Shown: positions 1 to 64,000 of the stretch, piece by piece
Layout: each line of letters opens with the position of its first letter
How positions within the stretch are numbered: the stretch's first letter is position 1
Assembly: GCA_934162195.1 (NCBI GenBank)
Contig: CAKPHO010000005.1
Span: 6,515 to 70,514, forward strand
DNA length: 64,000 bases
Direction of reading: 5' to 3'
Source of the DNA: an uncultured Bacilli bacterium
Lineage (GTDB): Bacteria > Bacillota_I > Bacilli_A > RF39 > UBA660
Made by a program: the position numbers and the translations under genes
Notes under the pieces: model-generated
Databases searched by the model: none
What the model was told of the DNA's origin: nothing
Seen by the model: the letters and a program-made list of their open reading frames with translations, nothing else

Positions 1-139
1 TCAAAAGGTTATTATGTGTATAGTTCCAACTAAAGAATATTTTATTGCTAAAGAAGGGATACATGCTATAGATCCTAATGCATTTTTTTTGGTAACAGAT
101 GCATACGAGGTATATGGTGGAGAATAGAAGAGGTGTTAT

Positions 140-835
140 ATGGATTTAATTAGAATGAGAAATGTAAATAGGACATATAAAACAGGGGTAACTGCTATAT
201 ATGATTTAAACCTAGATATAAAAAAAGGTGAGTTTGTTTTTATTATTGGTTCTACAGGTTGTGGAAAAAGTACTTTAATAAAAATGCTTTACCGTGAAGA
301 AAAAGCCAATAGTGGAAAAATCATTGTTGGTGGTATTGATGTAAATAAATTAAGAAATAGTAAGGTATATAAATTAAGAAGAAAACTTGGTGTTGTTTTC
401 CAAGATTATAAATTATTACCAAAATTAACTGTATATGAAAATGTGGCTTTTGCTTTAGAGGTATTTGGAAACTCAAAAAGTGAGATTCATCCTAAGGTAA
501 TAAAAGCTTTAGAGTTAGTTGGATTAAAAGGTAAAGCAAAAAATTTTCCAACACAGTTATCAGGAGGAGAGCAACAACGTGTTGCTATAGCTCGTGCCAT
601 TGTTAATGAACCTAAGTTATTGATTTGCGATGAACCAACGGGAAACCTAGATGAAGTAACTAGTATGGAAATAATGAAAGTACTAGAAGAAATTAATAAA
701 CTAGGAACCACAATTATTATGGTTACTCATGATACAACAATTGTTAATGCAATGAAGAAAAGAGTAATTGTATTAGATTCAGGTCGTATTTTAAAAGATT
801 ATAAGGAAGGAGAATATAAACATGAAGGTATTTAG
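140..835 (+). CDS. ftsE: Cell division ATP-binding protein FtsE (ABC ATPase)
   Basis: Walker A GSTGCGKST, ABC signature LSGGEQQRVAIARA, Walker B LICDEPTGNLD; followed by an overlapping permease gene; RBS AGGTG upstream. Confidence 0.9.
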   Translation: MDLIRMRNVNRTYKTGVTAIYDLNLDIKKGEFVFIIGSTGCGKSTLIKMLYREEKANSGKIIVGGIDVNKLRNSKVYKLRRKLGVVFQDYKLLPKLTVYENVAFALEVFGNSKSEIHPKVIKALELVGLKGKAKNFPTQLSGGEQQRVAIARAIVNEPKLLICDEPTGNLDEVTSMEIMKVLEEINKLGTTIIMVTHDTTIVNAMKKRVIVLDSGRILKDYKEGEYKHEGI

Positions 836-1721
836 AATTCTTTTTAGAGATATAAGAGATGCATTTAAAAGTGTCTTCAGGAACTTTTCTCTTTCAGTAG
901 CGTCAATTTCTTGTATAACAATAACTTTATTAGTAGTTGCTATTGCTTTCATTCTTTCTGAAAATGTTAATAATTTTGCAAACATTGTAGAAAAAGATGT
1001 TACAATTGTTGCTTTTATTGATAACAGTGCTAAACAAGAAGATTTAGAACAAATAAAAAATAAAATAAAAGAGTTGGATAATATAGAAGAAGTAAATTTT
1101 GAATCAAGAACACAAATAATGGATGATATGAAAGCTTCTTCAGAAGTATTTAATAATATTATGGAAAACTATACAGAAGATGATACTCCTGTTCAAGATA
1201 CATACTTAATAAAAGTAAAAGATATTGATAAAATTGGTGATACTGCTAATCAAATTAAAGAAATAGAATTAGTAAGTAGTGTTAAGTATGGAGAAGGAAT
1301 GGTTGATCAACTAATATCTGTATTTGAGGTTGTTAGAAAAATAAGTATTATTGTAGTAGCCGCATTAATTTTGGTAACAGCGTTCCTAATTGCTAATACA
1401 ATTAAAATTACTATTTTTTCAAGAAAAAGAGAAATTTCAATTATGCGTCTAGTAGGAGCTTCTAATATAAATATTAAAATACCATTTATTTTTGAGGGAT
1501 TGTTCTTAGGATTGTTAGGTTCAATAATTCCAGTACTTGCAACAACTTTTGGATATGTTAGCTTATACAAACATTTTGGTGGACAATTATTCTCACCATT
1601 TATACGTTTAATAACTCCAGAACCATTTATTTATGAAGTGTCAATATTGCTAGTAATAATTGGTATGGTTGTTGGTATGTTTGGTAGTGTTAGGGCAGTA
1701 AAGAAACATTTAAAGATATAA
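822..1721 (+). CDS. ftsX: Cell division permease FtsX
   Basis: Overlaps ftsE stop; N-terminal TM helix, large extracellular loop, three C-terminal TM helices; typical FtsX length and architecture. Confidence 0.85.
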   Translation: MKVFRILFRDIRDAFKSVFRNFSLSVASISCITITLLVVAIAFILSENVNNFANIVEKDVTIVAFIDNSAKQEDLEQIKNKIKELDNIEEVNFESRTQIMDDMKASSEVFNNIMENYTEDDTPVQDTYLIKVKDIDKIGDTANQIKEIELVSSVKYGEGMVDQLISVFEVVRKISIIVVAALILVTAFLIANTIKITIFSRKREISIMRLVGASNINIKIPFIFEGLFLGLLGSIIPVLATTFGYVSLYKHFGGQLFSPFIRLITPEPFIYEVSILLVIIGMVVGMFGSVRAVKKHLKI

Positions 1722-2001
1722 TTAATTATTAGTGTAAAGGTACAATTATTTGTGCCTTTCTTTTTTGTGAAATATGGGGGTATATTTAATCATACTATAA
1801 TATTAAATGAAAAAATAAACACAAAGAAGCTAGGCTTTTAAATAACCTAGATTTCTTTGCGTTTTTTTGCTGTGCCTTTATAGGAAGGGAGTTGTTGTAT
1901 AAATACATAAAACACAAAAAATATATATTATGACTGGATGTTTATAATAAATAAAAAAGGGTATAATTAGAATGTATAATAGAGAGAGGAGTAAGAAATA
2001 T
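1722..2001. repeat. Conserved upstream module, copy 1: G5 tract + TTTAATCATACTATAAT + hairpin/T-run + second -10 (GGGTATAATTA) + RBS
   Basis: ~80% nucleotide identity to 26056..26369 and partial identity to 53545..53720; G-run 1776..1780, TATAAT 1796..1801, hairpin ~1820..1860 with T7 at 1863..1869. Confidence 0.7.
1737..1769 (+). terminator. Putative intrinsic terminator after ftsX
   Basis: AAAGGTAC/GTGCCTTT imperfect stem followed by CTTTTTTG. Confidence 0.4.
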
Positions 2002-3618
2002 ATGAAAAAGAAAGGATTTACTTTAATAGAATTACTAGCGGTAATAGTAGTATTAGCAATAATAGCGTTAATTGCAACCCCAATAGTAACAAGAGTAATA
2101 AGTTCTAGTAAGGATTCTGCTAATAAAATAAGTGCAAGTAATTTTGCGTCTAAAGCAAATGAATATGTAATAGAAGAAAGAATGAATGGAAATATAAAAA
2201 GTGGCAATATTTTTGATGAAGTATCAGAAAGAATGAATGGTAAGAAACCTACTTCGGGAGTAGTTTATTCTGATGATAATGGAAACATTGCTTTAGCTTT
2301 AGTATTTGATAATAGATGTTATACAAAAGAGTATAATAGTGATGAAATAAAAACAGCTGACATTAATGAATGTCATGCTCCAGTAGACTATTTAGCTCTT
2401 GGAAATACAAATAATGATACAGAATTAACATTCTTTAATGGACCAATTAAAAAAGGTAGCGTTGAAAAAATAATATTTGTAAATAACACTAATGTACCTA
2501 CAGATGCAATAGGAAGTTGGAATGCGAGTGCAAGTGGAGATGGAAAAGTAATTGCTTGGTATAAAGATGAAGATAATAATAGTTTATATGAAGTATATAT
2601 AGGTGAAAATGGTGGAGTAAAAGCTAATCCTGATTCATCTAGATTATTTAGTTATTTTTCAAATTTAGTTAGTTTGGATTTAAAATATCTTGATACATCA
2701 AGTGTGACAGATATGTCTTTAATGTTTAATAACTGTTCAAAATTAACTACGCTTGATTTAAGTAGTTTTGATACGTCACAAGTGACAAGTATGCGAGGAA
2801 TGTTTCAATTGTGCACTAATTTAACAGCATTAGATTTAGGAAACTTTAATACTTCCAATGTTACAAGCATGAGGAATATGTTTAATGAATGTTCAAGTTT
2901 AACTACTTTAGATTTAAGTAATTTTGACACGTCAAATGTTACGACTATGTATGCTATGTTCCAAAAAACTTCAAATTTAACGATGTTGAATGTAAGTAGT
3001 TTTGATACATCGAAAGTAACCGATATGGCTTTTATGTTTAGTAAATGTCTTAATTTGCCAGAATTAGATTTAAGTAATTTTGATACTTCAAATGTAACAA
3101 ATATGAGCGCTATGTTTCAAAGAGATTCTAGTCTTACATCACTAGATGTAAGTAAGTTTAATACATCAAAAGTAACAGATATGTCTAGAATGTTCAGCTT
3201 AGTAAGAAATGTTAAATCATTAGACGTTTCTCACTTTGATACCTCAAAAGTAACTAATATGACTTGGATGTTTAATGAATGCAATAATTTAGAATCTTTA
3301 AATTTAAAAAGTTTTAATACAAAATTAGTAACAGATATGAGTTATATGTTTGAAAACTGTTATAATTTGACTGATTTAGATTTGAGCAGTTTTGAAACTA
3401 GCAAGTTACAAAATATGGAGCACATGTTTGGTGGTAATTCTAAATTGACAAATATTAATTTATCAAAGGCAACATTTACTGCAGTAACTCAATATTCTGA
3501 GATGTTTAATGGTTGTGGATTAACTAGTATTGCAGTAAAAGATGATGATGCAAAAACATTTATTGATGCTAGATTAAAAGAGGCAAATATTAATATTGAA
3601 GCAACAAAAGCAAACTAA
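2002..3618 (+). CDS. Prepilin-type (class III signal) N-terminus fused to ~23 consecutive DUF285/BspA-type leucine-rich repeat units
   Basis: Start at the RBS-supported ATG (GAGAGGAG, then 9 nt), in-frame with the ORF beginning at 1972. N-terminus KKGFTLIELLAVIVVLAIIALIATPIV is the canonical G|FTLIE prepilin cleavage/methylation motif. The C-terminal module is ~23 repeats of roughly 26 aa of the pattern LxxLDLSNFDTSNVTxMxxMF (DUF285 / mycoplasma-BspA LRR type), one of the recognised DGR target domain classes. Confidence 0.8.
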   Translation: MKKKGFTLIELLAVIVVLAIIALIATPIVTRVISSSKDSANKISASNFASKANEYVIEERMNGNIKSGNIFDEVSERMNGKKPTSGVVYSDDNGNIALALVFDNRCYTKEYNSDEIKTADINECHAPVDYLALGNTNNDTELTFFNGPIKKGSVEKIIFVNNTNVPTDAIGSWNASASGDGKVIAWYKDEDNNSLYEVYIGENGGVKANPDSSRLFSYFSNLVSLDLKYLDTSSVTDMSLMFNNCSKLTTLDLSSFDTSQVTSMRGMFQLCTNLTALDLGNFNTSNVTSMRNMFNECSSLTTLDLSNFDTSNVTTMYAMFQKTSNLTMLNVSSFDTSKVTDMAFMFSKCLNLPELDLSNFDTSNVTNMSAMFQRDSSLTSLDVSKFNTSKVTDMSRMFSLVRNVKSLDVSHFDTSKVTNMTWMFNECNNLESLNLKSFNTKLVTDMSYMFENCYNLTDLDLSSFETSKLQNMEHMFGGNSKLTNINLSKATFTAVTQYSEMFNGCGLTSIAVKDDDAKTFIDARLKEANINIEATKAN

Positions 3619-3648
3619 AAATTATTTAAGAAAACAATAATTTAATAC

Positions 3649-3692
3649 AAAAAATGGAAAGTTTAAAAATGTATGGACTTTTCATTTTTTTT
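3649..3692 (+). terminator. Intrinsic terminator downstream of the DUF285 pilin-like gene
   Basis: Imperfect hairpin AAATGGAAAGT...ACTTTTCATTT followed by T8. Confidence 0.5.
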
Positions 3693-3715
3693 GCTATATA
3701 ATAAAAATCAATTTT

Positions 3716-6037
3716 ATGGAGGTGATCTTTTTGATAAAAACAAACTTGCCAGTTATTTTGTTAAGAGGTCTTATATTGCTTCCAAATAACGAAATTAGAT
3801 TAGAATTTGATAATGATTTAAGCAAAAATATAATTGATGTGTCGGAATTGTTTCATGATAATATGTTACTAGTTGTAAGTTCTTTAAATCCTCTTGAAGA
3901 AATACCTACGGAAAAAGATTTACCTAGTATAGGTGTTGTTTCTAAAATAGTAAATAAGATTGAACTTCCAAATGGCAAAACACGTGTTATTATAAAAGGT
4001 ATTAATAGAGCTTATGTAAATGAATATTTAAATTTAAAACATCCTAGTGAAGTTTTAGAATCTATTATAACTAATATTGATGATAAAGAGATAGATTCTA
4101 AAATGGAAAAAATTATGATAAATAAGATAAAAAGAGAACTTGAAATATATATTAAGAAAGTTTCTTATACTAGTAATAGTATTCTTTCTCTAGTTCCTAA
4201 TATAAGTAGTTTATCAAAATTAACTGATATAGTTGTTCCTAATATTTTAATTGACAACAATCGCTTGCTTGTTTATTTAAATGAATCTGATCCTATGAAA
4301 AGAGGGGAGATGATTTTAGAAGATATATATTCTGAAAAAGAATCTTTTGAAATAGAAAAGCAAATCGATTTAAAAGTTAAGAAAAATATGGAAGACAGTC
4401 AAAAAGAATATCTATTACGTGAAAAGTTAAAGTTAATTAAAGAAGAACTGGGTGATGTTAGTTCCAAAGACGATGAAGTAGAATCTATTAGAAAAAAAAT
4501 AACAAAATTAAAAGCTAATGATAAAGTAAAAGAAAAATTAAATAGTGAATTAAAAAAATATGAATCTTTAAGTCAAGTTTCCCCAGAAGTAGGTATTACA
4601 AAAAATTATATTGATTGGTTATTAGAATTACCTTGGGGTGAGTATACAGCGGATAACTCTGATTTAGACAAAGTGTTAGAATCATTGAATAGAAGTCATT
4701 TTGGGTTAGAAAAAGTAAAGAATAGAATTATAGAATATCTTGCAGTCAAGATTAACGCAGATATGTTAAAAAGTCCAATTATATGTTTAGTTGGTCCCCC
4801 AGGAGTTGGTAAGACAACTTTAGCCCGTAGTATTGCAGAGAGTATAAATCGTAAATTTGTAAAAATTAGTGTTGGTGGGGTTAATGATGAAGCTGAAATA
4901 AAGGGACATCGTAGGACTTATCTTGGAGCAATGCCAGGAAAGATTATTCAAGCTATGAAAAAAGCAAAATCAAATAATCCCGTATTTCTAATTGATGAAA
5001 TAGATAAAATGACTAACAATATAAAAGGAGATCCAGCTAGCGCTTTACTTGAAGTGTTGGATCCAGAACAAAATGAATATTTTGTTGATAATTTTATTGA
5101 AGAAGAGTATGATTTATCAAAGGTTATGTTTATAACTACCGCTAATTCTTTAGATTCGATACCTGGACCACTAAGAGATAGATTAGAAATTATTGAGCTT
5201 AATAGTTATACTGAATATGAGAAAATAGATATAGCTAAGAAACATTTAATTCCTAGTTTGTTGGATAGTCACAACGCTAAAGATATAAAGATTTTAGATA
5301 GTTCTGTATTAGAAATAATTAGATATTATACTATGGAAGCAGGAGTTAGAAATCTTGAACGTAAATTAGAAGAAGTAATCAGAAAGATTATTACAGATAG
5401 GTTAAAAAATAAAAAAGAAGATGTGGTTATTGTTGATGATGTTTCTAAGTATCTTGGTAATAGAAAATACAGTTTTGGAAAACTAGAAAAGAATGAAGTA
5501 GGAGTAGTAAATGGTCTTGCTTATACACCTTTTGGTGGGGATATTATTAAAATAGAAGTAAATTATTATAAAGGACATGGTAATTTAATTTTAACTGGTT
5601 CTTTAGGTGATGTTATTAAAGAGAGTGCTCAAATAGCGCTTAGTTATGTAAGATCAAACGCTAGTACTTTTGGTATAGATAGTGAAAAATTTATTAAAAA
5701 TGATATACATATTCATATTCCTGATGGTTCTGTTCCTAAAGATGGGCCAAGTGCTGGAATAGCTATTACAACGGCAATTATTTCTTCTTTATCAAATCGT
5801 ATAGTAGATTCAAGTTTAGCTTATACTGGAGAAATAACTTTACGAGGTAATATACTTGCAATAGGTGGACTAAAAGAAAAAAGTATTGGAGCTTTGAGAA
5901 GCGGAATTAAAACGATTTATATACCAGAAGATAATACTAAAGATTTAGAAGAAATTCCTAATGAAATAAAAGAAAGAATAAATTATGTAAGTTTTAATAA
6001 TTATATGGAATTGTTTAAAAATTTAATTAAGAGGTAA
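3716..6037 (+). CDS. lon: ATP-dependent Lon protease
   Basis: N-domain LPVILLRG; Walker A GPPGVGKTT; proteolytic-domain serine motif PKDGPSAGIA. The annotated ATG at 3716 overlaps a GGAGGTGA RBS, so the true start may be TTG at 3731. Confidence 0.9.
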   Translation: MEVIFLIKTNLPVILLRGLILLPNNEIRLEFDNDLSKNIIDVSELFHDNMLLVVSSLNPLEEIPTEKDLPSIGVVSKIVNKIELPNGKTRVIIKGINRAYVNEYLNLKHPSEVLESIITNIDDKEIDSKMEKIMINKIKRELEIYIKKVSYTSNSILSLVPNISSLSKLTDIVVPNILIDNNRLLVYLNESDPMKRGEMILEDIYSEKESFEIEKQIDLKVKKNMEDSQKEYLLREKLKLIKEELGDVSSKDDEVESIRKKITKLKANDKVKEKLNSELKKYESLSQVSPEVGITKNYIDWLLELPWGEYTADNSDLDKVLESLNRSHFGLEKVKNRIIEYLAVKINADMLKSPIICLVGPPGVGKTTLARSIAESINRKFVKISVGGVNDEAEIKGHRRTYLGAMPGKIIQAMKKAKSNNPVFLIDEIDKMTNNIKGDPASALLEVLDPEQNEYFVDNFIEEEYDLSKVMFITTANSLDSIPGPLRDRLEIIELNSYTEYEKIDIAKKHLIPSLLDSHNAKDIKILDSSVLEIIRYYTMEAGVRNLERKLEEVIRKIITDRLKNKKEDVVIVDDVSKYLGNRKYSFGKLEKNEVGVVNGLAYTPFGGDIIKIEVNYYKGHGNLILTGSLGDVIKESAQIALSYVRSNASTFGIDSEKFIKNDIHIHIPDGSVPKDGPSAGIAITTAIISSLSNRIVDSSLAYTGEITLRGNILAIGGLKEKSIGALRSGIKTIYIPEDNTKDLEEIPNEIKERINYVSFNNYMELFKNLIKR

Positions 6038-6039
6038 AT

Positions 6040-6693
6040 ATGGAAAAATATTATAATAAAAAGTTATTACAAGCTATTTGCTTTGCGGATGATGTAAGAA
6101 TATATTTAGATAAAAATGTATTAACCCCCGCCTTTTTAGAGATGGTTGATCATTTTTTAGCAGATTGTAATTTGGGTGGATTTGTTAGTGAAAAAATGAG
6201 GAAAAATTTGATAGAATTAGCTGATTATCTTAGGTATCATGGACAATCAGATTTAGCAAATGATTTTATTAGATTAACTAATGTGGCAGAAGTGCGTTAC
6301 TTTTGTTGGCATGAATTTTTGTATAAAGAATTTGAAAAACGAAGAACTTCATTTAAAGACAAATATGATATTTTTGATGCCGGTAGTATGAAAGTATTAT
6401 TTACATCATTAGAGATGGATTATTTAGTTTTGCAATCGTTATTGTGTGATGATGAGACTTTTCTAAATGACTTTGTTCCGGGACTAATACTAGATGAATT
6501 TTATTTTATTAGTTGCAAAAGAATTATTGAAGAAGTTCCTCAGTTATTCGAAGATGAGAAAACACGTGAAAGAATAATTGCCATTCATATGTGTAATAAG
6601 AAAATGCAAAAAGAAATAGATGCAGATCAAAAAAGTGATTATAGATCAATAATAAAAACAGGAAAGAAATTAGTAAAAAAAGTGATTAAGTAA
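6040..6693 (+). CDS. Hypothetical protein
   Basis: ORF with RBS AAGAGGT; start overlaps lon stop; no recognisable motifs. Confidence 0.5.
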   Translation: MEKYYNKKLLQAICFADDVRIYLDKNVLTPAFLEMVDHFLADCNLGGFVSEKMRKNLIELADYLRYHGQSDLANDFIRLTNVAEVRYFCWHEFLYKEFEKRRTSFKDKYDIFDAGSMKVLFTSLEMDYLVLQSLLCDDETFLNDFVPGLILDEFYFISCKRIIEEVPQLFEDEKTRERIIAIHMCNKKMQKEIDADQKSDYRSIIKTGKKLVKKVIK

Positions 6694-6740
6694 CATAATT
6701 GCTTTTTTTTGTCATATAAATTTAATGAACAGGAGGAAGT

Positions 6741-7455
6741 TATGAAAAAAATAATACCTTTTAATAAAGAAATGTTATTTAATGATAATGTATTTGAAAT
6801 AACAAGTATATCTTTAGAACACGATCTTAAAGTAAGTGATAATAACCTTATAAGTGGTAAATTTTATATAAATGGTGAATATAAAATATCTGATGTAAGT
6901 ACTAATACGGAGGTGTTTAAATTTGAATTACCGTGTGACATTAATATAGATTCCAGATATATTTTAGATAATGTAAAGATTGATATAGATGATTTTTATT
7001 ATGAAGTTATTAATTCAAATATATTAAAAATTAGTATTGATGTTTTAATAGACCGTTTAGAGGAAAAAAAAGAAATAGAACCAGATTTAGAAGAAATAAA
7101 AATAGATGATAATCCTGCAGACAGAGTAGATTCTATTGAAATTAAAACAAATTCAATTGAAGAATTAGAAAAAGATTTAGAAAGAGAAAGTGATGATATG
7201 GAAACTTTAGAAAAAGAAAGATGTATTGAAGATGAAGATATAAGTAGTGTTAAATCAATTTTTGGTAATTTTACTGATACTACTGAAACATATAAAACAT
7301 ATAAAGTATATATTGTTCGTGAAGGAGATAATTTAGAAAACATTATTCAAAAATATTCAGTATCTAAAGAAATATTAGAAAAATATAATAATGTTAATGA
7401 AATTAATATTGGAGATAAAATAATAATTCCTAGTTTATCAAATGAAAAAAATTAA
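6741..7455 (+). CDS. LysM domain-containing protein (acidic, possibly sporulation-associated)
   Basis: RBS AGGAGG then ATG at 6741; C-terminal YKVYIVREGDNLENIIQKY...IGDKIIIP fits the LysM consensus; acidic repeat-rich middle region. Confidence 0.6.
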
Positions 7456-8341
7456 TGATTTATTAAGGGAGTATTCAATAAAACCTCTTAGGTACACAAA
7501 AGAAGGTAGAACGGTTATTATTGATACTGATGACAAAAAATTTGTTATAAAAGAAAAGCTTAATAAAGATTTAAAAATTTATAATTATCTAGCTTCTAGA
7601 AATTTTAATTATTACCCGCGTACTATTAATAGTAGTAGTGATGATTATCAAATAATGGAATATATAGAGCAGTATGATATACCTGATGAACAAAAAATAA
7701 TTGATTTAATTGACTTGGTTGCGTTATTACATAATAAGACTACACATTTTAAAGAAATAACAGAAGATGATTATAAAGAAATATATGAAGATATTTCTAA
7801 TAACATAATTTATTTAAATAGTTATTATAACGATTTAATAAATATTATTGATACAAAGGTTTATCCTAGTCCAAGTGAGTATTTACTAGCTAGAAATATA
7901 AGTAAAATATTTGCTTCGTTAAAGTACGCTGAACATGAATTAAAAGAGTGGTATGAAATAGTAAAAAAAACTAATAAAAAAAGATTGGTTGTTCTTCACA
8001 ACAATCTTGATTTAAGTCATTTTTTAAGAAATAATAATTCTTATTTAATTAGTTGGGAAAAAGCTAAAGTGGATATGCCAATATTTGATCTTTATAAACT
8101 GTATAAAAAAGTGGGTCTTGATTTTGAATTTACTGAAATACTAAAAAGATATGAAAAAAATTATCCTCTTTTGAGAGAAGAGCAAAAACTATTATTTATT
8201 TTAATGGCATTACCTGATAAGGTTGAATTAGATAATAATGAATATGAAAATACTAAAAAGGTGGGAAAGATGGTAGATTTGGTATACAAAACAGAAATGA
8301 TTATTTCACCATATTATTCTGAAGAAGGAAAAACAAAATAA
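7442..8341 (+). CDS. CotS/aminoglycoside-phosphotransferase-family kinase-like protein
   Basis: Brenner-type motif VVLHNNLDLSHFL (HxDxxxxN-like); overall length and pattern match CotS/YtaA spore-coat kinase-like proteins. Confidence 0.5.
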   Translation: MKKINDLLREYSIKPLRYTKEGRTVIIDTDDKKFVIKEKLNKDLKIYNYLASRNFNYYPRTINSSSDDYQIMEYIEQYDIPDEQKIIDLIDLVALLHNKTTHFKEITEDDYKEIYEDISNNIIYLNSYYNDLINIIDTKVYPSPSEYLLARNISKIFASLKYAEHELKEWYEIVKKTNKKRLVVLHNNLDLSHFLRNNNSYLISWEKAKVDMPIFDLYKLYKKVGLDFEFTEILKRYEKNYPLLREEQKLLFILMALPDKVELDNNEYENTKKVGKMVDLVYKTEMIISPYYSEEGKTK

Positions 8342-8534
8342 AACAAGGAAGATAAGAATTAGGAGAATATTAAATCGTGTTAAAATGAAAAAAGTAATAA
8401 TTATTTGATAGATTAAAATAATTGCTAGTATACAAGAACAAAGACACCATTTACCACGATTTCTAAACCAATTATTATTATACATAAAATCACCTATAAT
8501 AGTTTATGTAAATAATAAAAATATGTATGTACAA

Positions 8535-8563
8535 AAGAATTCGTTTAAATTCTTTTTTTTTTT
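8535..8563 (+). terminator. Intrinsic terminator (AAGAATT-CGTTTA-AATTCTT + T11)
   Basis: Perfect 7-bp stem plus an 11-nt T-run located 12 nt upstream of the TATAAT (8576..8581) of the next gene. Confidence 0.6.
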
Positions 8564-8610
8564 ATTAAAATATTATATAATGGTTATAGTAATGATAATA
8601 GAGGTGACTT

Positions 8611-10248
8611 ATGAAGAATAATAAGGGTTTTGCAATAAGTAGTGTTGTTTATGCAATGCTAATCCTTTTTTTAGGACTTATCTTATTAATTTTAGGAAAT
8701 TTAGCTAGCAGAAAAGCTATGTTCGATAAAGAAAAAAATGAGATACTTATGAGATTTAATAATTACGGATCTAGTAAAAAATTTGAAAATGGTGAAGTGG
8801 TATACTTTAATGTGACGTCAGGAGAATTATGTTCGTCATCAGAATATACAGAAACCCAAAGTAATACAGGGGTAAAAGAAGGGTGTATGAAGTTTTATGC
8901 TTTCAATGATGATGGAAAAAATAAAGTAAATTTAATATTAGACCATAATACCACACAATATGCGGCATGGAATTCAAGTGGAAGTAATTCAAGTGGTCCA
9001 AAAGATTTGTTAGACCAATTAAAAGCAGATACAAGATTATGGAAAGGAACAGAACCCCCATCAAACTATACGATGGATCAAACAATACAGAAAAGTAATG
9101 CAAATTATAAAATTAATTATAGTACATATAAAGCAAGATTAATAACGGCTCAAGAAATAGCTAAAATAACTGGTTATAAAGAATGGGATGAAAAAAGTAG
9201 TACTAATGTATATTATTTTGATACCAAAACATCATCACCAAGTCCTACCTGCAAAAGTGGAAACACAACTGGATGCAAATATGGATGGTTATATGACAGA
9301 ACATACACAAGTTGTATAGATTATGGATGCTTGAATAATTCAAATGTATATATGATTGGTTATTGGACCGCATCATCATATAGTAATTCATCTAGTAGTG
9401 CATGGTATGTAAATTATGGTGGCTTTGTGGTTAGTGGTGGTGTTAGTACAACAAATTATTTTGGTGTTCGTCCGGTTATAGAAGTATTAAAATCAAAATT
9501 AGTAAAAACATATGCCAATGGAGAAGTAGTATATTTTAATGTAGATAATGGAACAAAATGTACATCCAGTGAAGCAGTAAGTACAACAGGAACAAAGAGT
9601 GGATGTATGAAATTCTATGCCTTTAATGATGTTGGAAAAGATACAGTAAATTTAATCTTAGATCATAATACAACAGCAACAGTAGCATGGAATAATACAT
9701 ATAAAAATGATAGTGGTAGCATAGCCAATGCTAAAGGTCCAAAAGAATTATTAGACAAATTAAAAAGTGATACATCATCATGGAAAGGAACAATAACGCC
9801 AGCAAATTATACAATGGATCAATCAAATCAACCAAGCAATGCAAAATATACAATAGATTATAGTAGTTATAAAGCAAGATTAATAACAGCACATGAAATA
9901 GCTCAAATAACAGGAAATACGACATGGGATGAAAAGACTGCAAATAATATTTATTATTTAGACAGCAAAACAACTACTGCAAGTGCCACATGTAAAAGTG
10001 GGAATACAAGTGGATGTAGTTATGGTTGGCTATATGATAGAACATCTACTTCATGTACAACATATGGATGTTTAAATAATTCAGATAAAGAAACACACGG
10101 TTATTGGACTGCCTCTTCTCGTGCCGGCTACTATAGCCTCGCTTGGCGCGTGGGCAACGATGCTTACGTGAGCAGCGACGGCGTTTTCAATTCAAGCAGC
10201 GAAGGTGTGCGCCCAGTTATAACTGTCTTGAAATCTAGCCTTATATAA
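8611..10248 (+). CDS. Pilin-like membrane-anchored protein with two tandem DUF1566/Lcl-like modules
   Basis: N-terminus KGFAISSVVYAML is a hydrophobic helix, prepilin-like but without Glu+5. Two ~270-aa internal repeats (NGEVVYFNV...GCMKFYAFND...YKARLITA.EIA.ITG...GVRPVI.VLKS). Shares its C-terminal motif with the paralogs 18290, 26370 and 53768. Confidence 0.75.
   Translation: MKNNKGFAISSVVYAMLILFLGLILLILGNLASRKAMFDKEKNEILMRFNNYGSSKKFENGEVVYFNVTSGELCSSSEYTETQSNTGVKEGCMKFYAFNDDGKNKVNLILDHNTTQYAAWNSSGSNSSGPKDLLDQLKADTRLWKGTEPPSNYTMDQTIQKSNANYKINYSTYKARLITAQEIAKITGYKEWDEKSSTNVYYFDTKTSSPSPTCKSGNTTGCKYGWLYDRTYTSCIDYGCLNNSNVYMIGYWTASSYSNSSSSAWYVNYGGFVVSGGVSTTNYFGVRPVIEVLKSKLVKTYANGEVVYFNVDNGTKCTSSEAVSTTGTKSGCMKFYAFNDVGKDTVNLILDHNTTATVAWNNTYKNDSGSIANAKGPKELLDKLKSDTSSWKGTITPANYTMDQSNQPSNAKYTIDYSSYKARLITAHEIAQITGNTTWDEKTANNIYYLDSKTTTASATCKSGNTSGCSYGWLYDRTSTSCTTYGCLNNSDKETHGYWTASSRAGYYSLAWRVGNDAYVSSDGVFNSSSEGVRPVITVLKSSLI
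10126..10248 (+). other. GC-shifted 3' segment, candidate DGR variable repeat (VR)
   Basis: Codon usage switches abruptly to GCC/GGC/CGC/AGC/GAC/AAC in a 28% GC gene. Aligns codon-for-codon with 54640..54772 of the paralog (the only template-like partner in this window), differing mainly at codon positions 1 and 2 with C retained at position 3. Confidence 0.5.
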
Positions 10249-10258
10249 AATAAAAAGA

Positions 10259-10288
10259 TTGACATTACAAAATAAAATGATATATAAT
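10259..10288 (+). promoter_or_regulatory. Sigma-A type promoter for the valS leader (TTGACA-18-TATAAT)
   Basis: TTGACA 10259..10264, TATAAT 10283..10288. Confidence 0.55.
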
Positions 10289-10294
10289 AGTCAC

Positions 10295-10502
10295 ATAAAA
10301 ACTTTGAGCTTGAGGAGTAAACTAAAGCGTTTTAAAGAGAGTCTATGGTTGGTGGAAATAGATAAATTAATTAGTTGAAGGTAGCAAGCTAGTTGAATAT
10401 CTAAGTAAATAGGATATTACGTATATTATGCGTTAAATAATTAAGGTGTAGAAATACATAAATTAAGGTGGTACCACGTAAACTCACGTCCTTATCTGGG
10501 AT
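10295..10502 (+). promoter_or_regulatory. T-box riboswitch leader upstream of valS
   Basis: AGAGAG box; conserved T-box sequence AAGGTGGTACCACG at ~10468..10481; terminator hairpin ACTCACGTCC/GGATGTGAGT followed by a T-run immediately before the RBS. Confidence 0.7.
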
Positions 10503-10535
10503 GTGAGTTTTTTATATTTTAATAGGAGGAATATT

Positions 10536-13076
10536 ATGTTAGAAAGTAAATATAATCATTTAAGCGTTGAAGATGGAAAATATGAAAATTGGAAAGAAAA
10601 GGGATATTTTGAGTCTGGTGATTTAAGTAAGAAACCATACTGTATTGTAATTCCCCCACCAAATGTAACAGGTAAATTACATTTAGGACATGCTTGGGAT
10701 ACAACCCTTCAAGATATTATTATTCGTTATAAAAGAATGGATGGATATGATGCTCTTTGGGTTCCTGGTATGGACCATGCTGGAATAGCAACACAAGCTA
10801 AAGTTGATAAAAAATTAAAAGAGCAAGGCATAAAACCACGTGAAATGGATCGTGAAGAGTGGTTAGAACATGCATGGGCTTGGAAGAGACAATACGCAGA
10901 TAATATTCATGCACAATGGGCTAAAATGGGATTAAGTTTAGATTATACCAAAGAAAGATTTACTTTAGATGAAGGACTTAGTAATGCTGTTAAGAATGTT
11001 TTTGTAACTTTATATAATGAAGGATTAATATATAGAGGAGAAAGAATTATTAACTGGGATCCTGAAGCTATGACAGCACTTTCCAATGAAGAAGTAATAT
11101 ATAAAGATGTAGAAGGAGCATTCTATCACATTAAGTATTTTATAGAAGGAACTAATGACTATCTAGAAGTTGCAACAACTCGTCCTGAAACATTATTTGG
11201 AGATACTGGTGTTGCTGTTAATCCTAGTGATGATCGTTATAAACATTTAATAGGAAAAAAAGTCGTTCTTCCTATTGTTAATAAGTTAATACCTATAGTA
11301 GGAGATGAACATGCTGATCCAGAATTTGGTACTGGTGTTGTTAAAATAACCCCAGCTCACGATCCTAATGACTTTGAGGTAGGAAATAGACATGATCTTG
11401 AAAGAATTATTGTTATGAATCCTAATGGTACAATGAATAAGAATGCTGGTATTTACGAAGGAATGGATCGCTTTGCTTGTCGTGAGAAACTTGTAAATGA
11501 TTTAAAAGCACAAGACTTACTTATATCTATTGAACCAATTGTTCATAGTGTAGGTCATAGTGAAAGAACAGATGTAATGGTTGAACCATATCTTTCTAAA
11601 CAATGGTTTGTTAAGATGAGACCACTTGCAGATAGAGTATTAGAAAATCAAAAGAATAAAGACACAAAGGTTAATTTTGTTCCAGAAAGATTTGAAAAAA
11701 CTATGAATCACTGGATGGAGATTACTTATGACTGGTGTATTTCTCGTCAACTTTGGTGGGGACACAGGATACCTGCTTGGTACAAAGGTGAAGAAGTGTA
11801 TGTTGGAATAAATCCACCTGAAGGTGATGGTTGGATACAAGATTCGGATGTGTTAGATACTTGGTTTTCTAGTGCTTTATGGCCATTTTCAACACTTGGT
11901 TGGCCAGAAAAAACAGATTTGTTAGCTCGTTATTATCCTAATAATGTTTTAGTAACAGGATATGATATAATTCCTTTCTGGGTAAACAGAATGACTTTCC
12001 AAGGACTTCATTTTACAGAACAAAGACCATTTAAAGATTGTTTAATCCATGGACTTATTCGTGATAAACAAGGTCGTAAAATGAGTAAATCATTAGGTAA
12101 CGGTGTAGATCCTATGGATGTTATAGAAAAATATGGCTGTGATTCATTGAGATTTTTCTTAACTACATCAACTGCGCCAGGTATGGATTTGAGATATGAT
12201 GAAGAAAAAGTGGCATCAACTTGGAATTTTATCAATAAACTTTGGAATGCATCACGTTTTGTTTTAATGAATATTGAAGACTTAACTAAAGATACTTATA
12301 CATTAGATAATTTATCAATTAGTGATAAATGGATTTTAACAAAACTAGAAAATCTAATTAAAACGGTTAGAAAACATATGGATAATTATGAATTTAATGT
12401 TGTTGGTACAGAACTTTATAGTTTCATCTGGAATGATTTCTGTGATTGGTATATAGAACTTGCTAAAGGAAATTTGAATAATACAACAAAGAGTGTACTT
12501 CTTACTGTACTAACAGATGTATTAAAGATGTTGCATCCATTTATGCCATATGTAACAGAAGAAATATATTTAATGTTACCAGTACATGATAAATCAATTA
12601 TGATAAGTTCTTATCCAGTATATAATAAAGATTTAGTATTTGAAGATTCTAAAGAATTAGATAATATTATTGATTTTATTGTTAAAGTAAGAACTGCTAA
12701 ATTAGAACATAAAATACCAAAAAATTCAAAAGTATATTTTGAAGGTAATTATAAAGATTTAATTTTAAAATCTCTTCGTGTTGCTTCTGAATGTTTAATA
12801 GATAATAGTGATATGGATGGAGTGGAAGTAATTAGTTCAAATAAAAACTATAGAATTAAGTATATGTTTGATACTTCTATTGATAAAGAAAAAGAGTTAG
12901 AATCACTTCAAAAAGAAAAAGAAAACTTAGAAAATTCTATTGCTAGAAGAAAGAAACTTTTAAGTAATGAAAACTATGTAAGTAAAGCTCCAGAAAATAT
13001 TGTTAATAAAGAAAGAGAAGATTTACTAAAAGAGGAGAATGAATTAAAATTAATTTTAGAAAAAATGGGCAACTAA
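10536..13076 (+). CDS. valS: Valyl-tRNA synthetase
   Basis: HIGH motif [15 protein letters not shown]; KMSKS motif KMSKSLGN; C-terminal coiled coil; start at the RBS-supported (TAGGAGG) ATG at 10536. Confidence 0.92.
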
Positions 13077-13139
13077 TAAGCCTGTTTTTTTGTTAACAAA
13101 TGCCTAGGTATTTCATATATTACTGTAGGGAGGTGACTT

Positions 13140-13529
13140 ATGAATGAACTAAATAATACTGCAAGTGCGAATGGAACATATAATAATATTCCAACATCTG
13201 TTACGTCTAATACCTCAGTGGTAAATATGATAGAAGGACTTACACTAACTAAAGAAGCAGACAAACAAAATTGGAGTAGTGGAGATTTAACATACACAAT
13301 AACTTTAAAAAATGAAACAGATAAGGTATATTCAAATTTGGTCATTAAAGATGTTATTAATACAACTTTAGTAGAGTTTGTAAAAGGTAGTGTGACTATT
13401 AACGGAAATAATGCATTAGAATCACAATATTCTTACGACGAAGGAACTAGTACATTAACAATCAATTTAAATGATGCAGGACCCTCATCAACAAATACTC
13501 TCACGTTTCGCGTTACAAAAAAAAGTTAA
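13140..13529 (+). CDS. DUF11 (conserved repeat domain) protein, short, possibly a remnant
   Basis: LTLTKEADK...GDLTYTITLKNETDKVYSNLVIKDVI...FVKGSVTINGNN matches the DUF11/TIGR01451 repeat-domain pattern; RBS GGGAGGTGA; no signal peptide, only 129 aa. Confidence 0.45.
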   Translation: MNELNNTASANGTYNNIPTSVTSNTSVVNMIEGLTLTKEADKQNWSSGDLTYTITLKNETDKVYSNLVIKDVINTTLVEFVKGSVTINGNNALESQYSYDEGTSTLTINLNDAGPSSTNTLTFRVTKKS

Positions 13530-13674
13530 TCGTTATTTTGTTTTAAATACATGTTCATTACTTTATTATAATAATGGTAGAGAGTTAAAAAGTAACTATG
13601 TTTTAGTCATAAGTCCAATAAATAGATACTATAAAGAAAATTATACTTGCTCAACACCTTATTGGCATAAATAA

Positions 13675-13699
13675 GAATCACTTAATGTGATTTTTTTTA
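13675..13699 (+). terminator. Intrinsic terminator (AATCAC-TTAAT-GTGATT + T8)
   Basis: Perfect 6-7 bp stem plus a T-run. Confidence 0.6.
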
Positions 13700-13745
13700 A
13701 TTACTATGAAAAACGTCCATATTTTGACAAAAAACTTAAAAAGTA

Positions 13746-13778
13746 TTGACTATTAATTTAATTTTGTGCTATTATAAG
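13746..13778 (+). promoter_or_regulatory. Promoter of the small pilin gene (TTGACT-18-TGcTATTAT extended -10)
   Basis: TTGACT 13746..13751; TGCTATTAT 13767..13775. Confidence 0.55.
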
Positions 13779-13808
13779 AATGTAAATAAGGTAAGGTGGT
13801 GAGAATAA

Positions 13809-14168
13809 ATGAAAATGAATAAGAAAGGTTTTACTTTAATTGAATTATTAGCAGTTATCGTAGTATTAGCTATTATCGCTTTAATCGCTACTCCAATTGT
13901 TATGAGTACAATTAATAAAGCTCAAGAAGGTGCAAATAAGAGATCTGTAGAAGGTTACATGAAAGCTTATGAAGCAGCATACTATGAATATATGCTTGAA
14001 AATGGTGGTGCTGAACCAGCAACTAAATTAACTTCAGGTATTGATTATAATGGTGCTACAGTTGAATGTGCAACAATTACAGTAACAGCTGATAAAAAAT
14101 TCAGTGCTACTTGTACAGTAAATGGTAAGACTTACTCATATGCAAATGGGAAAGCTGATAATAAATAA
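13809..14168 (+). CDS. Type IV major-pilin-like protein (prepilin with C-terminal disulfide loop)
   Basis: NKKGFTLIELLAVIVVLAIIALIATPIV class III signal; 119 aa; two Cys near the C-terminus (CATITVTADKKFSATC) typical of the pilin D-region; own promoter and terminator. Confidence 0.8.
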   Translation: MKMNKKGFTLIELLAVIVVLAIIALIATPIVMSTINKAQEGANKRSVEGYMKAYEAAYYEYMLENGGAEPATKLTSGIDYNGATVECATITVTADKKFSATCTVNGKTYSYANGKADNK

Positions 14169-14183
14169 TATTATCTAGTATTA

Positions 14184-14212
14184 AAAAGATAGTTAATTGC
14201 TATCTTTTTTTG
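14184..14212 (+). terminator. Intrinsic terminator after the pilin gene (AAGATAG-TTAATTG-CTATCTT + T7)
   Basis: Perfect 7-bp stem plus a T-run. Confidence 0.7.
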
Positions 14213-14249
14213 TGCTTTTATGCTATACTTTAAAAGGTAGGATGATGGT

Positions 14250-15575
14250 ATGAGTAAAATAATAAGCAAATTAAATTTTGTGTTAATTATCTTTGTGTTA
14301 GTATTAAATCCATTATGGTTGTTAACATGTGCCAACCTAAAATCATTTGGTTTAACAATACCTTTTTATTATTATCAAATATTATATTTTCTAATTCCGG
14401 TAGAAGTAATTATTTATGCATATAAAATTATAAAAAAAGAAGTTAAATTTAATTATTATGATATGATTGTATTTATATTGTTAATATTACTTGGGATTGT
14501 TACTAGTAATTCGATTGATGTATCCACATCAATTTGGGGAGCTTATAAAAGAAATGAAGGTCTTTTGACGATGATAAGTTATTACTTGTTGTTTTTAAAT
14601 TGCAGAAGTTTAAATGAGAAACAAATACGTTTTGGTGTAAAAGTTCTATTTGAAATAGGAATTGTGCAATTTGTTTATTGTTTATTGCAAGTTTTTTTGA
14701 GATTCCCAGGATTAGAATTATTTTCTTTAAATGATGTAAATTATATGGCAATGGGTTTTGTAGGAAATCCTAATTTTTTAGGAAGTTATTGTATAATGTT
14801 ATTAGGATTAGCTCTTATGTTATATTTTATTAAAAGTGAAAGAAAATATTTTTGGTTAAGCATTATATTTTTTATTAATTTAATTTTGTCTCAATCCACT
14901 GGTCCTTTCTTTTCTTTTATAATATTATTTATCTTTATGATTATCTTTATGAAAATTAAAAACATAATTAATTGGGAAAAAGTAGGTATTGTATTTGTCA
15001 GCTTTGTATTAACCTTTATTGTTGTCAGTAATGGTGTAGAATTATATTGTAAAAAGGTATTTAATGATAAGATTGTTTCTAGTTATACAATAAAAGGTGA
15101 TATGCTAAATACTTTAAATTTATTTGGATTCTCTAAAGAAAATGGTGATAAAGATATAACAATTGAAGATTATGGTTCTGGTAGAATTACTATTTGGAAA
15201 AATACTTTAAAAATAGTACCTAAGTATTTTTGGTTAGGTTCTGGCATAGATACATTTGGATATGTTTACCCTGATAATAATAAGGGACTATATTATGATA
15301 AAGCACATAATGAATATCTTCAAATTCTTATTACAGAAGGAATTTTTTCATTAATATTATACCTTAGTTTATTATTAACCTTGTTTGTTGATGGCATAAA
15401 AAGTAATAATAAACTTGTTTGGATATTAATGATGGCTTTTGTAGGGTATGCTTTGCAAGCATTTTTAAATATAAGAGTTAATACAGTCGCACCAACATTT
15501 TATATAATAACGGGAATGCTTGCTGGACTTATTAGTCAAGAAAAAGTAAAAGAAAAAATTAAGAAAGTTGCTTAA
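14250..15575 (+). CDS. O-antigen ligase / Wzy_C-family polytopic membrane protein (GT-C-like; PglL/WaaL-type)
   Basis: ~10 TM helices followed by a large periplasmic-type loop carrying YYDKAHNEYLQILITEGIFS (Wzy_C-like H-N-E-Y-L motif), then C-terminal TM helices. Confidence 0.6.
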   Translation: MSKIISKLNFVLIIFVLVLNPLWLLTCANLKSFGLTIPFYYYQILYFLIPVEVIIYAYKIIKKEVKFNYYDMIVFILLILLGIVTSNSIDVSTSIWGAYKRNEGLLTMISYYLLFLNCRSLNEKQIRFGVKVLFEIGIVQFVYCLLQVFLRFPGLELFSLNDVNYMAMGFVGNPNFLGSYCIMLLGLALMLYFIKSERKYFWLSIIFFINLILSQSTGPFFSFIILFIFMIIFMKIKNIINWEKVGIVFVSFVLTFIVVSNGVELYCKKVFNDKIVSSYTIKGDMLNTLNLFGFSKENGDKDITIEDYGSGRITIWKNTLKIVPKYFWLGSGIDTFGYVYPDNNKGLYYDKAHNEYLQILITEGIFSLILYLSLLLTLFVDGIKSNNKLVWILMMAFVGYALQAFLNIRVNTVAPTFYIITGMLAGLISQEKVKEKIKKVA

Positions 15576-15629
15576 ACTTTCTTTTTTTTTAATCTTGTTA
15601 TATAATATACGTACAGATGGAGGTTGTTT

Positions 15630-16574
15630 ATGGAAAAAATTTCAATTATTGTACCTTGTTATAATGAAGAAGAAGCAATGCCTATATTTTATGAAGAAAT
15701 ATGTAAAGTTGCTAAAAAAATGAAAAAAGTAGATTTTGAGTTCATTTTTGTAAATGATGGTTCTAAAGATCATACTTTAGATGTTGCTCGTGAATTACAC
15801 AAAAAAGATGAAAGAGTAAGATATGTTTCATTTTCTCGTAATTTTGGAAAAGAAGCTGGAATGTATGCTGGATTAGAAGCCGCTCGTGGAGATTATGTTG
15901 CTATTATGGATGTTGACTTACAAGATCCACCTGCTTTAATAGAAGAAATGTATGAAACATTAAAAAATGAAGATTATGATTGTGTAGCATCTCGCCGTGT
16001 TTCAAGAAAAGGTGAGCCACCAATAAGAAGTTTTTTTGCTAGATGTTATTATAAGTTAATTAATAAAATATCTAAAACAGAAATAGTTGATGGTGCACGT
16101 GATTTTAGATTAATGACTCGTCAAATGGTTGATTCTATTCTAGAATTAAAAGAATACAATCGTTATTCTAAAGGAATATTTAGTTGGGTAGGATATAAAA
16201 CTAAGTGGTTAGAATATGAAAATATCGAAAGAGTAGCAGGAACTACGAAATGGTCTTTCTGGAAATTATTTTTATATTCTTTAGAAAGTATAGTAGCGTT
16301 TTCTACGGTACCATTATCAATAGCTGCTGTAATGGGATTGTTATTTTGTTTAATTGCATTTATTTTAATTATTGTTATTATTGTAAAAACATTAACTGTT
16401 GGAGATCCAGTAGCGGGATGGCCTAGTATGGTATGTATTATTTTCTTTGTCAGTGGTATTCAATTATTCTGCTTGGGAATTATCGGTCAATATCTAGCTA
16501 AAACATATTTAGAAGTTAAGAATAGACCAATTTATATAGTTAAAGAAACTGAGGAATCTGAATGCAAAAAATAG
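15630..16574 (+). CDS. GT2 polyprenyl-phosphate glycosyltransferase (GtrB/CsbB-like)
   Basis: SIIVPCYNEEE...NDGSKDHT...DVDLQDPP are GT-A motifs; two C-terminal TM helices; RBS GGAGG then ATG at 15630. Confidence 0.8.
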   Translation: MEKISIIVPCYNEEEAMPIFYEEICKVAKKMKKVDFEFIFVNDGSKDHTLDVARELHKKDERVRYVSFSRNFGKEAGMYAGLEAARGDYVAIMDVDLQDPPALIEEMYETLKNEDYDCVASRRVSRKGEPPIRSFFARCYYKLINKISKTEIVDGARDFRLMTRQMVDSILELKEYNRYSKGIFSWVGYKTKWLEYENIERVAGTTKWSFWKLFLYSLESIVAFSTVPLSIAAVMGLLFCLIAFILIIVIIVKTLTVGDPVAGWPSMVCIIFFVSGIQLFCLGIIGQYLAKTYLEVKNRPIYIVKETEESECKK

Positions 16575-16984
16575 TAGATTTATTTAATAAATATAAAGAA
16601 GTAATTATGTATTTAATATTTGGAGTTTTAACAACTGTAGTAAGTTTAGTTACTTACTATGTTTTAACACTTACGATATTAAATCCTAATAGTGCTTTGC
16701 AATTACAATTAGCAAATATTATATCTTGGATTGTAAGTGTAGCGTTTGCTTATGTTACTAATCGTAAATTTGTATTTGAAAGCAAGAGTGAAAATATTGT
16801 TAAAGAATTAAGTTCATTTGTTGGTGGTAGAGTATTAACTTTACTAATGGATATGGCTATTATGTTTATATTTGTGACATTATTACATTTTAATGACAAA
16901 ATATTTAAAATAGTTTCACAAGTTGTAGTAATAGTAGCAAACTATGTAATAAGCAAATTATTTGTCTTTAAAGAAAACAAATAG
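16562..16984 (+). CDS. GtrA-family small membrane protein (lipid-linked sugar flippase)
   Basis: 140 aa, four TM helices, NRKFVFES motif; overlaps the GtrB-like stop. Confidence 0.7.
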   Translation: MQKIVDLFNKYKEVIMYLIFGVLTTVVSLVTYYVLTLTILNPNSALQLQLANIISWIVSVAFAYVTNRKFVFESKSENIVKELSSFVGGRVLTLLMDMAIMFIFVTLLHFNDKIFKIVSQVVVIVANYVISKLFVFKENK

Positions 16985-17037
16985 TTTGCTTTTTTTGTTT
17001 TGCAATGTTATAATAGGCGCTATTGAGGGGGAGTTTT

Positions 17038-18165
17038 ATGAAAATAGATCCATATGAATACTATTTTTTGGAACCTAGAATAGATGGATTAAAAGATTAT
17101 TATAAAAAAAATCACGAACTAACAATTATCGGATTAAATGATTCTCAAGGTGTTAATACAACTAATTTGTTAAAAAAAGGATTACTTGAATTTATTTCTG
17201 ATAAATTAAAAGATGAAGAGACTAAAACAACTGTAATTGATGCATTTTCATTAATGTTTAATAAGACAGAACATATTAATTATTTATTAAGATCTAATCC
17301 AAATTTAGAAGAAATAAAAGATTTACAAGTTTATGGCATGGTTTCTGCATTAGAAAAAGCTATGAGTGATTTTCATTTACCTAGAGATTTAGGTAAAATA
17401 GGTTATGTAAGTAGAAAGTTGCATAAAACTTGTAAGGAAGATAAAGATATAAGATTAACAGATACCTTAAGAGGTTCTAAAGAACCTATAGTTATTTATT
17501 CAAGTGGTGCTAATGACATTATGAGAGAAGGATGGAATAATCCATTTAATATTGGTAAAGATTATAAAAAACAAAATGCGGCTTATAAATACACTTTAGA
17601 TAAATTAAGTGATGTATCAACAGTAAAAAGAATTATTGATAAAGTAGATGAAAATTTTAATAATATTTTATCTTTAAATGATAAAGCTGATGTTTTTGCA
17701 CTAGGATTATATATTCCAAAATCAATGAGAAAAGAAGAAATGAAAGTCTTTAATAGTACTATTAAAATATATAATGAGTTTTTAAAAGAGCTATGTAAAA
17801 AATATAATATTGAATATGTTGACACTGAAAGTATCGGTAATGAAAATAATAAAAATAAATTAAATTTTCATACTACGGTAGAAAGATATAATGCTTTGGC
17901 AAACAAAATAATAGAAATTTTATATGGCAGAAAATTATATAAACATGAAGACTTTGTTCTTCCAGAACTTACTGGTTTTAAATCTGGTAAAAATGGTTTG
18001 TATGAATTTTTAGTTGATTTAAAAAGAGATTTTAAAAAAGTTGTAAAAGAAGGTGTTCTTGCTATGGATACTGATGAAGTGACATATGAAGTTGCTGTTC
18101 AAAAAAGAAGAGAAATAGAAAGACAAATTGGTGTTGTTGAAAAAACATTGATGAAGAGAATGTAA
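17038..18165 (+). CDS. Hypothetical protein, possibly SGNH/GDSL-hydrolase-like
   Basis: GLNDSQG (block I-like), SSGANDI (GxND block III), NFHTTVERYNALANKI (block V-like DxxH region); RBS GAGGGGGA; ATG at 17038. Confidence 0.4.
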   Translation: MKIDPYEYYFLEPRIDGLKDYYKKNHELTIIGLNDSQGVNTTNLLKKGLLEFISDKLKDEETKTTVIDAFSLMFNKTEHINYLLRSNPNLEEIKDLQVYGMVSALEKAMSDFHLPRDLGKIGYVSRKLHKTCKEDKDIRLTDTLRGSKEPIVIYSSGANDIMREGWNNPFNIGKDYKKQNAAYKYTLDKLSDVSTVKRIIDKVDENFNNILSLNDKADVFALGLYIPKSMRKEEMKVFNSTIKIYNEFLKELCKKYNIEYVDTESIGNENNKNKLNFHTTVERYNALANKIIEILYGRKLYKHEDFVLPELTGFKSGKNGLYEFLVDLKRDFKKVVKEGVLAMDTDEVTYEVAVQKRREIERQIGVVEKTLMKRM

Positions 18166-18195
18166 AAGTTGCAATATTTTGTTGCAATTTTTTTA
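18166..18195 (+). terminator. Intrinsic terminator (GTTGCAA-TATTTTG-TTGCAAT + T7)
   Basis: Hairpin plus a T-run immediately after the stop at 18165. Confidence 0.55.
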
Positions 18196-18218
18196 TTGGA
18201 TTTGTATAAATAAAATTA

Positions 18219-18245
18219 TTGACACAGAAAATTAGCTGTTATAAA
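18219..18245 (+). promoter_or_regulatory. Promoter of pilin-like gene 18290 (TTGACA ... TGtTATAAA)
   Basis: TTGACA 18219..18224; extended -10 TGTTATAAA 18237..18245 (15-nt spacer). Confidence 0.45.
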
Positions 18246-18289
18246 ATTAATACAGTAATAGTAGTAGTAAAGTATAGGAGGTAAAGATT

Positions 18290-19336
18290 ATGAAGAAAAA
18301 AGGCTTTACTTTAATAGAATTACTAGCGGTAATAGTAGTATTAGCTATCATTGCTCTAATAGCAACACCAATAGTAATGAGTGCAATTGAAAAATCAAAG
18401 AAAGGAGCAGCTGAGAGAAGTGCGGATAGCTACATCAAACAAGTAGAAACAGCAGTAGCAACAGAACGACTAGATGGAAATGAAGTCCAAAATGGAACAT
18501 ACGAAATAGATGGTGAAGGGAATTTAACAGGAAAAGGATTGCCAAACAATAAATTAGTTATTGACATGAAAGGAAATAAACCAATATCTGGAACAATAAC
18601 AATAAAAGATGGACAAGTAACAAATGATTCTAAGATGACAATTGGTGATTATGATGTTAAATATAATGAAGATAAAAAGAAATATGAAGCAACAAAAAGT
18701 GGTGGGACAAATCCAGATACACCATCAGTAAAAACATTATGTACTAAAAAAGAAGGAGTAGATTTAAATAATTTAGCTTCTGGAAATGAATTTACTTGTG
18801 AATTAGGAGATAATGATGCAAAAACATTTTATGTCTTAGAAACAAATGAGGATAATGTATCATTAATAATGAATGCTAATATTGATTCAAATGGAAAAGC
18901 TATAACGCCAGATAACATTCCAGATGATAAAGGATTAGTTGCATGGTCGGAAGACGGAAGCAATCATAAGGATGATGATGAATCAGCACAAGCAGTAACA
19001 GCAAAGGCATACTTATCATCAAGTACAACAAATTGGACTAAACTAAATCAATCACAAATTAAATTACCAACGGCAAGTCAGATTGCAGCAACGGCAGGGA
19101 CAACATTTGATGGTGTTAGTATGATAATGGGTTTACCAGCATGGATATATGATAACATGGATGGTACAGCAAATGCTGTATCTGGAATACCTGCTTATTG
19201 GACATCAACACCTTATAAATCTAATGATACTAATGCTTGGGGTGGTGGTGCTTACTCCAATCTAAGTAATTATAGTAGCGCAAGTACTTACGGTATACGT
19301 CCAGTAATAACTGTCTTAAAATCTGATCTTTCGTAA
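18290..19336 (+). CDS. Modular pilin-like protein: prepilin N-terminus + DUF1566/Lcl-like C-terminal module
   Basis: MKKKGFTLIELLAVIVVLAIIALIATPIVM; the first ~45 codons are nearly identical at nucleotide level to 26370 and 53768; C-terminal motif YWTSTPY...AWGGGAY...YGIRPVITVLKSDLS. Confidence 0.8.
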   Translation: MKKKGFTLIELLAVIVVLAIIALIATPIVMSAIEKSKKGAAERSADSYIKQVETAVATERLDGNEVQNGTYEIDGEGNLTGKGLPNNKLVIDMKGNKPISGTITIKDGQVTNDSKMTIGDYDVKYNEDKKKYEATKSGGTNPDTPSVKTLCTKKEGVDLNNLASGNEFTCELGDNDAKTFYVLETNEDNVSLIMNANIDSNGKAITPDNIPDDKGLVAWSEDGSNHKDDDESAQAVTAKAYLSSSTTNWTKLNQSQIKLPTASQIAATAGTTFDGVSMIMGLPAWIYDNMDGTANAVSGIPAYWTSTPYKSNDTNAWGGGAYSNLSNYSSASTYGIRPVITVLKSDLS

Positions 19337-19361
19337 TAAGATGATGGATAATATAAAATAA

Positions 19362-19410
19362 AAAATAGTTAAAATATGATCAATTGATTGTGATTTTAAC
19401 TATTTTTTAA
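19362..19410 (+). terminator. Strong intrinsic terminator (14-bp perfect stem AAAATAGTTAAAAT / ATTTTAACTATTTT)
   Basis: Perfect inverted repeat with a 17-nt loop, followed by TTTTAATTG. Confidence 0.7.
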
Positions 19411-19455
19411 TTGATTATTTGCACTTAAATCTGTATAATAATCATAGGTGAAATT

Positions 19456-21258
19456 ATGAAGCAGGAAAATATAAGAAATTTTTCTATTATTGCTCATATC
19501 GATCATGGCAAGAGTACTTTAGCTGATCGTATTTTGGAACTTACTGGGGCAATAGATGAAAGGGAAAAACAAGAACAATTATTAGATAATATGGAACTTG
19601 AAAGAGAACGAGGTATTACAATTAAGTTAAATGCGGTAAGACTTAAATATCATTATAAAGATGAAGATTATATGTTAAACTTAATTGATACTCCAGGTCA
19701 TGTTGATTTTACGTATGAAGTATCACGTAGTTTGGCAGCATGTGAAGGAGCTATTCTTGTTGTTGATGCAGCACAAGGGATTGAAGCTCAGACTTTAGCA
19801 AATCTTTATCTAGCTTTGGATAATGATTTAACAATTATTCCTGTTATAAATAAAATAGATTTACCTAATGCTGATCCTGAAAAAGTAAAGAAAGAACTAA
19901 TGGATACATTAGGATTTAATGAAGATGAAATAATTTTAACGAGTGCAAAAAATGGAATTGGTATTAAAGAATTGGTAGAAACAATTATAGAAAGAGTACC
20001 TAGTCCTAAAGGTAATAAAAAGAATAAGTTACAGGCTTTAATATTTGACAGTATATATGATCCTTATCGTGGTATTATCACATTATCTAGAGTGATGGAT
20101 GGTAGTGTTAAAGTTGGGGATAAAATAAAAATGATGGCAACTGGTGCTACTTATGATATTACAGAGATTTTGGTTCATAACCCTAAAGAAGTTAAAGTTG
20201 ATAAATTGGGTCCTGGAGAAGTAGGATGTATATGTGCTAGTATTAAAAGTATTAATGATGTAAAAGTGGGGGATACCATTACTAATGATGATGATCCTGC
20301 AAGTAAACCTTTACCGGGGTATAAACCTATGAAACCAATGGTATTTTGTGGACTTTATCCAATTGAGTCGTCACGTTATCCAGAACTTCGTGAAGCGTTA
20401 GAAAAACTAAAATTGAATGATGCTTCTTTAGAGTTCGAACCTGAAACATCAAAAGCTTTAGGTTTTGGATTTAGATGTGGGTTCCTAGGACTTTTACATA
20501 TGGATATTATTGAAGAGAGAATTGAAAGAGAATTTAAAATAGATTTAATTGCAACTTCTCCTTCTGTTGTTTACGAAGTAACACTAACTGATCATTCTAC
20601 CGTAATTATTGATAGTCCAGTTAAAATGCCTGATAAACAAAAAATATTGGATATTAAAGAACCGTATATCAGAACTAATATCTTTGTGCCTAGTGAATAT
20701 ATAGGTCCAATAATGGAATTATGTCAAGATAAGCGTGGTAATTATATTTCTATGGAATATTTAGACCCTACACGTGTTAATATTCATTATGAAATTCCAC
20801 TATCGGAAATTGTATATGATTTTTTTGATAAGTTAAAATCTACAACTAAGGGTTATGCTTCTTTTGACTATGAATTGATTGGGTATAAAAGTAGTGATTT
20901 GGTTAAAATGGATATTTTACTTAATGGTGAAGTTGTCGATGCTTTAAGTGTTATTGTTCATAAGGATTTTGCATATAAGCGTGGTAGAAGTTTTGTTGAG
21001 CAATTGCGAAAATTAATTCCTCGCCAACAGTTTGAGGTTCCAATTCAAGCATGCCTTGGAAATAAAGCTATTGCTCGTGAAACTGTTAAAGCAGTACGTA
21101 AGGATGTTTTAGCTAAATGTTATGGTGGAGATGTTTCACGTAAAAGAAAGTTACTTGAAAAACAAAAGGAAGGTAAAAAAAGAATGAAAATGGTAGGTAG
21201 TGTTGAAATACCACAAGAAGCATTCTTGGCTGTTTTAAGCATGGAGGATGAAAAATGA
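19456..21258 (+). CDS. lepA: Elongation factor 4 (LepA)
   Basis: G-domain motifs [22 protein letters not shown]; LepA-specific C-terminal domain; ~600 aa. Confidence 0.92.
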
Positions 21259-21674
21259 CAATAGGTGAATTAACAAATATAGCTAATGAGTATTTAAATG
21301 AAAATATTTCATTAAGGGAGTTATCGTCCCGTCATGGAATATCTAAATCATCTTTGGTTAGGTATTTTAATAGGCAACAATTGATTGTTTTACCATATAA
21401 CTTACAGATGAAAGTAGATGCTAAAAAAGAAAAAAATTGGATTGATGGTAAATCGACTAGTGGTAATTTAGGATATAAAACAGCAACTAAAGAAGAAATA
21501 CAAGCGATGGCTAATATGGCGATAGAAAACAACTTGTCACTAAGGGAACTTTCTAATGTTGTTAATGTAAGTTATACTACACTGTATTCATTCTTCACTG
21601 TAGAAAATCTGGGAGTTGAATTATATCAACAGGTTTTAAATTTATATAGTGAAAATAAAAATAAAAGAAAATAA
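21255..21674 (+). CDS. Hypothetical DNA-binding protein with duplicated helix-turn-helix-like segments
   Basis: Two repeats of the pattern LRELS...ISKSSL / [15 protein letters not shown]; overlaps the lepA stop (ATGA). Confidence 0.45.
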
Positions 21675-21695
21675 TCATTTCTGAAGATTATTTTC
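21667..21695. terminator. Bidirectional terminator hairpin (GAAAATAATC-9nt-GATTATTTTC) containing both convergent stop codons
   Basis: Perfect 10-bp inverted repeat; the TAA (21672..21674) of the + gene and the TGA (21675..21677, minus strand) of the fic-like gene lie inside the stem. Confidence 0.6.
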
Positions 21696-22298
21696 TTTTT
21701 CTTTTTGAACTATAGCTTTCATAAATTCCATTTCTAACATGCTAGGATATATGTATCTTTGTACTGTTCCCATTAAAAGATTTTTACTATCCATTTTAGT
21801 ATAATCAATATCTAGTGGACCACAAGGAAGGTTTTTGCTTTTCTCTAAAACAAATTCTCTCATAAATATTCTTATTGTTCTTCCATTTCCTTCTCTAAAG
21901 GGATGAACCATAATTAAATCGTGATAAAAAGGAGCAATATAAAAGGCTAATTCTGGAATTGAAGAAATATTTCCAATCTTATTTAAATCATTAAGAATTT
22001 CATCTAAAGATTTAGTGATATTTTGTGGATTGCAGAAACTAGTCCTATCTTTTCCTAAAGTGCATAATCTTATTTCTCCTGCAAAAGGATATATTTTTCC
22101 AAAAACAAATTTATGAATTTTTTTTAAATCTTCAATATCAAAATTTTTACATATTGGTTTTAAATATAGCGTAGCCATTGTTTTTCTAGTAATAGCTCTT
22201 TCTGTTTCTTTTAATTTTTCTAAGCTTGTAATATTTAAATTATTTTTTAAAACATCTGTTCCTTCAATTAAATAATCATCCCAATGATCTATTTCCAT
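21675..22298 (-). CDS. Fic/Doc-family protein (AMPylase-type)
   Basis: Canonical Fic motif HPFREGNGRTIR (HxFx[D/E]GNGRxxR); start taken at MEIDHW, supported by an AGGATGG RBS. Confidence 0.8.
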   Translation of the reverse strand: MEIDHWDDYLIEGTDVLKNNLNITSLEKLKETERAITRKTMATLYLKPICKNFDIEDLKKIHKFVFGKIYPFAGEIRLCTLGKDRTSFCNPQNITKSLDEILNDLNKIGNISSIPELAFYIAPFYHDLIMVHPFREGNGRTIRIFMREFVLEKSKNLPCGPLDIDYTKMDSKNLLMGTVQRYIYPSMLEMEFMKAIVQKEKENNLQK

Positions 22299-22443
22299 TA
22301 TAACCATCCTTAATTTTAGTCTTTTTTTTGTTATTGTCTTCGGTTTTTGTTTTAATGTCAACACTTACTTCTTCAAAGCTAATATTTGCATCTGCCTGTC
22401 TAAGCGCTTCTTTAAGTTTTTTAAGCCTTGCAATCTTATCCAT
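22276..22443 (-). CDS. Small Lys-rich ORF (55 aa) overlapping the fic start; possible partner or antitoxin-like protein
   Basis: ATG preceded by AAGGAAG; MDKIARLKKLKEALRQADANISFEEV...; overlaps the first 23 nt of fic; not in the ORF track (<60 aa). Confidence 0.3.
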   Translation of the reverse strand: MDKIARLKKLKEALRQADANISFEEVSVDIKTKTEDNNKKKTKIKDGYNGNRSLG

Positions 22444-22543
22444 ACATAACACTTCCTTATTTCATTTTATCATATTTTTTTAATATGTACTATTATATTT
22501 GCTTATGAATAATCATTTTGTTATAATATTTGTAGAAAAGAGA

Positions 22544-23662
22544 ATGTTTATGAAGTCGTGTTATATCCATATTCCATTTTGTAAAACAATTTGTTCTTAT
22601 TGTGATTTCTGCAAATTTTATTATCAAAAAAAATGGATTTTAAAATATTTAGAACAATTACGAAAAGAAATAAATCTAAATTATAAAGGTGAAAAATTAA
22701 ACACTATATATATAGGTGGTGGAACACCAACGTCACTTGATTATGATGAATTAAAAATTTTATTGAATATAATAAAAGAGTTAAGATTAAATGATAATTA
22801 TGAATATACGATTGAAGCTAATGTAGAAACTTTAGATTTAGATAAGATAAAATTATTAAAAGAATATGGTATAAATAGAGTAAGTATCGGTGTAGAAAGC
22901 ATTGTTGAAAAAAATATTAAATTTTTAGATCGTCACCACTCTAAAGATGATGTAGCTAGGGTTATTAATTTATTAAAACAGGAAGGTATTAGTAACATTA
23001 ACATTGATTTGATCTATGCTTTACCCCATCAAAGTATAGATGATTTAAAACTTGACTTAGAATTCTTTTTAAGTTTAAATATTCCTCACATATCAACATA
23101 CTCTCTTATAATAGAACCACATACAAAATTATATATAAATAATGAAAAAAATATTGATGAAAAACTTGATTTAGATATGTATAAATACATTTGCAGGGTA
23201 TTAAAAGATAATGGATATGATCACTATGAGATAAGTAATTTTGCTAAACCTAATTTTGAATCAAAACATAATTTAACTTATTGGAATAATGAAAAATATT
23301 ATGGTTTTGGAGTAGGTGCTAGTGGATATATAGATAATATTCGATATGACAATACAAGAAGTATAAACAAATATTTTGATGGTAATTATCGTTTTAGTGA
23401 GGAAGAAGTGGACTTTAATACAAAGGTTGAAAATGAATTTATTTTAGGATTTAGAAAACTTAAAGGAATTAATAAAAAAGACTTTTATAATAAATATAAA
23501 ATAGATATTGATAGTTTAGATGTTATAAACAGATTAAAATTAGAAGAAAAGTTGTTTGAAGATAAAGATAATATATTTATAAATTCAAAGTATATTTATA
23601 CGTCTAATCAAATATTGGTAGAGTTTTTAGGAGGTAATTATGAACAAAGAAGAAATATTTAA
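22544..23662 (+). CDS. hemW: Radical SAM heme chaperone HemW (HemN-like)
   Basis: CxxxCxxC radical-SAM motif (PFCKTICSYCDF), HemN C-terminal domain; conserved lepA-hemW neighbourhood; exact start uncertain (22544/22550). Confidence 0.8.
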   Translation: MFMKSCYIHIPFCKTICSYCDFCKFYYQKKWILKYLEQLRKEINLNYKGEKLNTIYIGGGTPTSLDYDELKILLNIIKELRLNDNYEYTIEANVETLDLDKIKLLKEYGINRVSIGVESIVEKNIKFLDRHHSKDDVARVINLLKQEGISNINIDLIYALPHQSIDDLKLDLEFFLSLNIPHISTYSLIIEPHTKLYINNEKNIDEKLDLDMYKYICRVLKDNGYDHYEISNFAKPNFESKHNLTYWNNEKYYGFGVGASGYIDNIRYDNTRSINKYFDGNYRFSEEEVDFNTKVENEFILGFRKLKGINKKDFYNKYKIDIDSLDVINRLKLEEKLFEDKDNIFINSKYIYTSNQILVEFLGGNYEQRRNI

Positions 23663-24218
23663 AGTAGAAATAGATTATGTATTTAATACAAAGTTAAAAG
23701 AAAATTTGAAGCAGCTAGTGAATTTATTACCGGATTATTTTTTTGAAATACCAGCATCATCAACAGGAAAGTATCATCCTTCTTTTGCTTTGGGAGAAGG
23801 TGGACTTGTAAGGCACACTAAAGCTGCGGTGAGAATTGGTTATGAGCTTTTAAATGATAATTGTATTGGTAATATTTTTAGTGATAATGAAAAAGATTTA
23901 ATTATTATGGCACTTCTTATGCATGATGGTTGTAAATCAGGACTTACTCATGGGCAATATACTGTGGTAAATCATCCCCTTATTGTTTCAAAATTAATCC
24001 AAGATAACAAAGATAAGTTAACTTTAACAGATGAGGAGCTAAAATTATTATGTTCAATGATAGAAACTCATATGGGGGAGTTTAACAAAGATTTTAAAGG
24101 TAATGTGGTTTTACCTTTACCTCAAAATAAATATCAAAAATTTGTTCATATGTGTGACTATTTAGCTAGTAAGAAATTTTTGGATATTAAATTTGAAAAT
24201 AATAATATAGTTGGGTAA
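23640..24218 (+). CDS. HD-domain phosphohydrolase-like protein
   Basis: H...HD motif (ALLMHDGCK); RBS GGAGG. Confidence 0.5.
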   Translation: MNKEEIFKVEIDYVFNTKLKENLKQLVNLLPDYFFEIPASSTGKYHPSFALGEGGLVRHTKAAVRIGYELLNDNCIGNIFSDNEKDLIIMALLMHDGCKSGLTHGQYTVVNHPLIVSKLIQDNKDKLTLTDEELKLLCSMIETHMGEFNKDFKGNVVLPLPQNKYQKFVHMCDYLASKKFLDIKFENNNIVG

Positions 24219-24222
24219 AAGT

Positions 24223-24555
24223 ATGAATGACTTTGATTTAGAAGCAATAGAAAAAAGTTTTGAAGAATATAAAAAAATTGTTAATGAAAAACATTGGGCG
24301 GATTTAACTATTGTAGATATAGAATATGTCACAGATATGGAGAAGAAAAAACAGTTTAAAAACTCACTTAGATATATTATTAATCCTCTTTTATATCATA
24401 TGAAGGCAATGAGAAATTTTAAATTTTCTCATAGTGATAATGAATTAACTTGTAGAAATATGTTAAAAGATATTTTTGATTATTATCAAAAATTAGGATT
24501 TAATAGAAAAGATATAGCTCATATTGCATGTGATAGAAGTAACAAAAAATATTGA
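24223..24555 (+). CDS. Hypothetical protein
   Basis: ORF in an operon context; the track start at 24211 is a TTG, the first ATG is at 24223. Confidence 0.4.
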   Translation: MNDFDLEAIEKSFEEYKKIVNEKHWADLTIVDIEYVTDMEKKKQFKNSLRYIINPLLYHMKAMRNFKFSHSDNELTCRNMLKDIFDYYQKLGFNRKDIAHIACDRSNKKY

Positions 24556-24599
24556 CACGAACAAACGTTTATGATAATATTGTAATGGAGGTAAGATAT

Positions 24600-25379
24600 A
24601 TGGAAAATGTACATGCTAAAGTTAGCTTAGTAGGATATACTAAAACTATTAATGGTGGTGGTCCAGAAGAGATTGTGGCTGCTGCAGGAAAGCTTTGTTA
24701 TTCTAAAGTTGGAGCTAAAGAAATATTAGAAAAAATGACTGAAGAAGATATTGAAAGATTTTTAAACACTTTAAGTAATTTAGGACATTATAGTCCATTC
24801 GAACATGCTAATTTTACTTTTGTTATAGAAGGTATTAGTAGGGCTTGTTCTCATCAAATAGTAAGGCATAGAATCGCTAGTTATTCACAGCAAAGTCAAA
24901 GATATGTTGATCTTAAAGATACTATTAAGGTAATAGTACCTCCAGAAATAGAACAAGATGAAGAAATAAAACAAAAATATATAGATTCAATTGTAAATGA
25001 TTATGATGCTTATGTTGATATTACTACATGTCTTGTCAGTAAATATATAAAAGAAGGTATGAATGAAAAAACAGCTACAAAAAAAGCTTTAGAAGATGCT
25101 AGATTTGCTTTACCTAATGCTTGTGAAACTAAGATAGTGATGACAATGAATGCTAGAAGTTTAATTAATTTCTTTGAAAAAAGATGCTGTAATAGAGCGC
25201 AGTGGGAAATTAAAGAAGTTGCAGATCAAATGTTAGATTTGGTTTTAGAAGTAGCTCCACATCTGTTTGCAAAAGCAGGAGCTAAATGTGCCTTTGGCAT
25301 CTGTCCGGAAGGAAAAATGAGCTGTGGAAAAAAGCAAGAACCTAGAGAACCTCAAAAGGTGAAGAAATATGAGAGGTAA
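24600..25379 (+). CDS. thyX: Flavin-dependent thymidylate synthase ThyX
   Basis: ThyX signature RHRIASYSQQSQR (RHRx7S); RBS GGAGG then ATG at 24600. Confidence 0.88.
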   Translation: MENVHAKVSLVGYTKTINGGGPEEIVAAAGKLCYSKVGAKEILEKMTEEDIERFLNTLSNLGHYSPFEHANFTFVIEGISRACSHQIVRHRIASYSQQSQRYVDLKDTIKVIVPPEIEQDEEIKQKYIDSIVNDYDAYVDITTCLVSKYIKEGMNEKTATKKALEDARFALPNACETKIVMTMNARSLINFFEKRCCNRAQWEIKEVADQMLDLVLEVAPHLFAKAGAKCAFGICPEGKMSCGKKQEPREPQKVKKYER

Positions 25380-26055
25380 ATTAATTGTTGTTGAAGGAAC
25401 TGATTGTTCCGGAAAAGAAACACAGACTAATCTTTTATTAACTAATTTACATAATGATAATATAAAGGTTGAAAAATTTAGTTTTCCTAATTATCAATCT
25501 CCAACAGGAAAAATAATAGGGGGTCCTTATTTAGGAAAAAGTTATATTTGTGATGGTTGGTTTCCAGAAGGAGCTCCAAAAGTAAATCCTAAAGTAGCTG
25601 CTTTATACTATGCGGCTGATAGAAAATATAATATTTATAAAATAAAATTTTTACTTGAAAATGGTGTAAATGTTATTTTAGATAGATATGTATATTCTAA
25701 TATGGCTCACCAAGGTGGAAAAATAAAAGACAGTAATGAAAGATTTGCTATGTATGATTGGCTTGATAAATTAGAATTTAGTTTATTAGAACTTCCTGAA
25801 GCAGATATTAAAGTGTTCTTACATTTACCTGTAGAGCAAGCAACAAAACTTCGCATGGGAAGGGAAGAAGCTTTAGATGAAAACGAAAAAGATATTAATC
25901 ATTTAAAAGATGCTGAAAGAGCTTATATAGAAATTGCAAATAAATATAATTTTAAAACGATAGAATGTAATATAGAAAACAATATAAGAACTATAGAAGA
26001 TATTCAAGATGAATTATACAATTTTATAAAAGAAGAGATTAATATCAGAGAGTAG
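25369..26055 (+). CDS. tmk: Thymidylate kinase
   Basis: P-loop VEGTDCSGKETQ; DRY motif region DRYVYSNMAHQG; overlaps the thyX stop. Confidence 0.85.
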   Translation: MRGKLIVVEGTDCSGKETQTNLLLTNLHNDNIKVEKFSFPNYQSPTGKIIGGPYLGKSYICDGWFPEGAPKVNPKVAALYYAADRKYNIYKIKFLLENGVNVILDRYVYSNMAHQGGKIKDSNERFAMYDWLDKLEFSLLELPEADIKVFLHLPVEQATKLRMGREEALDENEKDINHLKDAERAYIEIANKYNFKTIECNIENNIRTIEDIQDELYNFIKEEINIRE

Positions 26056-26369
26056 TTGTTGTTGTATACTAAATATTATAAAGGTAATGATAGTATGGTT
26101 AAACAGAAAGTATAAAATTAACTTAATAACTCAAATTTGAACTGTGAAGTGGGTGGTATATTTAATCATATTATAAAATTAAATAAAAAAAGCACAAAGA
26201 AACTAGAACTATAAAAGGTCTAAGTATCTTTGTTTTTTTTGCTAAACTTTTATAAAGAAAATGTTGTATAAGTACATAAAGCATCAAAAATATGTATTAT
26301 GACTAGATGTTTATTTTAAATAAAAAAGGGTATAATTAAAATGTAAATCGTATAAGGAGGTAAGAAAAA
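26056..26369. repeat. Conserved upstream module, copy 2 (G3TG2 variant of the G-tract)
   Basis: Aligns with 1722..2001 over ~250 bp; GGGTGG 26151..26156 sits where copies 1 and 3 have G5/G9; TTTAATCATATTATAAA box; degenerate hairpin with T8 (26232..26239); GGGTATAATTA; GGAGG RBS. Confidence 0.7.
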
Positions 26370-27311
26370 ATGAAAAATAAAAAAGGATTTACACTTATCG
26401 AATTACTAGCGGTAATAGTTGTGTTAGCAATAATAGCACTAATAGCAACACCAATAGTAATGAATACAATAAAAAATGCGAAGAAAGGGGCAGCTGAAAG
26501 AAGTGCCGATAGCTACATAAAACAAGTAGAAACAACAGTAGCAGAAGCAAGGTTAGATAATAAAACAGTACCAGATGGAACATATCAAATAGATGAAGAA
26601 GGAAATTTAACAGGAGCAGGCTTACCAGATGGTAAATTAAAAATAGAAATGAATGGAAATAAGCCAACTTCTGGGATAATAGCAATATCAAATGGAGAAG
26701 TTTCACAAACAGGAACAACGATGACAATAGGAGAATATAATTTACGTTATAATGAAACATCAAAAAGCTATACTGCTGAAGTAGCAATTAAATTATGTAA
26801 AAAAGCATCAAGTGTAAATTTAAGTGATTTAAAATTAGGTGACGAATTTACATGTGATTTAGGTGATGAAGAAACAACTAAAAACTTAGTATTCTATGTG
26901 TTAGAAAAAAATGGTTCACAAGTATCTTTGATTATGAATAAAGTATTTACAACTCCAGCTGGAGATAAAGTTCCATATTCAATGAAAGCTAATGTATTTA
27001 AACTTTTCAAATATACTAAACTAGATGAATCACAAATTACTTTACCAAGTGGAGAGCAAATTGCCGCAGCAAGTAATAATACAACTTGGACACCAAGCGG
27101 TTCTAATACAGCTTTAGTTACAAATCAAATGCCAGATTGGTTAAAAACAAATTTAGATGTTACTGGTACATTCTGTTATTGGACATCAACAGCTTATGAT
27201 TCTAGTAAACAATGGGGCGCTGGATTAAAGGGGTTATATGCTGAAACAGCAGGTAATGCAACTTGTGGATTCCGTCCGGTTATAACAGTTTCAATATCTG
27301 CTTTAGGATAG
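26370..27311 (+). CDS. Modular pilin-like protein: prepilin N-terminus + DUF1566/Lcl-like C-terminal module
   Basis: MKNKKGFTLIELLAVIVVLAIIALIATPIVM; YWTSTAYDSSKQWGAG...CGFRPVITVSISALG. Confidence 0.8.
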   Translation: MKNKKGFTLIELLAVIVVLAIIALIATPIVMNTIKNAKKGAAERSADSYIKQVETTVAEARLDNKTVPDGTYQIDEEGNLTGAGLPDGKLKIEMNGNKPTSGIIAISNGEVSQTGTTMTIGEYNLRYNETSKSYTAEVAIKLCKKASSVNLSDLKLGDEFTCDLGDEETTKNLVFYVLEKNGSQVSLIMNKVFTTPAGDKVPYSMKANVFKLFKYTKLDESQITLPSGEQIAAASNNTTWTPSGSNTALVTNQMPDWLKTNLDVTGTFCYWTSTAYDSSKQWGAGLKGLYAETAGNATCGFRPVITVSISALG

Positions 27312-27390
27312 TATAAAAAGAGTGTCTTTGACATTCTTTTTTCTTGACTTGCAAAAAAGAAATAAAACATATATAATTAAACAAGGTGAT

Positions 27391-28527
27391 ATGATGAAGC
27401 AAGATGTTATTTATAATAAATTGTTAAGGGAGGAAAATTTATCTGTTTATGCATGCAAAGATAAAGATGCGATAAGATTTGATGATTTTGTTCCTGATAA
27501 CAGGCCTAATTATTTTAGAGATATTGACAGAATAATTCATTCTATGTCATATGCAAGATATATGGATAAGACTCAAGTTTTTACTAAACAAAAAAATAAT
27601 CATATCACAAAAAGAATGCTTCATGTTCAATTTGTTAGTAAGATTGCTCGTCATATTGGCCGCGCATTATCACTTAACGAAGATTTGATAGAAGCTATTG
27701 CTTTAGGTCATGATGTTGGGCATGTTCCATATGGTCATGTTGGAGAAAAAATATTAGATAAAATTAGTCATGAATATAATGAGGGTAATTTTATGCACAA
27801 TGTTCAAAGTGTAAGAACACTTATGAATATTGAAAGAGAAGGTGAAGGTTTAAATCTATGTGTTCAAGTTTTAGATGGAATACTTTGTCATAATGGCGAA
27901 GAGTTTTTACCTAAATATGAATATAAAGAAAAAACTCCAGAAGAATTCTTAACTGATTATAAAAAGTGTTATAGTGATAAAAAGTTTGGAAATACATTAC
28001 TGCCAATGACATTAGAAGGATGTGTTGTAAGGGTTAGTGATGGTATAGCTTATATAGGTCGTGACTTTGAAGATGCAATGCGCTTAGGTATTATAAATAG
28101 AAGTGACTTTCCTAAAGATGTATCAAAGATTATAGGGGATAATAATGATTCTATAATAAACATTATTATAAAAGATATAATAGCTAATAGTATTGATAAA
28201 AATTATATAGCAATGTCAAAAGAAATATACGAAGCTATGAATAAATTAAAAAGTTTTAATTATGAAGCTGTTTATAGTAAAGCTAATACTGAAATTGATA
28301 TAAAATATGTTGAAGAAAAGTTTAGAGTAGTGTTTGATGCGATGCTTAAAGAAGTAAAAGAAAAAGAGAAGAACAGTGATATATATAAAATTTTCTTGAA
28401 AGATAAAAATGAAAAATATCTAAATGAAACAAATGATGTTAGAATTGTTATAGATTATATAGCTGGTATGACTGATGAGTTTTTTGAATATCAGTACGAT
28501 AAAATAGGTAGGAGGAAATCATGGTAG
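27391..28527 (+). CDS. dGTP triphosphohydrolase-like HD-domain protein
   Basis: HD motif ALGHDVGHVPYGH; length and layout typical of the dGTPase (Dgt) family. Confidence 0.7.
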   Translation: MMKQDVIYNKLLREENLSVYACKDKDAIRFDDFVPDNRPNYFRDIDRIIHSMSYARYMDKTQVFTKQKNNHITKRMLHVQFVSKIARHIGRALSLNEDLIEAIALGHDVGHVPYGHVGEKILDKISHEYNEGNFMHNVQSVRTLMNIEREGEGLNLCVQVLDGILCHNGEEFLPKYEYKEKTPEEFLTDYKKCYSDKKFGNTLLPMTLEGCVVRVSDGIAYIGRDFEDAMRLGIINRSDFPKDVSKIIGDNNDSIINIIIKDIIANSIDKNYIAMSKEIYEAMNKLKSFNYEAVYSKANTEIDIKYVEEKFRVVFDAMLKEVKEKEKNSDIYKIFLKDKNEKYLNETNDVRIVIDYIAGMTDEFFEYQYDKIGRRKSW

Positions 28528-29036
28528 AAAGCATAGTAAATTTTTTTGTAACAACATTTGGGGGATTAACTAGTTTAAAGTTTGGACGTGAAATATTAGT
28601 ATTTATTATTTCAATGATGCCAATATTAGAGTTACGTGGAGGATTAATAGCCGCATCACTTTTGGGACTATCGGGTGTTAAAAGTTTTATCATTTGTTTG
28701 ATTGGTAATATTATACCTATACCTTTAATTCTTTGGTTTATTACACCACTTTTTGATAAATTAAAGAAAACAAAAAAGCTAAGTAAATTAGTAAATAAAC
28801 TAGAAACAAAAGCAATGAATAAAAAGGATCAAATAGAGAGACTAAAGTATTGGGGGCTTCTTTTATTTGTTGGAATCCCACTTCCAGGGACAGGAGCATG
28901 GACTGGATGCTTAATAGCTGCCTTGCTTGGTATGGATAAGAAAAAATCAATGCTTGCATCCATTGGTGGAGTTGTTATGGCAGGAATAATAATGATGATT
29001 GTATCATTTGGTTTACTTAAAGGAATTATTGGTTAA
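28521..29036 (+). CDS. Small polytopic membrane protein (putative small multidrug-export family, COG2426-like)
   Basis: Four to five TM helices, LELRGGLIAA and GIPLPGTGAWTGCLIA motifs; RBS AGGAGG. Confidence 0.4.
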   Translation: MVESIVNFFVTTFGGLTSLKFGREILVFIISMMPILELRGGLIAASLLGLSGVKSFIICLIGNIIPIPLILWFITPLFDKLKKTKKLSKLVNKLETKAMNKKDQIERLKYWGLLLFVGIPLPGTGAWTGCLIAALLGMDKKKSMLASIGGVVMAGIIMMIVSFGLLKGIIG

Positions 29037-29111
29037 TAATTCTTTTTTCTTTATTGATAAAAAAGGTAATTCATGGTACAATAAAAATGTATTCATAGAG
29101 TGGGTGATAAG

Positions 29112-29354
29112 ATGGATGAAACAAAGATTTATGACAGTGAAGAGTTTGTTGATGCTAATATAATAAAGACTTTAAAAGAAGTTATTGAAGTATTAGAAGA
29201 AAGAGGATATAATCCTATCAATCAGATAGTTGGGTATTTAATGAGTGGAGATCCTGGGTATATATCTAGTCATAAAGAAGCACGTAATAAAATAACTAAA
29301 TTTGATCGTAATAAAATACTTGAAGTATTGGTAAAATATTTTATAAATCAGTAA
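29112..29354 (+). CDS. UPF0297/IreB-family protein
   Basis: GYNPINQIVGYLMSGDPGYISSHKEARN matches UPF0297 (YrzL/IreB); conserved position upstream of ruvX. Confidence 0.75.
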   Translation: MDETKIYDSEEFVDANIIKTLKEVIEVLEERGYNPINQIVGYLMSGDPGYISSHKEARNKITKFDRNKILEVLVKYFINQ

Positions 29355-29776
29355 TGAGATATTTAGGTTTAGATTTAGGTACTAAAACAATAGGTGTTGC
29401 TTTAAGTGATGTAACACATACAATTTCGTCTCCTCTAAAGATTATTAGATTTGAAGAAGGAGAGTTTAATAGTGTGTTACCTAAAATAAAGAATTTAGTT
29501 ACAGAGTTTAAAGTGGAAAAAATCATCTTAGGATTTCCTAAAAATATGAATAATACTATTGGTGAAAGTGGAGAAAGAGCATTATTATTTAAAAGTTTTT
29601 TAGAAGATAACTTGAATATTGAGGTTATAATGCAGGATGAGAGACTTTCAACAGTTGAAGCTAATAATTATATGTTAAAAGCTGATATGTCAAGAAAAAA
29701 AAGAAAAGATAAAATAGATGGATTAGCAGCTAATATTATTTTACAAACATATTTAGATAAAGAGAAAGGAAGATAA
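29354..29776 (+). CDS. ruvX: Putative pre-16S rRNA nuclease / Holliday-junction resolvase-like RuvX (YqgF)
   Basis: MRYLGLDLGTKTIGVALSD is the RNase H-like YqgF N-terminus; ~140 aa. Confidence 0.85.
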   Translation: MRYLGLDLGTKTIGVALSDVTHTISSPLKIIRFEEGEFNSVLPKIKNLVTEFKVEKIILGFPKNMNNTIGESGERALLFKSFLEDNLNIEVIMQDERLSTVEANNYMLKADMSRKKRKDKIDGLAANIILQTYLDKEKGR

Positions 29777-29777
29777 T

Positions 29778-30074
29778 ATGGAAAATAATAAAATGACTTT
29801 TAAAATATTAGGAGACGATGGAAAAGAAATAGAATGCGAAGTTTTATTTACTTTTGAATCAGATGAAACAAAGAAAAATTATATTGTATATACAGATAAT
29901 ACTTTAGATGAACAAGGAAATACTAAAGTGTATGCTTCAATATATAATCCAGACGAAGAAAATACTAATTTAATTCCTATTGAAACTGATAAAGAGTGGA
30001 AAATTATTGAAACTATTTTAGATGAATTACAACAACAAGCTAAAGAAAGTATAAATGGAAACGAGCAACAATAG
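29778..30074 (+). CDS. DUF1292 (YrzB-like) protein
   Basis: Acidic ~98 aa protein in the conserved yrzL-yrrK-yrzB-mltG arrangement. Confidence 0.6.
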   Translation: MENNKMTFKILGDDGKEIECEVLFTFESDETKKNYIVYTDNTLDEQGNTKVYASIYNPDEENTNLIPIETDKEWKIIETILDELQQQAKESINGNEQQ

Positions 30075-30080
30075 CTCGTT

Positions 30081-31169
30081 TTGTATATGCGTAGATTAAA
30101 ACCAAAAGTTAAAATAGCGTTAATTATAGTTTCTGCTATTTTGTTGTTTGTAATATTATGTGGTTTTGTATATAGAATAGGAATAGGAAGAGTTAGTAAA
30201 GATGAAACTTTAAAAGAAATAGAGGTAACGTCAGGAAATACTTATATGTCTGTTTCTAAAACTTTGAAAGATAATCATTTAATAAAATCAGAATTTTTCT
30301 TTAAAGTTTATGTTAAGTTACATAAACCTACTTCACTTCAAGCAGGCAAATATGAATTGAGTGAAAATATGAGTGTTAAAGAAATAATTAGCGTTTTATC
30401 AAATGGTAGTACATATAATCCTAATGTTGTTTCACTTACTTTTAAAGAAGGTATTAATATGCGTAATGTTGCTAAAATAATCGCAGAGAATACTGAAAAT
30501 ACAGAAGAAGATGTTTTTGTAACACTTTCAGATACTAATTATCTAGATGAATTAATAAAAAAATACTGGTTTGTTACAGAAGCGGTAAAAAATAAAAATA
30601 TTTATTATTCACTAGAAGGTTATTTATTTCCAAACACATACAGTGTTAATAAAACGGATAGCGTAAAAAAAATATTTGAGATGATGCTTGATAATATGTC
30701 ATTAAAGTTATCACCTTATAAGGAACAAATTCAAAGTAGTACGCATAATGTTCATGAAATACTAACACTTGCATCTATTATTGAATTAGAGGCTGGAAAT
30801 AGTAATGATCGTAGTGGTGTAGCTGGAGTTTTTTATAACAGATTAAAATCTGGATGGTCATTAGGTAGTGATGTTACTACTTATTATGGTGCAAAAATAG
30901 AACTACACGAAAGAGATTTATATCAAAGAGAAATAGATGAATATAATGCTTATAATACAAGAAGTAGTCAGATGGCAGGGCGTTTACCAGTTGGGCCAAT
31001 CTGTCTTCCTAGTTTAGATTCTATTTCTGCAGCTGTTAATCCAACCATTTCTGAATATTATTATTTTGTAGCTGATAAAAATAAAAAAACATATTTTTCT
31101 AAAACATATGAAGAACATGCACAGACTGTTGCTTCATTAAAGAGTCAAGGTTTATGGTACGAATATTAG
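30081..31169 (+). CDS. mltG: Endolytic murein transglycosylase MltG (YceG family)
   Basis: N-terminal TM anchor; YceG-like domain; conserved position after yrzB. Confidence 0.75.
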   Translation: MYMRRLKPKVKIALIIVSAILLFVILCGFVYRIGIGRVSKDETLKEIEVTSGNTYMSVSKTLKDNHLIKSEFFFKVYVKLHKPTSLQAGKYELSENMSVKEIISVLSNGSTYNPNVVSLTFKEGINMRNVAKIIAENTENTEEDVFVTLSDTNYLDELIKKYWFVTEAVKNKNIYYSLEGYLFPNTYSVNKTDSVKKIFEMMLDNMSLKLSPYKEQIQSSTHNVHEILTLASIIELEAGNSNDRSGVAGVFYNRLKSGWSLGSDVTTYYGAKIELHERDLYQREIDEYNAYNTRSSQMAGRLPVGPICLPSLDSISAAVNPTISEYYYFVADKNKKTYFSKTYEEHAQTVASLKSQGLWYEY

Positions 31170-31747
31170 ACTTAGAAGATTATGCTCATAAAAATAATAT
31201 TCCTATTATGATGAAAGATGGAATTGAGTTTTTATTAGACTATATTAAAAATAACAATATAAAAAATATTCTAGAAATTGGTTCAGCAATTGGTTATTCG
31301 GCAATCAAAATGGCTTTAGTAGATGATAGTATTAAAGTTACAACAATAGAAAGAGATGAAGAAAGGTATAAGGAAGCTTTAAAAAATATTAAAGATTTTA
31401 ATTTAAATAGTAGAATAAATATTATTTTAAGTGATGCTTTTGAAGTAGAATTTAATGATAAATATGATTTAATATTTATTGATGCAGCTAAGAGTCAGTA
31501 CATCAAGTTCTTTGAGAAGTTTAAAGAAAATTTAAATGATAATGGAGTTATTGTTTCTGATAACTTAAATTTTCATGGACTTGTTCATGCGGATGAGAAA
31601 AATCTTAGTAGAAATGTCAGAGGCCTTGTTCGAAAATTAAATAATTATGTTGATTATTTAAAAAGTAATAAAGAATTTAAAACTTTATTTTATGATATTG
31701 GTGATGGAATTAGTATCAGTAAAAAGGTAGGTGTTAAAGATGAATAA
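31154..31747 (+). CDS. Class I SAM-dependent O-methyltransferase (YrrM-like, family 3)
   Basis: SAM-binding motif ILEIGSAIGYSAI; DLIFIDAAKSQY; conserved position after mltG. Confidence 0.7.
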   Translation: MVRILDLEDYAHKNNIPIMMKDGIEFLLDYIKNNNIKNILEIGSAIGYSAIKMALVDDSIKVTTIERDEERYKEALKNIKDFNLNSRINIILSDAFEVEFNDKYDLIFIDAAKSQYIKFFEKFKENLNDNGVIVSDNLNFHGLVHADEKNLSRNVRGLVRKLNNYVDYLKSNKEFKTLFYDIGDGISISKKVGVKDE

Positions 31748-32078
31748 AAAAGGATTTACTTTAGTTGAACTTATTGGAGTAGTGGTTATATTAGGGCTTA
31801 TTGCTCTAGTGGCTTTTCCAGCTTTATTAAATCAAATTAAAGATAGTAAGAAACAAGTTAGTGATAGTCAAAAAGAAATCATTATTTCTGCCGCAAAAAG
31901 CTATGTTTCTGAAAACAAAAATAATTATGCAGATATGTCATCTTTCGAAATTCCTGTTAGTGACTTAATAAATGGTAGTTATCTTGATAAAAACATTATT
32001 AATTCACTTTCTAATAATAATAATATAGTAGTTACTTTTAATAACGGAACTTATGATGTAGTAATAAAAACAGGTTAG
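31740..32078 (+). CDS. Small pseudopilin-like protein (class III signal)
   Basis: MNKKGFTLVELIGVVVILGLIALVAFPALL is a G|FTLVE prepilin motif; 113 aa; RBS AAGGTAGGTG; overlaps the 3' end of the methyltransferase gene. Confidence 0.7.
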   Translation: MNKKGFTLVELIGVVVILGLIALVAFPALLNQIKDSKKQVSDSQKEIIISAAKSYVSENKNNYADMSSFEIPVSDLINGSYLDKNIINSLSNNNNIVVTFNNGTYDVVIKTG

Positions 32079-32138
32079 TTAAAAATAAAAGTAGAAATAT
32101 CTACTTTTTTTTGTTATAATGTCTTCGAGGTGATTGTT

Positions 32139-32990
32139 ATGTCTAAAAAACTAATTATTCCATCTAATATGAAGATGATTAAACGTTTAAAAAATAAAGT
32201 AGACGGCTATATTTTATCTATTGATGGTTTAAGTGTGAATATGCCATATTATTTTAAACTTGATGAAGTGTTAGATATTATTAAAAAGAACCCTGATAAA
32301 GAAATTTTTGTAAGTTTAAATAAAAATATGCATGATAGTGACTTGGAAAATTTAAAAGAAGTTTTGTTAAAGTTAGATAAAACCAATATTAAGGGTGTAG
32401 TTTACTATGATATTAGTATAGTAAACCTAAAAGAAGAGTTAGGTTTAGAATTAGATTTGGTTTGGAATCAAGAACACATGACTAATAATTATTTTACAAT
32501 TAATTATTGGAAAGAACACGGGGTAAATTATACTTGGTTATCAAATGACATAACATTAAAAGAGATAAAAGAAATAGAAAAAAATGTCAGTAGCAGACTT
32601 ATGATAGAGTTGTTTGGTTATGTTTCGATATTTACATCTTATCGTCATTTGGTTAACAATTATTTAAAGACATTCAATTTGGAAGAAAAGTCAGAATATT
32701 ATATTGAAAAAGAAGGTAAATCGTATTCAATTATTGATGATAGAAACGGAACTACTGTTTATTCTAGCAATATTTTAAATGGTCTTTATGAAAGTGTAGA
32801 ATTAAATAATTTAGATTATATTATCTTAAATAGTTACAATATAGATGAAGATTGCTTTGAGATAGTAGTAGAGTTATTTAATAATGCAAATGATAAAAAT
32901 AAAGTGGAATATAAGAAAATAATAGAGAATATGTTTAAAAATACAGATTCGGGATTTTTATATAAAGAAACGGTTTATAAGGTGAAGTAA
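32139..32990 (+). CDS. Peptidase U32-family protein (YrrN-like)
   Basis: RBS GAGGTGA then ATG at 32139; sits upstream of the canonical U32 peptidase, as with the B. subtilis yrrN-yrrO pair. Confidence 0.5.
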   Translation: MSKKLIIPSNMKMIKRLKNKVDGYILSIDGLSVNMPYYFKLDEVLDIIKKNPDKEIFVSLNKNMHDSDLENLKEVLLKLDKTNIKGVVYYDISIVNLKEELGLELDLVWNQEHMTNNYFTINYWKEHGVNYTWLSNDITLKEIKEIEKNVSSRLMIELFGYVSIFTSYRHLVNNYLKTFNLEEKSEYYIEKEGKSYSIIDDRNGTTVYSSNILNGLYESVELNNLDYIILNSYNIDEDCFEIVVELFNNANDKNKVEYKKIIENMFKNTDSGFLYKETVYKVK

Positions 32991-32991
32991 G

Positions 32992-34197
32992 ATGAAAGAA
33001 AAAATAAAAAAACCAGAGCTTTTAGCGCCTGCTGGTGATTTGGAAAGATTAAAGATAGCAGTAATATATGGTGCAGATGCGGTATATTTGGGTGGTGTTG
33101 ATTTTGGACTTAGAGCTAATACCGGGAATTTTGATTTAGATGATTTAAAAAAAGGTTTAGATTTTGCACATTCTCATAGATGTAAAGTTTATGTTACTGT
33201 AAATATAGTTTTACACAATGAAGAAGGTAAAAATTTAATTCCGTATTTAAAACAATTAGATAAAATTGGGGTAGATGCGATAATTGTTAGTGATCCAGCT
33301 ATTATTAAATTGGCTAAAGAAAATACTAATTTAGAAATACATTTATCAACGCAACAATCTACAATTAATAAAGAGGCTATAAAATTTTTTAAAAAAGAAG
33401 GAGTTACAAGAATTGTCTTAGCTCGTGAAACTTCAAAAGATGAAATAAAAAAAATAAAAGATGAGATAGATATAGAGTTGGAGTATTTTATTCATGGCGC
33501 AATCTGTGCATCTTATAGTGGAAGATGTGTTTTATCAAATTATTTAACAGCAAGAGATTCTAATCGTGGTGGCTGTAGTCAAATTTGTAGATGGGATTTT
33601 GATTTGGTTAATGATGAAGAAAAAATAGAAGGAGAGAAACCATTCACCTTTTGTTCTAAGGATTTATCGATGGCTGAATGTTTACCTGAACTAATTGATT
33701 TAGGTGTTGAATCATTTAAAATAGAAGGTAGAATGCGTTCAATTTATTATATAGCTACAGTGGTTAATATTTATCGTAAGCTTATTGATAAATATTGTAA
33801 TGATAAAGAACATTATGAATATAATAGTGAATATAAAAAGATATTAGATAATTGTTCTAATCGTGATTCAATAGTTCAATTTTTTAACGGTAAAAACGAT
33901 TATACTTTTGGATATTACAATGGTAGACAAGAAATATCTAATCAGGATTTTTTAGGTATTGTGCTTGATTATAATAGAGATACACATGAAGTTTTATTAG
34001 AACAAAGAAATTATTTTAAAAAAGGGGATGTTGTAGAATTTTTTGGACCAAATATAGAATCATTTAAATATCAAATAGGGGAAATAATTGATGAAGATGG
34101 TGAAAATATAGAGATTGTAAGACATCCTAAACAACGTGTAAAATTGATTGTTGATAAAACTTTAACTAAAGATTGTATGATGAGAATAAAAAGATAA
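32992..34197 (+). CDS. Peptidase U32 (collagenase-like, YrrO/RlhA-type)
   Basis: N-terminal U32 signature PELLAPAGDLERLKIAVIYGADAVYLGG. Confidence 0.8.
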   Translation: MKEKIKKPELLAPAGDLERLKIAVIYGADAVYLGGVDFGLRANTGNFDLDDLKKGLDFAHSHRCKVYVTVNIVLHNEEGKNLIPYLKQLDKIGVDAIIVSDPAIIKLAKENTNLEIHLSTQQSTINKEAIKFFKKEGVTRIVLARETSKDEIKKIKDEIDIELEYFIHGAICASYSGRCVLSNYLTARDSNRGGCSQICRWDFDLVNDEEKIEGEKPFTFCSKDLSMAECLPELIDLGVESFKIEGRMRSIYYIATVVNIYRKLIDKYCNDKEHYEYNSEYKKILDNCSNRDSIVQFFNGKNDYTFGYYNGRQEISNQDFLGIVLDYNRDTHEVLLEQRNYFKKGDVVEFFGPNIESFKYQIGEIIDEDGENIEIVRHPKQRVKLIVDKTLTKDCMMRIKR

Positions 34198-34273
34198 AAA
34201 AGAAGTTGACAAACGTGTTAAAGTGTAGTATCATTTTGTCAGTTTGATAGAAAAAGACACAGAGGTGATTAAT

Positions 34274-34738
34274 ATGTCAAAGGAAGTATATTTAACTCAA
34301 GAAGGGTTAGACGAACTAAAAAAGGAATTAGAGCATTTAAAATTTGAAAAAAGACCAGAAGTAATTAATGCATTAAAAGACGCCCGTGCTTTAGGTGATT
34401 TAAGTGAAAATGCTGAATATGATGCTGCTCGTCAAGAACAAGCTATTGTTGAAGGGCGCATTGTTGAACTTGAAGCAATGATTGAAAATGCTATTGTTAT
34501 AGAAAAGACAGCTACAGATGCTGTTAGTATAGGAACTAAAGTTAAAATAGAATATGTTGATGATAAAGAAACAGATGAATATTCTATTGTTGGGTCTAAG
34601 GAAGCAGATCCCTTCTTAAATAAGATTTCTAATGAATCTCCAATTGCTCAAGCAATTATGGGATTAAAAGTAGGAGATATTGCTCATGTTGTTAGTCCTA
34701 ATGGACAATACGATGTTAAAATATTAGAAATAATTTAA
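34274..34738 (+). CDS. greA: Transcription elongation factor GreA
   Basis: LTQEGLDELKKELEHLK...LSENAEYDAARQEQA is the GreA coiled-coil plus FKBP-like C-terminus; RBS AGAGGTGA. Confidence 0.9.
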   Translation: MSKEVYLTQEGLDELKKELEHLKFEKRPEVINALKDARALGDLSENAEYDAARQEQAIVEGRIVELEAMIENAIVIEKTATDAVSIGTKVKIEYVDDKETDEYSIVGSKEADPFLNKISNESPIAQAIMGLKVGDIAHVVSPNGQYDVKILEII

Positions 34739-34759
34739 GCACAATTGTGCTTTTTTTCT
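34737..34759 (+). terminator. Intrinsic terminator after greA (palindrome AAGCACAATTGTGCTT + T7)
   Basis: Perfect palindrome immediately after the stop, followed by a T-run. Confidence 0.65.
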
Positions 34760-34774
34760 TTATTGTGGTATAAT
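34745..34774 (+). promoter_or_regulatory. Promoter with extended -10 (TTGTGC-18-TGGTATAAT)
   Basis: TGGTATAAT at 34766..34774, upstream of the RBS AGAGGTGATGG and the ATG at 34793. Confidence 0.5.
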
Positions 34775-34792
34775 TTTTGTAGAGGTGATGGT

Positions 34793-35944
34793 ATGAGCAT
34801 TAATAATTTAGATGAATTTATTAGTGAAGAATTATCACAACGTCTTGGAGAGGAAATTAAAGGAAATTATTTTACTGATAAAATGTTATCTTGGTTGGAA
34901 ACTTTAACTATAAATTCAGTAACTTCTCCTAAAAATATCTCAAAATTAACAAATTTAAAAAAATTAAATATTTTAGGTCAAACTCAAGGGGAATATGGAG
35001 ATAACATAGTCATAGATTATGATGAACTAAATGAATTAAAAAATCTAGAACAATTAGTTATTGTAAATAATTATCATATTAAAAATTTAGATTTAAGTAA
35101 TTTAAAAAATTTGGAGTGCTTAATATTAGTTGCTAATCAAAACTTAGAAGTAATTAAGGGATTAAATTTACTTAAACATTTAAAACATGTTGTTATTGTA
35201 GGAAGTAATATTAAAAATAAAGAGTGGTTGGAAAGTTATATTTCAAATACAAAAAAGACAAAAATAAATATTTTAGATTATCGTTTATTTAATTACATTG
35301 CTAAAGATAAGAATCTTCAGAATAAACTATTTGAAACAATCGGTAGTTGTCAAACCAACTTATTATTTGCAGAAAAAATAGGTATTGGTGAGATATTCTG
35401 TTATACATACTCTATGATCGATGAAATATATACTCGAGCTAATCAAATAATTAAGGAGAATATTTCTGATAGTATGTCAGAAGAAGAAAAAGTAAGAGTA
35501 TTATATAATTATGTTATTAATCATTTAGATTATGATACAGAAGAACTAGAAAAAAGGGATAATTTAATTTTAAATGATGAAAAAATTATAAAAGTTTATA
35601 AGAACAAGTATAAATATATAAATAGTAGTTATAGAGCTTTTACTGTTGGTAAAGTTGTGTGTGAGGGGTATGTTAGTATGCTTATATATCTTCTTTCACA
35701 GATCGGAATAGAAGCAAGAAATGTGTATTGTATAGTGAAAGCTTTTGGTAAAAGTATAGAGGGATATTACAATCATTCCGCAATTAAAATTAAAATAAAT
35801 GGTGAATGGTATTATTTTGATCCACAAATAGAAGAAAAAAATCAGGCTAATAAATATTTTATGCAAACGAAAGAAGAATTTAGTGTAACTCATGATATTT
35901 TGGTTACAACTGAATTACAAGGAAAACAGAAAACAAAAAGATAG
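34793..35944 (+). CDS. Leucine-rich-repeat + transglutaminase-like cysteine-protease domain protein
   Basis: N-terminal LRR units (LTNLKKLNILG, LKNLEQLVIVNN, LSNLKNLECLILVAN, LNLLKHLKHVVIVG); C-terminal C/H/D triad context VVCEGYV...YYNHSAIKI...YYFDP (transglutaminase-like core); no signal peptide. Confidence 0.55.
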   Translation: MSINNLDEFISEELSQRLGEEIKGNYFTDKMLSWLETLTINSVTSPKNISKLTNLKKLNILGQTQGEYGDNIVIDYDELNELKNLEQLVIVNNYHIKNLDLSNLKNLECLILVANQNLEVIKGLNLLKHLKHVVIVGSNIKNKEWLESYISNTKKTKINILDYRLFNYIAKDKNLQNKLFETIGSCQTNLLFAEKIGIGEIFCYTYSMIDEIYTRANQIIKENISDSMSEEEKVRVLYNYVINHLDYDTEELEKRDNLILNDEKIIKVYKNKYKYINSSYRAFTVGKVVCEGYVSMLIYLLSQIGIEARNVYCIVKAFGKSIEGYYNHSAIKIKINGEWYYFDPQIEEKNQANKYFMQTKEEFSVTHDILVTTELQGKQKTKR

Positions 35945-35952
35945 GAGAATTT

Positions 35953-37464
35953 ATGGATGATATTTTACAACAATTGATTATAAATAAAGATAGTGTATAT
36001 CCAGAATTGAATGAGTTTTTAAAAAAAACAAATTGTGATGAATTATTAACTGTTTTAAATGGAGTAAAAAAGAATAAATTATTTGAATCATATTTTCATG
36101 GTCTTCATCATTCCCAAAAAGTATGCTTTTTTGCGTATTTAATTGCAAAAAATTTGAATATTGATGATATTGATTTAAAAATATTGTTAGATGGGGCTTT
36201 ATATCATGATATTGGTAGAATAAATGATAGTGAAGATAATATTCACGGATATAGTGCTGCCTATAGAATGGGAAAAGAACGTAAAGATTTTGGTTCGTTT
36301 TACGAAGATAGTTTAAAGTTTACTTATTTAAAAGCAATTTGTGACATGCATAGTGTAGAAGATGAACGATTTAAACAAATTTTTGATGATTATGAACTTG
36401 AAAATAGTGATATGGAATTTGAAAAATTTAAGTTGCTAGCTAGTATTCTTAAAGACGCTGATGCATTAGATCGTCAAAGGTTTAGAAAAACTACTCAGGT
36501 GGCTTTAAAAGAAAAATTTTTGCGTTTTGATATATCAAAAGAATTGATTTATATAGCTAAACTTATTAATGATCATTATAGCTATAAAATAGATGAAATA
36601 TTGTATGATAAGTATAAAGAAAAGTATGAAGGTGAAGCAAATTTAGGTTGTTTTCATGGAATAGGATTTGATTTTTTCAGATTAGAAAGTATTTTAAATT
36701 ATGGAATTCTTTCACAATATGAAAAAATAAAACAGGGTGTTCATTCTACAAGAAATTTTAATGGGAATAATGGTAATATTTGGGTATCAGTAGTTGATTC
36801 TAATGATTTAAAAAAAGATGGTAAAGCATACAATATTTTTATTAAAAATGGAATAAGTTTTTACTGTTTAGTGCCACATTTGATTGAAGGTAAAAAAGGG
36901 AAAAACAATAATGGGGAATTCGAACCTATTGATTCTTGGGAATATGAAGATGAACATTTTGTTTTTGATAAAATAGATTATAATAATATTCATTCTCTAG
37001 TTATAAAAAAGGAGGTTTTAAATAAAAGAATAGATGAAATAAATTATCTATGTGGTTCTTGTAATTATGATCTTGTTAGTCAGAAAATATCAAATTTTAT
37101 TGATGAAATAAAAAAGAGAAGTGGTATTAGTGTTGATGTTGAAGAAGCTAATATAATATTAAACAAGTTTAAAAAAGAAGTTATTGAATATGAGAAAAAA
37201 GATGATGATAAGCAAAAACAAACAAACAAAAAATTTATGCAAACTATAGATGGTTATATTTTAGCGTTGAATGAAGTTGTTAGAAAATGGATGATGCAAT
37301 TTTATTCAAGAATTTTGAATAAAGATGAAAACATTAGAGTTGGTGATGTTATTGCTGACATATTAAGTAGACATAGTGATAAAGTAAAAGATATTTATGA
37401 TAACGATGAAGTTGTTATAGTGTTAAATAATTTAGAAAAGAAACATAGTAAGGTATATGTTTAA
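35953..37464 (+). CDS. HD-domain protein (hypothetical)
   Basis: N-terminal H..HD motifs (YFHGLHHSQ...ALYHDIGR). Confidence 0.45.
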   Translation: MDDILQQLIINKDSVYPELNEFLKKTNCDELLTVLNGVKKNKLFESYFHGLHHSQKVCFFAYLIAKNLNIDDIDLKILLDGALYHDIGRINDSEDNIHGYSAAYRMGKERKDFGSFYEDSLKFTYLKAICDMHSVEDERFKQIFDDYELENSDMEFEKFKLLASILKDADALDRQRFRKTTQVALKEKFLRFDISKELIYIAKLINDHYSYKIDEILYDKYKEKYEGEANLGCFHGIGFDFFRLESILNYGILSQYEKIKQGVHSTRNFNGNNGNIWVSVVDSNDLKKDGKAYNIFIKNGISFYCLVPHLIEGKKGKNNNGEFEPIDSWEYEDEHFVFDKIDYNNIHSLVIKKEVLNKRIDEINYLCGSCNYDLVSQKISNFIDEIKKRSGISVDVEEANIILNKFKKEVIEYEKKDDDKQKQTNKKFMQTIDGYILALNEVVRKWMMQFYSRILNKDENIRVGDVIADILSRHSDKVKDIYDNDEVVIVLNNLEKKHSKVYV

Positions 37465-37480
37465 TAGTTGAGGTGAAAAA

Positions 37481-37846
37481 ATGAAAAAAGGATTTACTTT
37501 GATAGAATTATTAGCTGTTTTAGTTGTTTTAGGGTTACTTGGGCTAATAGTTATTCCTACTGTGGACAAAATATTAAAAGATAGTAGAAATGATTTATAT
37601 GATTTACAAATAAAAAATATAGAAGATGGGGCTAGAAATTGGGCAGCTAAAAATCCATTAATACTCCCTGAAAATGGTAATTCAATAACCAAAACAATAG
37701 CTGAATTAGAAGAAGAGGGATTTATTGAAATGGATGTAAAAAATCCTAAGACAGGGGACACTTTTTGTGATGATTCTTATGTAACAATAACTAATACAGG
37801 TAGTGGGTTTACTTATAGTTACGCTGTTGATTCAGGAAGTTGTTAA
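37481..37846 (+). CDS. Small pseudopilin-like protein (class III signal)
   Basis: MKKGFTLIELLAVLVVLGLLGLIVIPTV; 121 aa; C-terminal Cys pair. Confidence 0.7.
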   Translation: MKKGFTLIELLAVLVVLGLLGLIVIPTVDKILKDSRNDLYDLQIKNIEDGARNWAAKNPLILPENGNSITKTIAELEEEGFIEMDVKNPKTGDTFCDDSYVTITNTGSGFTYSYAVDSGSC

Positions 37847-37856
37847 TAGGTGATAT

Positions 37857-39230
37857 ATGATAAAAATAAAGACAGATTCAAGAAAAATAGTATCTGGTGA
37901 TACTTTTGTAGCGCTTCCAGGAATTAGTAGTGATGGACATGATTACATTGATTTAGCTATAAAAAATGGAGCAACTAAGGTAGTTGCCCAACATGGCTCT
38001 TATAGTGTGCAAACAGTTATTGTTCCAGATACAAGAGTTTATTTAAATCAACAATTAGAAAAAGAATATGGCTATATTATTGATGAGATGAAAATTGTAG
38101 GAATTACTGGAACTAATGGTAAGACAACTAGTTGTTATTTAACTTACCAAATATTAAATAACTTAGGTATAAAATGTGCTTATATAGGAACAATCGGTTT
38201 TTATCTAAAAGATAAAGTAAGAAATTTACCTAACACTTCCGTTGATATTGCTGATTTATATGGACTTTTAGTAGAAGCCTATGAAAATGGGTATAAATAT
38301 GTATGCTTAGAAGTTAGTAGTCAGGGATTATCGATGAACAGATTTCAAACTATAAAATTTGATGTGGCTGTATTTACTAATTTAACGCAAGATCATTTGG
38401 ATTATCATAAAACAATGGATAATTATTGCATAGCTAAACAACAACTATTTAAACAAATTAAAAAAGGTGGTAAAGCTATTATTAATAGTGATGATAGATA
38501 TAAAGATTACTATTTATTAAAGAATAATGATAATGTGACTTTTGGTAAAAATGGAGATTATAAAATATTATCTATGAAATTTTCCAGTAAAATATCATTA
38601 CTAGAATATTCATATAATGATAAAAAATATGCAGTGAAAACACATCTTTTAGGAGAATATAATCTTTATAACCTAATAACTTCTATTTCTATTTGCCATG
38701 AGCTTGGAATTGATTTAGATAAAATAAATAACATTATATATAAATTAAAAATGCCAAGTGGACGTATGGAAAAAATAGAATATAATAATAATGTTATAAT
38801 TGTTGATTATGCTCATACACCTGATGCGATTGAGAATATTTTAAAAACAATAAAACCAATATGTGAGGGAAATTTATATATAGTTTTTGGCTGTACTGGT
38901 AGTCGTGATAGATCAAAAAGGCCTGTCATGACTGGTATGGTTTTAAATAATGTTACTAAAGCTATTATAACAATAGATGATCCTCACGATGAAGATCCTA
39001 AAGAAATAGTAAGTGACATGTTAAAAGGAATAAAACAAACTAATTATGAAATTTGTTTAGATCGTAAGCAAGCTATACATCTTGGTATGGATTTATTAAA
39101 AAAAGATGATTTTTTACTAATATTAGGTAAAGGGCATGAAGAATTTATAATTTTGAAAGATAAAAGAATTCCTTTTAATGATAAAAATGAAGTATTAAAT
39201 TATATCGATTATAAAAAACAAAATGTCTAG
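37857..39230 (+). CDS. Mur ligase, MurE-like paralog 1 (DDPH variant of the DNPR motif)
   Basis: N-terminus DSRKIVSGDTFVALPG...DGHDYI; P-loop GITGTNGKTT; C-terminal ITIDDPHDEDPKEI instead of DNPR. Confidence 0.7.
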   Translation: MIKIKTDSRKIVSGDTFVALPGISSDGHDYIDLAIKNGATKVVAQHGSYSVQTVIVPDTRVYLNQQLEKEYGYIIDEMKIVGITGTNGKTTSCYLTYQILNNLGIKCAYIGTIGFYLKDKVRNLPNTSVDIADLYGLLVEAYENGYKYVCLEVSSQGLSMNRFQTIKFDVAVFTNLTQDHLDYHKTMDNYCIAKQQLFKQIKKGGKAIINSDDRYKDYYLLKNNDNVTFGKNGDYKILSMKFSSKISLLEYSYNDKKYAVKTHLLGEYNLYNLITSISICHELGIDLDKINNIIYKLKMPSGRMEKIEYNNNVIIVDYAHTPDAIENILKTIKPICEGNLYIVFGCTGSRDRSKRPVMTGMVLNNVTKAIITIDDPHDEDPKEIVSDMLKGIKQTNYEICLDRKQAIHLGMDLLKKDDFLLILGKGHEEFIILKDKRIPFNDKNEVLNYIDYKKQNV

Positions 39231-39281
39231 AATAACACCTCGTGATGTTTGTCATAAAATATCATAGGAGGTGTTTTTTTG

Positions 39282-40621
39282 TGAATATAAAAAGTGATTC
39301 ACGTAAAATTAAAAAGGGAGATACTTTTATCGCTTTAAAATATTCTAATGATGGTCATCAGTATATTGAAGATGCAATTAAAAAAGGTGCCACTAGTGTA
39401 GTTGCGGAACATGGTTTATATAGTGTTGATACACTAATTGTTAAAGATACTCATGAATATTTGGTAAATTATTTAAAAACTAATTATTGGGATAAGATAA
39501 AAGATTTAAAAATTATTGGAATGACAGGAACTAATGGTAAGACTACAACATGTTATCTTTTGCATAAAGCATTAAATATACTTGGAGAGAAATGTGCTTA
39601 TATAGGAACGATTGGTTTTTATATTGATGAAAAAATAAAAGATTTAGAGAATACAACTCCAGATATTTTGGAAATATATGAGATGTTATTAAAAGCTAAG
39701 GAAGAGGAATGTAAATATGTGGTTATGGAAGTAAGCAGTCATGCTTTAAGTTTAAATAGGGTAAAAGGATTAGAATTTGATATGGTATTATTTTCTAATT
39801 TGACGCAAGATCATCTAGATTATCATCACACAATTGATAACTATTTGAATGCTAAAAAAAAATTATTTACAATGCTAAAAAATGATAAATTGGCTATTAT
39901 AAATATAGATGATAAATATTATAAGGATTTTATTATGAAAGAAAACAATAATAAAACATATGGTTTTAAAGATTCTAATTATCAAATAACAAAATATAAT
40001 TATAATCTTAATGAAAGTAATTTTGTTATTAACGATTGTGATATTTATAAAACTAAATTAATAGGAAAGTATAATATTTATAATCTAACTTTGGTTATAG
40101 CAGCTTTAAATAATTTAGGTTTTGATTATGAACAAATATCTAAGGTTATAGAAAATTTAGATAGTCCTAGTGGTAGAATTGATAAAATAATGTATGGTAG
40201 TAATGCTATTATTATTGATTATGCTCATACACCTGATGCAGTAGAAAATATATTATTAACAGTAAAAGAATTAAATCATAATCACATTTATGTAATAGTT
40301 GGATGTGGTGGAGATAGAGATAAGACAAAACGCCCAATAATGGGGGAGATAGCTGTTAATAATGCTGAACATGTGGTATTTACTAGTGATAATCCTAGAA
40401 CAGAAGATCCAAGTGAAATAATAAGGGATATAATACAAAAGCTTGACAAAAAAAACTATGAAATTGAGATAAATCGAGAAAAAGCTATTATTAGGGGTAT
40501 ACAATTACTAAAAGAAAATGATATACTAATGATACTTGGTAAAGGACATGAAAACTATCAAATCATAGGTAAAGATAAAATATTTTTTGATGATAAGAAA
40601 GTAGTATTAGATAATATATAG
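39282..40621 (+). CDS. murE: UDP-N-acetylmuramoyl-L-alanyl-D-glutamate--2,6-diaminopimelate ligase MurE (DNPR type)
   Basis: P-loop GMTGTNGKTTT; canonical FTSDNPRTEDPSEI; probable GTG start 7 nt after a GGAGGTG RBS. Confidence 0.75.
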
Positions 40622-40632
40622 GAGTTGATATA

Positions 40633-41625
40633 ATGTTAGTTTTAGCAAAATCTGCTTTAGCACTTATGGTAGCGTTTGTAATTTCAGTAGTATTTGGACT
40701 TATATTAATACCATTCTTAAGAAAAATAAAAGCTAATCAAAAGATTAGTATATTTTTAAGTGAAAAGCATAAAAAGAAAGATGGAACACCAACAATGGGA
40801 GGTTTAATATTTATTATTCCAACTATTGTTTCAATGGTTATTCTTATTTTAATGAATAAGTTAGAATGGACAGATAACTTGTTTATTATAATGTTTGTCT
40901 TCTTGTCATATGCGTTACTTGGTTTTATAGATGATTTTTTAATTATTAAAAGACATAACAATGAAGGGCTGACAGAAATTCAAAAACTTATAGGACAAAT
41001 ATTAATAGCTGTTGTTTTCTTTTTTATATTTATGAAAAGTGGAAGACAGCCGGTATTAGATATTCATACATTAGGAATAAAAATTAATTTTGGTTGGTTT
41101 TATGGCTTTTTCATATTATTTGTTTTAGTAGCAAGTAGTAATGCGGTTAATTTAACAGATGGATTGGATGGATTAGCTGGTGGACTTTCTGCTATAGCAT
41201 TTTTATCGTTTGGTATTATAAGCTTTGGTTCTTATTGGATAGCTGGAAGTGAAGAAATTGGAATTTTCTGCTTTATATTAGTAGGGGCATTATTAGGATT
41301 TCTTGTTTATAATTCATATCCTGCTAAGGTGTTTATGGGAGATACTGGCTCTCTTGCTTTAGGGGCAACTCTAGCAAGTGTAGCAATTATTACTAGTCAT
41401 GAGATAACATTGATTGTTGTATGCGGGGTATTTGTTATTGAAACAATTTGCTGTATTATTCAAATGATTGCAGGAAGATATTTTAATAAAAAAGTATTTT
41501 TAATGGCACCTTTACATCATCATTTAGAAAAATTAGGGTGGGCTGAAACAGATATTGTTAAAATGTTTTTAGTAGTAGGAACAATTTTGGGATTATCTGC
41601 AGTTTTATTTGCAGTATGGTTATAA
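40633..41625 (+). CDS. mraY: Phospho-N-acetylmuramoyl-pentapeptide transferase MraY
   Basis: Signature NAVNLTDGLDGLA; 10 TM helices; position after murE. Confidence 0.9.
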   Translation: MLVLAKSALALMVAFVISVVFGLILIPFLRKIKANQKISIFLSEKHKKKDGTPTMGGLIFIIPTIVSMVILILMNKLEWTDNLFIIMFVFLSYALLGFIDDFLIIKRHNNEGLTEIQKLIGQILIAVVFFFIFMKSGRQPVLDIHTLGIKINFGWFYGFFILFVLVASSNAVNLTDGLDGLAGGLSAIAFLSFGIISFGSYWIAGSEEIGIFCFILVGALLGFLVYNSYPAKVFMGDTGSLALGATLASVAIITSHEITLIVVCGVFVIETICCIIQMIAGRYFNKKVFLMAPLHHHLEKLGWAETDIVKMFLVVGTILGLSAVLFAVWL

Positions 41626-41710
41626 ATAGCGTAATGCTATTTTTTTCTTGCTTTTTTGGTAACTATTATATATAATTGAATTAGTAATAATAATACGAGG
41701 ATGTGGAAAT

Positions 41711-43783
41711 ATGAAAAATAAAAAAGCATTTACTTTAATAGAATTACTAGCGGTAATAGTAGTATTATCTGTGGTAGTAGCTATTACAGTACCTGTGGTT
41801 TCTAAATCAATAGAAAATTCTAAAAAAAATAGTGCTATAGAGAGTGCTAATGGTCTAATTCAATCTGCAGAATATTATTTTTTAACAGCGTCTCCAAAAT
41901 ATGGTAAAATTGATGTTTTAAATGAAAAATTGAATTTTAAAGGTGAAAAACCAGACTTTGGAGAAGTTGAAATAAATAAACAAGGAAAATCAAGAATTTA
42001 CACATATGTTAATGGTTATTGTGTAACAAAAGAGTTTGGAACTGAGTTATATGCAAATAAAACGACTAAAGAAGATTGTAGTTGGTTTGGAACAGATAAT
42101 TATGAAACAACTGATGGAACTACATTTACTTTAAATAATCAATCAGTAAAAAACTATTTAATATATGGAAATAGTACTCAAGCAACAAGAATTGGTAAGA
42201 ATTTATTTAATCCATCTGCATGGAGTACAGCTGTAACAGGTGGTGGTTTGACAGTTCAATATTTAGAAGATCAAGATTGCTTTTTAATAAATGGTACTGC
42301 AACTGCAACTACTATTGTAGCAGCAAAGTATATAAATATCCCAAGTGAAGTTAACACCTCGTATGTTTTATCTACTCAATATGTAAGTGGAAGTATAGAT
42401 AGAACTAATGGTGAAAGTAGTAAATATGCGGTAGCATATTTTGGTAATGGTGACGAAATTAATACAGCAAATAATTGGTATGAAATTAATATGCAAAATA
42501 GTGATGTAAATAATTCTGCTAAAATAAATAGTAAAAGCTATATTACAAGATTTTGGTTTTATGTCAATAAAGGAGTTAAATTTAATAATTATAAAGTTAG
42601 AATTCAATTAGAAAAGGGAACAACTGCAACTTCGTATGAAGAATATGGAGTAATGCCAAGTCCAGCATTTCCAAGTGAAGTAAAAAGTACTGGAGATTTA
42701 CTAACAAGTAGTAATTGCTCTAGTTATGGAAGTGATGCTTGTAATAATGTAGGTAAGTATGTAATACAAGTTAAGGATAGAGGCAAGAATTTATTTGATC
42801 ATAGTTATTTAAAGCAACAGGACTCATCGGGTGGATTAACAATGACAAGTACTGGTGACGTTATAACAATTAATGGAAAATTAACTAATCCTAGTAATAT
42901 AAAACTTTCTGATGTTTTTCCAAATATATTTGATGTAAATAAAACCTATACATTAAAAATTGATGTAGTAGGTGGAAGCGGGGCAATTGGAGAAGGAACA
43001 GGAATAACGTTTGCGTTTTCTTTATTTAATTCATCAAACACTAAATATATAAGAACAAATGTAAATGCAACAGCACTAGATAATATAGCTTCTGTAACCT
43101 TTTCTGGAAGTGTTTTTGCAGGAGAAGAGAAATTACACCTTTTATTACAGAATTGGAGATTAGGAAATACTTACAGTAATTATCAAGTAAGGATTCAAAT
43201 AGAGGAAGGTAGTAGTGCAACATCTTATGAAAGTTACAAAGCCGCTTTAACAAATATATATTTAGATGAACCGTTAAGAAAAGTAGGGGATTATGCAGAT
43301 TATATAGATTTTAATAATAAAAAAGTTGTTAGAAATGTATCTAAGAAAGTATTTAACGGAACTGATAATGATGTTTATTGGGGTAAAAATATAGATTATG
43401 GTGATTATGTATCATTTTACACTACATCTGATGTAAAGACTTTTAAAGGAATTAATGGATTAGGATATAGTAATGTAGCAAAAGTTACTTCATGGGATAA
43501 GATTTCAAATTCAAATGGTAATTATTGGTGGCAATTTTTACCTACTTCATATGGAATGAGAATAAATAAATCATATTTAAGTAATTATGATAGTGCTACA
43601 GATAAAATAGGTGTATTTAAAACTTGGTTAAAAAGTAATAATATTGAAGTTGTTCAAGCTTTAAATACACCAACAGAACAATCAATAAACTTACCAGAAA
43701 TAGAAGTGTTAGATGGAAATAGTACTTTATTAATAAATACTAGTGTTCAACCAAGTAATATTAAATTAACAACTAATAAATAA
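41711..43783 (+). CDS. Large modular pilin-like protein (prepilin N-terminus + ~650-aa C-terminal region with an internal repeat)
   Basis: MKNKKAFTLIELLAVIVVLSVVVAITVPVV; internal duplication YKVRIQLEKGTTATSYEEYG / YQVRIQIEEGSSATSYESYK. Confidence 0.75.
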   Translation: MKNKKAFTLIELLAVIVVLSVVVAITVPVVSKSIENSKKNSAIESANGLIQSAEYYFLTASPKYGKIDVLNEKLNFKGEKPDFGEVEINKQGKSRIYTYVNGYCVTKEFGTELYANKTTKEDCSWFGTDNYETTDGTTFTLNNQSVKNYLIYGNSTQATRIGKNLFNPSAWSTAVTGGGLTVQYLEDQDCFLINGTATATTIVAAKYINIPSEVNTSYVLSTQYVSGSIDRTNGESSKYAVAYFGNGDEINTANNWYEINMQNSDVNNSAKINSKSYITRFWFYVNKGVKFNNYKVRIQLEKGTTATSYEEYGVMPSPAFPSEVKSTGDLLTSSNCSSYGSDACNNVGKYVIQVKDRGKNLFDHSYLKQQDSSGGLTMTSTGDVITINGKLTNPSNIKLSDVFPNIFDVNKTYTLKIDVVGGSGAIGEGTGITFAFSLFNSSNTKYIRTNVNATALDNIASVTFSGSVFAGEEKLHLLLQNWRLGNTYSNYQVRIQIEEGSSATSYESYKAALTNIYLDEPLRKVGDYADYIDFNNKKVVRNVSKKVFNGTDNDVYWGKNIDYGDYVSFYTTSDVKTFKGINGLGYSNVAKVTSWDKISNSNGNYWWQFLPTSYGMRINKSYLSNYDSATDKIGVFKTWLKSNNIEVVQALNTPTEQSINLPEIEVLDGNSTLLINTSVQPSNIKLTTNK

Positions 43784-43871
43784 ATTTACATAGATTTTAC
43801 AAGAAAAAGAGTTTATAAAAAAAACTCTTTTTAATATTAGTAAAAATTGGTATAATATTTATGGTGATAGT

Positions 43872-45284
43872 ATGAATAAGACTAAGATAATTTCACAGTT
43901 AACACAAAGTAATAGTAATGATGAATTTATTAGAAGTTTAATGGAAAATGGTGTGGATTTGTTTTTGATTGATTTAAACGAAGTAAATAAAGAATTTTGT
44001 TTAGAAGTTATGAAAAAAATTAATTATTTAAATGATGAGTTGAAAATCAATGTTGGAAGTATTTTAGAATTGAAAAATAATAAGGTTCATCTAAATAAAA
44101 TATCTGGTGGTAGTGCTTATTTAAAAGAAAAAGATAAAATTAGAATTTATATGGATCATACTATTGGTGACGAAGCAAAATTATCTGTTGATTATTCTGA
44201 AATAATAAATGAAATAAAATACGATAGCATTATTAAACTTTCTGATGGAAATGTAGAATTAGAAGTCTTAGATAAAAGTGAAGGTTTTATATTATGTTTA
44301 GTAAAAAAAGGTGGACTTGTTTATGAATATAGCGAAGTAAATATTCCTAATATAAAAATAAATAAAAAGTTTTTAACTAAATATAATAAAGATATGATTA
44401 AGTTCGCTGCTGAAATAGGAATGGACTATGTTATTTTGAATTCCGTTACAGATCAAGAAGATGTCTTAGATATTAATGATTTACTTATTAATATGGAAAA
44501 TAATCATTTAGGAATTTTAACTAAAATTAATAATAATTTTGCTTTAGAAGAAGTTGAAGATATTATAAATATGAGTGAAGGCGTTATTATTTCACGTGAT
44601 GATCTTGGATTAGAAGTTCCAATTGAAAAGATTCCAAGTATTCAAAAGAAAATAATTGATAAATGCCATACAAGTGGCAAAGTTAGCATTATTTCTGCTG
44701 AAGCAGATTATGATTTTGAAGCTCAAATATTAAATAAAGCGGAGGTTAGTGATTTGGCGAATGCAGTACTTGACGGAACTGATGCTGTTATAATAGGTAA
44801 TAAATCTCATAATAAGAATTATTCTATTAGCTTGGTCGAAGAAATAGAAAAGGTAATAAAATCAGCTGAAGAAGATATTAATTATGATAAATTTTTACTT
44901 AGTGCTATTGAAACAGAAAATCAAGATACAACTGGTAATATAGCATGTTCTGTTGCAGAAATTAGTAATCGCTTAAATTGTAAAGCTATAATTGCACCAA
45001 CAGTAAGTGGATATACAGCTCGTAAGATGAGTCGCTTCAAACCAAAATGTCCTGTTATAGCAATTAGTACTAATCCAGAAACGCTAAGAAGTTTATCAAT
45101 ATATTTTGGTGTGTGTCCAATATATATTGAGAATTTAAAATCTCTTGATGATATAGTAGAGCAGGCTAAAAAAATAGCCATGAATAATGTTGATATTAAA
45201 AATGGAGATAAAATCATAATTACCGGTGGTTATCCATTTAAAGAAATTAGACATACTAATTTTGTAGAAATAGAAGAATTATAA
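43872..45284 (+). CDS. Divergent pyruvate-kinase-family protein
   Basis: ISRDDLGLEVPIEKIPSIQKKIIDKCHTSGKVSIIS parallels the PK active-site region MVARGDLGVEIP...Q; ~470 aa, PK-like domain order, but strongly diverged. Confidence 0.45.
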   Translation: MNKTKIISQLTQSNSNDEFIRSLMENGVDLFLIDLNEVNKEFCLEVMKKINYLNDELKINVGSILELKNNKVHLNKISGGSAYLKEKDKIRIYMDHTIGDEAKLSVDYSEIINEIKYDSIIKLSDGNVELEVLDKSEGFILCLVKKGGLVYEYSEVNIPNIKINKKFLTKYNKDMIKFAAEIGMDYVILNSVTDQEDVLDINDLLINMENNHLGILTKINNNFALEEVEDIINMSEGVIISRDDLGLEVPIEKIPSIQKKIIDKCHTSGKVSIISAEADYDFEAQILNKAEVSDLANAVLDGTDAVIIGNKSHNKNYSISLVEEIEKVIKSAEEDINYDKFLLSAIETENQDTTGNIACSVAEISNRLNCKAIIAPTVSGYTARKMSRFKPKCPVIAISTNPETLRSLSIYFGVCPIYIENLKSLDDIVEQAKKIAMNNVDIKNGDKIIITGGYPFKEIRHTNFVEIEEL

Positions 45285-45303
45285 AAGGAAAAGGGGTGGA
45301 AAT

Positions 45304-47700
45304 ATGTATCCACTAGGTGATAATTTTAAATTAAAAATAAATCCTATAGCTAACAATAAGAATATTGTTAAGGGAGATAGATATAGGATTACTATTTTAA
45401 CTGAAAGATTAATTAGATTTGAATATAATGAGTCAGGATTATTTGAAGATTTACCAACAGAATTTGCTTGGAATCGAAATTTTCCTGAAGTTAAATTTGA
45501 TGTAAAACAAGATTCTAGATTTTTAGAAATTACAACTTCATATTTTAAAATATATTATACTAAAGAAAAAACTTTTAGAGGTAGTAAGTTTTCTCCTGAA
45601 TCAAATTTAAAAGTTGAGGTATTAAATTCAAATTCAGTGTGGTATTATGGACATCCAGAAGTTAAGAACTATGGTTCACCTTTCACAGAAATTAATAAAG
45701 AAGAAGGAAAAATTAAATTTGCTAAAAGTCTATATTCGTTAGATGGTTTTGCAAGTTTTGATGATTCAAATTCAAAAGTTATAGAAGAAGATGGAACTAT
45801 ACGTGATAGAAAAGAAAAAGAATTGGATATTTATGTTTTTGCTTATTTAAAAGATTTTTCTAAAGCTTTGAAAGACTATTTTGATTTGACAGGCTATCCT
45901 GCTTTAATTCCAAGATATGCATTAGGTAATTGGTGGAGTAGAGATTTAGAATATAATGATAAATCATTAAAAAAATTAATAGATACATTTGAAAGAAAAA
46001 ATATTCCTTTATCTATACTTTTGCTTGATAATGATTGGCATAATAAGATAGATAACACAGAAGCTGGATTTACATTTAATAAAAAATTATTTGCCGCTCC
46101 TTATGAAATGATTTCTTATGTTCATAATAAAGGAATTAGATTGGGGCTTAGTGTAAATCCAACGGATGGATTTTATCCTAATGATGAATTTTATAATCAA
46201 GCTACCAAGTATTTACAAAAGGATAGTAAAGGAATAATTCCATTTAATGTTTTAGCACCACGTTGGATAGATGTTTATTTAAAACTTTATATTCATCCAT
46301 TAGATGCTTTAGAAGTTGATTTCTATTGGATTAAGAATGGAACTAAAACAACTAGTGCTGAACTTAACATGTTAAAACATTATCATATGTATGATATGAT
46401 GAGAAACTATAAGAGAAGACCGATGATATTAGCTAATGGAACAAGCTTAGCTGCGCATAGATATCCAGTATTATATGCTGGTAAGACAACCGTAGGTTGG
46501 GATACTTTATCGCTTATGCCATTTTATAATTTAAATGCAACAAATATTGGTGTATCATTTTGGAGTCATAATATAGGCGGTTATTATAAAGGTATTGAGG
46601 ATAATGAATTATATATAAGATTTGTTCAACTAGGAACTTTTTCACCTATATTAAAATTTGGTTGTGATGGTGGAAAATATTATAAAAGAGAACCTTGGCG
46701 TTGGGGAGTAAAAACATATACTATTGTAAAAGATTATTTGACACTTAGACATCAATTAATACCATATTTATATTCTGAAGCTTATAAGTATCATAAATTT
46801 GGAGATCCAATGCTAATCCCGCTTTATTATAAGTATCCTGAGATGTATGATGATGATATATGTTCAAAAGAGTATTATTTTGGTAGTGAATTATTTGTCG
46901 CACCTATAACAAAGAAAAAAGATTATACGATGAATAGATCAATTCACAAAATGTATATTCCAGAAGGTGTGTGGTACGATTTTGTTACTGGGAAAAAATT
47001 TCCTGGAGGAACAAATTATGTTGGTTTCTTTAAAGATCAAGATTATCCAGTGTTTGCAAAAGCTGGGGCAATTATCCCAATGGCTAATAATGAGAAATTG
47101 AATGATACTAATCCACCACAAAATATGGAAATTCATATTTTCCCTGGAAGAAGTAATTCATATAACATCTATGAAGATGATGGTACGACTGATTTATATT
47201 TAAAAGATTTTTATTTATTAACTAATATTGAATATAATTATTCTGTTAGTGATTATAAATTAGTTATGAAATCAGTTGAAGGAAAGGCTGGAATAGTACC
47301 TGAAAATCGTCATTACAAATTTAGATTTAGAAATACAAAGGAACCTGCTAGTATATCTGTAACTTTTAATGGAAGTCCTATTAGATTTATGACTTATGTA
47401 GATCTTAATGATTTCGTTGTAGAAATATTAGAAGTAAAATCAATTGGAAATTTAACTATTAATTTAAAAGGTGACAACCTAGAAGTAAATGCTATGAGAA
47501 TAATAAATGATGATATTGCTGAAATTATTAGTGATTTACAAATTGAAACAGAAATCAAAAATGAATTGGATAAAATATTATTTGAAGATTTATCTAATAA
47601 GAAAAAGAGAATTGAAATTCGTAAGTTAAAGAATAAAGGATTAGATAAGAAGTATATGAAATTATTCTTAAAACTACTAGAATATGTTGACGAAGTGTAG
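45304..47700 (+). CDS. Glycoside hydrolase family 31-like protein (alpha-glucosidase/xylosidase type)
   Basis: DFYWIKNGT (WIDMNE-like region); FWSHNIGGYY (GH31 WSHDIGGF-like); ~800 aa; no signal peptide. Confidence 0.6.
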   Translation: MYPLGDNFKLKINPIANNKNIVKGDRYRITILTERLIRFEYNESGLFEDLPTEFAWNRNFPEVKFDVKQDSRFLEITTSYFKIYYTKEKTFRGSKFSPESNLKVEVLNSNSVWYYGHPEVKNYGSPFTEINKEEGKIKFAKSLYSLDGFASFDDSNSKVIEEDGTIRDRKEKELDIYVFAYLKDFSKALKDYFDLTGYPALIPRYALGNWWSRDLEYNDKSLKKLIDTFERKNIPLSILLLDNDWHNKIDNTEAGFTFNKKLFAAPYEMISYVHNKGIRLGLSVNPTDGFYPNDEFYNQATKYLQKDSKGIIPFNVLAPRWIDVYLKLYIHPLDALEVDFYWIKNGTKTTSAELNMLKHYHMYDMMRNYKRRPMILANGTSLAAHRYPVLYAGKTTVGWDTLSLMPFYNLNATNIGVSFWSHNIGGYYKGIEDNELYIRFVQLGTFSPILKFGCDGGKYYKREPWRWGVKTYTIVKDYLTLRHQLIPYLYSEAYKYHKFGDPMLIPLYYKYPEMYDDDICSKEYYFGSELFVAPITKKKDYTMNRSIHKMYIPEGVWYDFVTGKKFPGGTNYVGFFKDQDYPVFAKAGAIIPMANNEKLNDTNPPQNMEIHIFPGRSNSYNIYEDDGTTDLYLKDFYLLTNIEYNYSVSDYKLVMKSVEGKAGIVPENRHYKFRFRNTKEPASISVTFNGSPIRFMTYVDLNDFVVEILEVKSIGNLTINLKGDNLEVNAMRIINDDIAEIISDLQIETEIKNELDKILFEDLSNKKKRIEIRKLKNKGLDKKYMKLFLKLLEYVDEV

Positions 47701-47786
47701 ATTAATAAAAACCAATGAGAAATTCATTGGTTTTTTTGTACTATAAAAAGGAAATCGAATACTTTTGTGGAATATTAGAAGTGAAA

Positions 47787-48647
47787 GGAGAAAAAATGAA
47801 AGAAGATAAAATACATTTAATAAATAAGATATTTAATAATAAAATGATAAGAACTGTTTGGAATAAAGAAGAAGAGAAGTATTATATTAGTGTGGTGGAT
47901 GTAGTTGGAATTCTATCAGAAAGTAAAGATAGTAGAAAATATTGGAATTGGTTAAAAAACAAATTGTTAAATGAAGAAAAATTTGAAACGTCTAGTATTA
48001 CTAGACAGTTGAGATTAAAAGCACAAGATGGAAAATATCGTTTAACTGATGTATGTGATATAGAAGAAATGTTTCGAATAATAGAATCAATACCTAGTAA
48101 AAATGCTGAGCCAATAAAACAGTGGTTAGCAAGATTAGGACGTGAAAGAATAGATGAGACATTTGACCCATCACTAGCAATACAAAGATCAATAGATTTG
48201 TATAGAAAAAAAGGATATGAAGAAGAATGGATAATAAGAAGAATAAAAGGTATTCAAGATAGAAAAAAATTGACAGATGTGTGGAATGAAAATGGAGTAA
48301 CGAAAGAAATAGAGTATGCAATATTAACAAATGAAATATATAAGGAATGGTCAGGAATGGATGCTGGTGAATATAAAGAATATAAAGGACTTAGAAAAGA
48401 ATCTTTAAGAGATAATATGTCTGATTTAGAAGTAGTACTTGCTGATATTGGTGAAATTACAACTAGAGAACTTGCCAAAAAGTATAAACCATACGGATTA
48501 GATAATAATCTAAAAATGGCTAAAGAAGGTGGAAAAGTTGCTAAAAATACACGAAATGATATAGAAAAAAGATTGCGTGAGTCTGTTATTAAAAAGGATA
48601 ATTTATTGAAATATAAATATAACAAAAATAAAATAGAAACAAAGTAA
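47787..48647 (+). CDS. Bro-N domain protein with DinD-like C-terminal region
   Basis: MIRTVWNKEEEKYYISVVDVVGIL fits the Bro-N pattern; C-terminal KGL...SLRDNMSDLEV parallels the DinD C-terminus. Confidence 0.5.
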   Translation, partial: GEKMKEDKIHLINKIFNNKMIRTVWNKEEEKYYISVVDVVGILSESKDSRKYWNWLKNKLLNEEKFETSSITRQLRLKAQDGKYRLTDVCDIEEMFRIIESIPSKNAEPIKQWLARLGRERIDETFDPSLAIQRSIDLYRKKGYEEEWIIRRIKGIQDRKKLTDVWNENGVTKEIEYAILTNEIYKEWSGMDAGEYKEYKGLRKESLRDNMSDLEVVLADIGEITTRELAKKYKPYGLDNNLKMAKEGGKVAKNTRNDIEKRLRESVIKKDNLLKYKYNKNKIETK

Positions 48648-48689
48648 AGATAATACTTGAATAATAAAAAAAATTATAATATAATATTC

Positions 48690-48910
48690 TTATATTGAAA
48701 GACAAACGAAGAGAGTAGTAATAATAAATTATGTTTAGAGAAGAAGTGGTTGGTGAAAACTTCTAATAAAATATTATGAACTTGCTTTTCTAGTTGCTTA
48801 TAGCCGTAGTTCTGCGTTAAAGATTTGAGAGTGTAATAAAATATTATGAAATAAGGTGGTACCGCGATCAATCGTCCTTATATTTATAATATTTTTGTTT
48901 TTAAGGAGGA
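48690..48910 (+). promoter_or_regulatory. T-box leader upstream of the small-membrane-protein/leuS operon
   Basis: AAGAGAG box; T-box sequence AAGGTGGTACCGCG 48853..48866; no canonical GC-rich terminator; CCTTAT (48876..48881) is complementary both to the upstream ATAAGG and to the SD TAAGGAGG. Confidence 0.55.
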
Positions 48911-48916
48911 TTTTTT

Positions 48917-49261
48917 ATGAAATATATTATTATGTTTGTGGTATCGTTTTTAGTGGTTTATTTAGCATATCTTTTTACGGTTATTTTAAATAAGAAAAAA
49001 TTAAAAAAATTTGAAACTAGTAATCAAGCTTTATACTTTAACAAAAAATATAATGTTAAAGTTAGTGATAAGAATGTAAAGTTACTTGCTAATTTAGTAG
49101 CGATTTCTAATGCATTTATTATTAGTACTACTTTGATTATTATTGATTTAGTACCAAACTATATATTAAAAGTATTAGTTGCGTTTGTAATAATAATTCC
49201 ACTAATTTTAGTTTTATATCACATTGTTGGTTTAGTAATGTTGAAAAGAGGTAATAAATAA
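48917..49261 (+). CDS. Small membrane protein (hypothetical), first gene of the leuS operon
   Basis: RBS AAGGAGG; three TM helices; its stop overlaps the leuS start (TAATG). Confidence 0.5.
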
Positions 49262-51657
49262 TGTATGATTTTACAAAGATAGAAAAGAAATGGCAAAAGT
49301 ATTGGGAAGATAACAATACTTTTAAAACAGATATTTATGATTTTAGTAAACCTAAATATTATGCCCTAGATATGTTTCCATACCCATCTGGTGTTGGTCT
49401 TCATGCAGGACACCCAGAAGGATATACAGCAACAGATATAGTTGCCCGTATGAAAAGAATGCAAGGATATAATGTTTTACATCCAATGGGTTTTGATTCA
49501 TTTGGACTTCCTGCTGAACAATTTGCTATATCAACAGGTAATCATCCAGAAGGATTTACAAAGAAAAACATTGAAACATTTAAAACACAATTAAAAATGT
49601 TAGGTTTTTCTTATGATTGGGATAGAGAAGTTTCTACCTCTGACCCAGAATTTTACAAGTGGACACAATGGATATTTAAACAATTATTTTTAGATGGTTA
49701 TGCTAAATGTGTTGATATGCCAGTTAATTGGTGTGAAGAATTGGGAACAGTTCTTGCTAATGATGAAGTTATTGATGGCAAGAGCGAGCGTGGAGGATAT
49801 CCTGTTGTTAGAAAAAACATGAAGCAATGGGTTATAGATATTCCTGCTTATGCCGAAAAATTACTTGCAGGTTTAGATGAAATTGATTGGCCTGAATCAA
49901 CTAAAGAAATTCAAAGAAATTGGATTGGAAAAAGTATTGGTGCTCATGTTGATTTTAAAGTAAAAGGTACTGATTCTAAATTTACAGTTTTTACAACACG
50001 TTGTGATACTTTATTTGGAGCAACATATTGTGTTTTAGCACCTGAACATAAACTTGTCGATATAATAACTACTGAAGAACAAAAAGAAGCTGTTGAAAAT
50101 TATAAGAAGGCATGTGCTTCTAAATCAGACTTAGAAAGAACAGAATTAAATAAAGAAAAGACAGGAGTATTTACTGGTGCATACGCTATTAATCCTGTCA
50201 ATAATAAGGAAATACCTATTTGGATAAGTGATTATGTTTTAGCAACATATGGTACTGGAGCAATTATGGCAGTTCCTGCTCATGATGATCGTGATTACGA
50301 ATTTGCTAAAAAGTTTAATATTCCAATTATTCAAGTTCTAGATGGTGATAGTATAGAAGAACATGCTTACACTAAAGATGGTGTGCATATTAATTCTGAG
50401 TTCCTAGATGGACTTAATAAAGAAGATGCTATTAATAAAATGATTAATTGGCTTGAAGAAAATAACTGTGGAAAAAAACAAGTTAATTACCGTTTAAGAG
50501 ATTGGATTTTTGCTCGTCAAAGATATTGGGGTGAACCAATTCCAATTATTCACTTAGAAGATGGTAAAGATGTAGCGCTTGCAGATTCTGAATTACCTTT
50601 AATTTTACCAACATTAGAAGATTACAAAGGTAAAAATGGAAAAGCGCCACTTGAAAATGCTACTGATTGGGTTAATGTAGAAGTAGATGGAATTAAAGGA
50701 AAAAGAGAAACTTCTACAATGCCTGGTAGTGCGGGTTCAAGTTGGTATTTCTTAAGATATATTGATCCACATAATAATGAATGTTTAGCTGATAAAAAAT
50801 TGCTAGAACATTGGATGCCAGTTGATTTATATGTTGGTGGTCCAGAACATGCTGTTGGACATTTATTATATTCTAGAATGTGGAATAATTATTTATATGA
50901 TAAAGGAATTGTTCCAGTTAAAGAACCATTTAAAAAATTAGTACATCAAGGAATGATCTTAGGTTCCAATGGTATTAAAATGGGTAAAAGATATCCTGAA
51001 TATGTTGTAAATCCAAACGACATTGTAAAAGAATATGGTGCTGATACATTAAGACTTTATGAGATGTTTATGGGGCCTTTGGAAGCTGATAAACCATGGA
51101 ATGATGATGCTGTTGATGGTGCTAAAAAATTCTTAGATAGAATATGGAGACTTTATACTGAAGAAAATAAAATAGCAGATCAAGCGAATGCAAATCTTGA
51201 AAAGATTTATCACAAAACAGTTAAGAAGGTAACTAGTGATTACGAATCTTTAAGTTTTAATACAGCTATTAGTCAAATGATGATATTTATTAATGCTATT
51301 TATAAAGAAGAAGTATTCCCTGTAGAATATGCAAAAGGATTATTAAAACTATTAAATCCAATAGTTCCACACATTACTGAAGAGCTATGGAGCGAAGTAT
51401 TTAAACAACAGAATACTATTGCTTATGAACCATGGCCTACATATGATGAAACAAAGACAATAGATGAAACTTATGAATTAGTAGTTCAAGTAAATGGAAA
51501 AGTACGTGGAAAAATAGAAACACATACAGATACTATAGAAGAAGAAATGAAAGAAAAGGCTTTACAAATTGAAAATGTAAAGAAACATTTGGAAGGATTA
51601 CAAATCGTAAAAATTGTTACTATTCCTAAAAAATTAGTTAGTATTGTTGCAAAATAG
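49261..51657 (+). CDS. leuS: Leucyl-tRNA synthetase
   Basis: HIGH region [16 protein letters not shown]; class I aaRS editing and anticodon-binding domains; ~800 aa. Confidence 0.92.
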
Positions 51658-51709
51658 ATAGATTTTCTATCTATTTTTTGTTATAATTTTAAACGAAAGA
51701 AGAGATACT

Positions 51710-52558
51710 ATGATAGATATAATATTAGATACTTTAATAGATAGTTTAAAACTATTACCATTTTTATTTATTGCATTTTTAATTATCGAATTAATAGAAC
51801 ATAAATTAAATAAACAAACAAAAGAGTTAGTTAGTAAATCAGGTAAGGTTGGACCACTAATTGGTAGTTTACTTGGATTATTTCCACAATGTGGTTTTTC
51901 TGTTATGGCAACTAATTTATATGTAACAAGAATAATTACTTTAGGAACGTTAATTTCTATTTATCTAGCTACAAGTGATGAGATGTTACCAATTATGTTA
52001 TCACAAAAGATAGCATTCATAGAAATAATAAAATTGTTAGGAATTAAGTTTATATGTGGAATAATCTGGGGATTTATTATTGATCTATTATTAAATAAAA
52101 AATCTAAAAAAGAAAATATAAACTATGAGATATGTAATGAAGATCATTGTAATTGTCATGAAGAAGGAGTAATTAAATCAACTTTAATTCATACTTTTAA
52201 AACATTATTGTTTATTATGTTAGTTTCATTCTTATTAAATATATTGTTGCACTTTATAGGAGAAGATAGCTTATCGAAATTATTCTTAAAAAATAGTATT
52301 TTTGGACCATTTATATCAAGTTTACTAGGTTTAATTCCTAATTGTGGATCAAGCATTGTTATCACTGAACTTTATTTAAATGGTGCAATATCATTAGGAT
52401 CAGCTATGGCTGGACTTTTAACTGGTAGTGGAGTTGCCCTTTTAGTTTTATTTAAAGAAAATAAGGATATAAAAGAAAATATAATTATATTGAGTTTATT
52501 ATATGGATTAGGAGTTATTAGTGGAATTATAATAGAGCTAATAACAATGATATTTTAG
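51710..52558 (+). CDS. Polytopic membrane protein with duplicated halves (permease-like, possibly DUF318/ArsP-type)
   Basis: Two homologous halves each carrying a G-L-(F/I)-P-(Q/N)-C-G-(F/S)-S motif; His/Cys-rich central loop. Confidence 0.35.
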   Translation: MIDIILDTLIDSLKLLPFLFIAFLIIELIEHKLNKQTKELVSKSGKVGPLIGSLLGLFPQCGFSVMATNLYVTRIITLGTLISIYLATSDEMLPIMLSQKIAFIEIIKLLGIKFICGIIWGFIIDLLLNKKSKKENINYEICNEDHCNCHEEGVIKSTLIHTFKTLLFIMLVSFLLNILLHFIGEDSLSKLFLKNSIFGPFISSLLGLIPNCGSSIVITELYLNGAISLGSAMAGLLTGSGVALLVLFKENKDIKENIIILSLLYGLGVISGIIIELITMIF

Positions 52559-52670
52559 TTAGTAAGAAATAGTATTTTAGATGCTATTTTTTTTAACAAA
52601 AAGTATTGTGATAAGAACAAATGTTTGGTATAATCTTTTTGAGAATATTACAAAAAGGAGGAATAAATAA

Positions 52671-53489
52671 ATGAGTAATATAGAAGAATATACTGAAAAA
52701 ATTTTTGAAGATATTAAACATATTGATAATTCAAGTAATGAATATTGGGAAGCAAGAGAACTACAGCAAATACTTGGTTATAAAGAATGGAGATATTTTT
52801 CTAGTGTTATAGAAAAAGCTCAAATAGCTTGTTCTCAAAGTAATAACAACATTAATTCCCATTTTGGTGTAAACACCAAAATTGTGAAGACAGGGGTTTC
52901 AACTAAAAATATCATTGATTATAAGCTAAGTAGATATGCTTGTTATTTGATAGTTCAAAATGCTAATCCTAAATTTAAAACTGTTGCGTTAGGCCAGACA
53001 TACTTTGCAATACAAACAAGAAGAATGGAGTTAACAGAAGCTGAATATAGTAAATTATCAGAAGATGAAAAGAGATTGTATAGAAGAAAACAAACAAAAG
53101 ATGGTAATAAAGTTTTGTATAAAATAGCAAGAGAAAAAGGAGTTAAAAACTTTGATAAATTTACAAATGCAGGTTATAAAGGTTTATACAATGGTGAAAC
53201 AGCAAACGATATTGCTAAAAGAAAAGGCTTAAGGTATAGAGAAGATATATTAGATAATATGGGAAGTACTGAATTGGGAGCTAATGTGTTTAGAATAACT
53301 CAAACTGAAGCTTTATTAGAAAAACAAGAAGAAAAAAGCGAAAATATGGCAACTGATACTCATTATAAAGTAGGTAAAGCTATAAGAAAAGTTATAGAAG
53401 AATTAGGTGGTACTATGCCTGAAGATTTACCAACTCCAGATAAATCAATTAAAGAAATTGAAAAAAAGGAAACAAAATCTTTGATGTAA
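52671..53489 (+). CDS. dinD: DNA-damage-inducible protein D-like (DinD family)
   Basis: Close match to the E. coli DinD pattern: LSRYACYLIVQNANP, GQTYFAIQTRRMEL, DNMGSTELGANVFRITQTE. Confidence 0.75.
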   Translation: MSNIEEYTEKIFEDIKHIDNSSNEYWEARELQQILGYKEWRYFSSVIEKAQIACSQSNNNINSHFGVNTKIVKTGVSTKNIIDYKLSRYACYLIVQNANPKFKTVALGQTYFAIQTRRMELTEAEYSKLSEDEKRLYRRKQTKDGNKVLYKIAREKGVKNFDKFTNAGYKGLYNGETANDIAKRKGLRYREDILDNMGSTELGANVFRITQTEALLEKQEEKSENMATDTHYKVGKAIRKVIEELGGTMPEDLPTPDKSIKEIEKKETKSLM

Positions 53490-53514
53490 GTGTAGAAGAA
53501 TAGATTAATAATTG

Positions 53515-53544
53515 TTGACAATAACAAACAATAAATTGTATAAT
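53515..53544 (+). promoter_or_regulatory. Strong sigma-A promoter (TTGACA-18-TATAAT) ~250 nt upstream of pilin-like gene 53768
   Basis: TTGACA 53515..53520; TGTATAAT 53537..53544. Confidence 0.55.
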
Positions 53545-53720
53545 AAATACAGTAAAGGTAGCGATAGTATGGTTAAAGTATTCGTAGAACATAACTTCAA
53601 AAATAATAGCAGAAACACCAACCTGGGGGGGGGTTATTTAATCATACTATAATACTAAATACATATAAAAACACAAGAAAACTAGACTTGAAATAGTCTA
53701 GGTTTCTTTGTGTTTTTTAT
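53545..53720. repeat. Conserved upstream module, copy 3 (G9 variant)
   Basis: GTAAAGGTAGCGATAGTATGGTTAAAG block shared with copy 2; G9 53625..53633; TTTAATCATACTATAAT (TATAAT 53648..53653); hairpin 53671..53713 with a T-run. Confidence 0.7.
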
Positions 53721-53767
53721 TGTACCTTTACAAGTAAGTAAATCTAAATAAAAGAAGGAGGAGTATT

Positions 53768-54772
53768 ATGAAATTAAAAAATAAACACGGATTTACACTT
53801 ATAGAATTACTAGCGGTAATAGTAGTATTAGCAATAATCGCACTAATCGCAACACCAATAGTAATGAATACAATAAAAAAATCAAAGAAAGGAGCAGCTG
53901 AGAGAAGTGCGGATAGCTACATAAAACAAGTAGAAGTAGCAGTAGCAGAAGAACGACTAAATAAAAATGAAGTACTAGAAGGAGAATATCAAATAACAAG
54001 TGATGGAAATCTATGTAGAGATAAAAGTGCAAGTTGTTCAGATGATAACAAAATAAAAATAGAAATGAGCGGAACAAAACCAACATCAGGGAAAATAAAG
54101 ATAACAAATGGAAGTGTTGATCAATCATCATCAAGTATGATAATAGGAGATTATACTGTTTCATATAATTCTACTAAGAAAACATATGAAGCAATAGAGA
54201 AAGGAAATACACCACAAGTAGAAGTATTGTGTACAGCAAAAACAGCAGCAACAAAAGGAAATGTACCACAAGGACAATTTGCCTATGGAGATGGATATAC
54301 ATGTGAATTAGGTGATAATGATGCAAAAACATTCTTTGTACTAGAAACAAATGGAGATAATGTATCATTAATCATGGATAGAAACATAGATTCAAATGGT
54401 AAAGGAACAACAAGTGGAGGAAATACAGTAGCTTGGTGTAAATCAGGAAGTAATAATACATGTGCTGCAGATAGAGCATTAGAATACTTAAAAACAAGTA
54501 CAACAGGATGGACAAAATTAACAGAATCACAAATAAGCTTACCTTCATATGATCAAATATATAAAGCTGCGGGTAATAAAACTTCGGGATTACCAACATG
54601 GCTATATGAAAATAATGTATATGGTTATTGGACATCAACCCCTCATGCGTCTAACTCTAACCGCGCTTGGCTTGTGAACTACCACGGCAACTTGAACTTC
54701 AACTTCGTCGACTTCGACGACAGCTATGGCGTTCGTCCAGTTATAACTGTCTCAAAATCACAATTAGGATAA
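53768..54772 (+). CDS. Modular pilin-like protein: prepilin N-terminus + DUF1566/Lcl-like C-terminal module with a GC-shifted 3' end
   Basis: NKHGFTLIELLAVIVVLAIIALIATPIVM; first ~55 codons nearly identical to 26370 at nucleotide level; C-terminus YWTSTPHASNSNRAWLVNYHGNLNFNFVDFDDSYGVRPVITVSKSQLG. Confidence 0.8.
   Translation: MKLKNKHGFTLIELLAVIVVLAIIALIATPIVMNTIKKSKKGAAERSADSYIKQVEVAVAEERLNKNEVLEGEYQITSDGNLCRDKSASCSDDNKIKIEMSGTKPTSGKIKITNGSVDQSSSSMIIGDYTVSYNSTKKTYEAIEKGNTPQVEVLCTAKTAATKGNVPQGQFAYGDGYTCELGDNDAKTFFVLETNGDNVSLIMDRNIDSNGKGTTSGGNTVAWCKSGSNNTCAADRALEYLKTSTTGWTKLTESQISLPSYDQIYKAAGNKTSGLPTWLYENNVYGYWTSTPHASNSNRAWLVNYHGNLNFNFVDFDDSYGVRPVITVSKSQLG
54640..54772 (+). other. GC-shifted, AAC/NNC-codon-rich 3' segment, candidate DGR variable repeat (VR)
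   Basis: 15 of 16 consecutive codons end in C (aac tac cac ggc aac ttg aac ttc aac ttc gtc gac ttc gac gac agc); composition differs sharply from the rest of the gene; aligns codon-for-codon with 10126..10248, the only template-like partner in this window. Confidence 0.5.
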
Positions 54773-54776
54773 AAGA

Positions 54777-54810
54777 AAATGGTAAGTCGATGACTTGCCA
54801 TTTTTAGTTT
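54777..54810. terminator. Bidirectional terminator/hairpin between the pilin-like gene and tetR (AAATGGTAAGTC-GAT-GACTTGCCATTT + T-run)
   Basis: 11-12 bp stem with one G.U pair, immediately 3' of the candidate VR; the T-run overlaps the tetR stop. Confidence 0.6.
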
Positions 54811-55367
54811 ATATTATCTGGAATTAATATTTTTAAGTATTCCATAATTTGATCTTTAGTATACTTAGAACTATCACTTAACCATTCAACACCTAAGTTA
54901 ATAACCCCACCTAAATAGAATTTAGCAATTATATCACTAGGTATCTTTTTACTAATACTATCAGTTTTAATTTTATTTAAAATATCTTCATTAACAACAC
55001 TTAGTAAAATATCCATCATAATACTATTACGATTGTTAATCATGATAGAGCTATAAACATTTCTTTTGCTTTCAATATGATCTAAAAATAGTTCGATTAA
55101 TTTTATATAGTATTCTCTAGTGTTTAGATTATTGCTATTTTTATTAAGTTCATTAACAAATTCTTCTTTTAGATTACTAATAAAGTCTACTAGTAATTCA
55201 TATTTATCTTCGTAGTGAGCGTAGAAAGTAGAACGATTAATCATGGCTTTAGAACAAATATCAGAAACTTTTATTTCTTCAAAAGTTTTATCTTTCATTA
55301 AATCTATTAAGGCTTGATAGAGTAAGTTTTTAGTCTTAACAACGCGTAAATCTTTTTTCTTTTCCAT
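54804..55367 (-). CDS. TetR/AcrR-family transcriptional regulator
   Basis: N-terminal HTH LRVVKTKNLLYQALIDLMKDKTFEEIKVSDICSKAMINRSTFYAHY; divergent from the transporter gene. Confidence 0.8.
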   Translation of the reverse strand: MEKKKDLRVVKTKNLLYQALIDLMKDKTFEEIKVSDICSKAMINRSTFYAHYEDKYELLVDFISNLKEEFVNELNKNSNNLNTREYYIKLIELFLDHIESKRNVYSSIMINNRNSIMMDILLSVVNEDILNKIKTDSISKKIPSDIIAKFYLGGVINLGVEWLSDSSKYTKDQIMEYLKILIPDNIN

Positions 55368-55545
55368 TTATATCACCACCTATATTATATGCATAAAAAC
55401 CGACATATGTAAAGATAAATTACGTTTTGTTGGTTTTTATGTATACATATTTATCATATTGTTGGAAAACATACATTTTAATAAATATGTTTGTGTTCAA
55501 AGAAATAAGTTTGTAATAAACTATCTTGTGGATGGAGGGAAAAAT

Positions 55546-58500
55546 ATGAATAAGGTTGCAGAAAAGATTTGCAAACACAAAAAAGTTATTTTGATTGTTT
55601 CAATTATACTTGCATTTTTTTCATTTATAGGAATGAAGTTAACTAAAATCAATTATGATATTTTAGTTTACTTACCAGAAGATATTGAAACAATTAAGGG
55701 TCAAAATATTTTAACTGATGATTTTAATATGGGTTCGTATTCAGTTGCGATTATTGATAATATGAGCAGTAAAAATATTGTTGAACTAGAAAATAAAATA
55801 AAGAATGTTGAAGGGGTTAACGAGGTAGTATCTTTATATGATGTTATTGGAACAAGTATTCCAGTTGAAATGTTACCAAATGAAGTAACATCAAAACTAC
55901 ATAAAGATAATACAGATTTAATTCTTATAACATTTAAAGATGGTACTTCTAATGAAAAAACTATTAATGCGGTAGAAGAGATTAGAAGTATTACAAAAGA
56001 TAGTTGTAAATTAAGTGGGATGAGTTCAATGGTTTTAGATACTATGAATTTATCTGAACAAGAAATAATGATATATATTATAATTGCTGTTATTTTATGT
56101 TTAACAGTTTTAGAGTTATCATTAGATTCTTATTTAGCTCCAGTATTTTTACTTCTTAATATTGGATGCGCAATATTATTTAACTTAGGAACAAATTTAT
56201 GCTTTGGTCAAATTTCATACATAACTAAAGCCTTGGTTGCAGTATTACAACTAGGTGTTACTACTGACTTTTCTATTTTCTTGTATCATTCTTATGAAGA
56301 TAAGAAAAAGAAATTTAAGGATAAAAATGAAGCTATGAGTGAAGCAATAGCAGAAACTTTTGTTTCGGTATTAGGTAGTTCTCTTACGACAGTTGCAGGA
56401 TTCTTAGTTTTATGTGCGATGAAATTAACTTTAGGAAAAGATTTAGGCATTGTAATGGCTAAGGGAGTAATATTAGGTGTTATTACAGTTTTAACATTAT
56501 TCCCAAGTTTACTTCTTATCTTTGATAAAGCTATTGAAAAAACAAAACATAAAAGTTTAAATTTAAACTTTACAAGATTTAATAAATTTATTGTTAATAA
56601 TCATATTATAATTTTTATTGTTTTCTTGATTTGTTTAGTACCAGCTTATCTAGGTTATAAAAAAGTAGATGTATACTACAAGATAGATAGATCACTTCCA
56701 GATACCTTAGAAAGTATTAGTGCAAATGCAGAATTAAAAGAAAAATATAATATTGTTAGTCCAGAAATGATTATTGTTGATAGCAAGATGAAGACAAATG
56801 ATATTGTTAATATGGTAAATGAATTAAAAAGTGTTGATGGTGTTGATTTTGTTTTATCATTTGATGAATTAAAACAATATGGTGTAACAGAAAATATGTT
56901 ACCATCAAAATTATTAAGTACATTTAAAAATGATAAATATGAAATGCTACTTTTAAATTCAACATATGAAGTTGCTAGTGATGAACTTAATAGTCAAATA
57001 GAAACAATTAATAATATTGTAAAAAAATACGATGAAAATATAATTGTTGCTGGTGAAGGACCTCTTATGAAAGATTTAATTAACATAAGTGATACTGATT
57101 TTACAAATGTTAATTCCGCATCTATCATCTGTGTTTTAGCAATTCTACTTATTGTTTTAAAGAGTTTATCTTTACCATTCTTACTTACATTGACAATTGA
57201 GTCAGCAATTATTATTAATATGTCATTCTCATACTTTGGTGGAGTAACATTACCATTTGTCGCACCAATTGTTCTTGGTACTATTCAATTAGGAGCAACA
57301 ATTGATTATGCAATATTACTTACTTCATCATATGTGAAAAATAAAAAAGATAATTTAAAACCTAAAGAAGCAATGCTTAAAACGTTAAATTATAATGGTA
57401 AATCAGTTTTAATTAGTGGTCTTTGTTTCTTTGCTGCAACATTTGGTGTTGGTGTATATTCTAAACTTGAAATGGTAGGAAGCTTATGTACACTAATATC
57501 TAGAGGTGCGATTGTTAGTATGCTTGTGGTAATTATGGTATTACCATCAGTCTTACTTATTTTTGATAAATTAATTACAAAAACAACGAAAGGAAGTAAA
57601 AATATGAAAAATATATTAAAAAAAGTAACAGCTTCAATGCTTGTTATAACACTATTATCAACTAGTTTTCCTGTTTATGCTTTAACTAAAAATGAAACTG
57701 TATATGGAAAATTAGAATCAGATGGTAAGGTAAAAAATGTTTATATTAATGAACAATTAATCAATAGTGAAAAAGAAAGTACTATTGAAGACTATACTGA
57801 TTTAAAAGATATTTTAAATATTAATGGTAATGAAAAGTTTACTATTGATAATAAAAAAATAGTTTGGAATGCAGAAGATAATGATATTTTATATCAAGGT
57901 AAATATGAAAATAATTTACCTATCGATGTTTCTATTAAATATTCATTAGATGGAAAAGAAATGAATTTAGATGATATGTTAGGATTATCTGGTAAAGTAT
58001 CTATTACAGTAAGTTATAAAAATAATGACAAACATATTGTTCGTGTTAATGGAAAATCAGAAACTTTATATACACCATTTGTAGTTATGTTTGGTACAGT
58101 TTTAGATAATGAAACTAATAGTAATATAAGTGTTACTAATGGTAAAGTTACATCTAATGGTACTAAGAGTGTCATCGCAGCACTTGCTACCCCAGGATTA
58201 TATGAAAGTTTAAATTTACAAGAGTTAAAAGATATGAACGAAATAACAATTAGTTATGATACAACATCTTTTGAACTTAAATCAATGTATTCTGTTGTTA
58301 CTCCAAAACTAATTAGTAATGATGATTTAAAAGCTTTTGATAAATTAGACGCTCTTTATAAAAAAGCTGATGAACTTGGAGAAAGTATGGATTTAATTAA
58401 TAATGGTTCTCTTAAGTTAAAAGATGGATCTAACGAATTAAAAACCACTTTAAAAAATTCTATTAGTGCATTACAAAAAAATAATGGCGATGTTCTCTCA

Positions 58501-59301
58501 AAAGAACAATTAAATGTTATTAAAAGCGAGGCAACATCAATTGTAAAAGGTAAATTTACAGATGAATATAAAAATAGTATTGCTGCAGAGGCATGGTCTA
58601 CTGTTTCTGGTATGTTAAATCCAAGTAGTGCTACTGCACAATCTATTGGAACGGAAGCTGTTACTAAAGCTTTAACTGAATATGTAAATAGTTTGACAGA
58701 TCCAACTTTAGTTCCAATTGTTGGTGGGTGTATTAAAGGTTTAATTCCTGCAAGTGATAGTCGTTGTAATGAAGTTAATTTAATTAAAAAATATGCATCT
58801 ATCTCGGCATCTTCAGCTGCAACATCTACTGCTAAAATAGTTTCAGGAGAAGTAGCTAAGCAAGTATCAGAACAAACTGCTATAAAAACAGCAGAAGAAC
58901 TTGCTCCAACTTTAGCTAGCAAAATTGCGAATACGGTAAGAGATGAATCATTAAAAACAATTACTACCGCTTTAAATAAATTATATGGTGGAGTAGAAGA
59001 ACTTGATAATGGTATTAATGAATTAAATAATGGTATAACTAAATTCAATGATGAAGGTATAAAAGTTCTTACTAATTTAGTTAATAATAATGTCAAAAGT
59101 ATGAGTAAAAAAGTAAAAGCTTTGACTAAATTGGGTGATGAATACAAAACTGTTAATAGTACTAATACTATCGAAGACAGTAAAACAAAATTAATTTTAG
59201 TTGTAGATGGTAAGAAGAAGGAAGTAGTTGAAAATAATACAACTGTTGAAGCTACTAAAACAACATTTTGGGGTAGAGTAAAAAATTTATTTGCTAAATA
59301 A
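55546..59301 (+). CDS. MMPL/RND-superfamily membrane transporter with a long C-terminal extracellular/coiled-coil extension (YdfJ/YhgE-Pip-like)
   Basis: Two blocks of ~6 TM helices separated by soluble domains (MMPL architecture); an extra TM plus a ~550-aa Ser/Ala/Asn-rich C-terminal region; RBS GGAGGG then ATG at 55546. Confidence 0.6.
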   Translation: MNKVAEKICKHKKVILIVSIILAFFSFIGMKLTKINYDILVYLPEDIETIKGQNILTDDFNMGSYSVAIIDNMSSKNIVELENKIKNVEGVNEVVSLYDVIGTSIPVEMLPNEVTSKLHKDNTDLILITFKDGTSNEKTINAVEEIRSITKDSCKLSGMSSMVLDTMNLSEQEIMIYIIIAVILCLTVLELSLDSYLAPVFLLLNIGCAILFNLGTNLCFGQISYITKALVAVLQLGVTTDFSIFLYHSYEDKKKKFKDKNEAMSEAIAETFVSVLGSSLTTVAGFLVLCAMKLTLGKDLGIVMAKGVILGVITVLTLFPSLLLIFDKAIEKTKHKSLNLNFTRFNKFIVNNHIIIFIVFLICLVPAYLGYKKVDVYYKIDRSLPDTLESISANAELKEKYNIVSPEMIIVDSKMKTNDIVNMVNELKSVDGVDFVLSFDELKQYGVTENMLPSKLLSTFKNDKYEMLLLNSTYEVASDELNSQIETINNIVKKYDENIIVAGEGPLMKDLINISDTDFTNVNSASIICVLAILLIVLKSLSLPFLLTLTIESAIIINMSFSYFGGVTLPFVAPIVLGTIQLGATIDYAILLTSSYVKNKKDNLKPKEAMLKTLNYNGKSVLISGLCFFAATFGVGVYSKLEMVGSLCTLISRGAIVSMLVVIMVLPSVLLIFDKLITKTTKGSKNMKNILKKVTASMLVITLLSTSFPVYALTKNETVYGKLESDGKVKNVYINEQLINSEKESTIEDYTDLKDILNINGNEKFTIDNKKIVWNAEDNDILYQGKYENNLPIDVSIKYSLDGKEMNLDDMLGLSGKVSITVSYKNNDKHIVRVNGKSETLYTPFVVMFGTVLDNETNSNISVTNGKVTSNGTKSVIAALATPGLYESLNLQELKDMNEITISYDTTSFELKSMYSVVTPKLISNDDLKAFDKLDALYKKADELGESMDLINNGSLKLKDGSNELKTTLKNSISALQKNNGDVLSKEQLNVIKSEATSIVKGKFTDEYKNSIAAEAWSTVSGMLNPSSATAQSIGTEAVTKALTEYVNSLTDPTLVPIVGGCIKGLIPASDSRCNEVNLIKKYASISASSAATSTAKIVSGEVAKQVSEQTAIKTAEELAPTLASKIANTVRDESLKTITTALNKLYGGVEELDNGINELNNGITKFNDEGIKVLTNLVNNNVKSMSKKVKALTKLGDEYKTVNSTNTIEDSKTKLILVVDGKKKEVVENNTTVEATKTTFWGRVKNLFAK

Positions 59302-59369
59302 AAGCAGATTTTCTGCTTTTTTTGTATAAAGTAAACTAAATAGTTTCACTATATAATGGGAGGAATAAA

Positions 59370-59597
59370 ATGAATATAGAATATAATGAAGTACCTAACA
59401 TTATTAGTGGTAAAGATTTAGATTATTTAAGTGATATGTTTAATTGGAATTATGGAGCGTATAAATCTTCATATAATGCAAGTAATAATGTAGAAGATGC
59501 AGAAATAAAAGATATTTTAGTATGTGCTAGCAATATATTTTATAATGATATGAATAGGGTGTTAAATATTTTAAATAATGGAGGATCTAATGAATAA
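59370..59597 (+). CDS. Small hypothetical protein
   Basis: RBS GGGAGG; 75 aa; translationally coupled to the next gene. Confidence 0.4.
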   Translation: MNIEYNEVPNIISGKDLDYLSDMFNWNYGAYKSSYNASNNVEDAEIKDILVCASNIFYNDMNRVLNILNNGGSNE

Positions 59598-59907
59598 TAA
59601 TGAAATTAAAAATCCAAAGGTAAATGTTCCATCTGGGAAAAATTTAAATGATAAAGATTATATTAATTGTTTACTTAGTACATTAAAAGAATTAAATAAA
59701 AATTATGTAGTTGGACTTACAGAAGCAAGTAACGAACACTTATATCAAGAATATAAAAATATGTTTGAAGAATATTCTAAGATGCAAAGAGAAGTATATG
59801 AATTAATGTTTAAAAAAGGATGGTATACTTTAGAAAAAGCTGAAACAAATAAAATTAATAATAAATTTCAAACATTAAATCAAGAATTAACAGAATTAAA
59901 TGGATAA
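59590..59907 (+). CDS. Coat F-domain protein (spore coat protein F-like)
   Basis: DKDYINCLLSTLKELNKNYVVGLTEASNEHLYQEY...EVYELMFKKGWYTLEKAE fits the Coat_F domain pattern; RBS GGAGG. Confidence 0.5.
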   Translation: MNNNEIKNPKVNVPSGKNLNDKDYINCLLSTLKELNKNYVVGLTEASNEHLYQEYKNMFEEYSKMQREVYELMFKKGWYTLEKAETNKINNKFQTLNQELTELNG

Positions 59908-60211
59908 GACTTTAGTTTTATTAAGAGGGTCTTTACTTTGTTAACACTCTGAGAATCATAGAAATAATTTTCTATGATTTTTTTGTTATTAAAAGTAAAT
60001 AAGAAAATTATGTGGAATTATATAAGTAAGGGTGTTAAATATGGATAAAATAAAAAAGATATTTGAAGAAATAAAACCTATAGATGAAAAAGAAAATAAA
60101 AAATCATGAGTTCTTAAGTTAAATTATAAATTTATATTTTGTTCACAGTCTAGATAAAAATAATTTACTTCTTTATTATTTTTTCATAATTTATATTGAG
60201 GAGGAATAAAC

Positions 60212-61081
60212 GTGAATAATTATGAAAAAATTATGGAAAAAATAAAACGTGATCAAAGGTGTAGGCCTAAAAATTGTCCTGGGCCCACAGGACCACAAGG
60301 TCCACAGGGAATACCTGGTATTCAAGGACCACAAGGTGAAATAGGTCCTCAGGGAATACCTGGTAAGAGTGTTTCAATTCTAGGGGAATATAAAACTTAT
60401 GAAGAGTTAATAAAAAATCATCCTACAGGTAATGTTAATGATTCGTATTTAGTAAATGGTGATTTATACGTTTGGACAGAAAATGATGGCAAGTGGGATA
60501 ATGTTGGAAGAATAGCTGGACCAACAGGGCCTAAAGGAGATATTGGCCCTAAAGGAGAAAAAGGGGAAGATGGACCAACGGTATTACGTTCAGCTTATTT
60601 GGTTACTTTTAATGATGGTAATAATAAAGATGGAATAGAGGTTCCGAGAAATACAAATTTATCAATAACTAGAAAAGAGTTGGATGTTACTGATTTAGTG
60701 TCACTAAATACTGATAATACTATTAAGTTTAATGTTCCTGGATATTATAAAGTATCTTTTGTTGTATCAGCAACTATAAAAAATGAGAGTAATAAGTTTA
60801 ATCAAGATACTGATTTTATAACTTTGGGATTTAAGCAAAAAGATACAGACTTAATTTATGTAGGAGCAAGCAAGTGGGTAAATAGTGAGTTGGGAACGCA
60901 AATTTTTGGGCATGGTATTGTGGCAGTAACTAATACCAATAATTTATATGAACTTACTAATTTAGGTAGCAAGACAATTTATTTAAAAGCTCCAGATTTA
61001 AATAATATTATGTCATCTTCTTATTTTACTAATTCATTATTAACTATTGTTATTGATTATTTAGGAATAAAACAAGTTTAA
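60212..61081 (+). CDS. Collagen-like repeat protein with a globular C-terminal domain (BclA-like)
   Basis: G-X-Y repeats GPTGPQGPQGIPGIQGPQGEIGPQGIPGK and GPTGPKGDIGPKGEKGEDGPT; ~170-aa C-terminal non-collagen domain; probable GTG start after a GAGGAGG RBS. Confidence 0.7.
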   Translation: MNNYEKIMEKIKRDQRCRPKNCPGPTGPQGPQGIPGIQGPQGEIGPQGIPGKSVSILGEYKTYEELIKNHPTGNVNDSYLVNGDLYVWTENDGKWDNVGRIAGPTGPKGDIGPKGEKGEDGPTVLRSAYLVTFNDGNNKDGIEVPRNTNLSITRKELDVTDLVSLNTDNTIKFNVPGYYKVSFVVSATIKNESNKFNQDTDFITLGFKQKDTDLIYVGASKWVNSELGTQIFGHGIVAVTNTNNLYELTNLGSKTIYLKAPDLNNIMSSSYFTNSLLTIVIDYLGIKQV

Positions 61082-61095
61082 GGATAAGGTGTTTG

Positions 61096-62970
61096 ATGAA
61101 AATAATAAATAATAAAAGAGTTCAGGTGTTCACAAGTGAAGAATTGAATAATGTTTTAAAGATGGATAATGGTTATGATTATATATATTTAGGTAATAGT
61201 ATAGTTTTAGATAATGGAATTTCTATAAATGAAAACAAAATAAAAGTTACAATAGATGGAACTTATGAAGGATTTAGATATAAACTTACAGGGATAAATA
61301 GTACTGATATATCTGATACGATTATAGTTAGTGAAAATAATAAGGAAGTAATAATAAAAAATATGGATATTGAGAGTACTAATACTTATGGTGTAGTTTA
61401 TGTTCCGTTAGATAGAAACTATTCTGATGTAGTGGTAACATATGAAAATATTAAATTTAATGGAACTGAATTGTCATATAATCCTTATGGCACTACTAAA
61501 ATAATAGACTCAACTATTACAATTGAAACAACTAATAATGTTGATCCACAAGAAGTTTGTGATTCGGATAAAGTAATTCTTGGTGGTAATACTACTATAT
61601 CAAGTAAATCAACTTCTACACAGTTATTTTATTTTCGAAATGATACAATAAATCCTTCAGTAGTATTTTTATGTAAAAGTAAAGTCACTTTATCAACGCC
61701 TACCCAAGCTTTTATGAATGGAACCAATAAACTTAATTTTACTATCTTACATGATACAGAAGTTGATTTAACGACTGGTAATGGTTTTGCAGCTTATACT
61801 ACTCATGGTGCTAATAATGTATTGATTGAAGAAAGAGCTAGTTTAAAATTTATAGAGAACAATCATCAAAGAGTACCAATGTGGTCGGTATTTGGGAATT
61901 TTATTATGAAAGAAGGCTCCAAATTACAACTTATTAATTCCTTTGATAACACTCCAAGTGATAATTATAATATTCACTTTAAAGGAAATAATCAACAATT
62001 AATTTTGAATAATCCCAAGGTGGTAGCTATATATACTAAGAATGCTAATGTTATTTATACTAATAATCCATTAATATTTAAGATTAGTTGTAGTAGAATT
62101 AATATGTGGAAGGATTCAACATCTTTAGTAAATGCTGGAGGTATATACGATTTACCAGATTATTATTGGTATAAAGGAAAAGAATTAGTAAAATTTGAAG
62201 GGACTTTAACATCTAAAGAAACAACCGTTACTAATCATAATCTTACAGACGATGAATTAAATGAATTATTTGAATTAAGTAATTTTTCATTTCAGTCTAA
62301 AAAACAGTTTTCAATTGGAAATATAGCTACTAATATTCATTCTATTAGTAGTACAAGAAATAAAATAAGTGGACATACTATTGATTTTGCAGAAGTACTA
62401 ATAAAATATAATGATGTCTTAGAAATAGTTAATGCAAATAGTGATGGATTATTTGAACATATACCTACTAATGTTATTTCAGATAATACTGAAATAGAAA
62501 TAATTTCTAATAATCCAAGTAGTTTTGTTTATGAAACAAGAAAAATAATAGTACCTTATAGTGGTGAATTATCTTTAATGGAAACAGATACAACGATAGT
62601 TTTTTCTTTAACGTCTATTTCTAGTAATCCTCTTATTTTAGCAAAAAATAAGAATTTATTACTTAAAATAGTTGATAGTAGGATAAATAGTTCTAATTGG
62701 AAAGTATATGCTTCAATAAGTGGACCATTAACATCACAAAATGGATATATTTTAAATGATGCCTTAATATTTAAAACATTTGATGATATAGATATTGTGT
62801 TAACAAAAGAACCACAACTTATCTATACGGGAACTGATAATAATGGAGATATATTAAGAAATGTTATTACTTATTCGAACGATAAAGGACCATTACTTGA
62901 TCTTACTAATAATTTTTTAGAAGCTAATGAAGAATATTTTGCTGATATATATTTTAAAATTGAAGAGTAA
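61096..62970 (+). CDS. Large hypothetical protein (Asn/Thr-rich, probably beta-rich surface or exosporium-associated)
   Basis: 625-aa ORF between two collagen-like genes; no recognisable catalytic motifs. Confidence 0.4.
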   Translation: MKIINNKRVQVFTSEELNNVLKMDNGYDYIYLGNSIVLDNGISINENKIKVTIDGTYEGFRYKLTGINSTDISDTIIVSENNKEVIIKNMDIESTNTYGVVYVPLDRNYSDVVVTYENIKFNGTELSYNPYGTTKIIDSTITIETTNNVDPQEVCDSDKVILGGNTTISSKSTSTQLFYFRNDTINPSVVFLCKSKVTLSTPTQAFMNGTNKLNFTILHDTEVDLTTGNGFAAYTTHGANNVLIEERASLKFIENNHQRVPMWSVFGNFIMKEGSKLQLINSFDNTPSDNYNIHFKGNNQQLILNNPKVVAIYTKNANVIYTNNPLIFKISCSRINMWKDSTSLVNAGGIYDLPDYYWYKGKELVKFEGTLTSKETTVTNHNLTDDELNELFELSNFSFQSKKQFSIGNIATNIHSISSTRNKISGHTIDFAEVLIKYNDVLEIVNANSDGLFEHIPTNVISDNTEIEIISNNPSSFVYETRKIIVPYSGELSLMETDTTIVFSLTSISSNPLILAKNKNLLLKIVDSRINSSNWKVYASISGPLTSQNGYILNDALIFKTFDDIDIVLTKEPQLIYTGTDNNGDILRNVITYSNDKGPLLDLTNNFLEANEEYFADIYFKIEE

Positions 62971-63089
62971 TTTGTTCCTTTTTTTCTTTTATAATTATAA
63001 AAGTTTATTCAAAATTATAAGAGTAACATAAATTATAGTAAAAGAATTATGTTATATTCTTTTATAATTTAATTGAAAGGAAGGTACTT

Positions 63090-64000
63090 ATGAACAATTG
63101 TTATTGTAATGATGATTATGAAAGAATTAAAAAAAGGATAGAAGAAGAAAATAAAAAGTGTAAATATTATTATATACAAGGTCCAAAAGGGGATAAAGGA
63201 GATACTGGGGAACAAGGCCCAAAAGGAGAAGATGGGGCAGCTACTATAGAAATTGGAGAGACATTAACAGGAGAACCTAATACTGATGCTATAGTAGAAA
63301 ATGTAGGAACAAAAGAGAATGTTATTTTAAATTTTAAAATACCTAGAGGTTTAGATGGAACTTCAGGAGATAAAATTATTATTGGAAAAACAGAAACGTT
63401 AGATGCTAATGCGCGAGCAAAAGTTGTTGATACGCAGAACGGTAATGTTCATACTTTAGATTTCTACATACCACAAGGATTTGATGGTGCAGATGGTGAA
63501 AGGGGTCCTCAAGGAGAAAAAGGAATTCCGGGCATTCAGGGAATTCAAGGAGTTCAGGGAATTCAAGGAATTCCAGGCATTCCAGGTCCAAAAGGAGACG
63601 ATGGAAAAAGTGAAAAAATTTCTATAGTTAATACTGAAACAATAGACTCAGAAAAGAAAGCTGAAGTAAAAGATAATTTTGATGGTAATACACATAATTT
63701 GACTTTCCTTATTCCTAAAGGAGAAATTGGGCCTATTGGACCTCAAGGTCTTACCGGTAGTGCATTACTTGACGCTTATGCAAGTATTTATGAAGATAAT
63801 AAAAATCCTTATTCATTGATACCTAATGTGCCAAATCAAATTGAATTAGGCAAAACATCACAAAATAAAAATGTAGATACTTCATTTACCAATGCTCTTA
63901 AAATTCAAAAAGAAGGTATATATAAAATAGATTATTTTTTTTCAGCAGTAACATCAACTACCGCTGATATATCGGTTGAATTAAGAAAGGAAAATGTAAC
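63090..64000 (+). CDS. Collagen-like repeat protein (BclA-like), 5'-partial in this window, runs off the end
   Basis: RBS AGGAAGG then ATG at 63090; N-terminus MNNCYCNDDYERIKKRI; G-X-Y blocks GPKGDKGDTGEQGPKGEDG and GERGPQGEKGIPGIQGIQGVQGIQGIPGIPGPKGDDG with 9-bp tandem nucleotide repeats at 63520..63590; no stop before 64000. Confidence 0.65.
   Translation, partial: MNNCYCNDDYERIKKRIEEENKKCKYYYIQGPKGDKGDTGEQGPKGEDGAATIEIGETLTGEPNTDAIVENVGTKENVILNFKIPRGLDGTSGDKIIIGKTETLDANARAKVVDTQNGNVHTLDFYIPQGFDGADGERGPQGEKGIPGIQGIQGVQGIQGIPGIPGPKGDDGKSEKISIVNTETIDSEKKAEVKDNFDGNTHNLTFLIPKGEIGPIGPQGLTGSALLDAYASIYEDNKNPYSLIPNVPNQIELGKTSQNKNVDTSFTNALKIQKEGIYKIDYFFSAVTSTTADISVELRKENV

Follow-up and report, generated by a model that had tools for sequence, protein, structure and literature searches.

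A pilin-adjacent WaaL-fold membrane protein beside a GtrB/GtrA-type gene pair: a candidate pilin glycosylation locus in an uncultured gut Bacillota bacterium

The stretch of DNA analysed here (the window, 64 kb) comes from an uncultured gut Bacillota bacterium known as a MAG. Four open reading frames on its forward strand lie where the original prediction had placed them, in the order pilin, Wzy_C, GT2-GtrA, and Pfam, PDB and NCBIfam matches support the identities that it had assigned. The first (13809..14168) encodes a small type IV prepilin of 119 amino acids, which matches Pfam N_methyl (35.2 bits, cutoff 21.2) and TIGR02532 (34.8 bits). The predicted leader MKMNKKG is followed, after the cleavage site, by FTLIELLAVIVVLAIIALIATPIV; the prepilin motif reads KKG/FTLIELL with Glu5. 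The class III signal peptide features are present, namely G(-1), a hydrophobic residue at +1, Glu+5 and a hydrophobic alpha1 helix. The expected C-terminal Cys-Cys loop was found between Cys87 and Cys102. The C-terminal tail Y-x-Y-x-N-G-K-A is conserved and the window pilin ends in ...NGKADNK, its last residue being Lys, while K, E, A or N occupies this position among relatives. No conserved Ser/Thr, including a C-terminal one, is present across the window pilin and its relatives.

The second gene (14250..15575) encodes a Wzy_C membrane protein of 441 amino acids with 12 predicted transmembrane (TM) helices; it follows the pilin gene in the same orientation after a gap of 81 nt. The third (15630..16574, 314 amino acids from ATG, with an alternative TTG start at 15624) encodes a GtrB/CsbB/PgfS-type GT2 polyprenyl-phosphate glycosyltransferase with a C-terminal TM hairpin. 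It scored 126 bits against PF00535 and 330 bits against the PgfS model, its best NCBIfam match, which is under the cutoff of 500, and aligned over its full length with GtrB sll0501 (PDB 5EKP, E 2e-76) and with ArnC at E 1e-34. The fourth (16562..16984), a GtrA-family small membrane protein (PF04138, 83 bits) and putative Und-P-sugar flippase, overlaps the GT2 gene by 13 nt. The flanks of these genes comprise valS, a DUF11 protein, pilin, GT2/GtrA, a GDSL-like gene, pilin and lepA. The 64-kb window holds seven pilin genes in total, so that pilin adjacency in any single genome is weak evidence. The window has no PilB/C/D/M gene, and, as partly read by eye, genes for glycan assembly such as a phosphoglycosyltransferase or Wzx were not apparent in it either.

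A candidate sigma-70-like promoter (TTGACT-18-TG-TATTAT, 13746..13775, forward strand) precedes the pilin gene and matches at 10/12 positions plus the TG. In this AT-rich region, 49 such matches occur in 4.9 kb compared with 38.1 +/- 6.6 in shuffled sequences; the motif claimed as the pilin's own promoter is thus present, but since it is no commoner than chance, the match alone is not evidence and the promoter stays a candidate only. In contrast, the terminator proposed at the end of the pilin gene was confirmed as a hairpin with a U-run at about 14183-14212 (-14.3 kcal/mol, z -3.7; 0/200 shuffles as good), which ends 38 nt 5' of the Wzy_C start and has equivalents in eight related loci. A second terminator-like hairpin with a U9 run, as good as the first (about 15561-15590; -13.2 kcal/mol, z -3.2; 0/200 shuffles match), overlaps the Wzy_C stop codon; between this hairpin and GT2 lies a TATAAT box (about 15600-15607). 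This arrangement at the Wzy_C end is kept in four related loci (L009, L011, L012 and L019). If the hairpin standard that makes the pilin gene monocistronic is applied to Wzy_C, then Wzy_C is also its own unit. The pilin gene, Wzy_C and GT2-GtrA, kept apart by hairpins and promoter-like boxes, are therefore probably not one operon in the window. Of the three-gene operon that had been proposed, only GT2-GtrA is clearly coupled, judging from the 13-nt overlap.

The Wzy_C protein scored 63.9 bits against PF04932 (cutoff 31.7), the only Pfam domain found. Among its relatives at 38% identity or more (the window clade, 11 distinct lineages), 40/40 members match this domain at E<=1, while PglL_A (PF15864) and Wzy_C_2 (PF11846) are absent in all 40 at the same threshold. 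No match to YfhO or PMT_2 domains was found in the window protein. Its AF2 model (pLDDT 90.4, pTM 0.91) gave WaaL (7TPG) as the best Foldseek match (E 1.4e-5, TM 0.53/0.57), followed by FtsW/RodA, whereas ArnT and PglB were not significant. WaaL was the sole significant structural match and also the sole PDB sequence match, at about 13% identity. On the predicted structure, the fold is that of WaaL, a 12-13 TM WaaL/SEDS-like architecture termed GT-C_B in some classifications, and not the classical GT-C fold, which overturns the original description of the enzyme as GT-C-like.

A residue census of the clade showed that R101, R312 and H353 are invariant, and a motif alignment to 7TPG places R312 and H353 opposite R265 and H313 of the O-antigen ligase from Cupriavidus metallidurans (CmWaaL). 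The key trio of WaaL and PglL comprises R215, R288 and H338 in E. coli WaaL, R191, R265 and H313 in CmWaaL, and R224, R298 and H349 in PglL (PMC3643930). Two of these three are kept in the window protein, while the R191 equivalent is Thr217. Every one of the 34 distinct clade members counted has T/S/I at this position, as against Arg/Lys in 25/25 of a second family, found in pilus operons (A2), which lacks a GT2/GtrA neighbour. Thr, Ser or Ile at this position would be in agreement with altered phosphate binding, although the Arg is also lost in relatives from polysaccharide loci (L003, L004) and its loss is hence not specific to Und-P use. Combined, the invariant residues and the alignment to WaaL suggest a putatively active enzyme. 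While WaaL uses a lipid A-core acceptor and lies with LPS genes, the window host is a monoderm without such an acceptor, and the gene stands in a pilin context.

Pfam Wzy_C also includes polymerases, and distant relatives at 35% identity or less (L003, L004 and L057, the only ones in polysaccharide loci with sugar transferases) raise the alternative of a capsule or exopolysaccharide Wzy-type polymerase or ligase, or else of a non-enzymatic pilus-associated membrane protein. However, the neighbours of the window gene and of its clade members include no Wzx, chain-length regulator, initiating transferase or sugar-nucleotide genes, so that the refuting case named in the original prediction, clustering with the Wzy polymerases of a capsule locus, does not apply to this clade. 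The invariant Arg/His motif residues, moreover, speak for catalysis. We consider this alternative very improbable.

The genomic neighbourhoods of relatives point to the pilin instead. In 9 of the 11 lineages, an N_methyl pilin of 105-138 amino acids is encoded 55-180 nt upstream of Wzy_C on the same strand. The valS-lepA slot is common to much of the clade by descent. The pair is retained where the flanks have changed, with convergent VTC/CotH genes downstream in L014/L015 and in the order valS-pilin-Wzy_C-lepA in L016; in L017 the context is rpsT-gpr-pilin-der-Wzy_C-spoVIF. The enzyme also occurs without a pilin in L023/L024 and as a stand-alone copy in Caloramator E03. Beyond the clade, relatives that share these signature motifs at 26-33% identity are encoded within clostridial type IV pilus operons, as pilC-pilin-pilin-pilD-Wzy_C-pilMNO (L030), as pilB-pilT-pilC-pilin-Wzy_C-pilin-pilD (L064/L079), in two further operons (L078, L082) and in the cultured Clostridium magnum as pilD-Wzy_C-pilB-pilC-pilin-pilMN. 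Profile comparison of the window clade (A1) with this family (A2) by hhalign gave a probability of 100% and E 9e-71 over the full length.

All four genes occur together in at least three orders: pilin, Wzy_C, GT2-GtrA in the window, L011, L012 and L105; Wzy_C, pilin, GT2-GtrA in L028; and pilin, GT2-GtrA-Wzy_C in L103/L104. The last two loci, which came to light when GT2 and not Wzy_C served as the anchor, show overlaps of 4 and 11 nt and terminators at the two ends only. Pilin-Wzy_C pairs without adjacent GT2/GtrA are found in L014-L017, L025 and all pilus-operon examples. The proposal that the pilin is the substrate of Wzy_C, with GT2/GtrA as part of one system, thus gains comparative support from adjacency through rearrangements, from the pilus operons and from the permuted orders, and is partly supported.

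Near-identical genomes add a further link between the pilin and Wzy_C. Amino acid identity is 97% for valS, 96-97% for lepA and 99% for GT2, but only 77-78% for Wzy_C and 58-79% for the pilin. Nucleotide identity falls from about 0.95 to 0.76-0.83 between the C-terminal half of the pilin gene and the Wzy_C stop and returns to 0.95 in GT2. In line with this, dS is 0.73 for Wzy_C compared with 0.25-0.33 for valS and GT2, and dN is 0.23 for the pilin C-terminal half, which is hypervariable between strains, whereas GT2 is housekeeping-like with a dN/dS of 0.01. By this comparison, the pilin C-terminal half and Wzy_C appear as one hypervariable block with a sharp edge at GT2, resembling the allele cassettes of pilins and their accessory genes. 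Against the pilin-directed reading counts that in L014 and L015, Wzy_C is identical and the pilins are only 75% identical.

Such cassettes are known from TfpO/PilO (Pseudomonas aeruginosa group I pilins, Acinetobacter) and TfpM (Moraxellaceae), which share with the window the co-variation of pilin and enzyme, a Wzy_C-only enzyme without PglL_A or Wzy_C_2, and an enzyme gene that directly follows its pilin gene in the same orientation (PMC12645811, PMC9829042). PglL (Neisseria) and PglS (Acinetobacter baylyi ComP) likewise have a WaaL-related fold and the conserved Wzy_C-motif Arg and His, and enzymes of this type often adjoin pilin-like genes (21/31; PMC3643930). The target of PglS is an internal Ser in a disulfide-bounded pilin loop, to which the Cys87-Cys102 loop is similar. 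In contrast to PglL and PglS, the window enzyme lacks PglL_A, Wzy_C_2 and a large C-terminal periplasmic domain, and its donor is possibly Und-P- rather than Und-PP-linked. The TfpO and TfpM systems differ from the window in their Gram-negative hosts (the window host, a monoderm, has sporulation genes), in their donor, an Und-PP-linked O-antigen or capsule unit (the only nearby sugar genes in the window are predicted to make an Und-P-sugar), in their acceptor (the C-terminal Ser for TfpO, Ser/Thr for TfpM) and in having the R191/R215-type Arg but no linked GtrB/GtrA pair. The suggested PglL/PilO class membership therefore holds for the WaaL fold, the Wzy_C-only architecture and the pilin adjacency, but not for PglL_A/Wzy_C_2 or a terminal Ser/Thr of the pilin.

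A rival reading assumes a different donor route, in which the enzyme acts as a TfpO-like en-bloc O-oligosaccharyltransferase that glycosylates the adjacent pilin with an Und-PP-glycan assembled by genes elsewhere. GT2-GtrA would then be a separate Und-P-sugar supply for teichoic-acid or cell-wall glycosylation, partnered by a YfhO-type enzyme at another locus, or would add no more than a side-branch. All characterised WaaL/Wzy/SEDS-fold enzymes use Und-PP-linked donors (PMC12800693, PMC3643930), and the WaaL residues matched by R312 and H353 are those for Und-PP binding and catalysis. The pilin-Wzy_C pairs without GT2/GtrA, in pilus operons or beside soluble GT2 and GT4-like genes (upstream of the pair in L025), the hairpin and promoter box between Wzy_C and GT2 and the far stronger conservation of GT2 agree with this route. 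So does L107, in which an orthologous GT2-GtrA pair, 83% identical to that of the window, is followed by YfhO in third position beside LtaS. However, the overlapping GT2-GtrA-Wzy_C operon in L103/L104 and the co-occurrence of the four genes in three orders speak against it, the surroundings of the window clade members are free of genes for Und-PP-glycan assembly, and the R191/R215-type Arg, kept by the pilus-operon family, is absent from the clade. This route seems somewhat unlikely to us.

The L107 locus also bears on the main alternative named in the original prediction, namely that Wzy_C, in place of YfhO, decorates LTA, WTA or another secondary wall polymer together with GT2 and GtrA, the pilin being a mere conserved neighbour. 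GT2 and GtrA conform to the CsbB-GtcA type, and with the YfhO/LtaS locus of L107 the teichoic-acid alternative still stands for these two proteins. Furthermore, the genome is rich in pilin genes, most of the clade has inherited the valS-lepA slot, and the pilin has no conserved Ser/Thr acceptor. Against this stand the homologues with the same motifs inside pilus machinery operons of unrelated Clostridia, a pilin-Wzy_C adjacency that outlasts flank changes and the absence of GT2/GtrA, and the hypervariable block that ends sharply at GT2. Decoration of an envelope polymer by this enzyme is accordingly judged unlikely.

YfhO at the same position in L107 makes the third gene look like a slot for an acceptor-specific transferase. 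The Gram-positive systems CsbB-GtcA-YfhO (LTA/WTA), GtrB-PgtC2 and PgfS-PgfM1 (Ser/Thr-rich regions of streptococcal proteins) likewise combine a GtrB-type GT2, GtrA and a polytopic transferase, and L103 has their canonical three-gene operon layout, with L107 as the YfhO version. The presumed acceptor in the window, a type IV pilin, differs from those of the described systems. All partners of GtrB/GtrA modules characterised so far are GT-C enzymes of the YfhO, PMT_2 or GtrC type, with a DxD loop in YfhO/PMT_2 (PMC8035078, PMC12041528), whereas the window has a WaaL-fold protein with Arg/His motifs. Since enzymes of this fold use Und-PP and not Und-P donors, the predicted three-component logic, for which the GtrB-type GT2 and GtrA are in place, would amount to a hybrid without precedent. 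For pilins, a monophosphate donor is known from TfpW of P. aeruginosa (group IV pilins), which uses a polyprenyl-monophosphate monosaccharide (arabinofuranose) and not an Und-PP-oligosaccharide. TfpW is also a pilin-adjacent membrane glycosyltransferase, but it is a classical GT-C, and its donor genes belong to a PRPP-derived pathway instead of encoding a GtrB-type GT2. It glycosylates the type IV pilus (PMC11194591, Figure 1C).

Taken together, we favour, with a probability of roughly 40%, a pilin-directed WaaL-fold transferase that is probably fed an Und-P-sugar by GT2 and GtrA. This reading draws directly on the gene identities, the WaaL fold, the conserved Arg/His motifs and the conserved and permuted neighbourhoods. 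We infer, with some confidence, that the adjacent pilin is the acceptor; supply of the donor by GT2 and GtrA is a more tentative proposal, and the sugar and its attachment site are likewise deduced. In the proposed mechanism, the 119-amino-acid pilin would be exported and then processed between G and F. The GtrB-type GT2 would make the donor in the cytoplasm, most likely undecaprenyl monophosphate carrying one hexose or HexNAc residue, and GtrA would flip it. Filling the place of the YfhO/GtrC-type enzyme of classical three-component systems, Wzy_C would then act at the outer face of the membrane, using this undecaprenyl-linked donor to transfer the sugar to the pilin within its C-terminal part, which is variable and surface-exposed, either in the Cys87-Cys102 loop or in the Y-x-Y-x-NGKA tail. 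The genes that stay together across relatives point to a type of pilin decoration with sugars that is as yet undescribed in Gram-positive bacteria.

Most of the window, which has a GC content of 27% and a strong GC skew, is occupied by housekeeping genes (ftsE/X, lon, valS, lepA, a radical-SAM enzyme, mur ligases, mraY and leuS). The locus analyzed here is bounded by valS (10503–13076) and lepA (19456–21258), and all its genes lie on the plus strand. The 119-aa prepilin (13809–14168) carries the leader MKMNKKG↓FTLIELL as well as Cys87 and Cys102, and the 441-aa membrane protein that follows (14250–15575) matches Pfam Wzy_C with 63.9 bits. Along its full length, the GT2 (15630–16574) is homologous to GtrB sll0501 (PDB 5EKP, E 2e-76) and to ArnC, and among NCBIfam models it scores highest with streptococcal PgfS, reaching 330 bits against a cutoff of 500. 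The putative flippase GtrA (16562–16984) overlaps it by 13 nt. Since these ORFs, the prepilin leader and the GtrB/ArnC homology were all found, the domain and homologue matches bear out the four gene assignments of the original prediction. A ComGC identity of the pilin was rejected (35 bits versus the 75-bit cutoff, with a disulfide loop present).

Several neighboring genes were also observed. A DUF11/isopeptide-domain-like ORF of 129 aa without a signal peptide (13140–13529, plus strand) lies directly upstream of the pilin; it is kept in the closest relatives (comparison loci L001, L002 and L008–L010), absent in L011 and L012, and more variable than its flanks (dN/dS 0.21). Between GtrA and a second, 348-aa modular pilin (18290–19336, plus strand) sits a GDSL/SGNH-like ORF (17023–18165, plus strand) with sub-threshold Pfam scores and no signal peptide. 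It varies even where genomes are almost the same (75% amino acid identity, dN/dS 0.28), does not occur in L012, and might be an esterase or transferase for O-acetyl groups of a glycan. The Wzy_C protein is 98% identical to that of contig CAKOTU010000004, from an uncultured Bacilli MAG of a Hadza gut sample, and the nucleotide identity between the two is 0.92–0.99 over most of the locus and 0.52–0.86 over the GDSL-like gene and the second pilin. Only two substantial minus-strand genes were seen in the co-directional window, a Fic/DOC-domain gene (21675–22364), which several relatives (L008, L009, L012) keep in this position, and a TetR-like ORF (54804–55367). Further downstream, two tandem Mur-ligase genes (37857–40621; 457 and 459 aa, each with a MurE-like N-terminus, as judged by eye from the translations) directly precede mraY, and a 289-aa collagen-like protein with G-P-Q/G-x-y triplet repeats, resembling exosporium or phage-fibre proteins, lies ahead of a 625-aa protein of unknown function (60212–62970).

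The pilin gene had been proposed to possess its own promoter and terminator and to precede a Wzy_C-GT2-GtrA operon. Folding revealed a hairpin with a U-run 3′ of the pilin gene (14183–14212; −14.3 kcal/mol, z −3.7), in agreement with the terminator. A promoter-like site is present upstream (13746–13775), but such matches are not enriched (49 observed versus 38 ± 6.6 in shuffles), the scan being uninformative in DNA of 27% GC. A second hairpin of like quality, with a U9 run, overlaps the Wzy_C stop codon (about 15561–15590; −13.2 kcal/mol, z −3.2) and has a TATAAT box downstream of it, which would divide the proposed operon and leave the overlapping GT2-GtrA pair intact. Both AT-rich hairpins were overlooked by the terminator scan rule of at least three GC pairs. 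They recur, together with −10-like boxes before Wzy_C and GT2, in relatives whose Wzy_C is 55–78% identical. Transcription is therefore best read as three adjacent units, namely pilin, Wzy_C and GT2-GtrA.

Wzy_C is the sole Pfam domain in the window protein and in all 40 aligned relatives (35–82% identity), and neither PglL_A nor Wzy_C_2 was found in any of these 40. The AlphaFold2 model built on this alignment (pLDDT 90.4, pTM 0.91) has the O-antigen ligase WaaL of Cupriavidus metallidurans (CmWaaL, PDB 7TPG) as its sole significant PDB neighbour (E 1.4e-5, TM 0.53/0.57). The SEDS proteins FtsW and RodA rank next, while the classical GT-C enzymes ArnT, PglB and EmbB gave no significant structural match. 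A single-sequence PDB search returned no match, and WaaL was reached by profiles only. The alignment profile matches 7TPG alone, whereby the invariant GSGR312ITIW and DKAH353NEY motifs align with R265 and H313 of CmWaaL. R312 and H353 thereby correspond to R288/H338 of E. coli WaaL and R298/H349 of PglL, two of the three residues reported as important or conserved (PMC3643930). According to a published proposal (PMC12800693), arginine residues of the WaaL site coordinate the Und-PP pyrophosphate, with the histidine serving as catalytic base.

Essentially all relatives examined retain R101, R312 and H353. The third key residue, R191 in CmWaaL (R215 in E. coli), is the Arg of a T-R-S/G-A-W motif, as aligned by the profile of a Clostridial family found in pilus operons, and it maps to position 217 of the window protein both in the alignment of the two family profiles and in a joint MAFFT alignment. 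At this site the window's clade has S-T-G-P-F, with Thr, Ser or Ile at position 217 in all 34 distinct members tallied (31 T, 2 S, 1 I), while the pilus-operon family has Arg or Lys at the equivalent position (25/25). If the donor is indeed an Und-P sugar, the change from Arg to Thr would mark the switch of donor from Und-PP. Several relatives in the representative library are fused into much longer proteins (P0363, 821 aa; P0378, 868 aa; P0413, 923 aa).

Because seven prepilin-type genes occur within 64 kb, the adjacency of pilin and Wzy_C is weak evidence of a link within one genome; across genomes, the evidence is strong. Within the Wzy_C clade of at least 38% identity, 9 of 11 distinct lineages have a co-oriented 105–138-aa pilin immediately 5′ of Wzy_C; the lineages are ordered by UPGMA and not by a robust phylogeny, so that monophyly of the pilin-linked forms is not claimed. 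The setting between valS and lepA is not common to all of them: L014/L015 lack valS and have VTC/CotH genes in convergent orientation downstream, L017/L018 show the order rpsT-gpr-pilin-der-Wzy_C-spoVIF, and L103/L104 show gap-p139-pilin-GT2-GtrA-Wzy_C-lepA. In L023/L024, Wzy_C occurs without a pilin. The 139-aa protein encoded just upstream of the pilin in L103 (5995–6414) combines a single TM helix at the N-terminus with a C-terminal Cys loop of pilin type and an LYSYKN tail; it has no prepilin cleavage motif and matches the 119-aa pilin of the window weakly in BLAST (E 6e-4).

More distant relatives are found inside type IV pilus operons. These include L030 (pilC-pilin-pilin-pilD-Wzy_C-pilM-pilN-pilO-minor pilins), L064/L079 (pilB-pilT-pilC-pilin-Wzy_C-pilin-pilD-pilMNO), L078, L082 and the cultured Clostridium magnum (LWAE01000001; pilD-Wzy_C-pilB-pilC-pilin-pilM-pilN), and pilus genes also flank the relatives in L029, L045, L051, L063 and L076. 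An hhalign comparison (probability 100%, E 9e-71) shows the Clostridial family to be homologous to the window's clade from end to end, and the two share their signature motifs. In L064 (5836–7407) and L079 (628–2202), MORN repeats (Pfam E 2e-11) are additionally present at the C-terminus of the Wzy_C proteins.

Many relatives at 33% identity or less sit in polysaccharide loci without a pilin, and five of the seven loci obtained in a genome-contig scan with the single Wzy_C sequence encode distant Wzy proteins of such loci. The family thus includes ordinary Wzy-type enzymes as well, and pilin linkage characterizes particular subfamilies. For the window protein, the role of a Wzy polymerase is very improbable. 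Taken together, comparative genomics and structure prediction, on which the whole assessment of pilin glycosylation rests, suggest that the WaaL-fold transferase acts on the adjacent pilin, and we put the probability that this pilin is its acceptor at roughly 0.6.

Whether GT2 and GtrA belong to the same system was judged from their contexts. The four genes occur together in at least three orders among the loci compared: pilin, Wzy_C, GT2-GtrA (window, L011, L012, L105/106); valS-Wzy_C, pilin, GT2-GtrA (L028, with a Wzy_C 31% and a GT2 80% identical to the window's); and pilin, GT2-GtrA-Wzy_C (L103/L104). In the last of these, reached via the GT2 anchor and not the Wzy_C anchor, GtrA and GT2 overlap by 4 nt, the GTG start of Wzy_C (40% identical), preceded by an AAGGA Shine-Dalgarno sequence, lies within GtrA by 11 nt, and hairpins are confined to the 3′ sides of pilin and Wzy_C. 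Pilin and Wzy_C are adjacent in two of the three GT2-anchored loci used, which sample close GT2 contexts, all GT2 matches listed being at least 83% identical. The third, L107 (7001–12942), has GT2 (83% identical), GtrA and an 828-aa YfhO followed by a convergent LtaS-type sulfatase, which is a classical LTA-glycosylation layout. Since YfhO follows GtrA here, beside LtaS, the gene in this position seems to be exchangeable and to encode a transferase specific for the acceptor, and the same Und-P-sugar module would pair with different terminal transferases. Glycosylation of a wall polymer by Wzy_C, GT2 and GtrA, with the pilin as a bystander, is a distinctly unlikely alternative given the pilin linkage across genomes.

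The main alternative keeps the pilin as acceptor, with a classical Und-PP-glycan as donor and with GT2/GtrA serving teichoic-acid or wall glycosylation. To our knowledge, every characterised WaaL-fold enzyme uses an Und-PP-linked donor. In addition, hairpins part the units in the window, a gerA operon is inserted between Wzy_C and GT2 in L019/L026, and no adjacent GT2/GtrA pair is present in L014–L017, L025 or any pilus-operon example. In L025, genes of soluble GT2 and GT4-like type precede the pilin instead. The partners described for GtrB/GtrA-type modules in Gram-positives are all YfhO or PMT_2 GT-C proteins (PMC8035078, PMC12041528). The recurrence of the four genes in several orders and the overlapping GT2-GtrA-Wzy_C genes of L103/L104 argue against such a separation, and we consider this alternative unlikely. 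In the reading we prefer, the GtrB-type GT2 and GtrA would supply the donor, most likely Und-P-hexose or Und-P-HexNAc; the combination of this donor with the pilin as acceptor is put forward tentatively, at less than even odds. That a WaaL-fold enzyme has taken over the role of acceptor-specific transferase in a three-component system with GtrB/GtrA, using an Und-P sugar for pilin O-glycosylation in a monoderm, is a more doubtful possibility.

The pilins share α1, two Cys residues and the tail Y-x-Y-x-[ND]-G-K-A. No conserved Ser/Thr column was found in their alignment, and outside α1 and the Cys residues, only a Tyr (Y111) is conserved at 80% or more. Since the pilins end in K, E, A or N, they lack the C-terminal Ser/Thr that is described for TfpO/TfpM acceptors. 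Candidate attachment sites may instead be the Ser/Thr-rich Cys87–Cys102 loop, by analogy with PglS/ComP, or Tyr111.

Among genomes whose valS, lepA and GT2 proteins are 96–99% identical, Wzy_C is 77–78% and the pilin 58–79% identical. Compared with L009, the nucleotide identity of the window is about 0.95 in valS, falls to 0.76–0.83 between mid-pilin (14000) and the Wzy_C stop (15400), is back at 0.95 in GT2 and is 0.47–0.69 over the second pilin. The substitution rates are dS 0.54 and dN/dS 0.43 (dN 0.23) for the C-terminal half of the pilin and 0.73 and 0.17 for Wzy_C, versus 0.25 and 0.05 for valS and 0.33 and 0.01 for GT2. Because the drop in identity and the raised rates span the C-terminal half of the pilin and Wzy_C and end at GT2, the two act as a divergent cassette with a sharp boundary, resembling the pilin/accessory-gene alleles of Pseudomonas. 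Strict co-variation of the two was looked for and not found, as L014 and L015 have identical enzymes and pilins 75% identical, and as the breakpoint of a mosaic falls within Wzy_C in L002. This hypervariability among strains hints at immune or phage pressure.

The six further prepilin-type genes (1972–3618, 8611–10248, 18290–19336, 26370–27311, 41711–43783 and 53768–54772) encode modular pilins of 313–690 aa and are scattered singly among housekeeping genes; no pilus machinery genes were found in the 64-kb window. One of them carries DUF285 and LRR, and four share a C-terminal module ending in G(V/F)RPVITV, with sub-threshold matches to DUF6273/Lcl_C. A 545-aa modular pilin has two copies of this module and a pilin-like N-terminus without Glu5. 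The second pilin (18290–19336) is the most variable stretch among strains (47–69% nucleotide identity). Given this variability, its replacement by a DUF285-type pilin in L008 (12312–13625; compare 12050–13258 in L009) and its absence in L011 and L012, its position looks like a swap site for modular pilins.

We know of pilin O-glycosylation by WaaL-type enzymes from Gram-negatives only, where these enzymes are workhorses of bioconjugate vaccine production. The window arrangement would work like pilA-tfpO and comP-pglS, and its donor logic would be that of pilA-tfpW. Compared by described features, Wzy_C lacks the extra domains of PglL/PglS, and it differs from the third component of three-component systems in not being a GT-C protein. 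In the literature searched, whose coverage was incomplete and included few subscription journals, we found neither Wzy_C genes described for pilus loci of Gram-positives, nor a Wzy_C protein as partner of GtrB/GtrA, nor glycosylated Gram-positive type IV pili. If the Und-P reading is true, the system would be the first to glycosylate pilins in Gram-positives, and its Wzy_C protein the first of the WaaL/Wzy/SEDS fold to depend on Und-P. An Und-P-monosaccharide from GtrB/GtrA would break the rule of pyrophosphate-linked donors for the WaaL fold, and multi-component glycosylation systems would gain a new class of terminal transferase. The considerable size of the family (711 clusters at 50% identity, E ≤ 1e-30), its link to pilins in uncultured Bacilli that are abundant in the gut and its presence inside the pilus operons of cultured Clostridia suggest a widespread, overlooked modification of Gram-positive pili.

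Follow-up and report, generated by a model that had tools for sequence, protein, structure and literature searches.

The gene at position 18290 of the window (the whole stretch of 64,000 nucleotides that was analysed) encodes a protein that starts like a type IV pilin and continues into a large module of another kind, and it has paralogs nearby. How are the C-terminal modules of such proteins diversified, and what does the pilin-like part do for them? A preliminary description of the window answered the first question by recombinational shuffling or gene conversion between nucleotide-conserved 5' and 3' cassettes that enclose divergent middles.

A family of modular pilin-like genes

The host DNA is chromosomal, with 27% GC, and belongs to an uncultured gut-associated member of the Bacillota. 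Its relatives are labelled as Bacilli, Tenericutes or Mollicutes MAGs; these are gut MAGs, with several family copies per genome. Homologues of the family number more than 5,870, nearly all of them unnamed metagenome proteins. Nine genes with a class III (prepilin) N-terminus are dispersed through the window, each where it had been reported (Table 1), and at least 10 family genes lie on the one 71.5-kb contig. They stand singly among housekeeping genes, and each has a promoter and a terminator of its own.

Table 1. Coordinates of family genes and associated features in the window (a slash in a peptide marks the cleavage site, in a nucleotide sequence the VR boundary)
Feature	Position	Strand	Description
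Upstream element	1776..1837	+	conserved; promoter-like box, then hairpin and T-run
Gene 2002	2002..3618	+	538 aa; pilin-like, DUF285/PARCEL leucine-rich-repeat module, 78-nt repeats
Gene 8611	8611..10248	+	545 aa; Glu-less N-terminus, two lectin-like domains, repeat period 741 nt
8611, second domain	~10110-10221	+	VR-like segment rich in C-ending codons (9/15 and 18/44)
Gene 13809	13809..14168	+	119 aa; small pilin-like, alpha1 amino acids as in the large genes, codons differ
18290 promoter-like site	18219-18247	+	TTGACA-17-TAAAAT, 11/12 matches
18290 ribosome-binding site	18277-18282	+	AGGAGG, within 18219..18282
Gene 18290	18290..19336	+	348 aa; focal gene, leader MKKKG/F
18290 predicted cleavage	18302-18304	+	after G5
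18290 alpha1 helix	18311-18472	+	residues 8-61, AF2
18290 pilin head	18494-18697	+	beta-sheet, residues 69-136, AF2
18290 linker	18704-18730	+	low confidence, residues 139-147, AF2
18290 C-type-lectin-like domain	18737-19333	+	residues 150-348, AF2
18290 VR-equivalent	19196..19306	+	YWTST...GIRP; no DGR signature, kept between strains
Hairpin and T-run	19365..19408	+	AT-rich; 11-bp stem ATAGTTAAAAT/ATTTTAACTAT, taken from the sequence itself
Gene 26370	26370..27311	+	313 aa; lectin-type, no VR signature, 2/44 codons end in C
Gene 31740	31740..32078	+	112 aa; small pilin-like, between an O-methyltransferase gene and U32 peptidase genes
Gene 37481	37481..37846	+	121 aa; small pilin-like, between an HD-domain gene and Mur ligase genes
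Gene 41711	41711..43783	+	690 aa; pilin-like, internally repeated, unclassified C-terminal region
Gene 53768	53768..54772	+	334 aa; pilin and lectin-like as 18290, DGR target
VR of 53768	54639..54740	+	102 nt; codon anomaly, TR comparison, syntenic alleles
3' 19-mer	54734..54752	+	CGTCCAG/TTATAACTGTCT, straddles the VR boundary of 53768

The start G/FTLIE that had been read for eight of these genes holds, as G/FTL(I/V)E, in seven of the nine ORFs; gene 41711 has A/FTLIE instead, and 8611 reads GFAISS, which agrees with the Glu-less variant already noticed there. A degenerate DNA pattern for FTLIELLAV occurs at 7 sites in the window, as compared with 0.00 expected from 100 shuffles. In 8/9 genes a short basic leader with Gly or Ala at -1 is followed by Phe at +1, Glu at +5 and a stretch of about 20 hydrophobic residues, and 8/9 pass the curated cut-offs of both PF07963 and TIGR02532; 8611 passes neither. 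The equivalog cut-offs for ComGC (NF040999, 75 bits) and GspG (TIGR01710, 88.85 bits) are not reached, the best scores being 25-37 bits, and we reject these identities for the family genes; small ComGC/GspG-like pilins are present below the cut-offs. In PHROGs, matches are confined to the pilin N-terminus.

The N-terminal module consists of a leader ending in Gly or Ala, the residues F1, E5 and P22, an alpha1 helix of about 54 residues and a small beta head. F1, E5 and P22 (P27 in the numbering of 18290) are invariant in 48 homologues, and alpha1 matches the solved pilins PilE1 (8pfb), PAK (1oqw) and GspG (5wda). The AF2 model of 18290 (pLDDT 88) begins with a pilin module, whose long alpha1 helix with P22 packs against a beta-sheet head; the linker and the C-type-lectin-like domain follow. 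A pilin followed by a linker and a non-T4P module, the definition of a modular type IV pilin (Raynaud et al. 2021), is found in both 18290 and 2002. In fact, six of the nine genes encode large modular proteins (313-690 aa), one more than had been counted. The proposal of a modular paralog family with the architecture of PilB/PilC of Streptococcus sanguinis is thus borne out by PF07963/TIGR02532, the predicted fold and the C-terminal modules. The leucine-rich repeat (LRR) module of 2002 is of the DUF285/PARCEL type, scoring 212.9 bits with PF03382 and 302.5 bits with TIGR02167, both above the cut-offs.

For the lectin-like domain of 18290, as predicted, the closest structures are the C-terminal domain of Legionella Lcl and variable proteins of diversity-generating retroelements (DGRs) such as TvpA. 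There is no Pfam match between 18290 and Lcl_C (PF07603) or DUF6273 (PF19789); 53768 stays below threshold for both (17.7 versus 34.9 bits and 21.4 versus 23.5 bits), and one relative, at locus L030, passes DUF6273 at 27.4 bits. The relation to Lcl_C/DUF1566 and DUF6273 is one of fold-level similarity only. Lcl of Legionella pneumophila (DUF1566; PDB 8q4e; PMC11162425) is a collagen-like, T2SS-secreted trimer without pilin module, variable region (VR) or disulfide, whereas the lectin-type family of the window has the invariant cysteines C151 and C170 and falls below the Pfam cut-off.

The hairpin downstream of 18290 is a probable terminator, which would make the gene monocistronic. A terminator scan missed it because the scan demands G+C-rich stems.

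The variable region of gene 53768

In known DGR variable proteins (Bordetella phage Mtd, Treponema denticola TvpA, Thermus TaqVP and DUF1566-type targets), the fold is C-type-lectin-like and the VR occupies its C-terminal end (PMC6642488, PMC11661182), and the same arrangement is found here. The codons in this part of 53768 are anomalous: 14 of the 15 at 54677-54721 end in C, when the background maximum is 4/15 in 10,476 windows. A matching template repeat (TR), rich in the Asn codon AAC, is carried in identical form by two short contigs from two other samples (L145 and L146; 604 and 505 nt). It was found by way of TR-encoded pseudo-ORFs in a protein database, and only that way; a search with adenines masked gave no TR, whether in the window, elsewhere on its contig or at the first 144 loci. 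VR and TR differ almost only at adenines: of the 34 adenines in the TR, 13 are changed in the VR, as compared with 1 of the 68 remaining positions (Fisher, 1e-6). The 67 identical bases among the 68 non-adenine positions suggest that this TR belongs to the window species. Both the AAC-rich TR and the adenine-specific differences are features of known DGR systems.

Alleles of the gene show the same kind of variation. Between the VR of 53768 and allele L144g there are 18 differences, every one at codon position 1 or 2 and none at position 3 (p = 7e-5). The syntenic alleles L152, L154 and L157 have flanks that are ~98% identical and VRs that are 73-75% identical. L152 shows 20 A-site and 4 non-A changes; L154 and L157 contain a 6-nt insertion and many non-adenine differences, and would therefore need a different TR variant or recombination. 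An identical VR occurs in five syntenic contigs from different samples, so that either mutagenesis is not continuous or one clone is widespread. In 14 close homologues, a hypervariable pattern is laid over the fixed scaffold YWTSTPxASxSxxAWxVxxxGxLxxxxVxxxxxxGVRPVITV, with 90-92% identity before the VR and 44-65% within it.

The aligned nucleotides show that the last ~34 codons before G-V-R-P in 53768 have been written from a TR by adenine-specific mutagenesis, and that the lectin-type subfamily, 18290 included, is a target family of DGRs. In 53768 at least, the C-terminal part is diversified mainly by adenine-directed mutagenic retrohoming.

No reverse transcriptase (RT), bAvd or TR is present in the window or in the rest of its contig, and the TR contigs L145/L146 carry no RT. 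In related MAGs, complete cassettes (TR, bAvd, RT) adjoin GFTLIELLAV pilin-like targets. For example, at locus L017 the mismatches fall at A in 16/16 cases, beside a bAvd gene (70 bits) and RVT_1, and at L030 in 7/7 and 11/13 cases; further complete cassettes lie by pilin-like targets at L041 and L147/L148, and RT and bAvd were seen beside the TR in L017, L030 and L147/L148. Like those of known DGRs, the cassettes of the relatives comprise bAvd and RT, in part with a MutS_I-like component, and several VRs can share one TR (PMC6642488, PMC11661182). Gene 53768 differs from known targets in that its carrier is a type IV pilin module and in that it is remote from any TR or RT; these DGR surveys mention a pilin carrier only as a 'scarcely represented' GspG-type domain (PMC6642488, PMC11661182). 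Among 46 distinct family C-termini from the related loci, 13 are rich in C-ending codons. The 21-mer AACGGCAACTTGAACAACAAC, searched for in metagenome and viral collections, is not specific to this lineage: it forms the core of DGR TRs that are widely distributed among unrelated organisms and phages.

The other lectin-type genes behave differently from 53768. Genes 18290 and 26370 and repeat 1 of 8611 do not show the adenine-specific TR/VR relation. In the VR-equivalent of 18290, 4/44 codons end in C, there are 0 differences from P0001, and pN is 0.02-0.07 and pS 0.2-0.5 against P0002; the match of the gene to the TR contig is limited to the 39 nt after the VR. Few C-ending codons, conservation between strains and this restricted match led us to reject DGR activity at 18290. 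The comparisons show that 18290 is a lectin-type paralog in which the VR-equivalent does not, or does not any more, undergo diversification; the gene evolves by purifying selection and mosaic recombination. For the VR-like segment in the second domain of 8611, no TR was found in the window, the contig or the related loci.

The homology of TR and VR ends 7 nt into the 3' 19-mer; the remaining 12 nt, TTATAACTGTCT, are a VR-specific flank. This flank, kept among VR-bearing copies and also encoding the conserved VITV strand, is a candidate IMH-like sequence. The 19-mer is limited to four lectin-type genes (0, 1, 1 and 3 mismatches, with 0.01 sites expected). What had been taken for a 3' recombination cassette is the last strand (G-V-R-P-V-I-T-V) of the C-type-lectin fold and, in 53768, marks the 3' boundary of the DGR VR. 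The conserved string at this end is explained because targeted mutation rewrites the adjoining VR in 53768.

Recombination and the conserved ends

At the 5' end, likeness over ~300 nt (73-79%) exists only among 18290, 26370 and 53768. Genes 2002, 18290, 26370, 41711 and 53768 share the block GAA TTA CTA GCG GTA ATA GTx GTx TTA, in which CTA and GCG are rare, making up 8% of the codons for Leu and for Ala, respectively. This codon choice is not shared by the small pilins 13809, 31740 and 37481. The upstream element of 2002 recurs at 26152-26213 and 53628-53689 and 5' of family genes at L083 and L086. In Rfam, the window yields two T-box leaders and no match for this element.

Recombination is evident in several comparisons. 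Between 18290 and P0003, a homologue at a different locus, pS is ~0 over codons 60-270 and the ends diverge; 53768 and L082_359 form the same mosaic, with a near-identical middle and divergent ends, which is the reverse of the supposed rule of conserved ends around a divergent middle. At one conserved locus, a strain has a lectin-type gene where two other strains have LRR-type genes; the junctions fall within ~90 nt of the start of the CDS and shortly past the stop codon. The alignments show that whole C-terminal modules have been replaced at fixed loci between strains, with the shared 5' coding block, and for some copies the shared upstream element, as one junction.

Could recombination alone, with the conserved 5' and 3' blocks as gene-conversion homology arms, make all of the variation? 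The mosaics with their unchanged middle, the module replacement with a junction in the 5' block, the common rare codons with the upstream element, and an allelic replacement of the second domain of 8611 between strains all agree with this idea. However, it leaves unexplained the run of C-ending codons, the restriction to codon positions 1-2 and the adenine-specific TR/VR relation; moreover, 3' homology extends over at most ~30 nt of coding sequence, with no conservation after the stop codon, and LRR-type and other genes swap without the 3' motif. The TR/VR evidence refutes recombination as the sole mechanism, and we regard this explanation as most improbable. Shuffling as proposed thus survives in the mosaics and in the module swaps, but not as the main diversifier of 53768, for which the DGR had been overlooked. 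We give as little credence to the opposite view, that the conserved ends merely reflect amino-acid constraint on alpha1 and the last beta-strand together with the codon bias of a 27% GC genome. Codons 0-30, with pN 0.03-0.09 and pS 0.25-0.48, resemble the rest of the gene, 13809 encodes an identical alpha1 with different codons, and RPVITV is encoded with synonymous variants, all as constraint predicts. On the other hand, the common CTA and GCG positions of the five genes have a probability of ~1e-11 under independence, 79% identity reaches into non-coding DNA upstream of 2002 and 26370, and the run of C-ending codons opposes the codon bias of the genome. Constraint alone is contradicted for the VR and the shared rare codons, and holds for much of the remaining 5' similarity. 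The conserved 5' end first described is real, but it is uneven and, from its substitution pattern, mostly a matter of protein constraint.

Surface display and its meaning

As the preliminary description stated, the window lacks pilus machinery: there is no T2SSE ATPase, T2SSF platform or A24 peptidase among its ORFs. Motif scans of the window and 1.39 Mb of related loci gave no A24-like ORF, and the corresponding scan of the window and related loci for T2SSE ATPases gave only the CpaF of L039. With no machinery or prepilin peptidase located, filament display of the family is what we infer from its pilin module. In the mechanism that we propose, a prepilin peptidase encoded elsewhere in the genome would cleave the leader, and the pilin module would expose a binding head, either at or along a type IV filament or on a stalk anchored in the membrane. 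The exchangeable C-terminal module (C-type-lectin-like, DUF285/PARCEL LRR or other) is attached via the linker. The displayed heads may bind ligands that vary, for example glycans, host surfaces and other microbes, and DGR mutagenesis and recombination would supply variation of ligands and antigens. We consider it likely that the genes form a modular type IV pilin-like surface protein family with a DGR-targeted lectin subfamily, module swapping and surface display.

It is conceivable, though we doubt it, that the pilin-like N-terminus is merely a processing and anchoring device, and that the proteins are single membrane-bound stalks reaching through the wall rather than pilus subunits; DGR mutagenesis and recombination would act in either case. 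The class III-signal sugar-binding proteins of Sulfolobus are a membrane-anchored precedent, and the dispersed single genes, which adjoin pilus machinery in only 1/80 genome loci, their very high density and the missing Glu5 of 8611 point the same way. Against stalks stand the invariance of F1, E5 and P22, which in type IV pilins matter for filament assembly more than for simple anchoring, and the small ComGC/GspG-like pilins, which could form a filament body. That the family members are substrates of a Tad/Flp-type (CpaF) system rather than a PilB/ComGA-type one is unlikely. Related Bacilli MAGs do have a conserved tad operon encoding Flp (G/QALVEY), two TadE, a ParA-like protein, CpaF, TadB and TadC; two family members lie between cpaF and tadB in L039/L091, and one lies directly upstream of tadE in L092. 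However, such proximity is expected by chance from the density of the family, no member lies within 10 kb of the operon in L087-L090, and the association, followed in four organisms, is not significant. In addition, GFTLIE with P22 is of the type IVa/Com/T2SS class and not of the Flp class, and no such operon came to light for the window species, whose MraY neighbourhood is without it. Published work on the pili of RF39 or TANB77 had no bearing on the family; the pilins of TANB77 are of the Tad type.

The proteins resemble PilB (vWA) and PilC (lectin) of S. sanguinis, likewise of a monoderm host, in combining a class III signal, a small pilin module, a linker and a bulky ligand-binding module. 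PilB and PilC are single-copy and encoded in a pil locus with the machinery, whereas the present family is dispersed, large, hypervariable between strains and partly DGR-diversified, and its incorporation into a pilus is putative. An InterPro survey of modular pilins lists BspA-type LRR and 'Fibrobacter paralogous' modules with the most frequent architectures (Raynaud et al. 2021, PMC8179133; Shahin et al. 2023, PMC9934059). The LRR modules of 2002 and of a gene at L083 (2989-4608) are strong members of the PARCEL/DUF285 proteins of Mycoplasma and Listeria (302 and 213 bits); those of mycoplasmas are lipoproteins, while here the repeats follow a pilin-like N-terminus and, from strain to strain, alternate with the lectin module at one locus. 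In gut Bacteroides, DGRs diversify the tip adhesins of Type V pili (Macadangdang et al., bioRxiv 10.1101/2024.11.15.621889), an unrelated system in which lipoproteins assemble by sortase-like strand exchange in a diderm; the present family has a type IV class III signal in monoderm Bacillota.

Apart from the GspG-type pilin domain of one survey, we found nothing in the literature searched that joins modular type IV pilins with DGRs, and the family may form a new link between the two fields. It has thousands of members without annotation in gut metagenomes, and contigs often break at its loci (6 of 10 syntenic contigs end at the VR or just past it). With its defined VR, TR and scaffold positions, it offers a testable system for ligand adaptation in commensals with reduced genomes. 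If the proteins are pilus-borne, these abundant but uncultured gut Bacilli would carry, on a type IV filament, an adhesin that diversifies itself. More tentatively, the type IV pilin module might be a general carrier of exchangeable surface heads in genome-reduced gut Bacilli, where one filament system (possibly Tad-like) or a pseudopilus stub would display many heads and a DGR acting in trans on several pilin genes, together with swapping at the 5' block, would renew the repertoire. If this is true, the Bacteroides DGR/type V pilus and the variable surface lipoproteins of mycoplasmas would both have a Gram-positive counterpart of the type IV kind.

Pilin-like genes and their surroundings

All nine pilin-like ORFs, named here by their start positions, are found in the window with the N-termini reported for them, which confirms the gene family of the preliminary description. 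A degenerate DNA pattern for FTLIELLAV has seven matches in the window against 0.00 expected. PF07963 and TIGR02532 are both passed by eight of the nine genes; 8611 (GFAISS, without Glu5) is below both, and the ComGC and GspG equivalog cut-offs are reached by none. The existence of large modular pilins is borne out, but they number six (see table) rather than five, and they have the same architecture as known modular type IV pilins (PMC8179133). Beyond its N-terminus, 41711 has no match in Pfam, NCBIfam or PHROG.

The window (27.3% G+C, genes nearly all on the + strand) comes from a 71.5-kb metagenome contig in ENA (ERZ27286918 k141_862837). The neighbours are ordinary chromosomal genes: FtsEX, Lon, ValRS and LeuRS with T-box leaders, LepA, ThyX, Tmk, RuvX, MltG/YceG, GreA, Mur ligases, MraY, pyruvate kinase and sporulation-related proteins. 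Family density is about one gene per 6-7 kb, and at least one extra member, probably two, lies on the contig within the 6.5 kb that precede the window. The family genes appear to be single-gene insertions, co-oriented with housekeeping operons. The start of the small pilin gene 31740 overlaps the 3' end of a methyltransferase gene. The ValRS leader starts about 50 nt past the stop of 8611. A large protein collection contains more than 5,870 relatives of the 18290 protein, nearly all without a name. Homologues of this protein, several to a genome, are found in gut MAGs that bear the titles uncultured Bacilli, Tenericutes, Mollicutes or Erysipelotrichaceae.

The window also encodes two Bro-N domain proteins, one of whose genes adjoins 53768 and is absent at the syntenic locus of another assembly (L151), and a Fic protein. 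Two collagen-like proteins with GPxGxxG repeats and non-collagen C-terminal domains, together with the unannotated ORF between their genes, may form a BclA/exosporium-like surface set. Legionella Lcl, a fold match of the lectin-like domain, is likewise collagen-like.

Features of the window and of related loci in other assemblies
Locus	Position	Feature
Window	2002	large pilin-like gene; C-terminal DUF285/PARCEL repeats
Window	8611	large; two copies of the C-terminal domain common to 18290, 26370 and 53768
Window	18290-19336	focal gene; common C-terminal domain
Window	19196-19306	VR-equivalent of 18290
Window	26370	large; common C-terminal domain
Window	31154-34197	conserved array: ruvX, mltG/yceG, O-methyltransferase, two U32 peptidases, greA; contains 31740
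Window	41711-43783	large (690 aa); unclassified repeated C-terminal region, two similar segments with ends RIQLEKGTTATSYEEYG and RIQIEEGSSATSYESYK
Window	53768	large; common C-terminal domain
Window	54677-54721	C-ending codon run of 53768
Window	54639-54740	variable region (VR) of 53768
Window	54734-54752	3' 19-mer
Window	1776-1837, 26152-26213, 53628-53689	conserved intergenic element
L083	~2880-2950	conserved intergenic element
L086	~3690-3890	conserved intergenic element
Window	10295-10496	T-box leader, ValRS (118 bits)
Window	48702-48882	T-box leader, LeuRS (107 bits)
Window	21675-22364 (-)	Fic protein
Window	47715-48647, 52671-53489	Bro-N domain proteins; the second adjoins 53768
Window	60212-61081, ~63090-64000	collagen-like proteins
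Window	61093-62970	625-aa ORF
L017		target, TR, MutS_I-like, bAvd (70 bits), RVT_1
L041		TR immediately upstream of family member
L147/L148		MutS_I-like, bAvd, RT, TR, 5' start of GFTLIELLAV gene
L017	12207-12584	small MutS domain I-like protein beside bAvd and RT
L147	217-627	as above
L148	143-553	as above
L039	1-7164	Tad/Flp operon

Diversity-generating retroelements

A promoter-like site and RBS of its own precede the focal gene 18290, and an AT-rich terminator hairpin follows it. In an alignment of 48 homologues of its protein, F1, E5 and P22 (mature pilin numbering) and two cysteines are invariant, and the structure predicted from this alignment (pLDDT 88) consists of a helix (residues 8-61), a beta head (69-136), a flexible linker (139-147) and a compact domain (150-348). 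Fold relatives of the compact domain include numerous C-type lectins of animals, the type V pilin 4eps of Bacteroides, and TvpA, Thermus TaqVP and Bordetella phage Mtd, the last three being the classic scaffolds on which diversity-generating retroelements (DGRs) act. Because of this likeness, we tested the family for DGR activity, a possibility absent from the preliminary description.

In 53768, 14 of 15 consecutive codons end in C, against a background maximum of 4 and mean of 0.65 (10,476 windows). For the second repeat of 8611 the count is 9 of 15; its first repeat, like 18290 and 26370, is within background. Between 53768 and its counterpart at another locus (L144; 92-100% identical), the 34 VR codons differ 18 times at positions 1-2 and never at position 3, whereas outside the VR there are 21 and 22 differences, respectively (p = 7e-5). 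Fourteen close homologues keep YWTSTPxASxSxxAWxVxxxGxLxxxxVxxxxxxGVRPVITV, with variation confined to the x positions.

To find the template repeat (TR), a hypothetical all-Asn peptide standing for the template was used as query against the protein collection, which returned short pseudo-ORFs. One of these contains a 102-nt TR and occurs on a pair of short ENA contigs, both from samples other than that of the window. Of the 34 adenines of the TR, 13 are changed in the VR of 53768, as is 1 of the 68 remaining bases (Fisher 1e-6). The homology ends at CGTCCAG, which is followed by TTATAACTGTCT in the VR and by ATTTCC in the TR, so that the 3' 19-mer previously described as conserved straddles the 3' boundary of the VR.

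The tetR-adjacent locus of 53768 is syntenic in ten other assemblies, with flanks about 98% identical and no fewer than three VR alleles that differ strongly from one another. Five of the ten carry exactly the VR of the window, and the L152 allele has 20 A-site changes versus 4 others. Six of the ten (L153-L158; syntenic to ~54600-54900) end at or near the VR, at most about 130 nt upstream or just past it, and the TR is seen only on contigs of 505-604 nt; evidently, DGR repeats and paralogy fragment assemblies of this species.

Related loci were scanned for DGR-type reverse transcriptase (RT) motifs and AAC-rich stretches. Complete cassettes, with the accessory protein bAvd, directly adjoin genes beginning GFTLIELLAVIV. 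TR and VR of L017 are 116 nt long and all 16 mismatches fall at TR adenines; L030 has one target with two VRs, whose mismatches are at adenines in 7/7 and 11/13 cases. A 21-nt TR core, AACGGCAACTTGAACAACAAC (NGNLNNN; L094-L143), occurs in DGR TRs of very different organisms and phages of 26-61% GC, and many DGRs share nucleotide-level conservation of this portion of the lectin-fold scaffold of the VR.

Recombination among family members

By its sequence, 18290 is not a current DGR target. Its VR-equivalent has background codon usage, gives no alignment with the TR, is identical in a 98% identical relative and is under purifying selection in a syntenic, 84% identical orthologue. The variation of 18290 is instead recombinational: P0003, a homologue at another locus of another assembly, is near-identical over codons 60-270 (pS ~0) and divergent at both ends, and is preceded by the upstream element that characterises 2002, 26370 and 53768. 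Depending on the strain, the locus upstream of prfB carries a 359-aa lectin-type, a 539-aa LRR-type or a 704-aa LRR-type gene between flanks 92-97.5% identical, and homology returns no more than ~90 nt into the CDS and immediately past the stop. The tetR locus of L151 has a 283-aa variant, and the second domain of 8611 shows allelic replacement.

The nucleotide-level 5' conservation previously proposed stands in part. In the alpha1 region, five large genes have the rare codons CTA and GCG in common, unlike the small pilins, and the non-coding DNA upstream of 2002 and 26370 is 79% identical, with a promoter-like box and hairpin terminator; the rest of the 5' similarity mostly reflects amino-acid constraint. 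The 3' similarity covers about 30 coding nt of lectin-type genes only. Recombination and module replacement are supported, but the earlier interpretation was importantly incomplete in missing the DGR at 53768. The conserved intergenic element before several family genes comprises a TATAAT-containing box, then a long hairpin that shows compensatory changes, then a T-run; it has no Rfam match and may be an insulating terminator or attenuator travelling with the genes.

Surface display and related systems

As previously stated, the window genes include no T2SSE, T2SSF or A24 gene, and no pilus machinery of the window species was found. A Tad-type operon that includes a Flp pilin of its own is conserved in related MAGs; in three of the four organisms examined, it contains or adjoins family members. 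This nearness may be due to chance, since the family is so dense; moreover, the N-terminus of the family is of the type IVa/Com class. In gut Bacilli MAGs (L039, L087-L093) the operon encodes Flp (G|QALVEY), two TadE-like proteins, a ParA-like protein, CpaF, TadB (with an Ig-like domain) and TadC, with murC directly 3'; in L039 and L091, pilin-like lectin genes, one frameshifted, lie between cpaF and tadB. The invariant F1, E5 and P22 suggest surface display via a prepilin peptidase and a filament.

In the literature searched, no paper links DGRs to type IV or prepilin-type proteins, save for one survey, which briefly touches on a GspG-type pilin domain. The diversification is of the same kind as in known DGR lectin-fold targets (PMC6642488, PMC11661182), and the nearest functional analogue is found in Bacteroides, in type V pilus tip adhesins diversified by DGRs.

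Follow-up and report, generated by a model that had tools for sequence, protein, structure and literature searches.

Among described diversity-generating retroelements (DGRs), that of Legionella pneumophila, with its target LdtA, carries 'category d' or CLec2 variable repeats (VRs) and an MSL accessory gene (Wu et al. 2018, PMC5758913). The same study described DUF1566/CLec2 VRs, MSL accessory genes and both the avd-RT-TR and TR-avd-RT orders of the accessory, reverse transcriptase (RT) and template repeat (TR), as well as, for non-phage DGRs, remote targets at distances of over 100 kb. DUF1566 is reported to be the commonest DGR target domain, and pilin-type annotations occur among the targets occasionally (PMC6642488, PMC11661182). 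In Bacteroides, DGRs diversify the tip adhesins of type V pili (bioRxiv 10.1101/2024.11.15.621889). The DGR of Treponema denticola acts on TvpA and on seven remote targets, and that of the Bordetella phage BPP-1 (Mtd, Avd, TR, Brt) is phage-borne and has a single adjacent tail-fibre target.

We analyzed a window of 64 kb, by which we mean the whole stretch of DNA under study, where two genes with type IV pilin-like or degenerate pilin-like N-termini are very probably targets of a DGR whose TR and RT lie outside the window. These targets are a further example of a known mechanism rather than a new one. Like the Legionella system, they have the VR at the very C-terminal end of a C-lectin domain of the DUF1566/Lcl-like type, the related DGRs come with an avd and a small MutS-like (MSL) accessory set, the location is chromosomal and not phage-borne, and AAC-rich codons undergo A-to-N mutagenesis. 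Unlike LdtA, which has a lipoprotein signal, the targets have a type IV pilin-like N-terminus; they also differ from the Legionella DGR in the gut Bacilli host with 27% GC, in the two template classes, in the several dispersed targets and in an Lcl_C score below the family cutoff. TvpA is instead a lipoprotein of the FGE-sulfatase-type CLec class, and we know of no pilin-like anchor or MutS-like accessory reported for the T. denticola TvpA DGR. As compared with the gene order of BPP-1, the TR here precedes MSL-avd-RT or follows the RT, and no cruciform is evident beside the VR of gene B (see below). The likeness to the Bacteroides systems is that gut commensals vary adhesive pilus-associated proteins by DGR; that pilus is of type V and from Bacteroidota, whereas the targets in Bacilli have N-termini resembling class III/type IV pilin signals and are at most candidate fibre subunits. 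The less usual features are the type IV pilin-like anchor, the many dispersed paralogues, two classes of template found at a single RT locus and the occurrence of TR-like units that lack an RT (loci L007 and L005).

Two GC-rich gene ends in an AT-rich window

The GC content of the window is 27.3% (standard deviation of 100-nt windows, 5.7%), and only four islands reach 48% or more in 100-nt windows. Two of them (60245-60387 and 63483-63604) belong to BclA-like ORFs and consist of collagen-like GxY repeats, and we rejected both as possible TRs. The other two are the 3' ends of genes A and B, for which the preliminary description of this DNA had given the correct coordinates:

8611..10248, + strand: gene B, 545 aa, whose N-terminus is hydrophobic and pilin-like but degenerate; the C-lectin-like module is present twice in tandem
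10064-10248: GC island at the 3' end of gene B, peak 60%
10115..10216, + strand: VR-B, the variable repeat of gene B and second VR class, NNC 45%, GC peak 60%
53768..54772, + strand: gene A, 334 aa, a target whose N-terminus resembles type IV pilins and whose C-terminal domain is predicted to be C-type-lectin-like
54617-54762: GC island at the 3' end of gene A, peak 54%
54639..54740, + strand: VR-A, the variable repeat of gene A, with adenine-templated codons within 54644-54727
54728..54740, + strand: GC-rich 3' end of VR-A, GGCGTTCGTCCAG, an IMH-like boundary beyond which VR and TR diverge

Within the 40 codons that precede VRPV, 20 codons of gene A (50%, P = 4e-17, binomial test) and 18 of gene B (45%, P = 1.5e-14, binomial test) end in C, as compared to a background of 4.4% measured in eight housekeeping genes. 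The GC-rich, NNC-heavy gene ends reported earlier for this AT-rich genome are thus confirmed. The two segments align codon for codon between GCT-TGG and CCA-GTT-ATA-ACT-GTC, as had been stated, over a span of 22 codons and not 23. The nine codon pairs that differ at positions 1 and 2 and keep the third-position C are exactly those originally listed; the other differences are four at the third position only and seven of other type. In gene B the VR is restricted to the second C-lectin-like module.

We characterized the two proteins by family, profile and structural comparisons. N_methyl (PF07963) is the sole Pfam family whose cutoff is passed by gene A (33.6 bits, cutoff 21.2), the N-terminus of which has the methylation/prepilin motif (G-F-T-L-x-E plus a hydrophobic helix) and matches solved type IV pilins at the profile level. 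The N-terminus of gene B is degenerate (KGFAISSVVY, without Glu5) and gave no N_methyl match in Pfam. Gene A scored 17.7 bits against Lcl_C/DUF1566 (PF07603), below the gathering cutoff of 34.9, and both genes remained below the cutoff of DUF6273 (PF19789; 23.5 bits) with 21.4 bits for gene A and 18.8 for gene B; this last family was matched by 7 out of 67 homologues (best E = 1e-7). The DUF1566-type label first given to these genes is therefore subthreshold by sequence, and rests on the modelled fold and on the better-scoring homologues. The AF2 model of full-length gene A, built from close orthologues only, was unusable (pLDDT 48.9). When the last 181 aa were modelled with a broader alignment, the best model had a pLDDT of 78.8 and a pTM of 0.81 and was the only confident one out of five. 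Structural comparison of this C-terminal model gave the following values:

Domain of the Thomasclavelia ramosa IgA protease: 10.0
DGR protein TvpA: 7.9
Legionella Lcl C-terminal domain: 7.6
Mtd: 5.6
TaqVP: 5.6
Dozens of C-type lectins: about 5

Foldseek alone returned no significant match for the modelled domain. As modelled, the C-terminal domain of gene A has a C-type-lectin-like fold, near TvpA and Legionella Lcl, which bears out the fold originally proposed, and the VR at the 3' end of the ORF is predicted to occupy the variable face of this fold.

Template repeats and reverse transcriptase cassettes in related genomes

ORFs for RT, Avd and MutS-like proteins are absent from the 64-kb window according to Pfam searches of 40 ORFs, to the precomputed annotation of a syntenic locus and to six-frame tblastn with DGR RT, Avd and MutS-like queries. 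No TR was found when both strands of the window were scanned with tolerance for adenine changes; the best site had 24 non-A mismatches in 108 nt. Three search routes agree with the preliminary description, which had placed no RT, avd or TR within these 64 kb. A first genome scan with a strict NNC pattern gave no match, because real VRs and TRs have some non-C third positions and the reference genomes carry synonymous differences. When a pattern composed of the invariant codons alone was run against metagenome contigs, it returned three further VRs and one non-coding repeat, in locus L007, whose variable codons are AAC, AAT, TAC or GAC. Of these, TAC and GAC had been predicted beforehand, because only a restricted choice of residues occurs at positions 305 and 306. 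No record was returned by exact-protein look-ups of gene A and P0001, and three scans of viral contigs gave no match, which is evidence against a phage-borne TR of this type. We distinguished two templates:

TR-A: GCTTGGAATGTGAACTACGACGGCAACTTG..., found in L007 and L033
TR-B: GCTTGGAACGTGAACTACAATGCTAACGTG..., found in L035 and L037

With these TRs, all taken from related contigs, the differences between VR and TR fall almost only at template adenines for both genes. VR-A is changed at 14 out of 35 A sites and at 4 out of 64 non-A sites of the L007 copy of TR-A, and at 14 out of 35 and 5 out of 64, respectively, of the L033 copy (the two copies have 5 mismatches to each other). In the core of VR-A just one non-A mismatch is left. 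The second-best sequence for VR-A among the fetched loci has 14 non-A mismatches, so that none comes near TR-A. VR-B is changed at 20 out of 34 A sites and 6 out of 65 non-A sites of TR-B from L037 (P = 2e-7), and it shows 17-18 non-A mismatches to TR-A. Since VR-B misfits TR-A and fits TR-B, the comparison points to two VR classes derived from two templates, with TR-A as the apparent writer of gene A and TR-B of gene B. The earlier idea that VR-A and VR-B are template-like for each other is ruled out by the 17-18 non-A mismatches to the TR of the other class. We attribute the residual non-A mismatches (4-5 for VR-A, 6 for VR-B) to the fact that the cognate TRs come from other strains. The homology between VRs and TRs stops at GGCGTKCGYCCAG, beyond which the VRs read ...CCAGTTATAACTGTC (TTATAACTGTC) and the RT-linked TRs read ...CCAGATTTCCTAAGG (ATTTCC...). 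By analogy with phage BPP-1 (PMC3240598), the GC-rich 3' end of the VR may act as IMH.

To survey templates more broadly, a degenerate TR pattern was run on one genome per GTDB species. It returned 16 TR-like sites in reference gut MAGs labelled as uncultured Bacilli, Erysipelotrichaceae, Holdemanella and others; at least 14 of the 16 adjoin DGR-type RTs, and some stand beside pilin-like genes. Very low-GC Bacilli have in common a layout of MutS_I-like, bAvd, RVT_1 and TR, and in L009 and L017 pilin-like genes lie alongside the cassette. An RT protein search combined with the pilin matches led to three syntenic chromosomal loci, which adjoin Bro-N, parA-parB and rpsF-ssb-rpsR and are ordered as follows:

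L033: gene A orthologue (67% identity, A-type VR), conserved element of ~220 nt, TR-A, MutS_I, bAvd, RT (RVT_1)
L035 and L037: B-type VR gene, ~220-nt element, TR-B, the same MutS_I/bAvd/RVT_1 cassette

The RTs of the three loci are near-identical and have the motifs YMDD and PIGNMSSQ, the latter being the DGR motif-4 signature. Depending on the strain, this locus has either TR-A or TR-B. An Rfam search with the ~220-nt element that precedes the TR gave no match. A structured RNA lies directly 3' of the TR and is common to seven cassettes of low-GC Bacilli; in it, a long-range stem surrounds nested hairpins and is followed by an invariant AAACAAG and by a second hairpin. Overall, 88.5% of the cells pair, and compensatory changes are found in 19 out of 26 pairs; none of 500 shuffles reached the observed values, and every slid control was much lower. 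By analogy with the spacer of the BPP-1 DGR RNA, the role of this module would be to bring the RT into position for priming. The L007 unit has no RT within 8.4 kb, lacks the conserved 3' RNA module and ends with a VR-type tail. We therefore set it aside as a working TR unit, and it is probably chimeric or orphan; L005 is likewise an RT-less TR-like unit with a VR-type tail.

Variation among strains and the origin of the variable repeats

To compare gene A among strains, we searched for its protein and retrieved one identical sequence and more than 100 orthologues with 57-89% identity. The analysis of entropy in two sets of 60 orthologues each (120 overall) showed that the body of the protein, namely the first ~290 residues, is near-invariant (mean entropy of 0.28 and 0.72 bits in the two sets), while residues 293-320 have a mean of 2.1-2.2 bits. 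The hypervariable residues are 293, 296, 298, 299, 302, 304, 306, 308, 310-313 and 316-320. Entropy exceeds 2 bits at 17 positions (60 orthologues), and all 17 correspond to TR codons that bear an adenine. Variable and invariant residues are interleaved in the pattern TPxASxSxxAWxVxxxGxLxxxxVDxxxxxGVRPV. Lys, Glu, Gln, Met and Trp account for 1.2-2.2% of the residues at the hypervariable positions and for 20-21% in the gene A body, a scarcity that matches what NNC/NNT codons can encode. At the DNA level, the invariant codons of the VR are letter-identical across assemblies, including genomes whose proteins are 67-89% identical, and the differences fall at codon positions 1 and 2 with the third base kept. 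The variability specific to A positions that the preliminary description had proposed to look for is thus present in the orthologues of gene A, which are hypervariable only at adenine-templated codons.

The same hypervariability is partly found for gene B. Many homologues have in common the B-type scaffold TASSRAxxSxxAWxVxxxAxVxxxxV...GVRPV, and across many protein clusters the B-type VRs vary between lineages and are static within several of them. L025, which is the positional orthologue of gene B and is syntenic with the window, has a VR with GC 0.47 and many third-position changes. This lower GC, together with the third-position changes, suggests that some B-type VRs are decaying.

We consider it very probable that both GC-rich segments are VRs written by a DGR with its TR and RT outside the window. 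The original proposal of DGR VRs in C-lectin-like pilin-type proteins is therefore backed by the population pattern, the cognate TRs, the RT cassettes and the fold. According to this model, a chromosomal DGR, presumably carried by the source genome, would act in trans on dispersed target genes. A short TR rich in AAC/AAT codons, located elsewhere in the genome, would be co-transcribed with the conserved structured 3' RNA, and the DGR RT, bAvd and a small protein with a MutS domain I would copy the TR RNA into cDNA, faithfully except opposite template adenines. The cDNA would then replace the VR up to the GC-rich boundary GGCGTKCGYCCAG. For cDNA synthesis, misincorporation opposite adenine and homing, the model follows established DGR biology (PMC3240598, PMC5758913), which we extend to this system by analogy. 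Codons templated by adenines could come to encode the whole set of 15 amino acids specified by NNC/NNT, with no stop codon among them. The VRs would encode the face with which the C-type-lectin-like domain binds its ligand, the domain itself being anchored by a type IV pilin-like N-terminus. A surface adhesin or receptor would probably be diversified in this way, with the adhesin function a presumptive one. Writing by a DGR would explain the GC-rich island in an AT-rich gene, the retained third-position C and the confinement of changes to A-templated codons.

The VRs may instead be fossils, that is, written by a DGR in the past and now drifting under AT pressure in a strain whose DGR has been lost or silenced. 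Four sequences make up the 90% cluster of gene A. Three of them, 98-100% identical, share one VR-A and are set apart outside it by about five residues and one indel; the fourth member (89% identity) differs in its VR. For gene B, the identical protein is found on three contigs. Given this identity of VR-A in the three nearest strains and the recurrence of gene B, nothing indicates that diversification continues over such a timescale, as would be expected of a fossil. The 6 non-A mismatches of VR-B to the best TR-B, the third-position decay in L025, the fixed VR of some B-type lineages and the existence of the RT-less units with VR-type tails (L007, L005) go in the same direction. However, the decay is small in the window, where both islands still have 45-50% NNC codons against the 4.4% of the background, and the VR-A core retains its near-perfect match to the template at non-A sites. 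Close relatives also carry intact cassettes with near-identical RTs. Moreover, homing is rare and can be checked by selection, so that the sharing of one VR by near-clonal strains does not settle the matter. Since NNC codons have been so well kept, the VRs were probably written recently on the evolutionary scale. Overall, we regard a lost or silent DGR in this strain as less likely than not.

In a second alternative, a GC-rich foreign or paralogous fragment would have recombined into the 3' ends by horizontal transfer or gene conversion, with no retroelement involved. This would fit the synonymous differences between VR-A and VR-B already pointed out in the preliminary description, the pilin N-terminal module and the A- and B-type C-terminal bodies have clearly been shuffled among paralogues, and the chimeric TR/VR units of L005 and L007 suggest exchanges at the repeats. 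A mosaic does not, however, account for the position of the changes. When eight VRs are compared to the TR-A of L007, 181 changes fall at 40 A sites and 39 at 68 other sites, the latter mostly at both ends of the repeat. Nor does it account for the DNA identity of the invariant codons between otherwise divergent genomes, for the near absence of Lys, Glu, Gln, Met and Trp at the variable positions, or for the matching AAC-rich non-coding templates that adjoin RTs. We consequently hold it to be very improbable. Selection and codon bias alone, that is, fast-evolving binding loops rich in Asn, Asp, Tyr and Ser with a local codon preference, are hardly credible, since, although adhesin binding loops commonly evolve fast and paralogues have a similar scaffold without GC shift, the synonymous sites refute this reading: selection on the protein can neither impose a third-position C or 54-60% GC over ~100 nt nor hold interleaved codons identical in DNA.

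Wider family and neighbouring elements

We tentatively propose that a single chromosomal MutS-like/bAvd/RT cassette with interchangeable TR-A and TR-B diversifies a large and dispersed family of pilin-anchored C-lectins in spore-forming, very low-GC gut Bacilli, with additional RT-less TR-like units behind other pilin genes. If true, this arrangement would parallel the Bacteroides pilus-tip DGRs on the Gram-positive side, and its trans-acting layout with several templates would largely elude RT-centred DGR finders. Remote DGR targets usually escape such pipelines, and a compositional island with a run of NNC codons can reveal them even when RT and template lie far outside the available sequence. 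The pilin-like lectin family occurs in uncultured Bacilli of the human and animal gut, where some of its binding surfaces appear to be rewritten by a retroelement; these proteins are candidates for the recognition of host glycans, phages or neighbouring cells. The presence of two template classes at one RT locus offers a natural system for the study of target choice and switching in DGRs.

Other members of the family in the window do not have the signature of VRs:

18290..19336, + strand: non-diversified paralogue, N_methyl 31.1 bits, GC 0.39, NNC 10% before IRPV
26370..27311, + strand: non-diversified paralogue, N_methyl 35.6 bits, GC 0.38, NNC 5%, host-like codons

The first of them has the same pilin N-terminus and C-terminal scaffold as the rest of the family, with host-like codons, which are found also in the internal module of gene B (ending at ~9480; NNC 5%). 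This agrees with the initial report of host-like codons in the two paralogues and in this module (NNC 5-10%, GC 0.34-0.39 altogether). The DUF285 pilin gene (1972..3618) had been suggested as another DGR target. We excluded it on the basis of composition, because its 3' end is AT-rich and has no GC island and hence no VR signature.

Downstream of gene A lie two further elements:

54775..54805, + strand: hairpin and T-run, 14 pairs in the terminator scan, -20.1 kcal/mol and z = -3.4 upon folding
54804..55367, convergent with gene A: TetR gene

The hairpin, previously reported at 54777..54803, is present, but its interpretation as part of the usual DGR geometry is not borne out. No equivalent is found 3' of gene B or of the VR gene of L002, and given the lack of a counterpart in gene B we did not count it as a DGR element; most likely, it is an ordinary intrinsic terminator between the convergent gene A and TetR gene. 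Across the 64-kb window, at least eight pilin-type genes are dispersed.

Template classes at the RT locus

In three related contigs (L033, L035 and L037), near-identical RT cassettes (MutS_I/bAvd/RT) occupy the same chromosomal locus next to a target gene and a TR. The template at this locus is TR-A, which fits the VR of gene A, in one strain and TR-B, which fits that of gene B, in the two others, and the VR class of the adjacent target gene agrees with the local template in all three loci. Since cassettes at the same locus differ in TR class, with the VR class of the adjacent target matching, these data imply that recombination swaps templates and targets.

Hairpin element and RT-less units

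Downstream of the stop codon of the target gene, and ahead of the promoter-like sequence that precedes the TR, lies a conserved GC-rich hairpin element of approximately 120 nt. It also occurs in L007 and L005, two related contigs with TR-like units that lack an RT.

L033, 8750-8900: GC-rich hairpin element
L035, 1400-1540: GC-rich hairpin element
L037, 1590-1730: GC-rich hairpin element
L007, 2735-3060, minus strand: RT-less TR-like unit
L005, 1910-2290, minus strand: RT-less TR-like unit

One of the hairpins shows a compensatory change (GCCGATTT...AAATCGGC versus GCCAATTT...AAATTGGC), and comparison of the element with Rfam returned no match. The element may provide terminators, a target-recognition structure or a part of the DGR RNA.

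Both RT-less units lie downstream of pilin VR genes and are composed of the element, the promoter-like sequence and the TR-like sequence, in this order. The template is pristine and all-AAC in L007, and a diversified copy in L005. VR-type tails terminate both units, and the conserved structured RNA module found immediately 3' of the TR in low-GC Bacilli cassettes is absent from both. These units may have arisen by recombination between TR and VR, or they may serve as secondary templates.

Pilin-like genes and other features of the window

At least eight genes of the window encode the prepilin N-terminal methylation motif, with gene B as an addition to the list:

1972..3618
13809..14168
18290..19336
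26370..27311
31731..32078
37481..37846
41711..43783
53768..54772 (gene A)
8611..10248 (gene B, added)

They are dispersed one by one amid housekeeping genes (including lon, valS, lepA, thyX, murE/F and leuS), with no clustering into a pilus operon, and just two of the prepilin-type genes bear a VR signature. The two GC islands other than the VRs are explained by collagen-like GxY-repeat proteins (BclA/exosporium-like), encoded at 60212..61081 and 63091..64000. The window also contains small spore-coat-like ORFs (59370..59907), and 61093..62970 encodes a 625-aa protein without a Pfam match.

A Fic/DOC-family gene (21255..22364, minus strand), adjoined by a small HTH protein, lies within an otherwise plus-strand housekeeping block. 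Two T-box leaders, both above the Rfam gathering score, precede valS (10295-10496) and leuS (48702-48882), and a 114-aa ORF with no Pfam match (48917..49261) separates the second from leuS. An IS605 OrfB/TnpB (Cas12f-like) gene occurs at 12664..13848 of L025, from a strain that shows synteny with the window; on one side of it is the gene B orthologue with its valS T-box leader, and on the other the position that valS occupies in the window.
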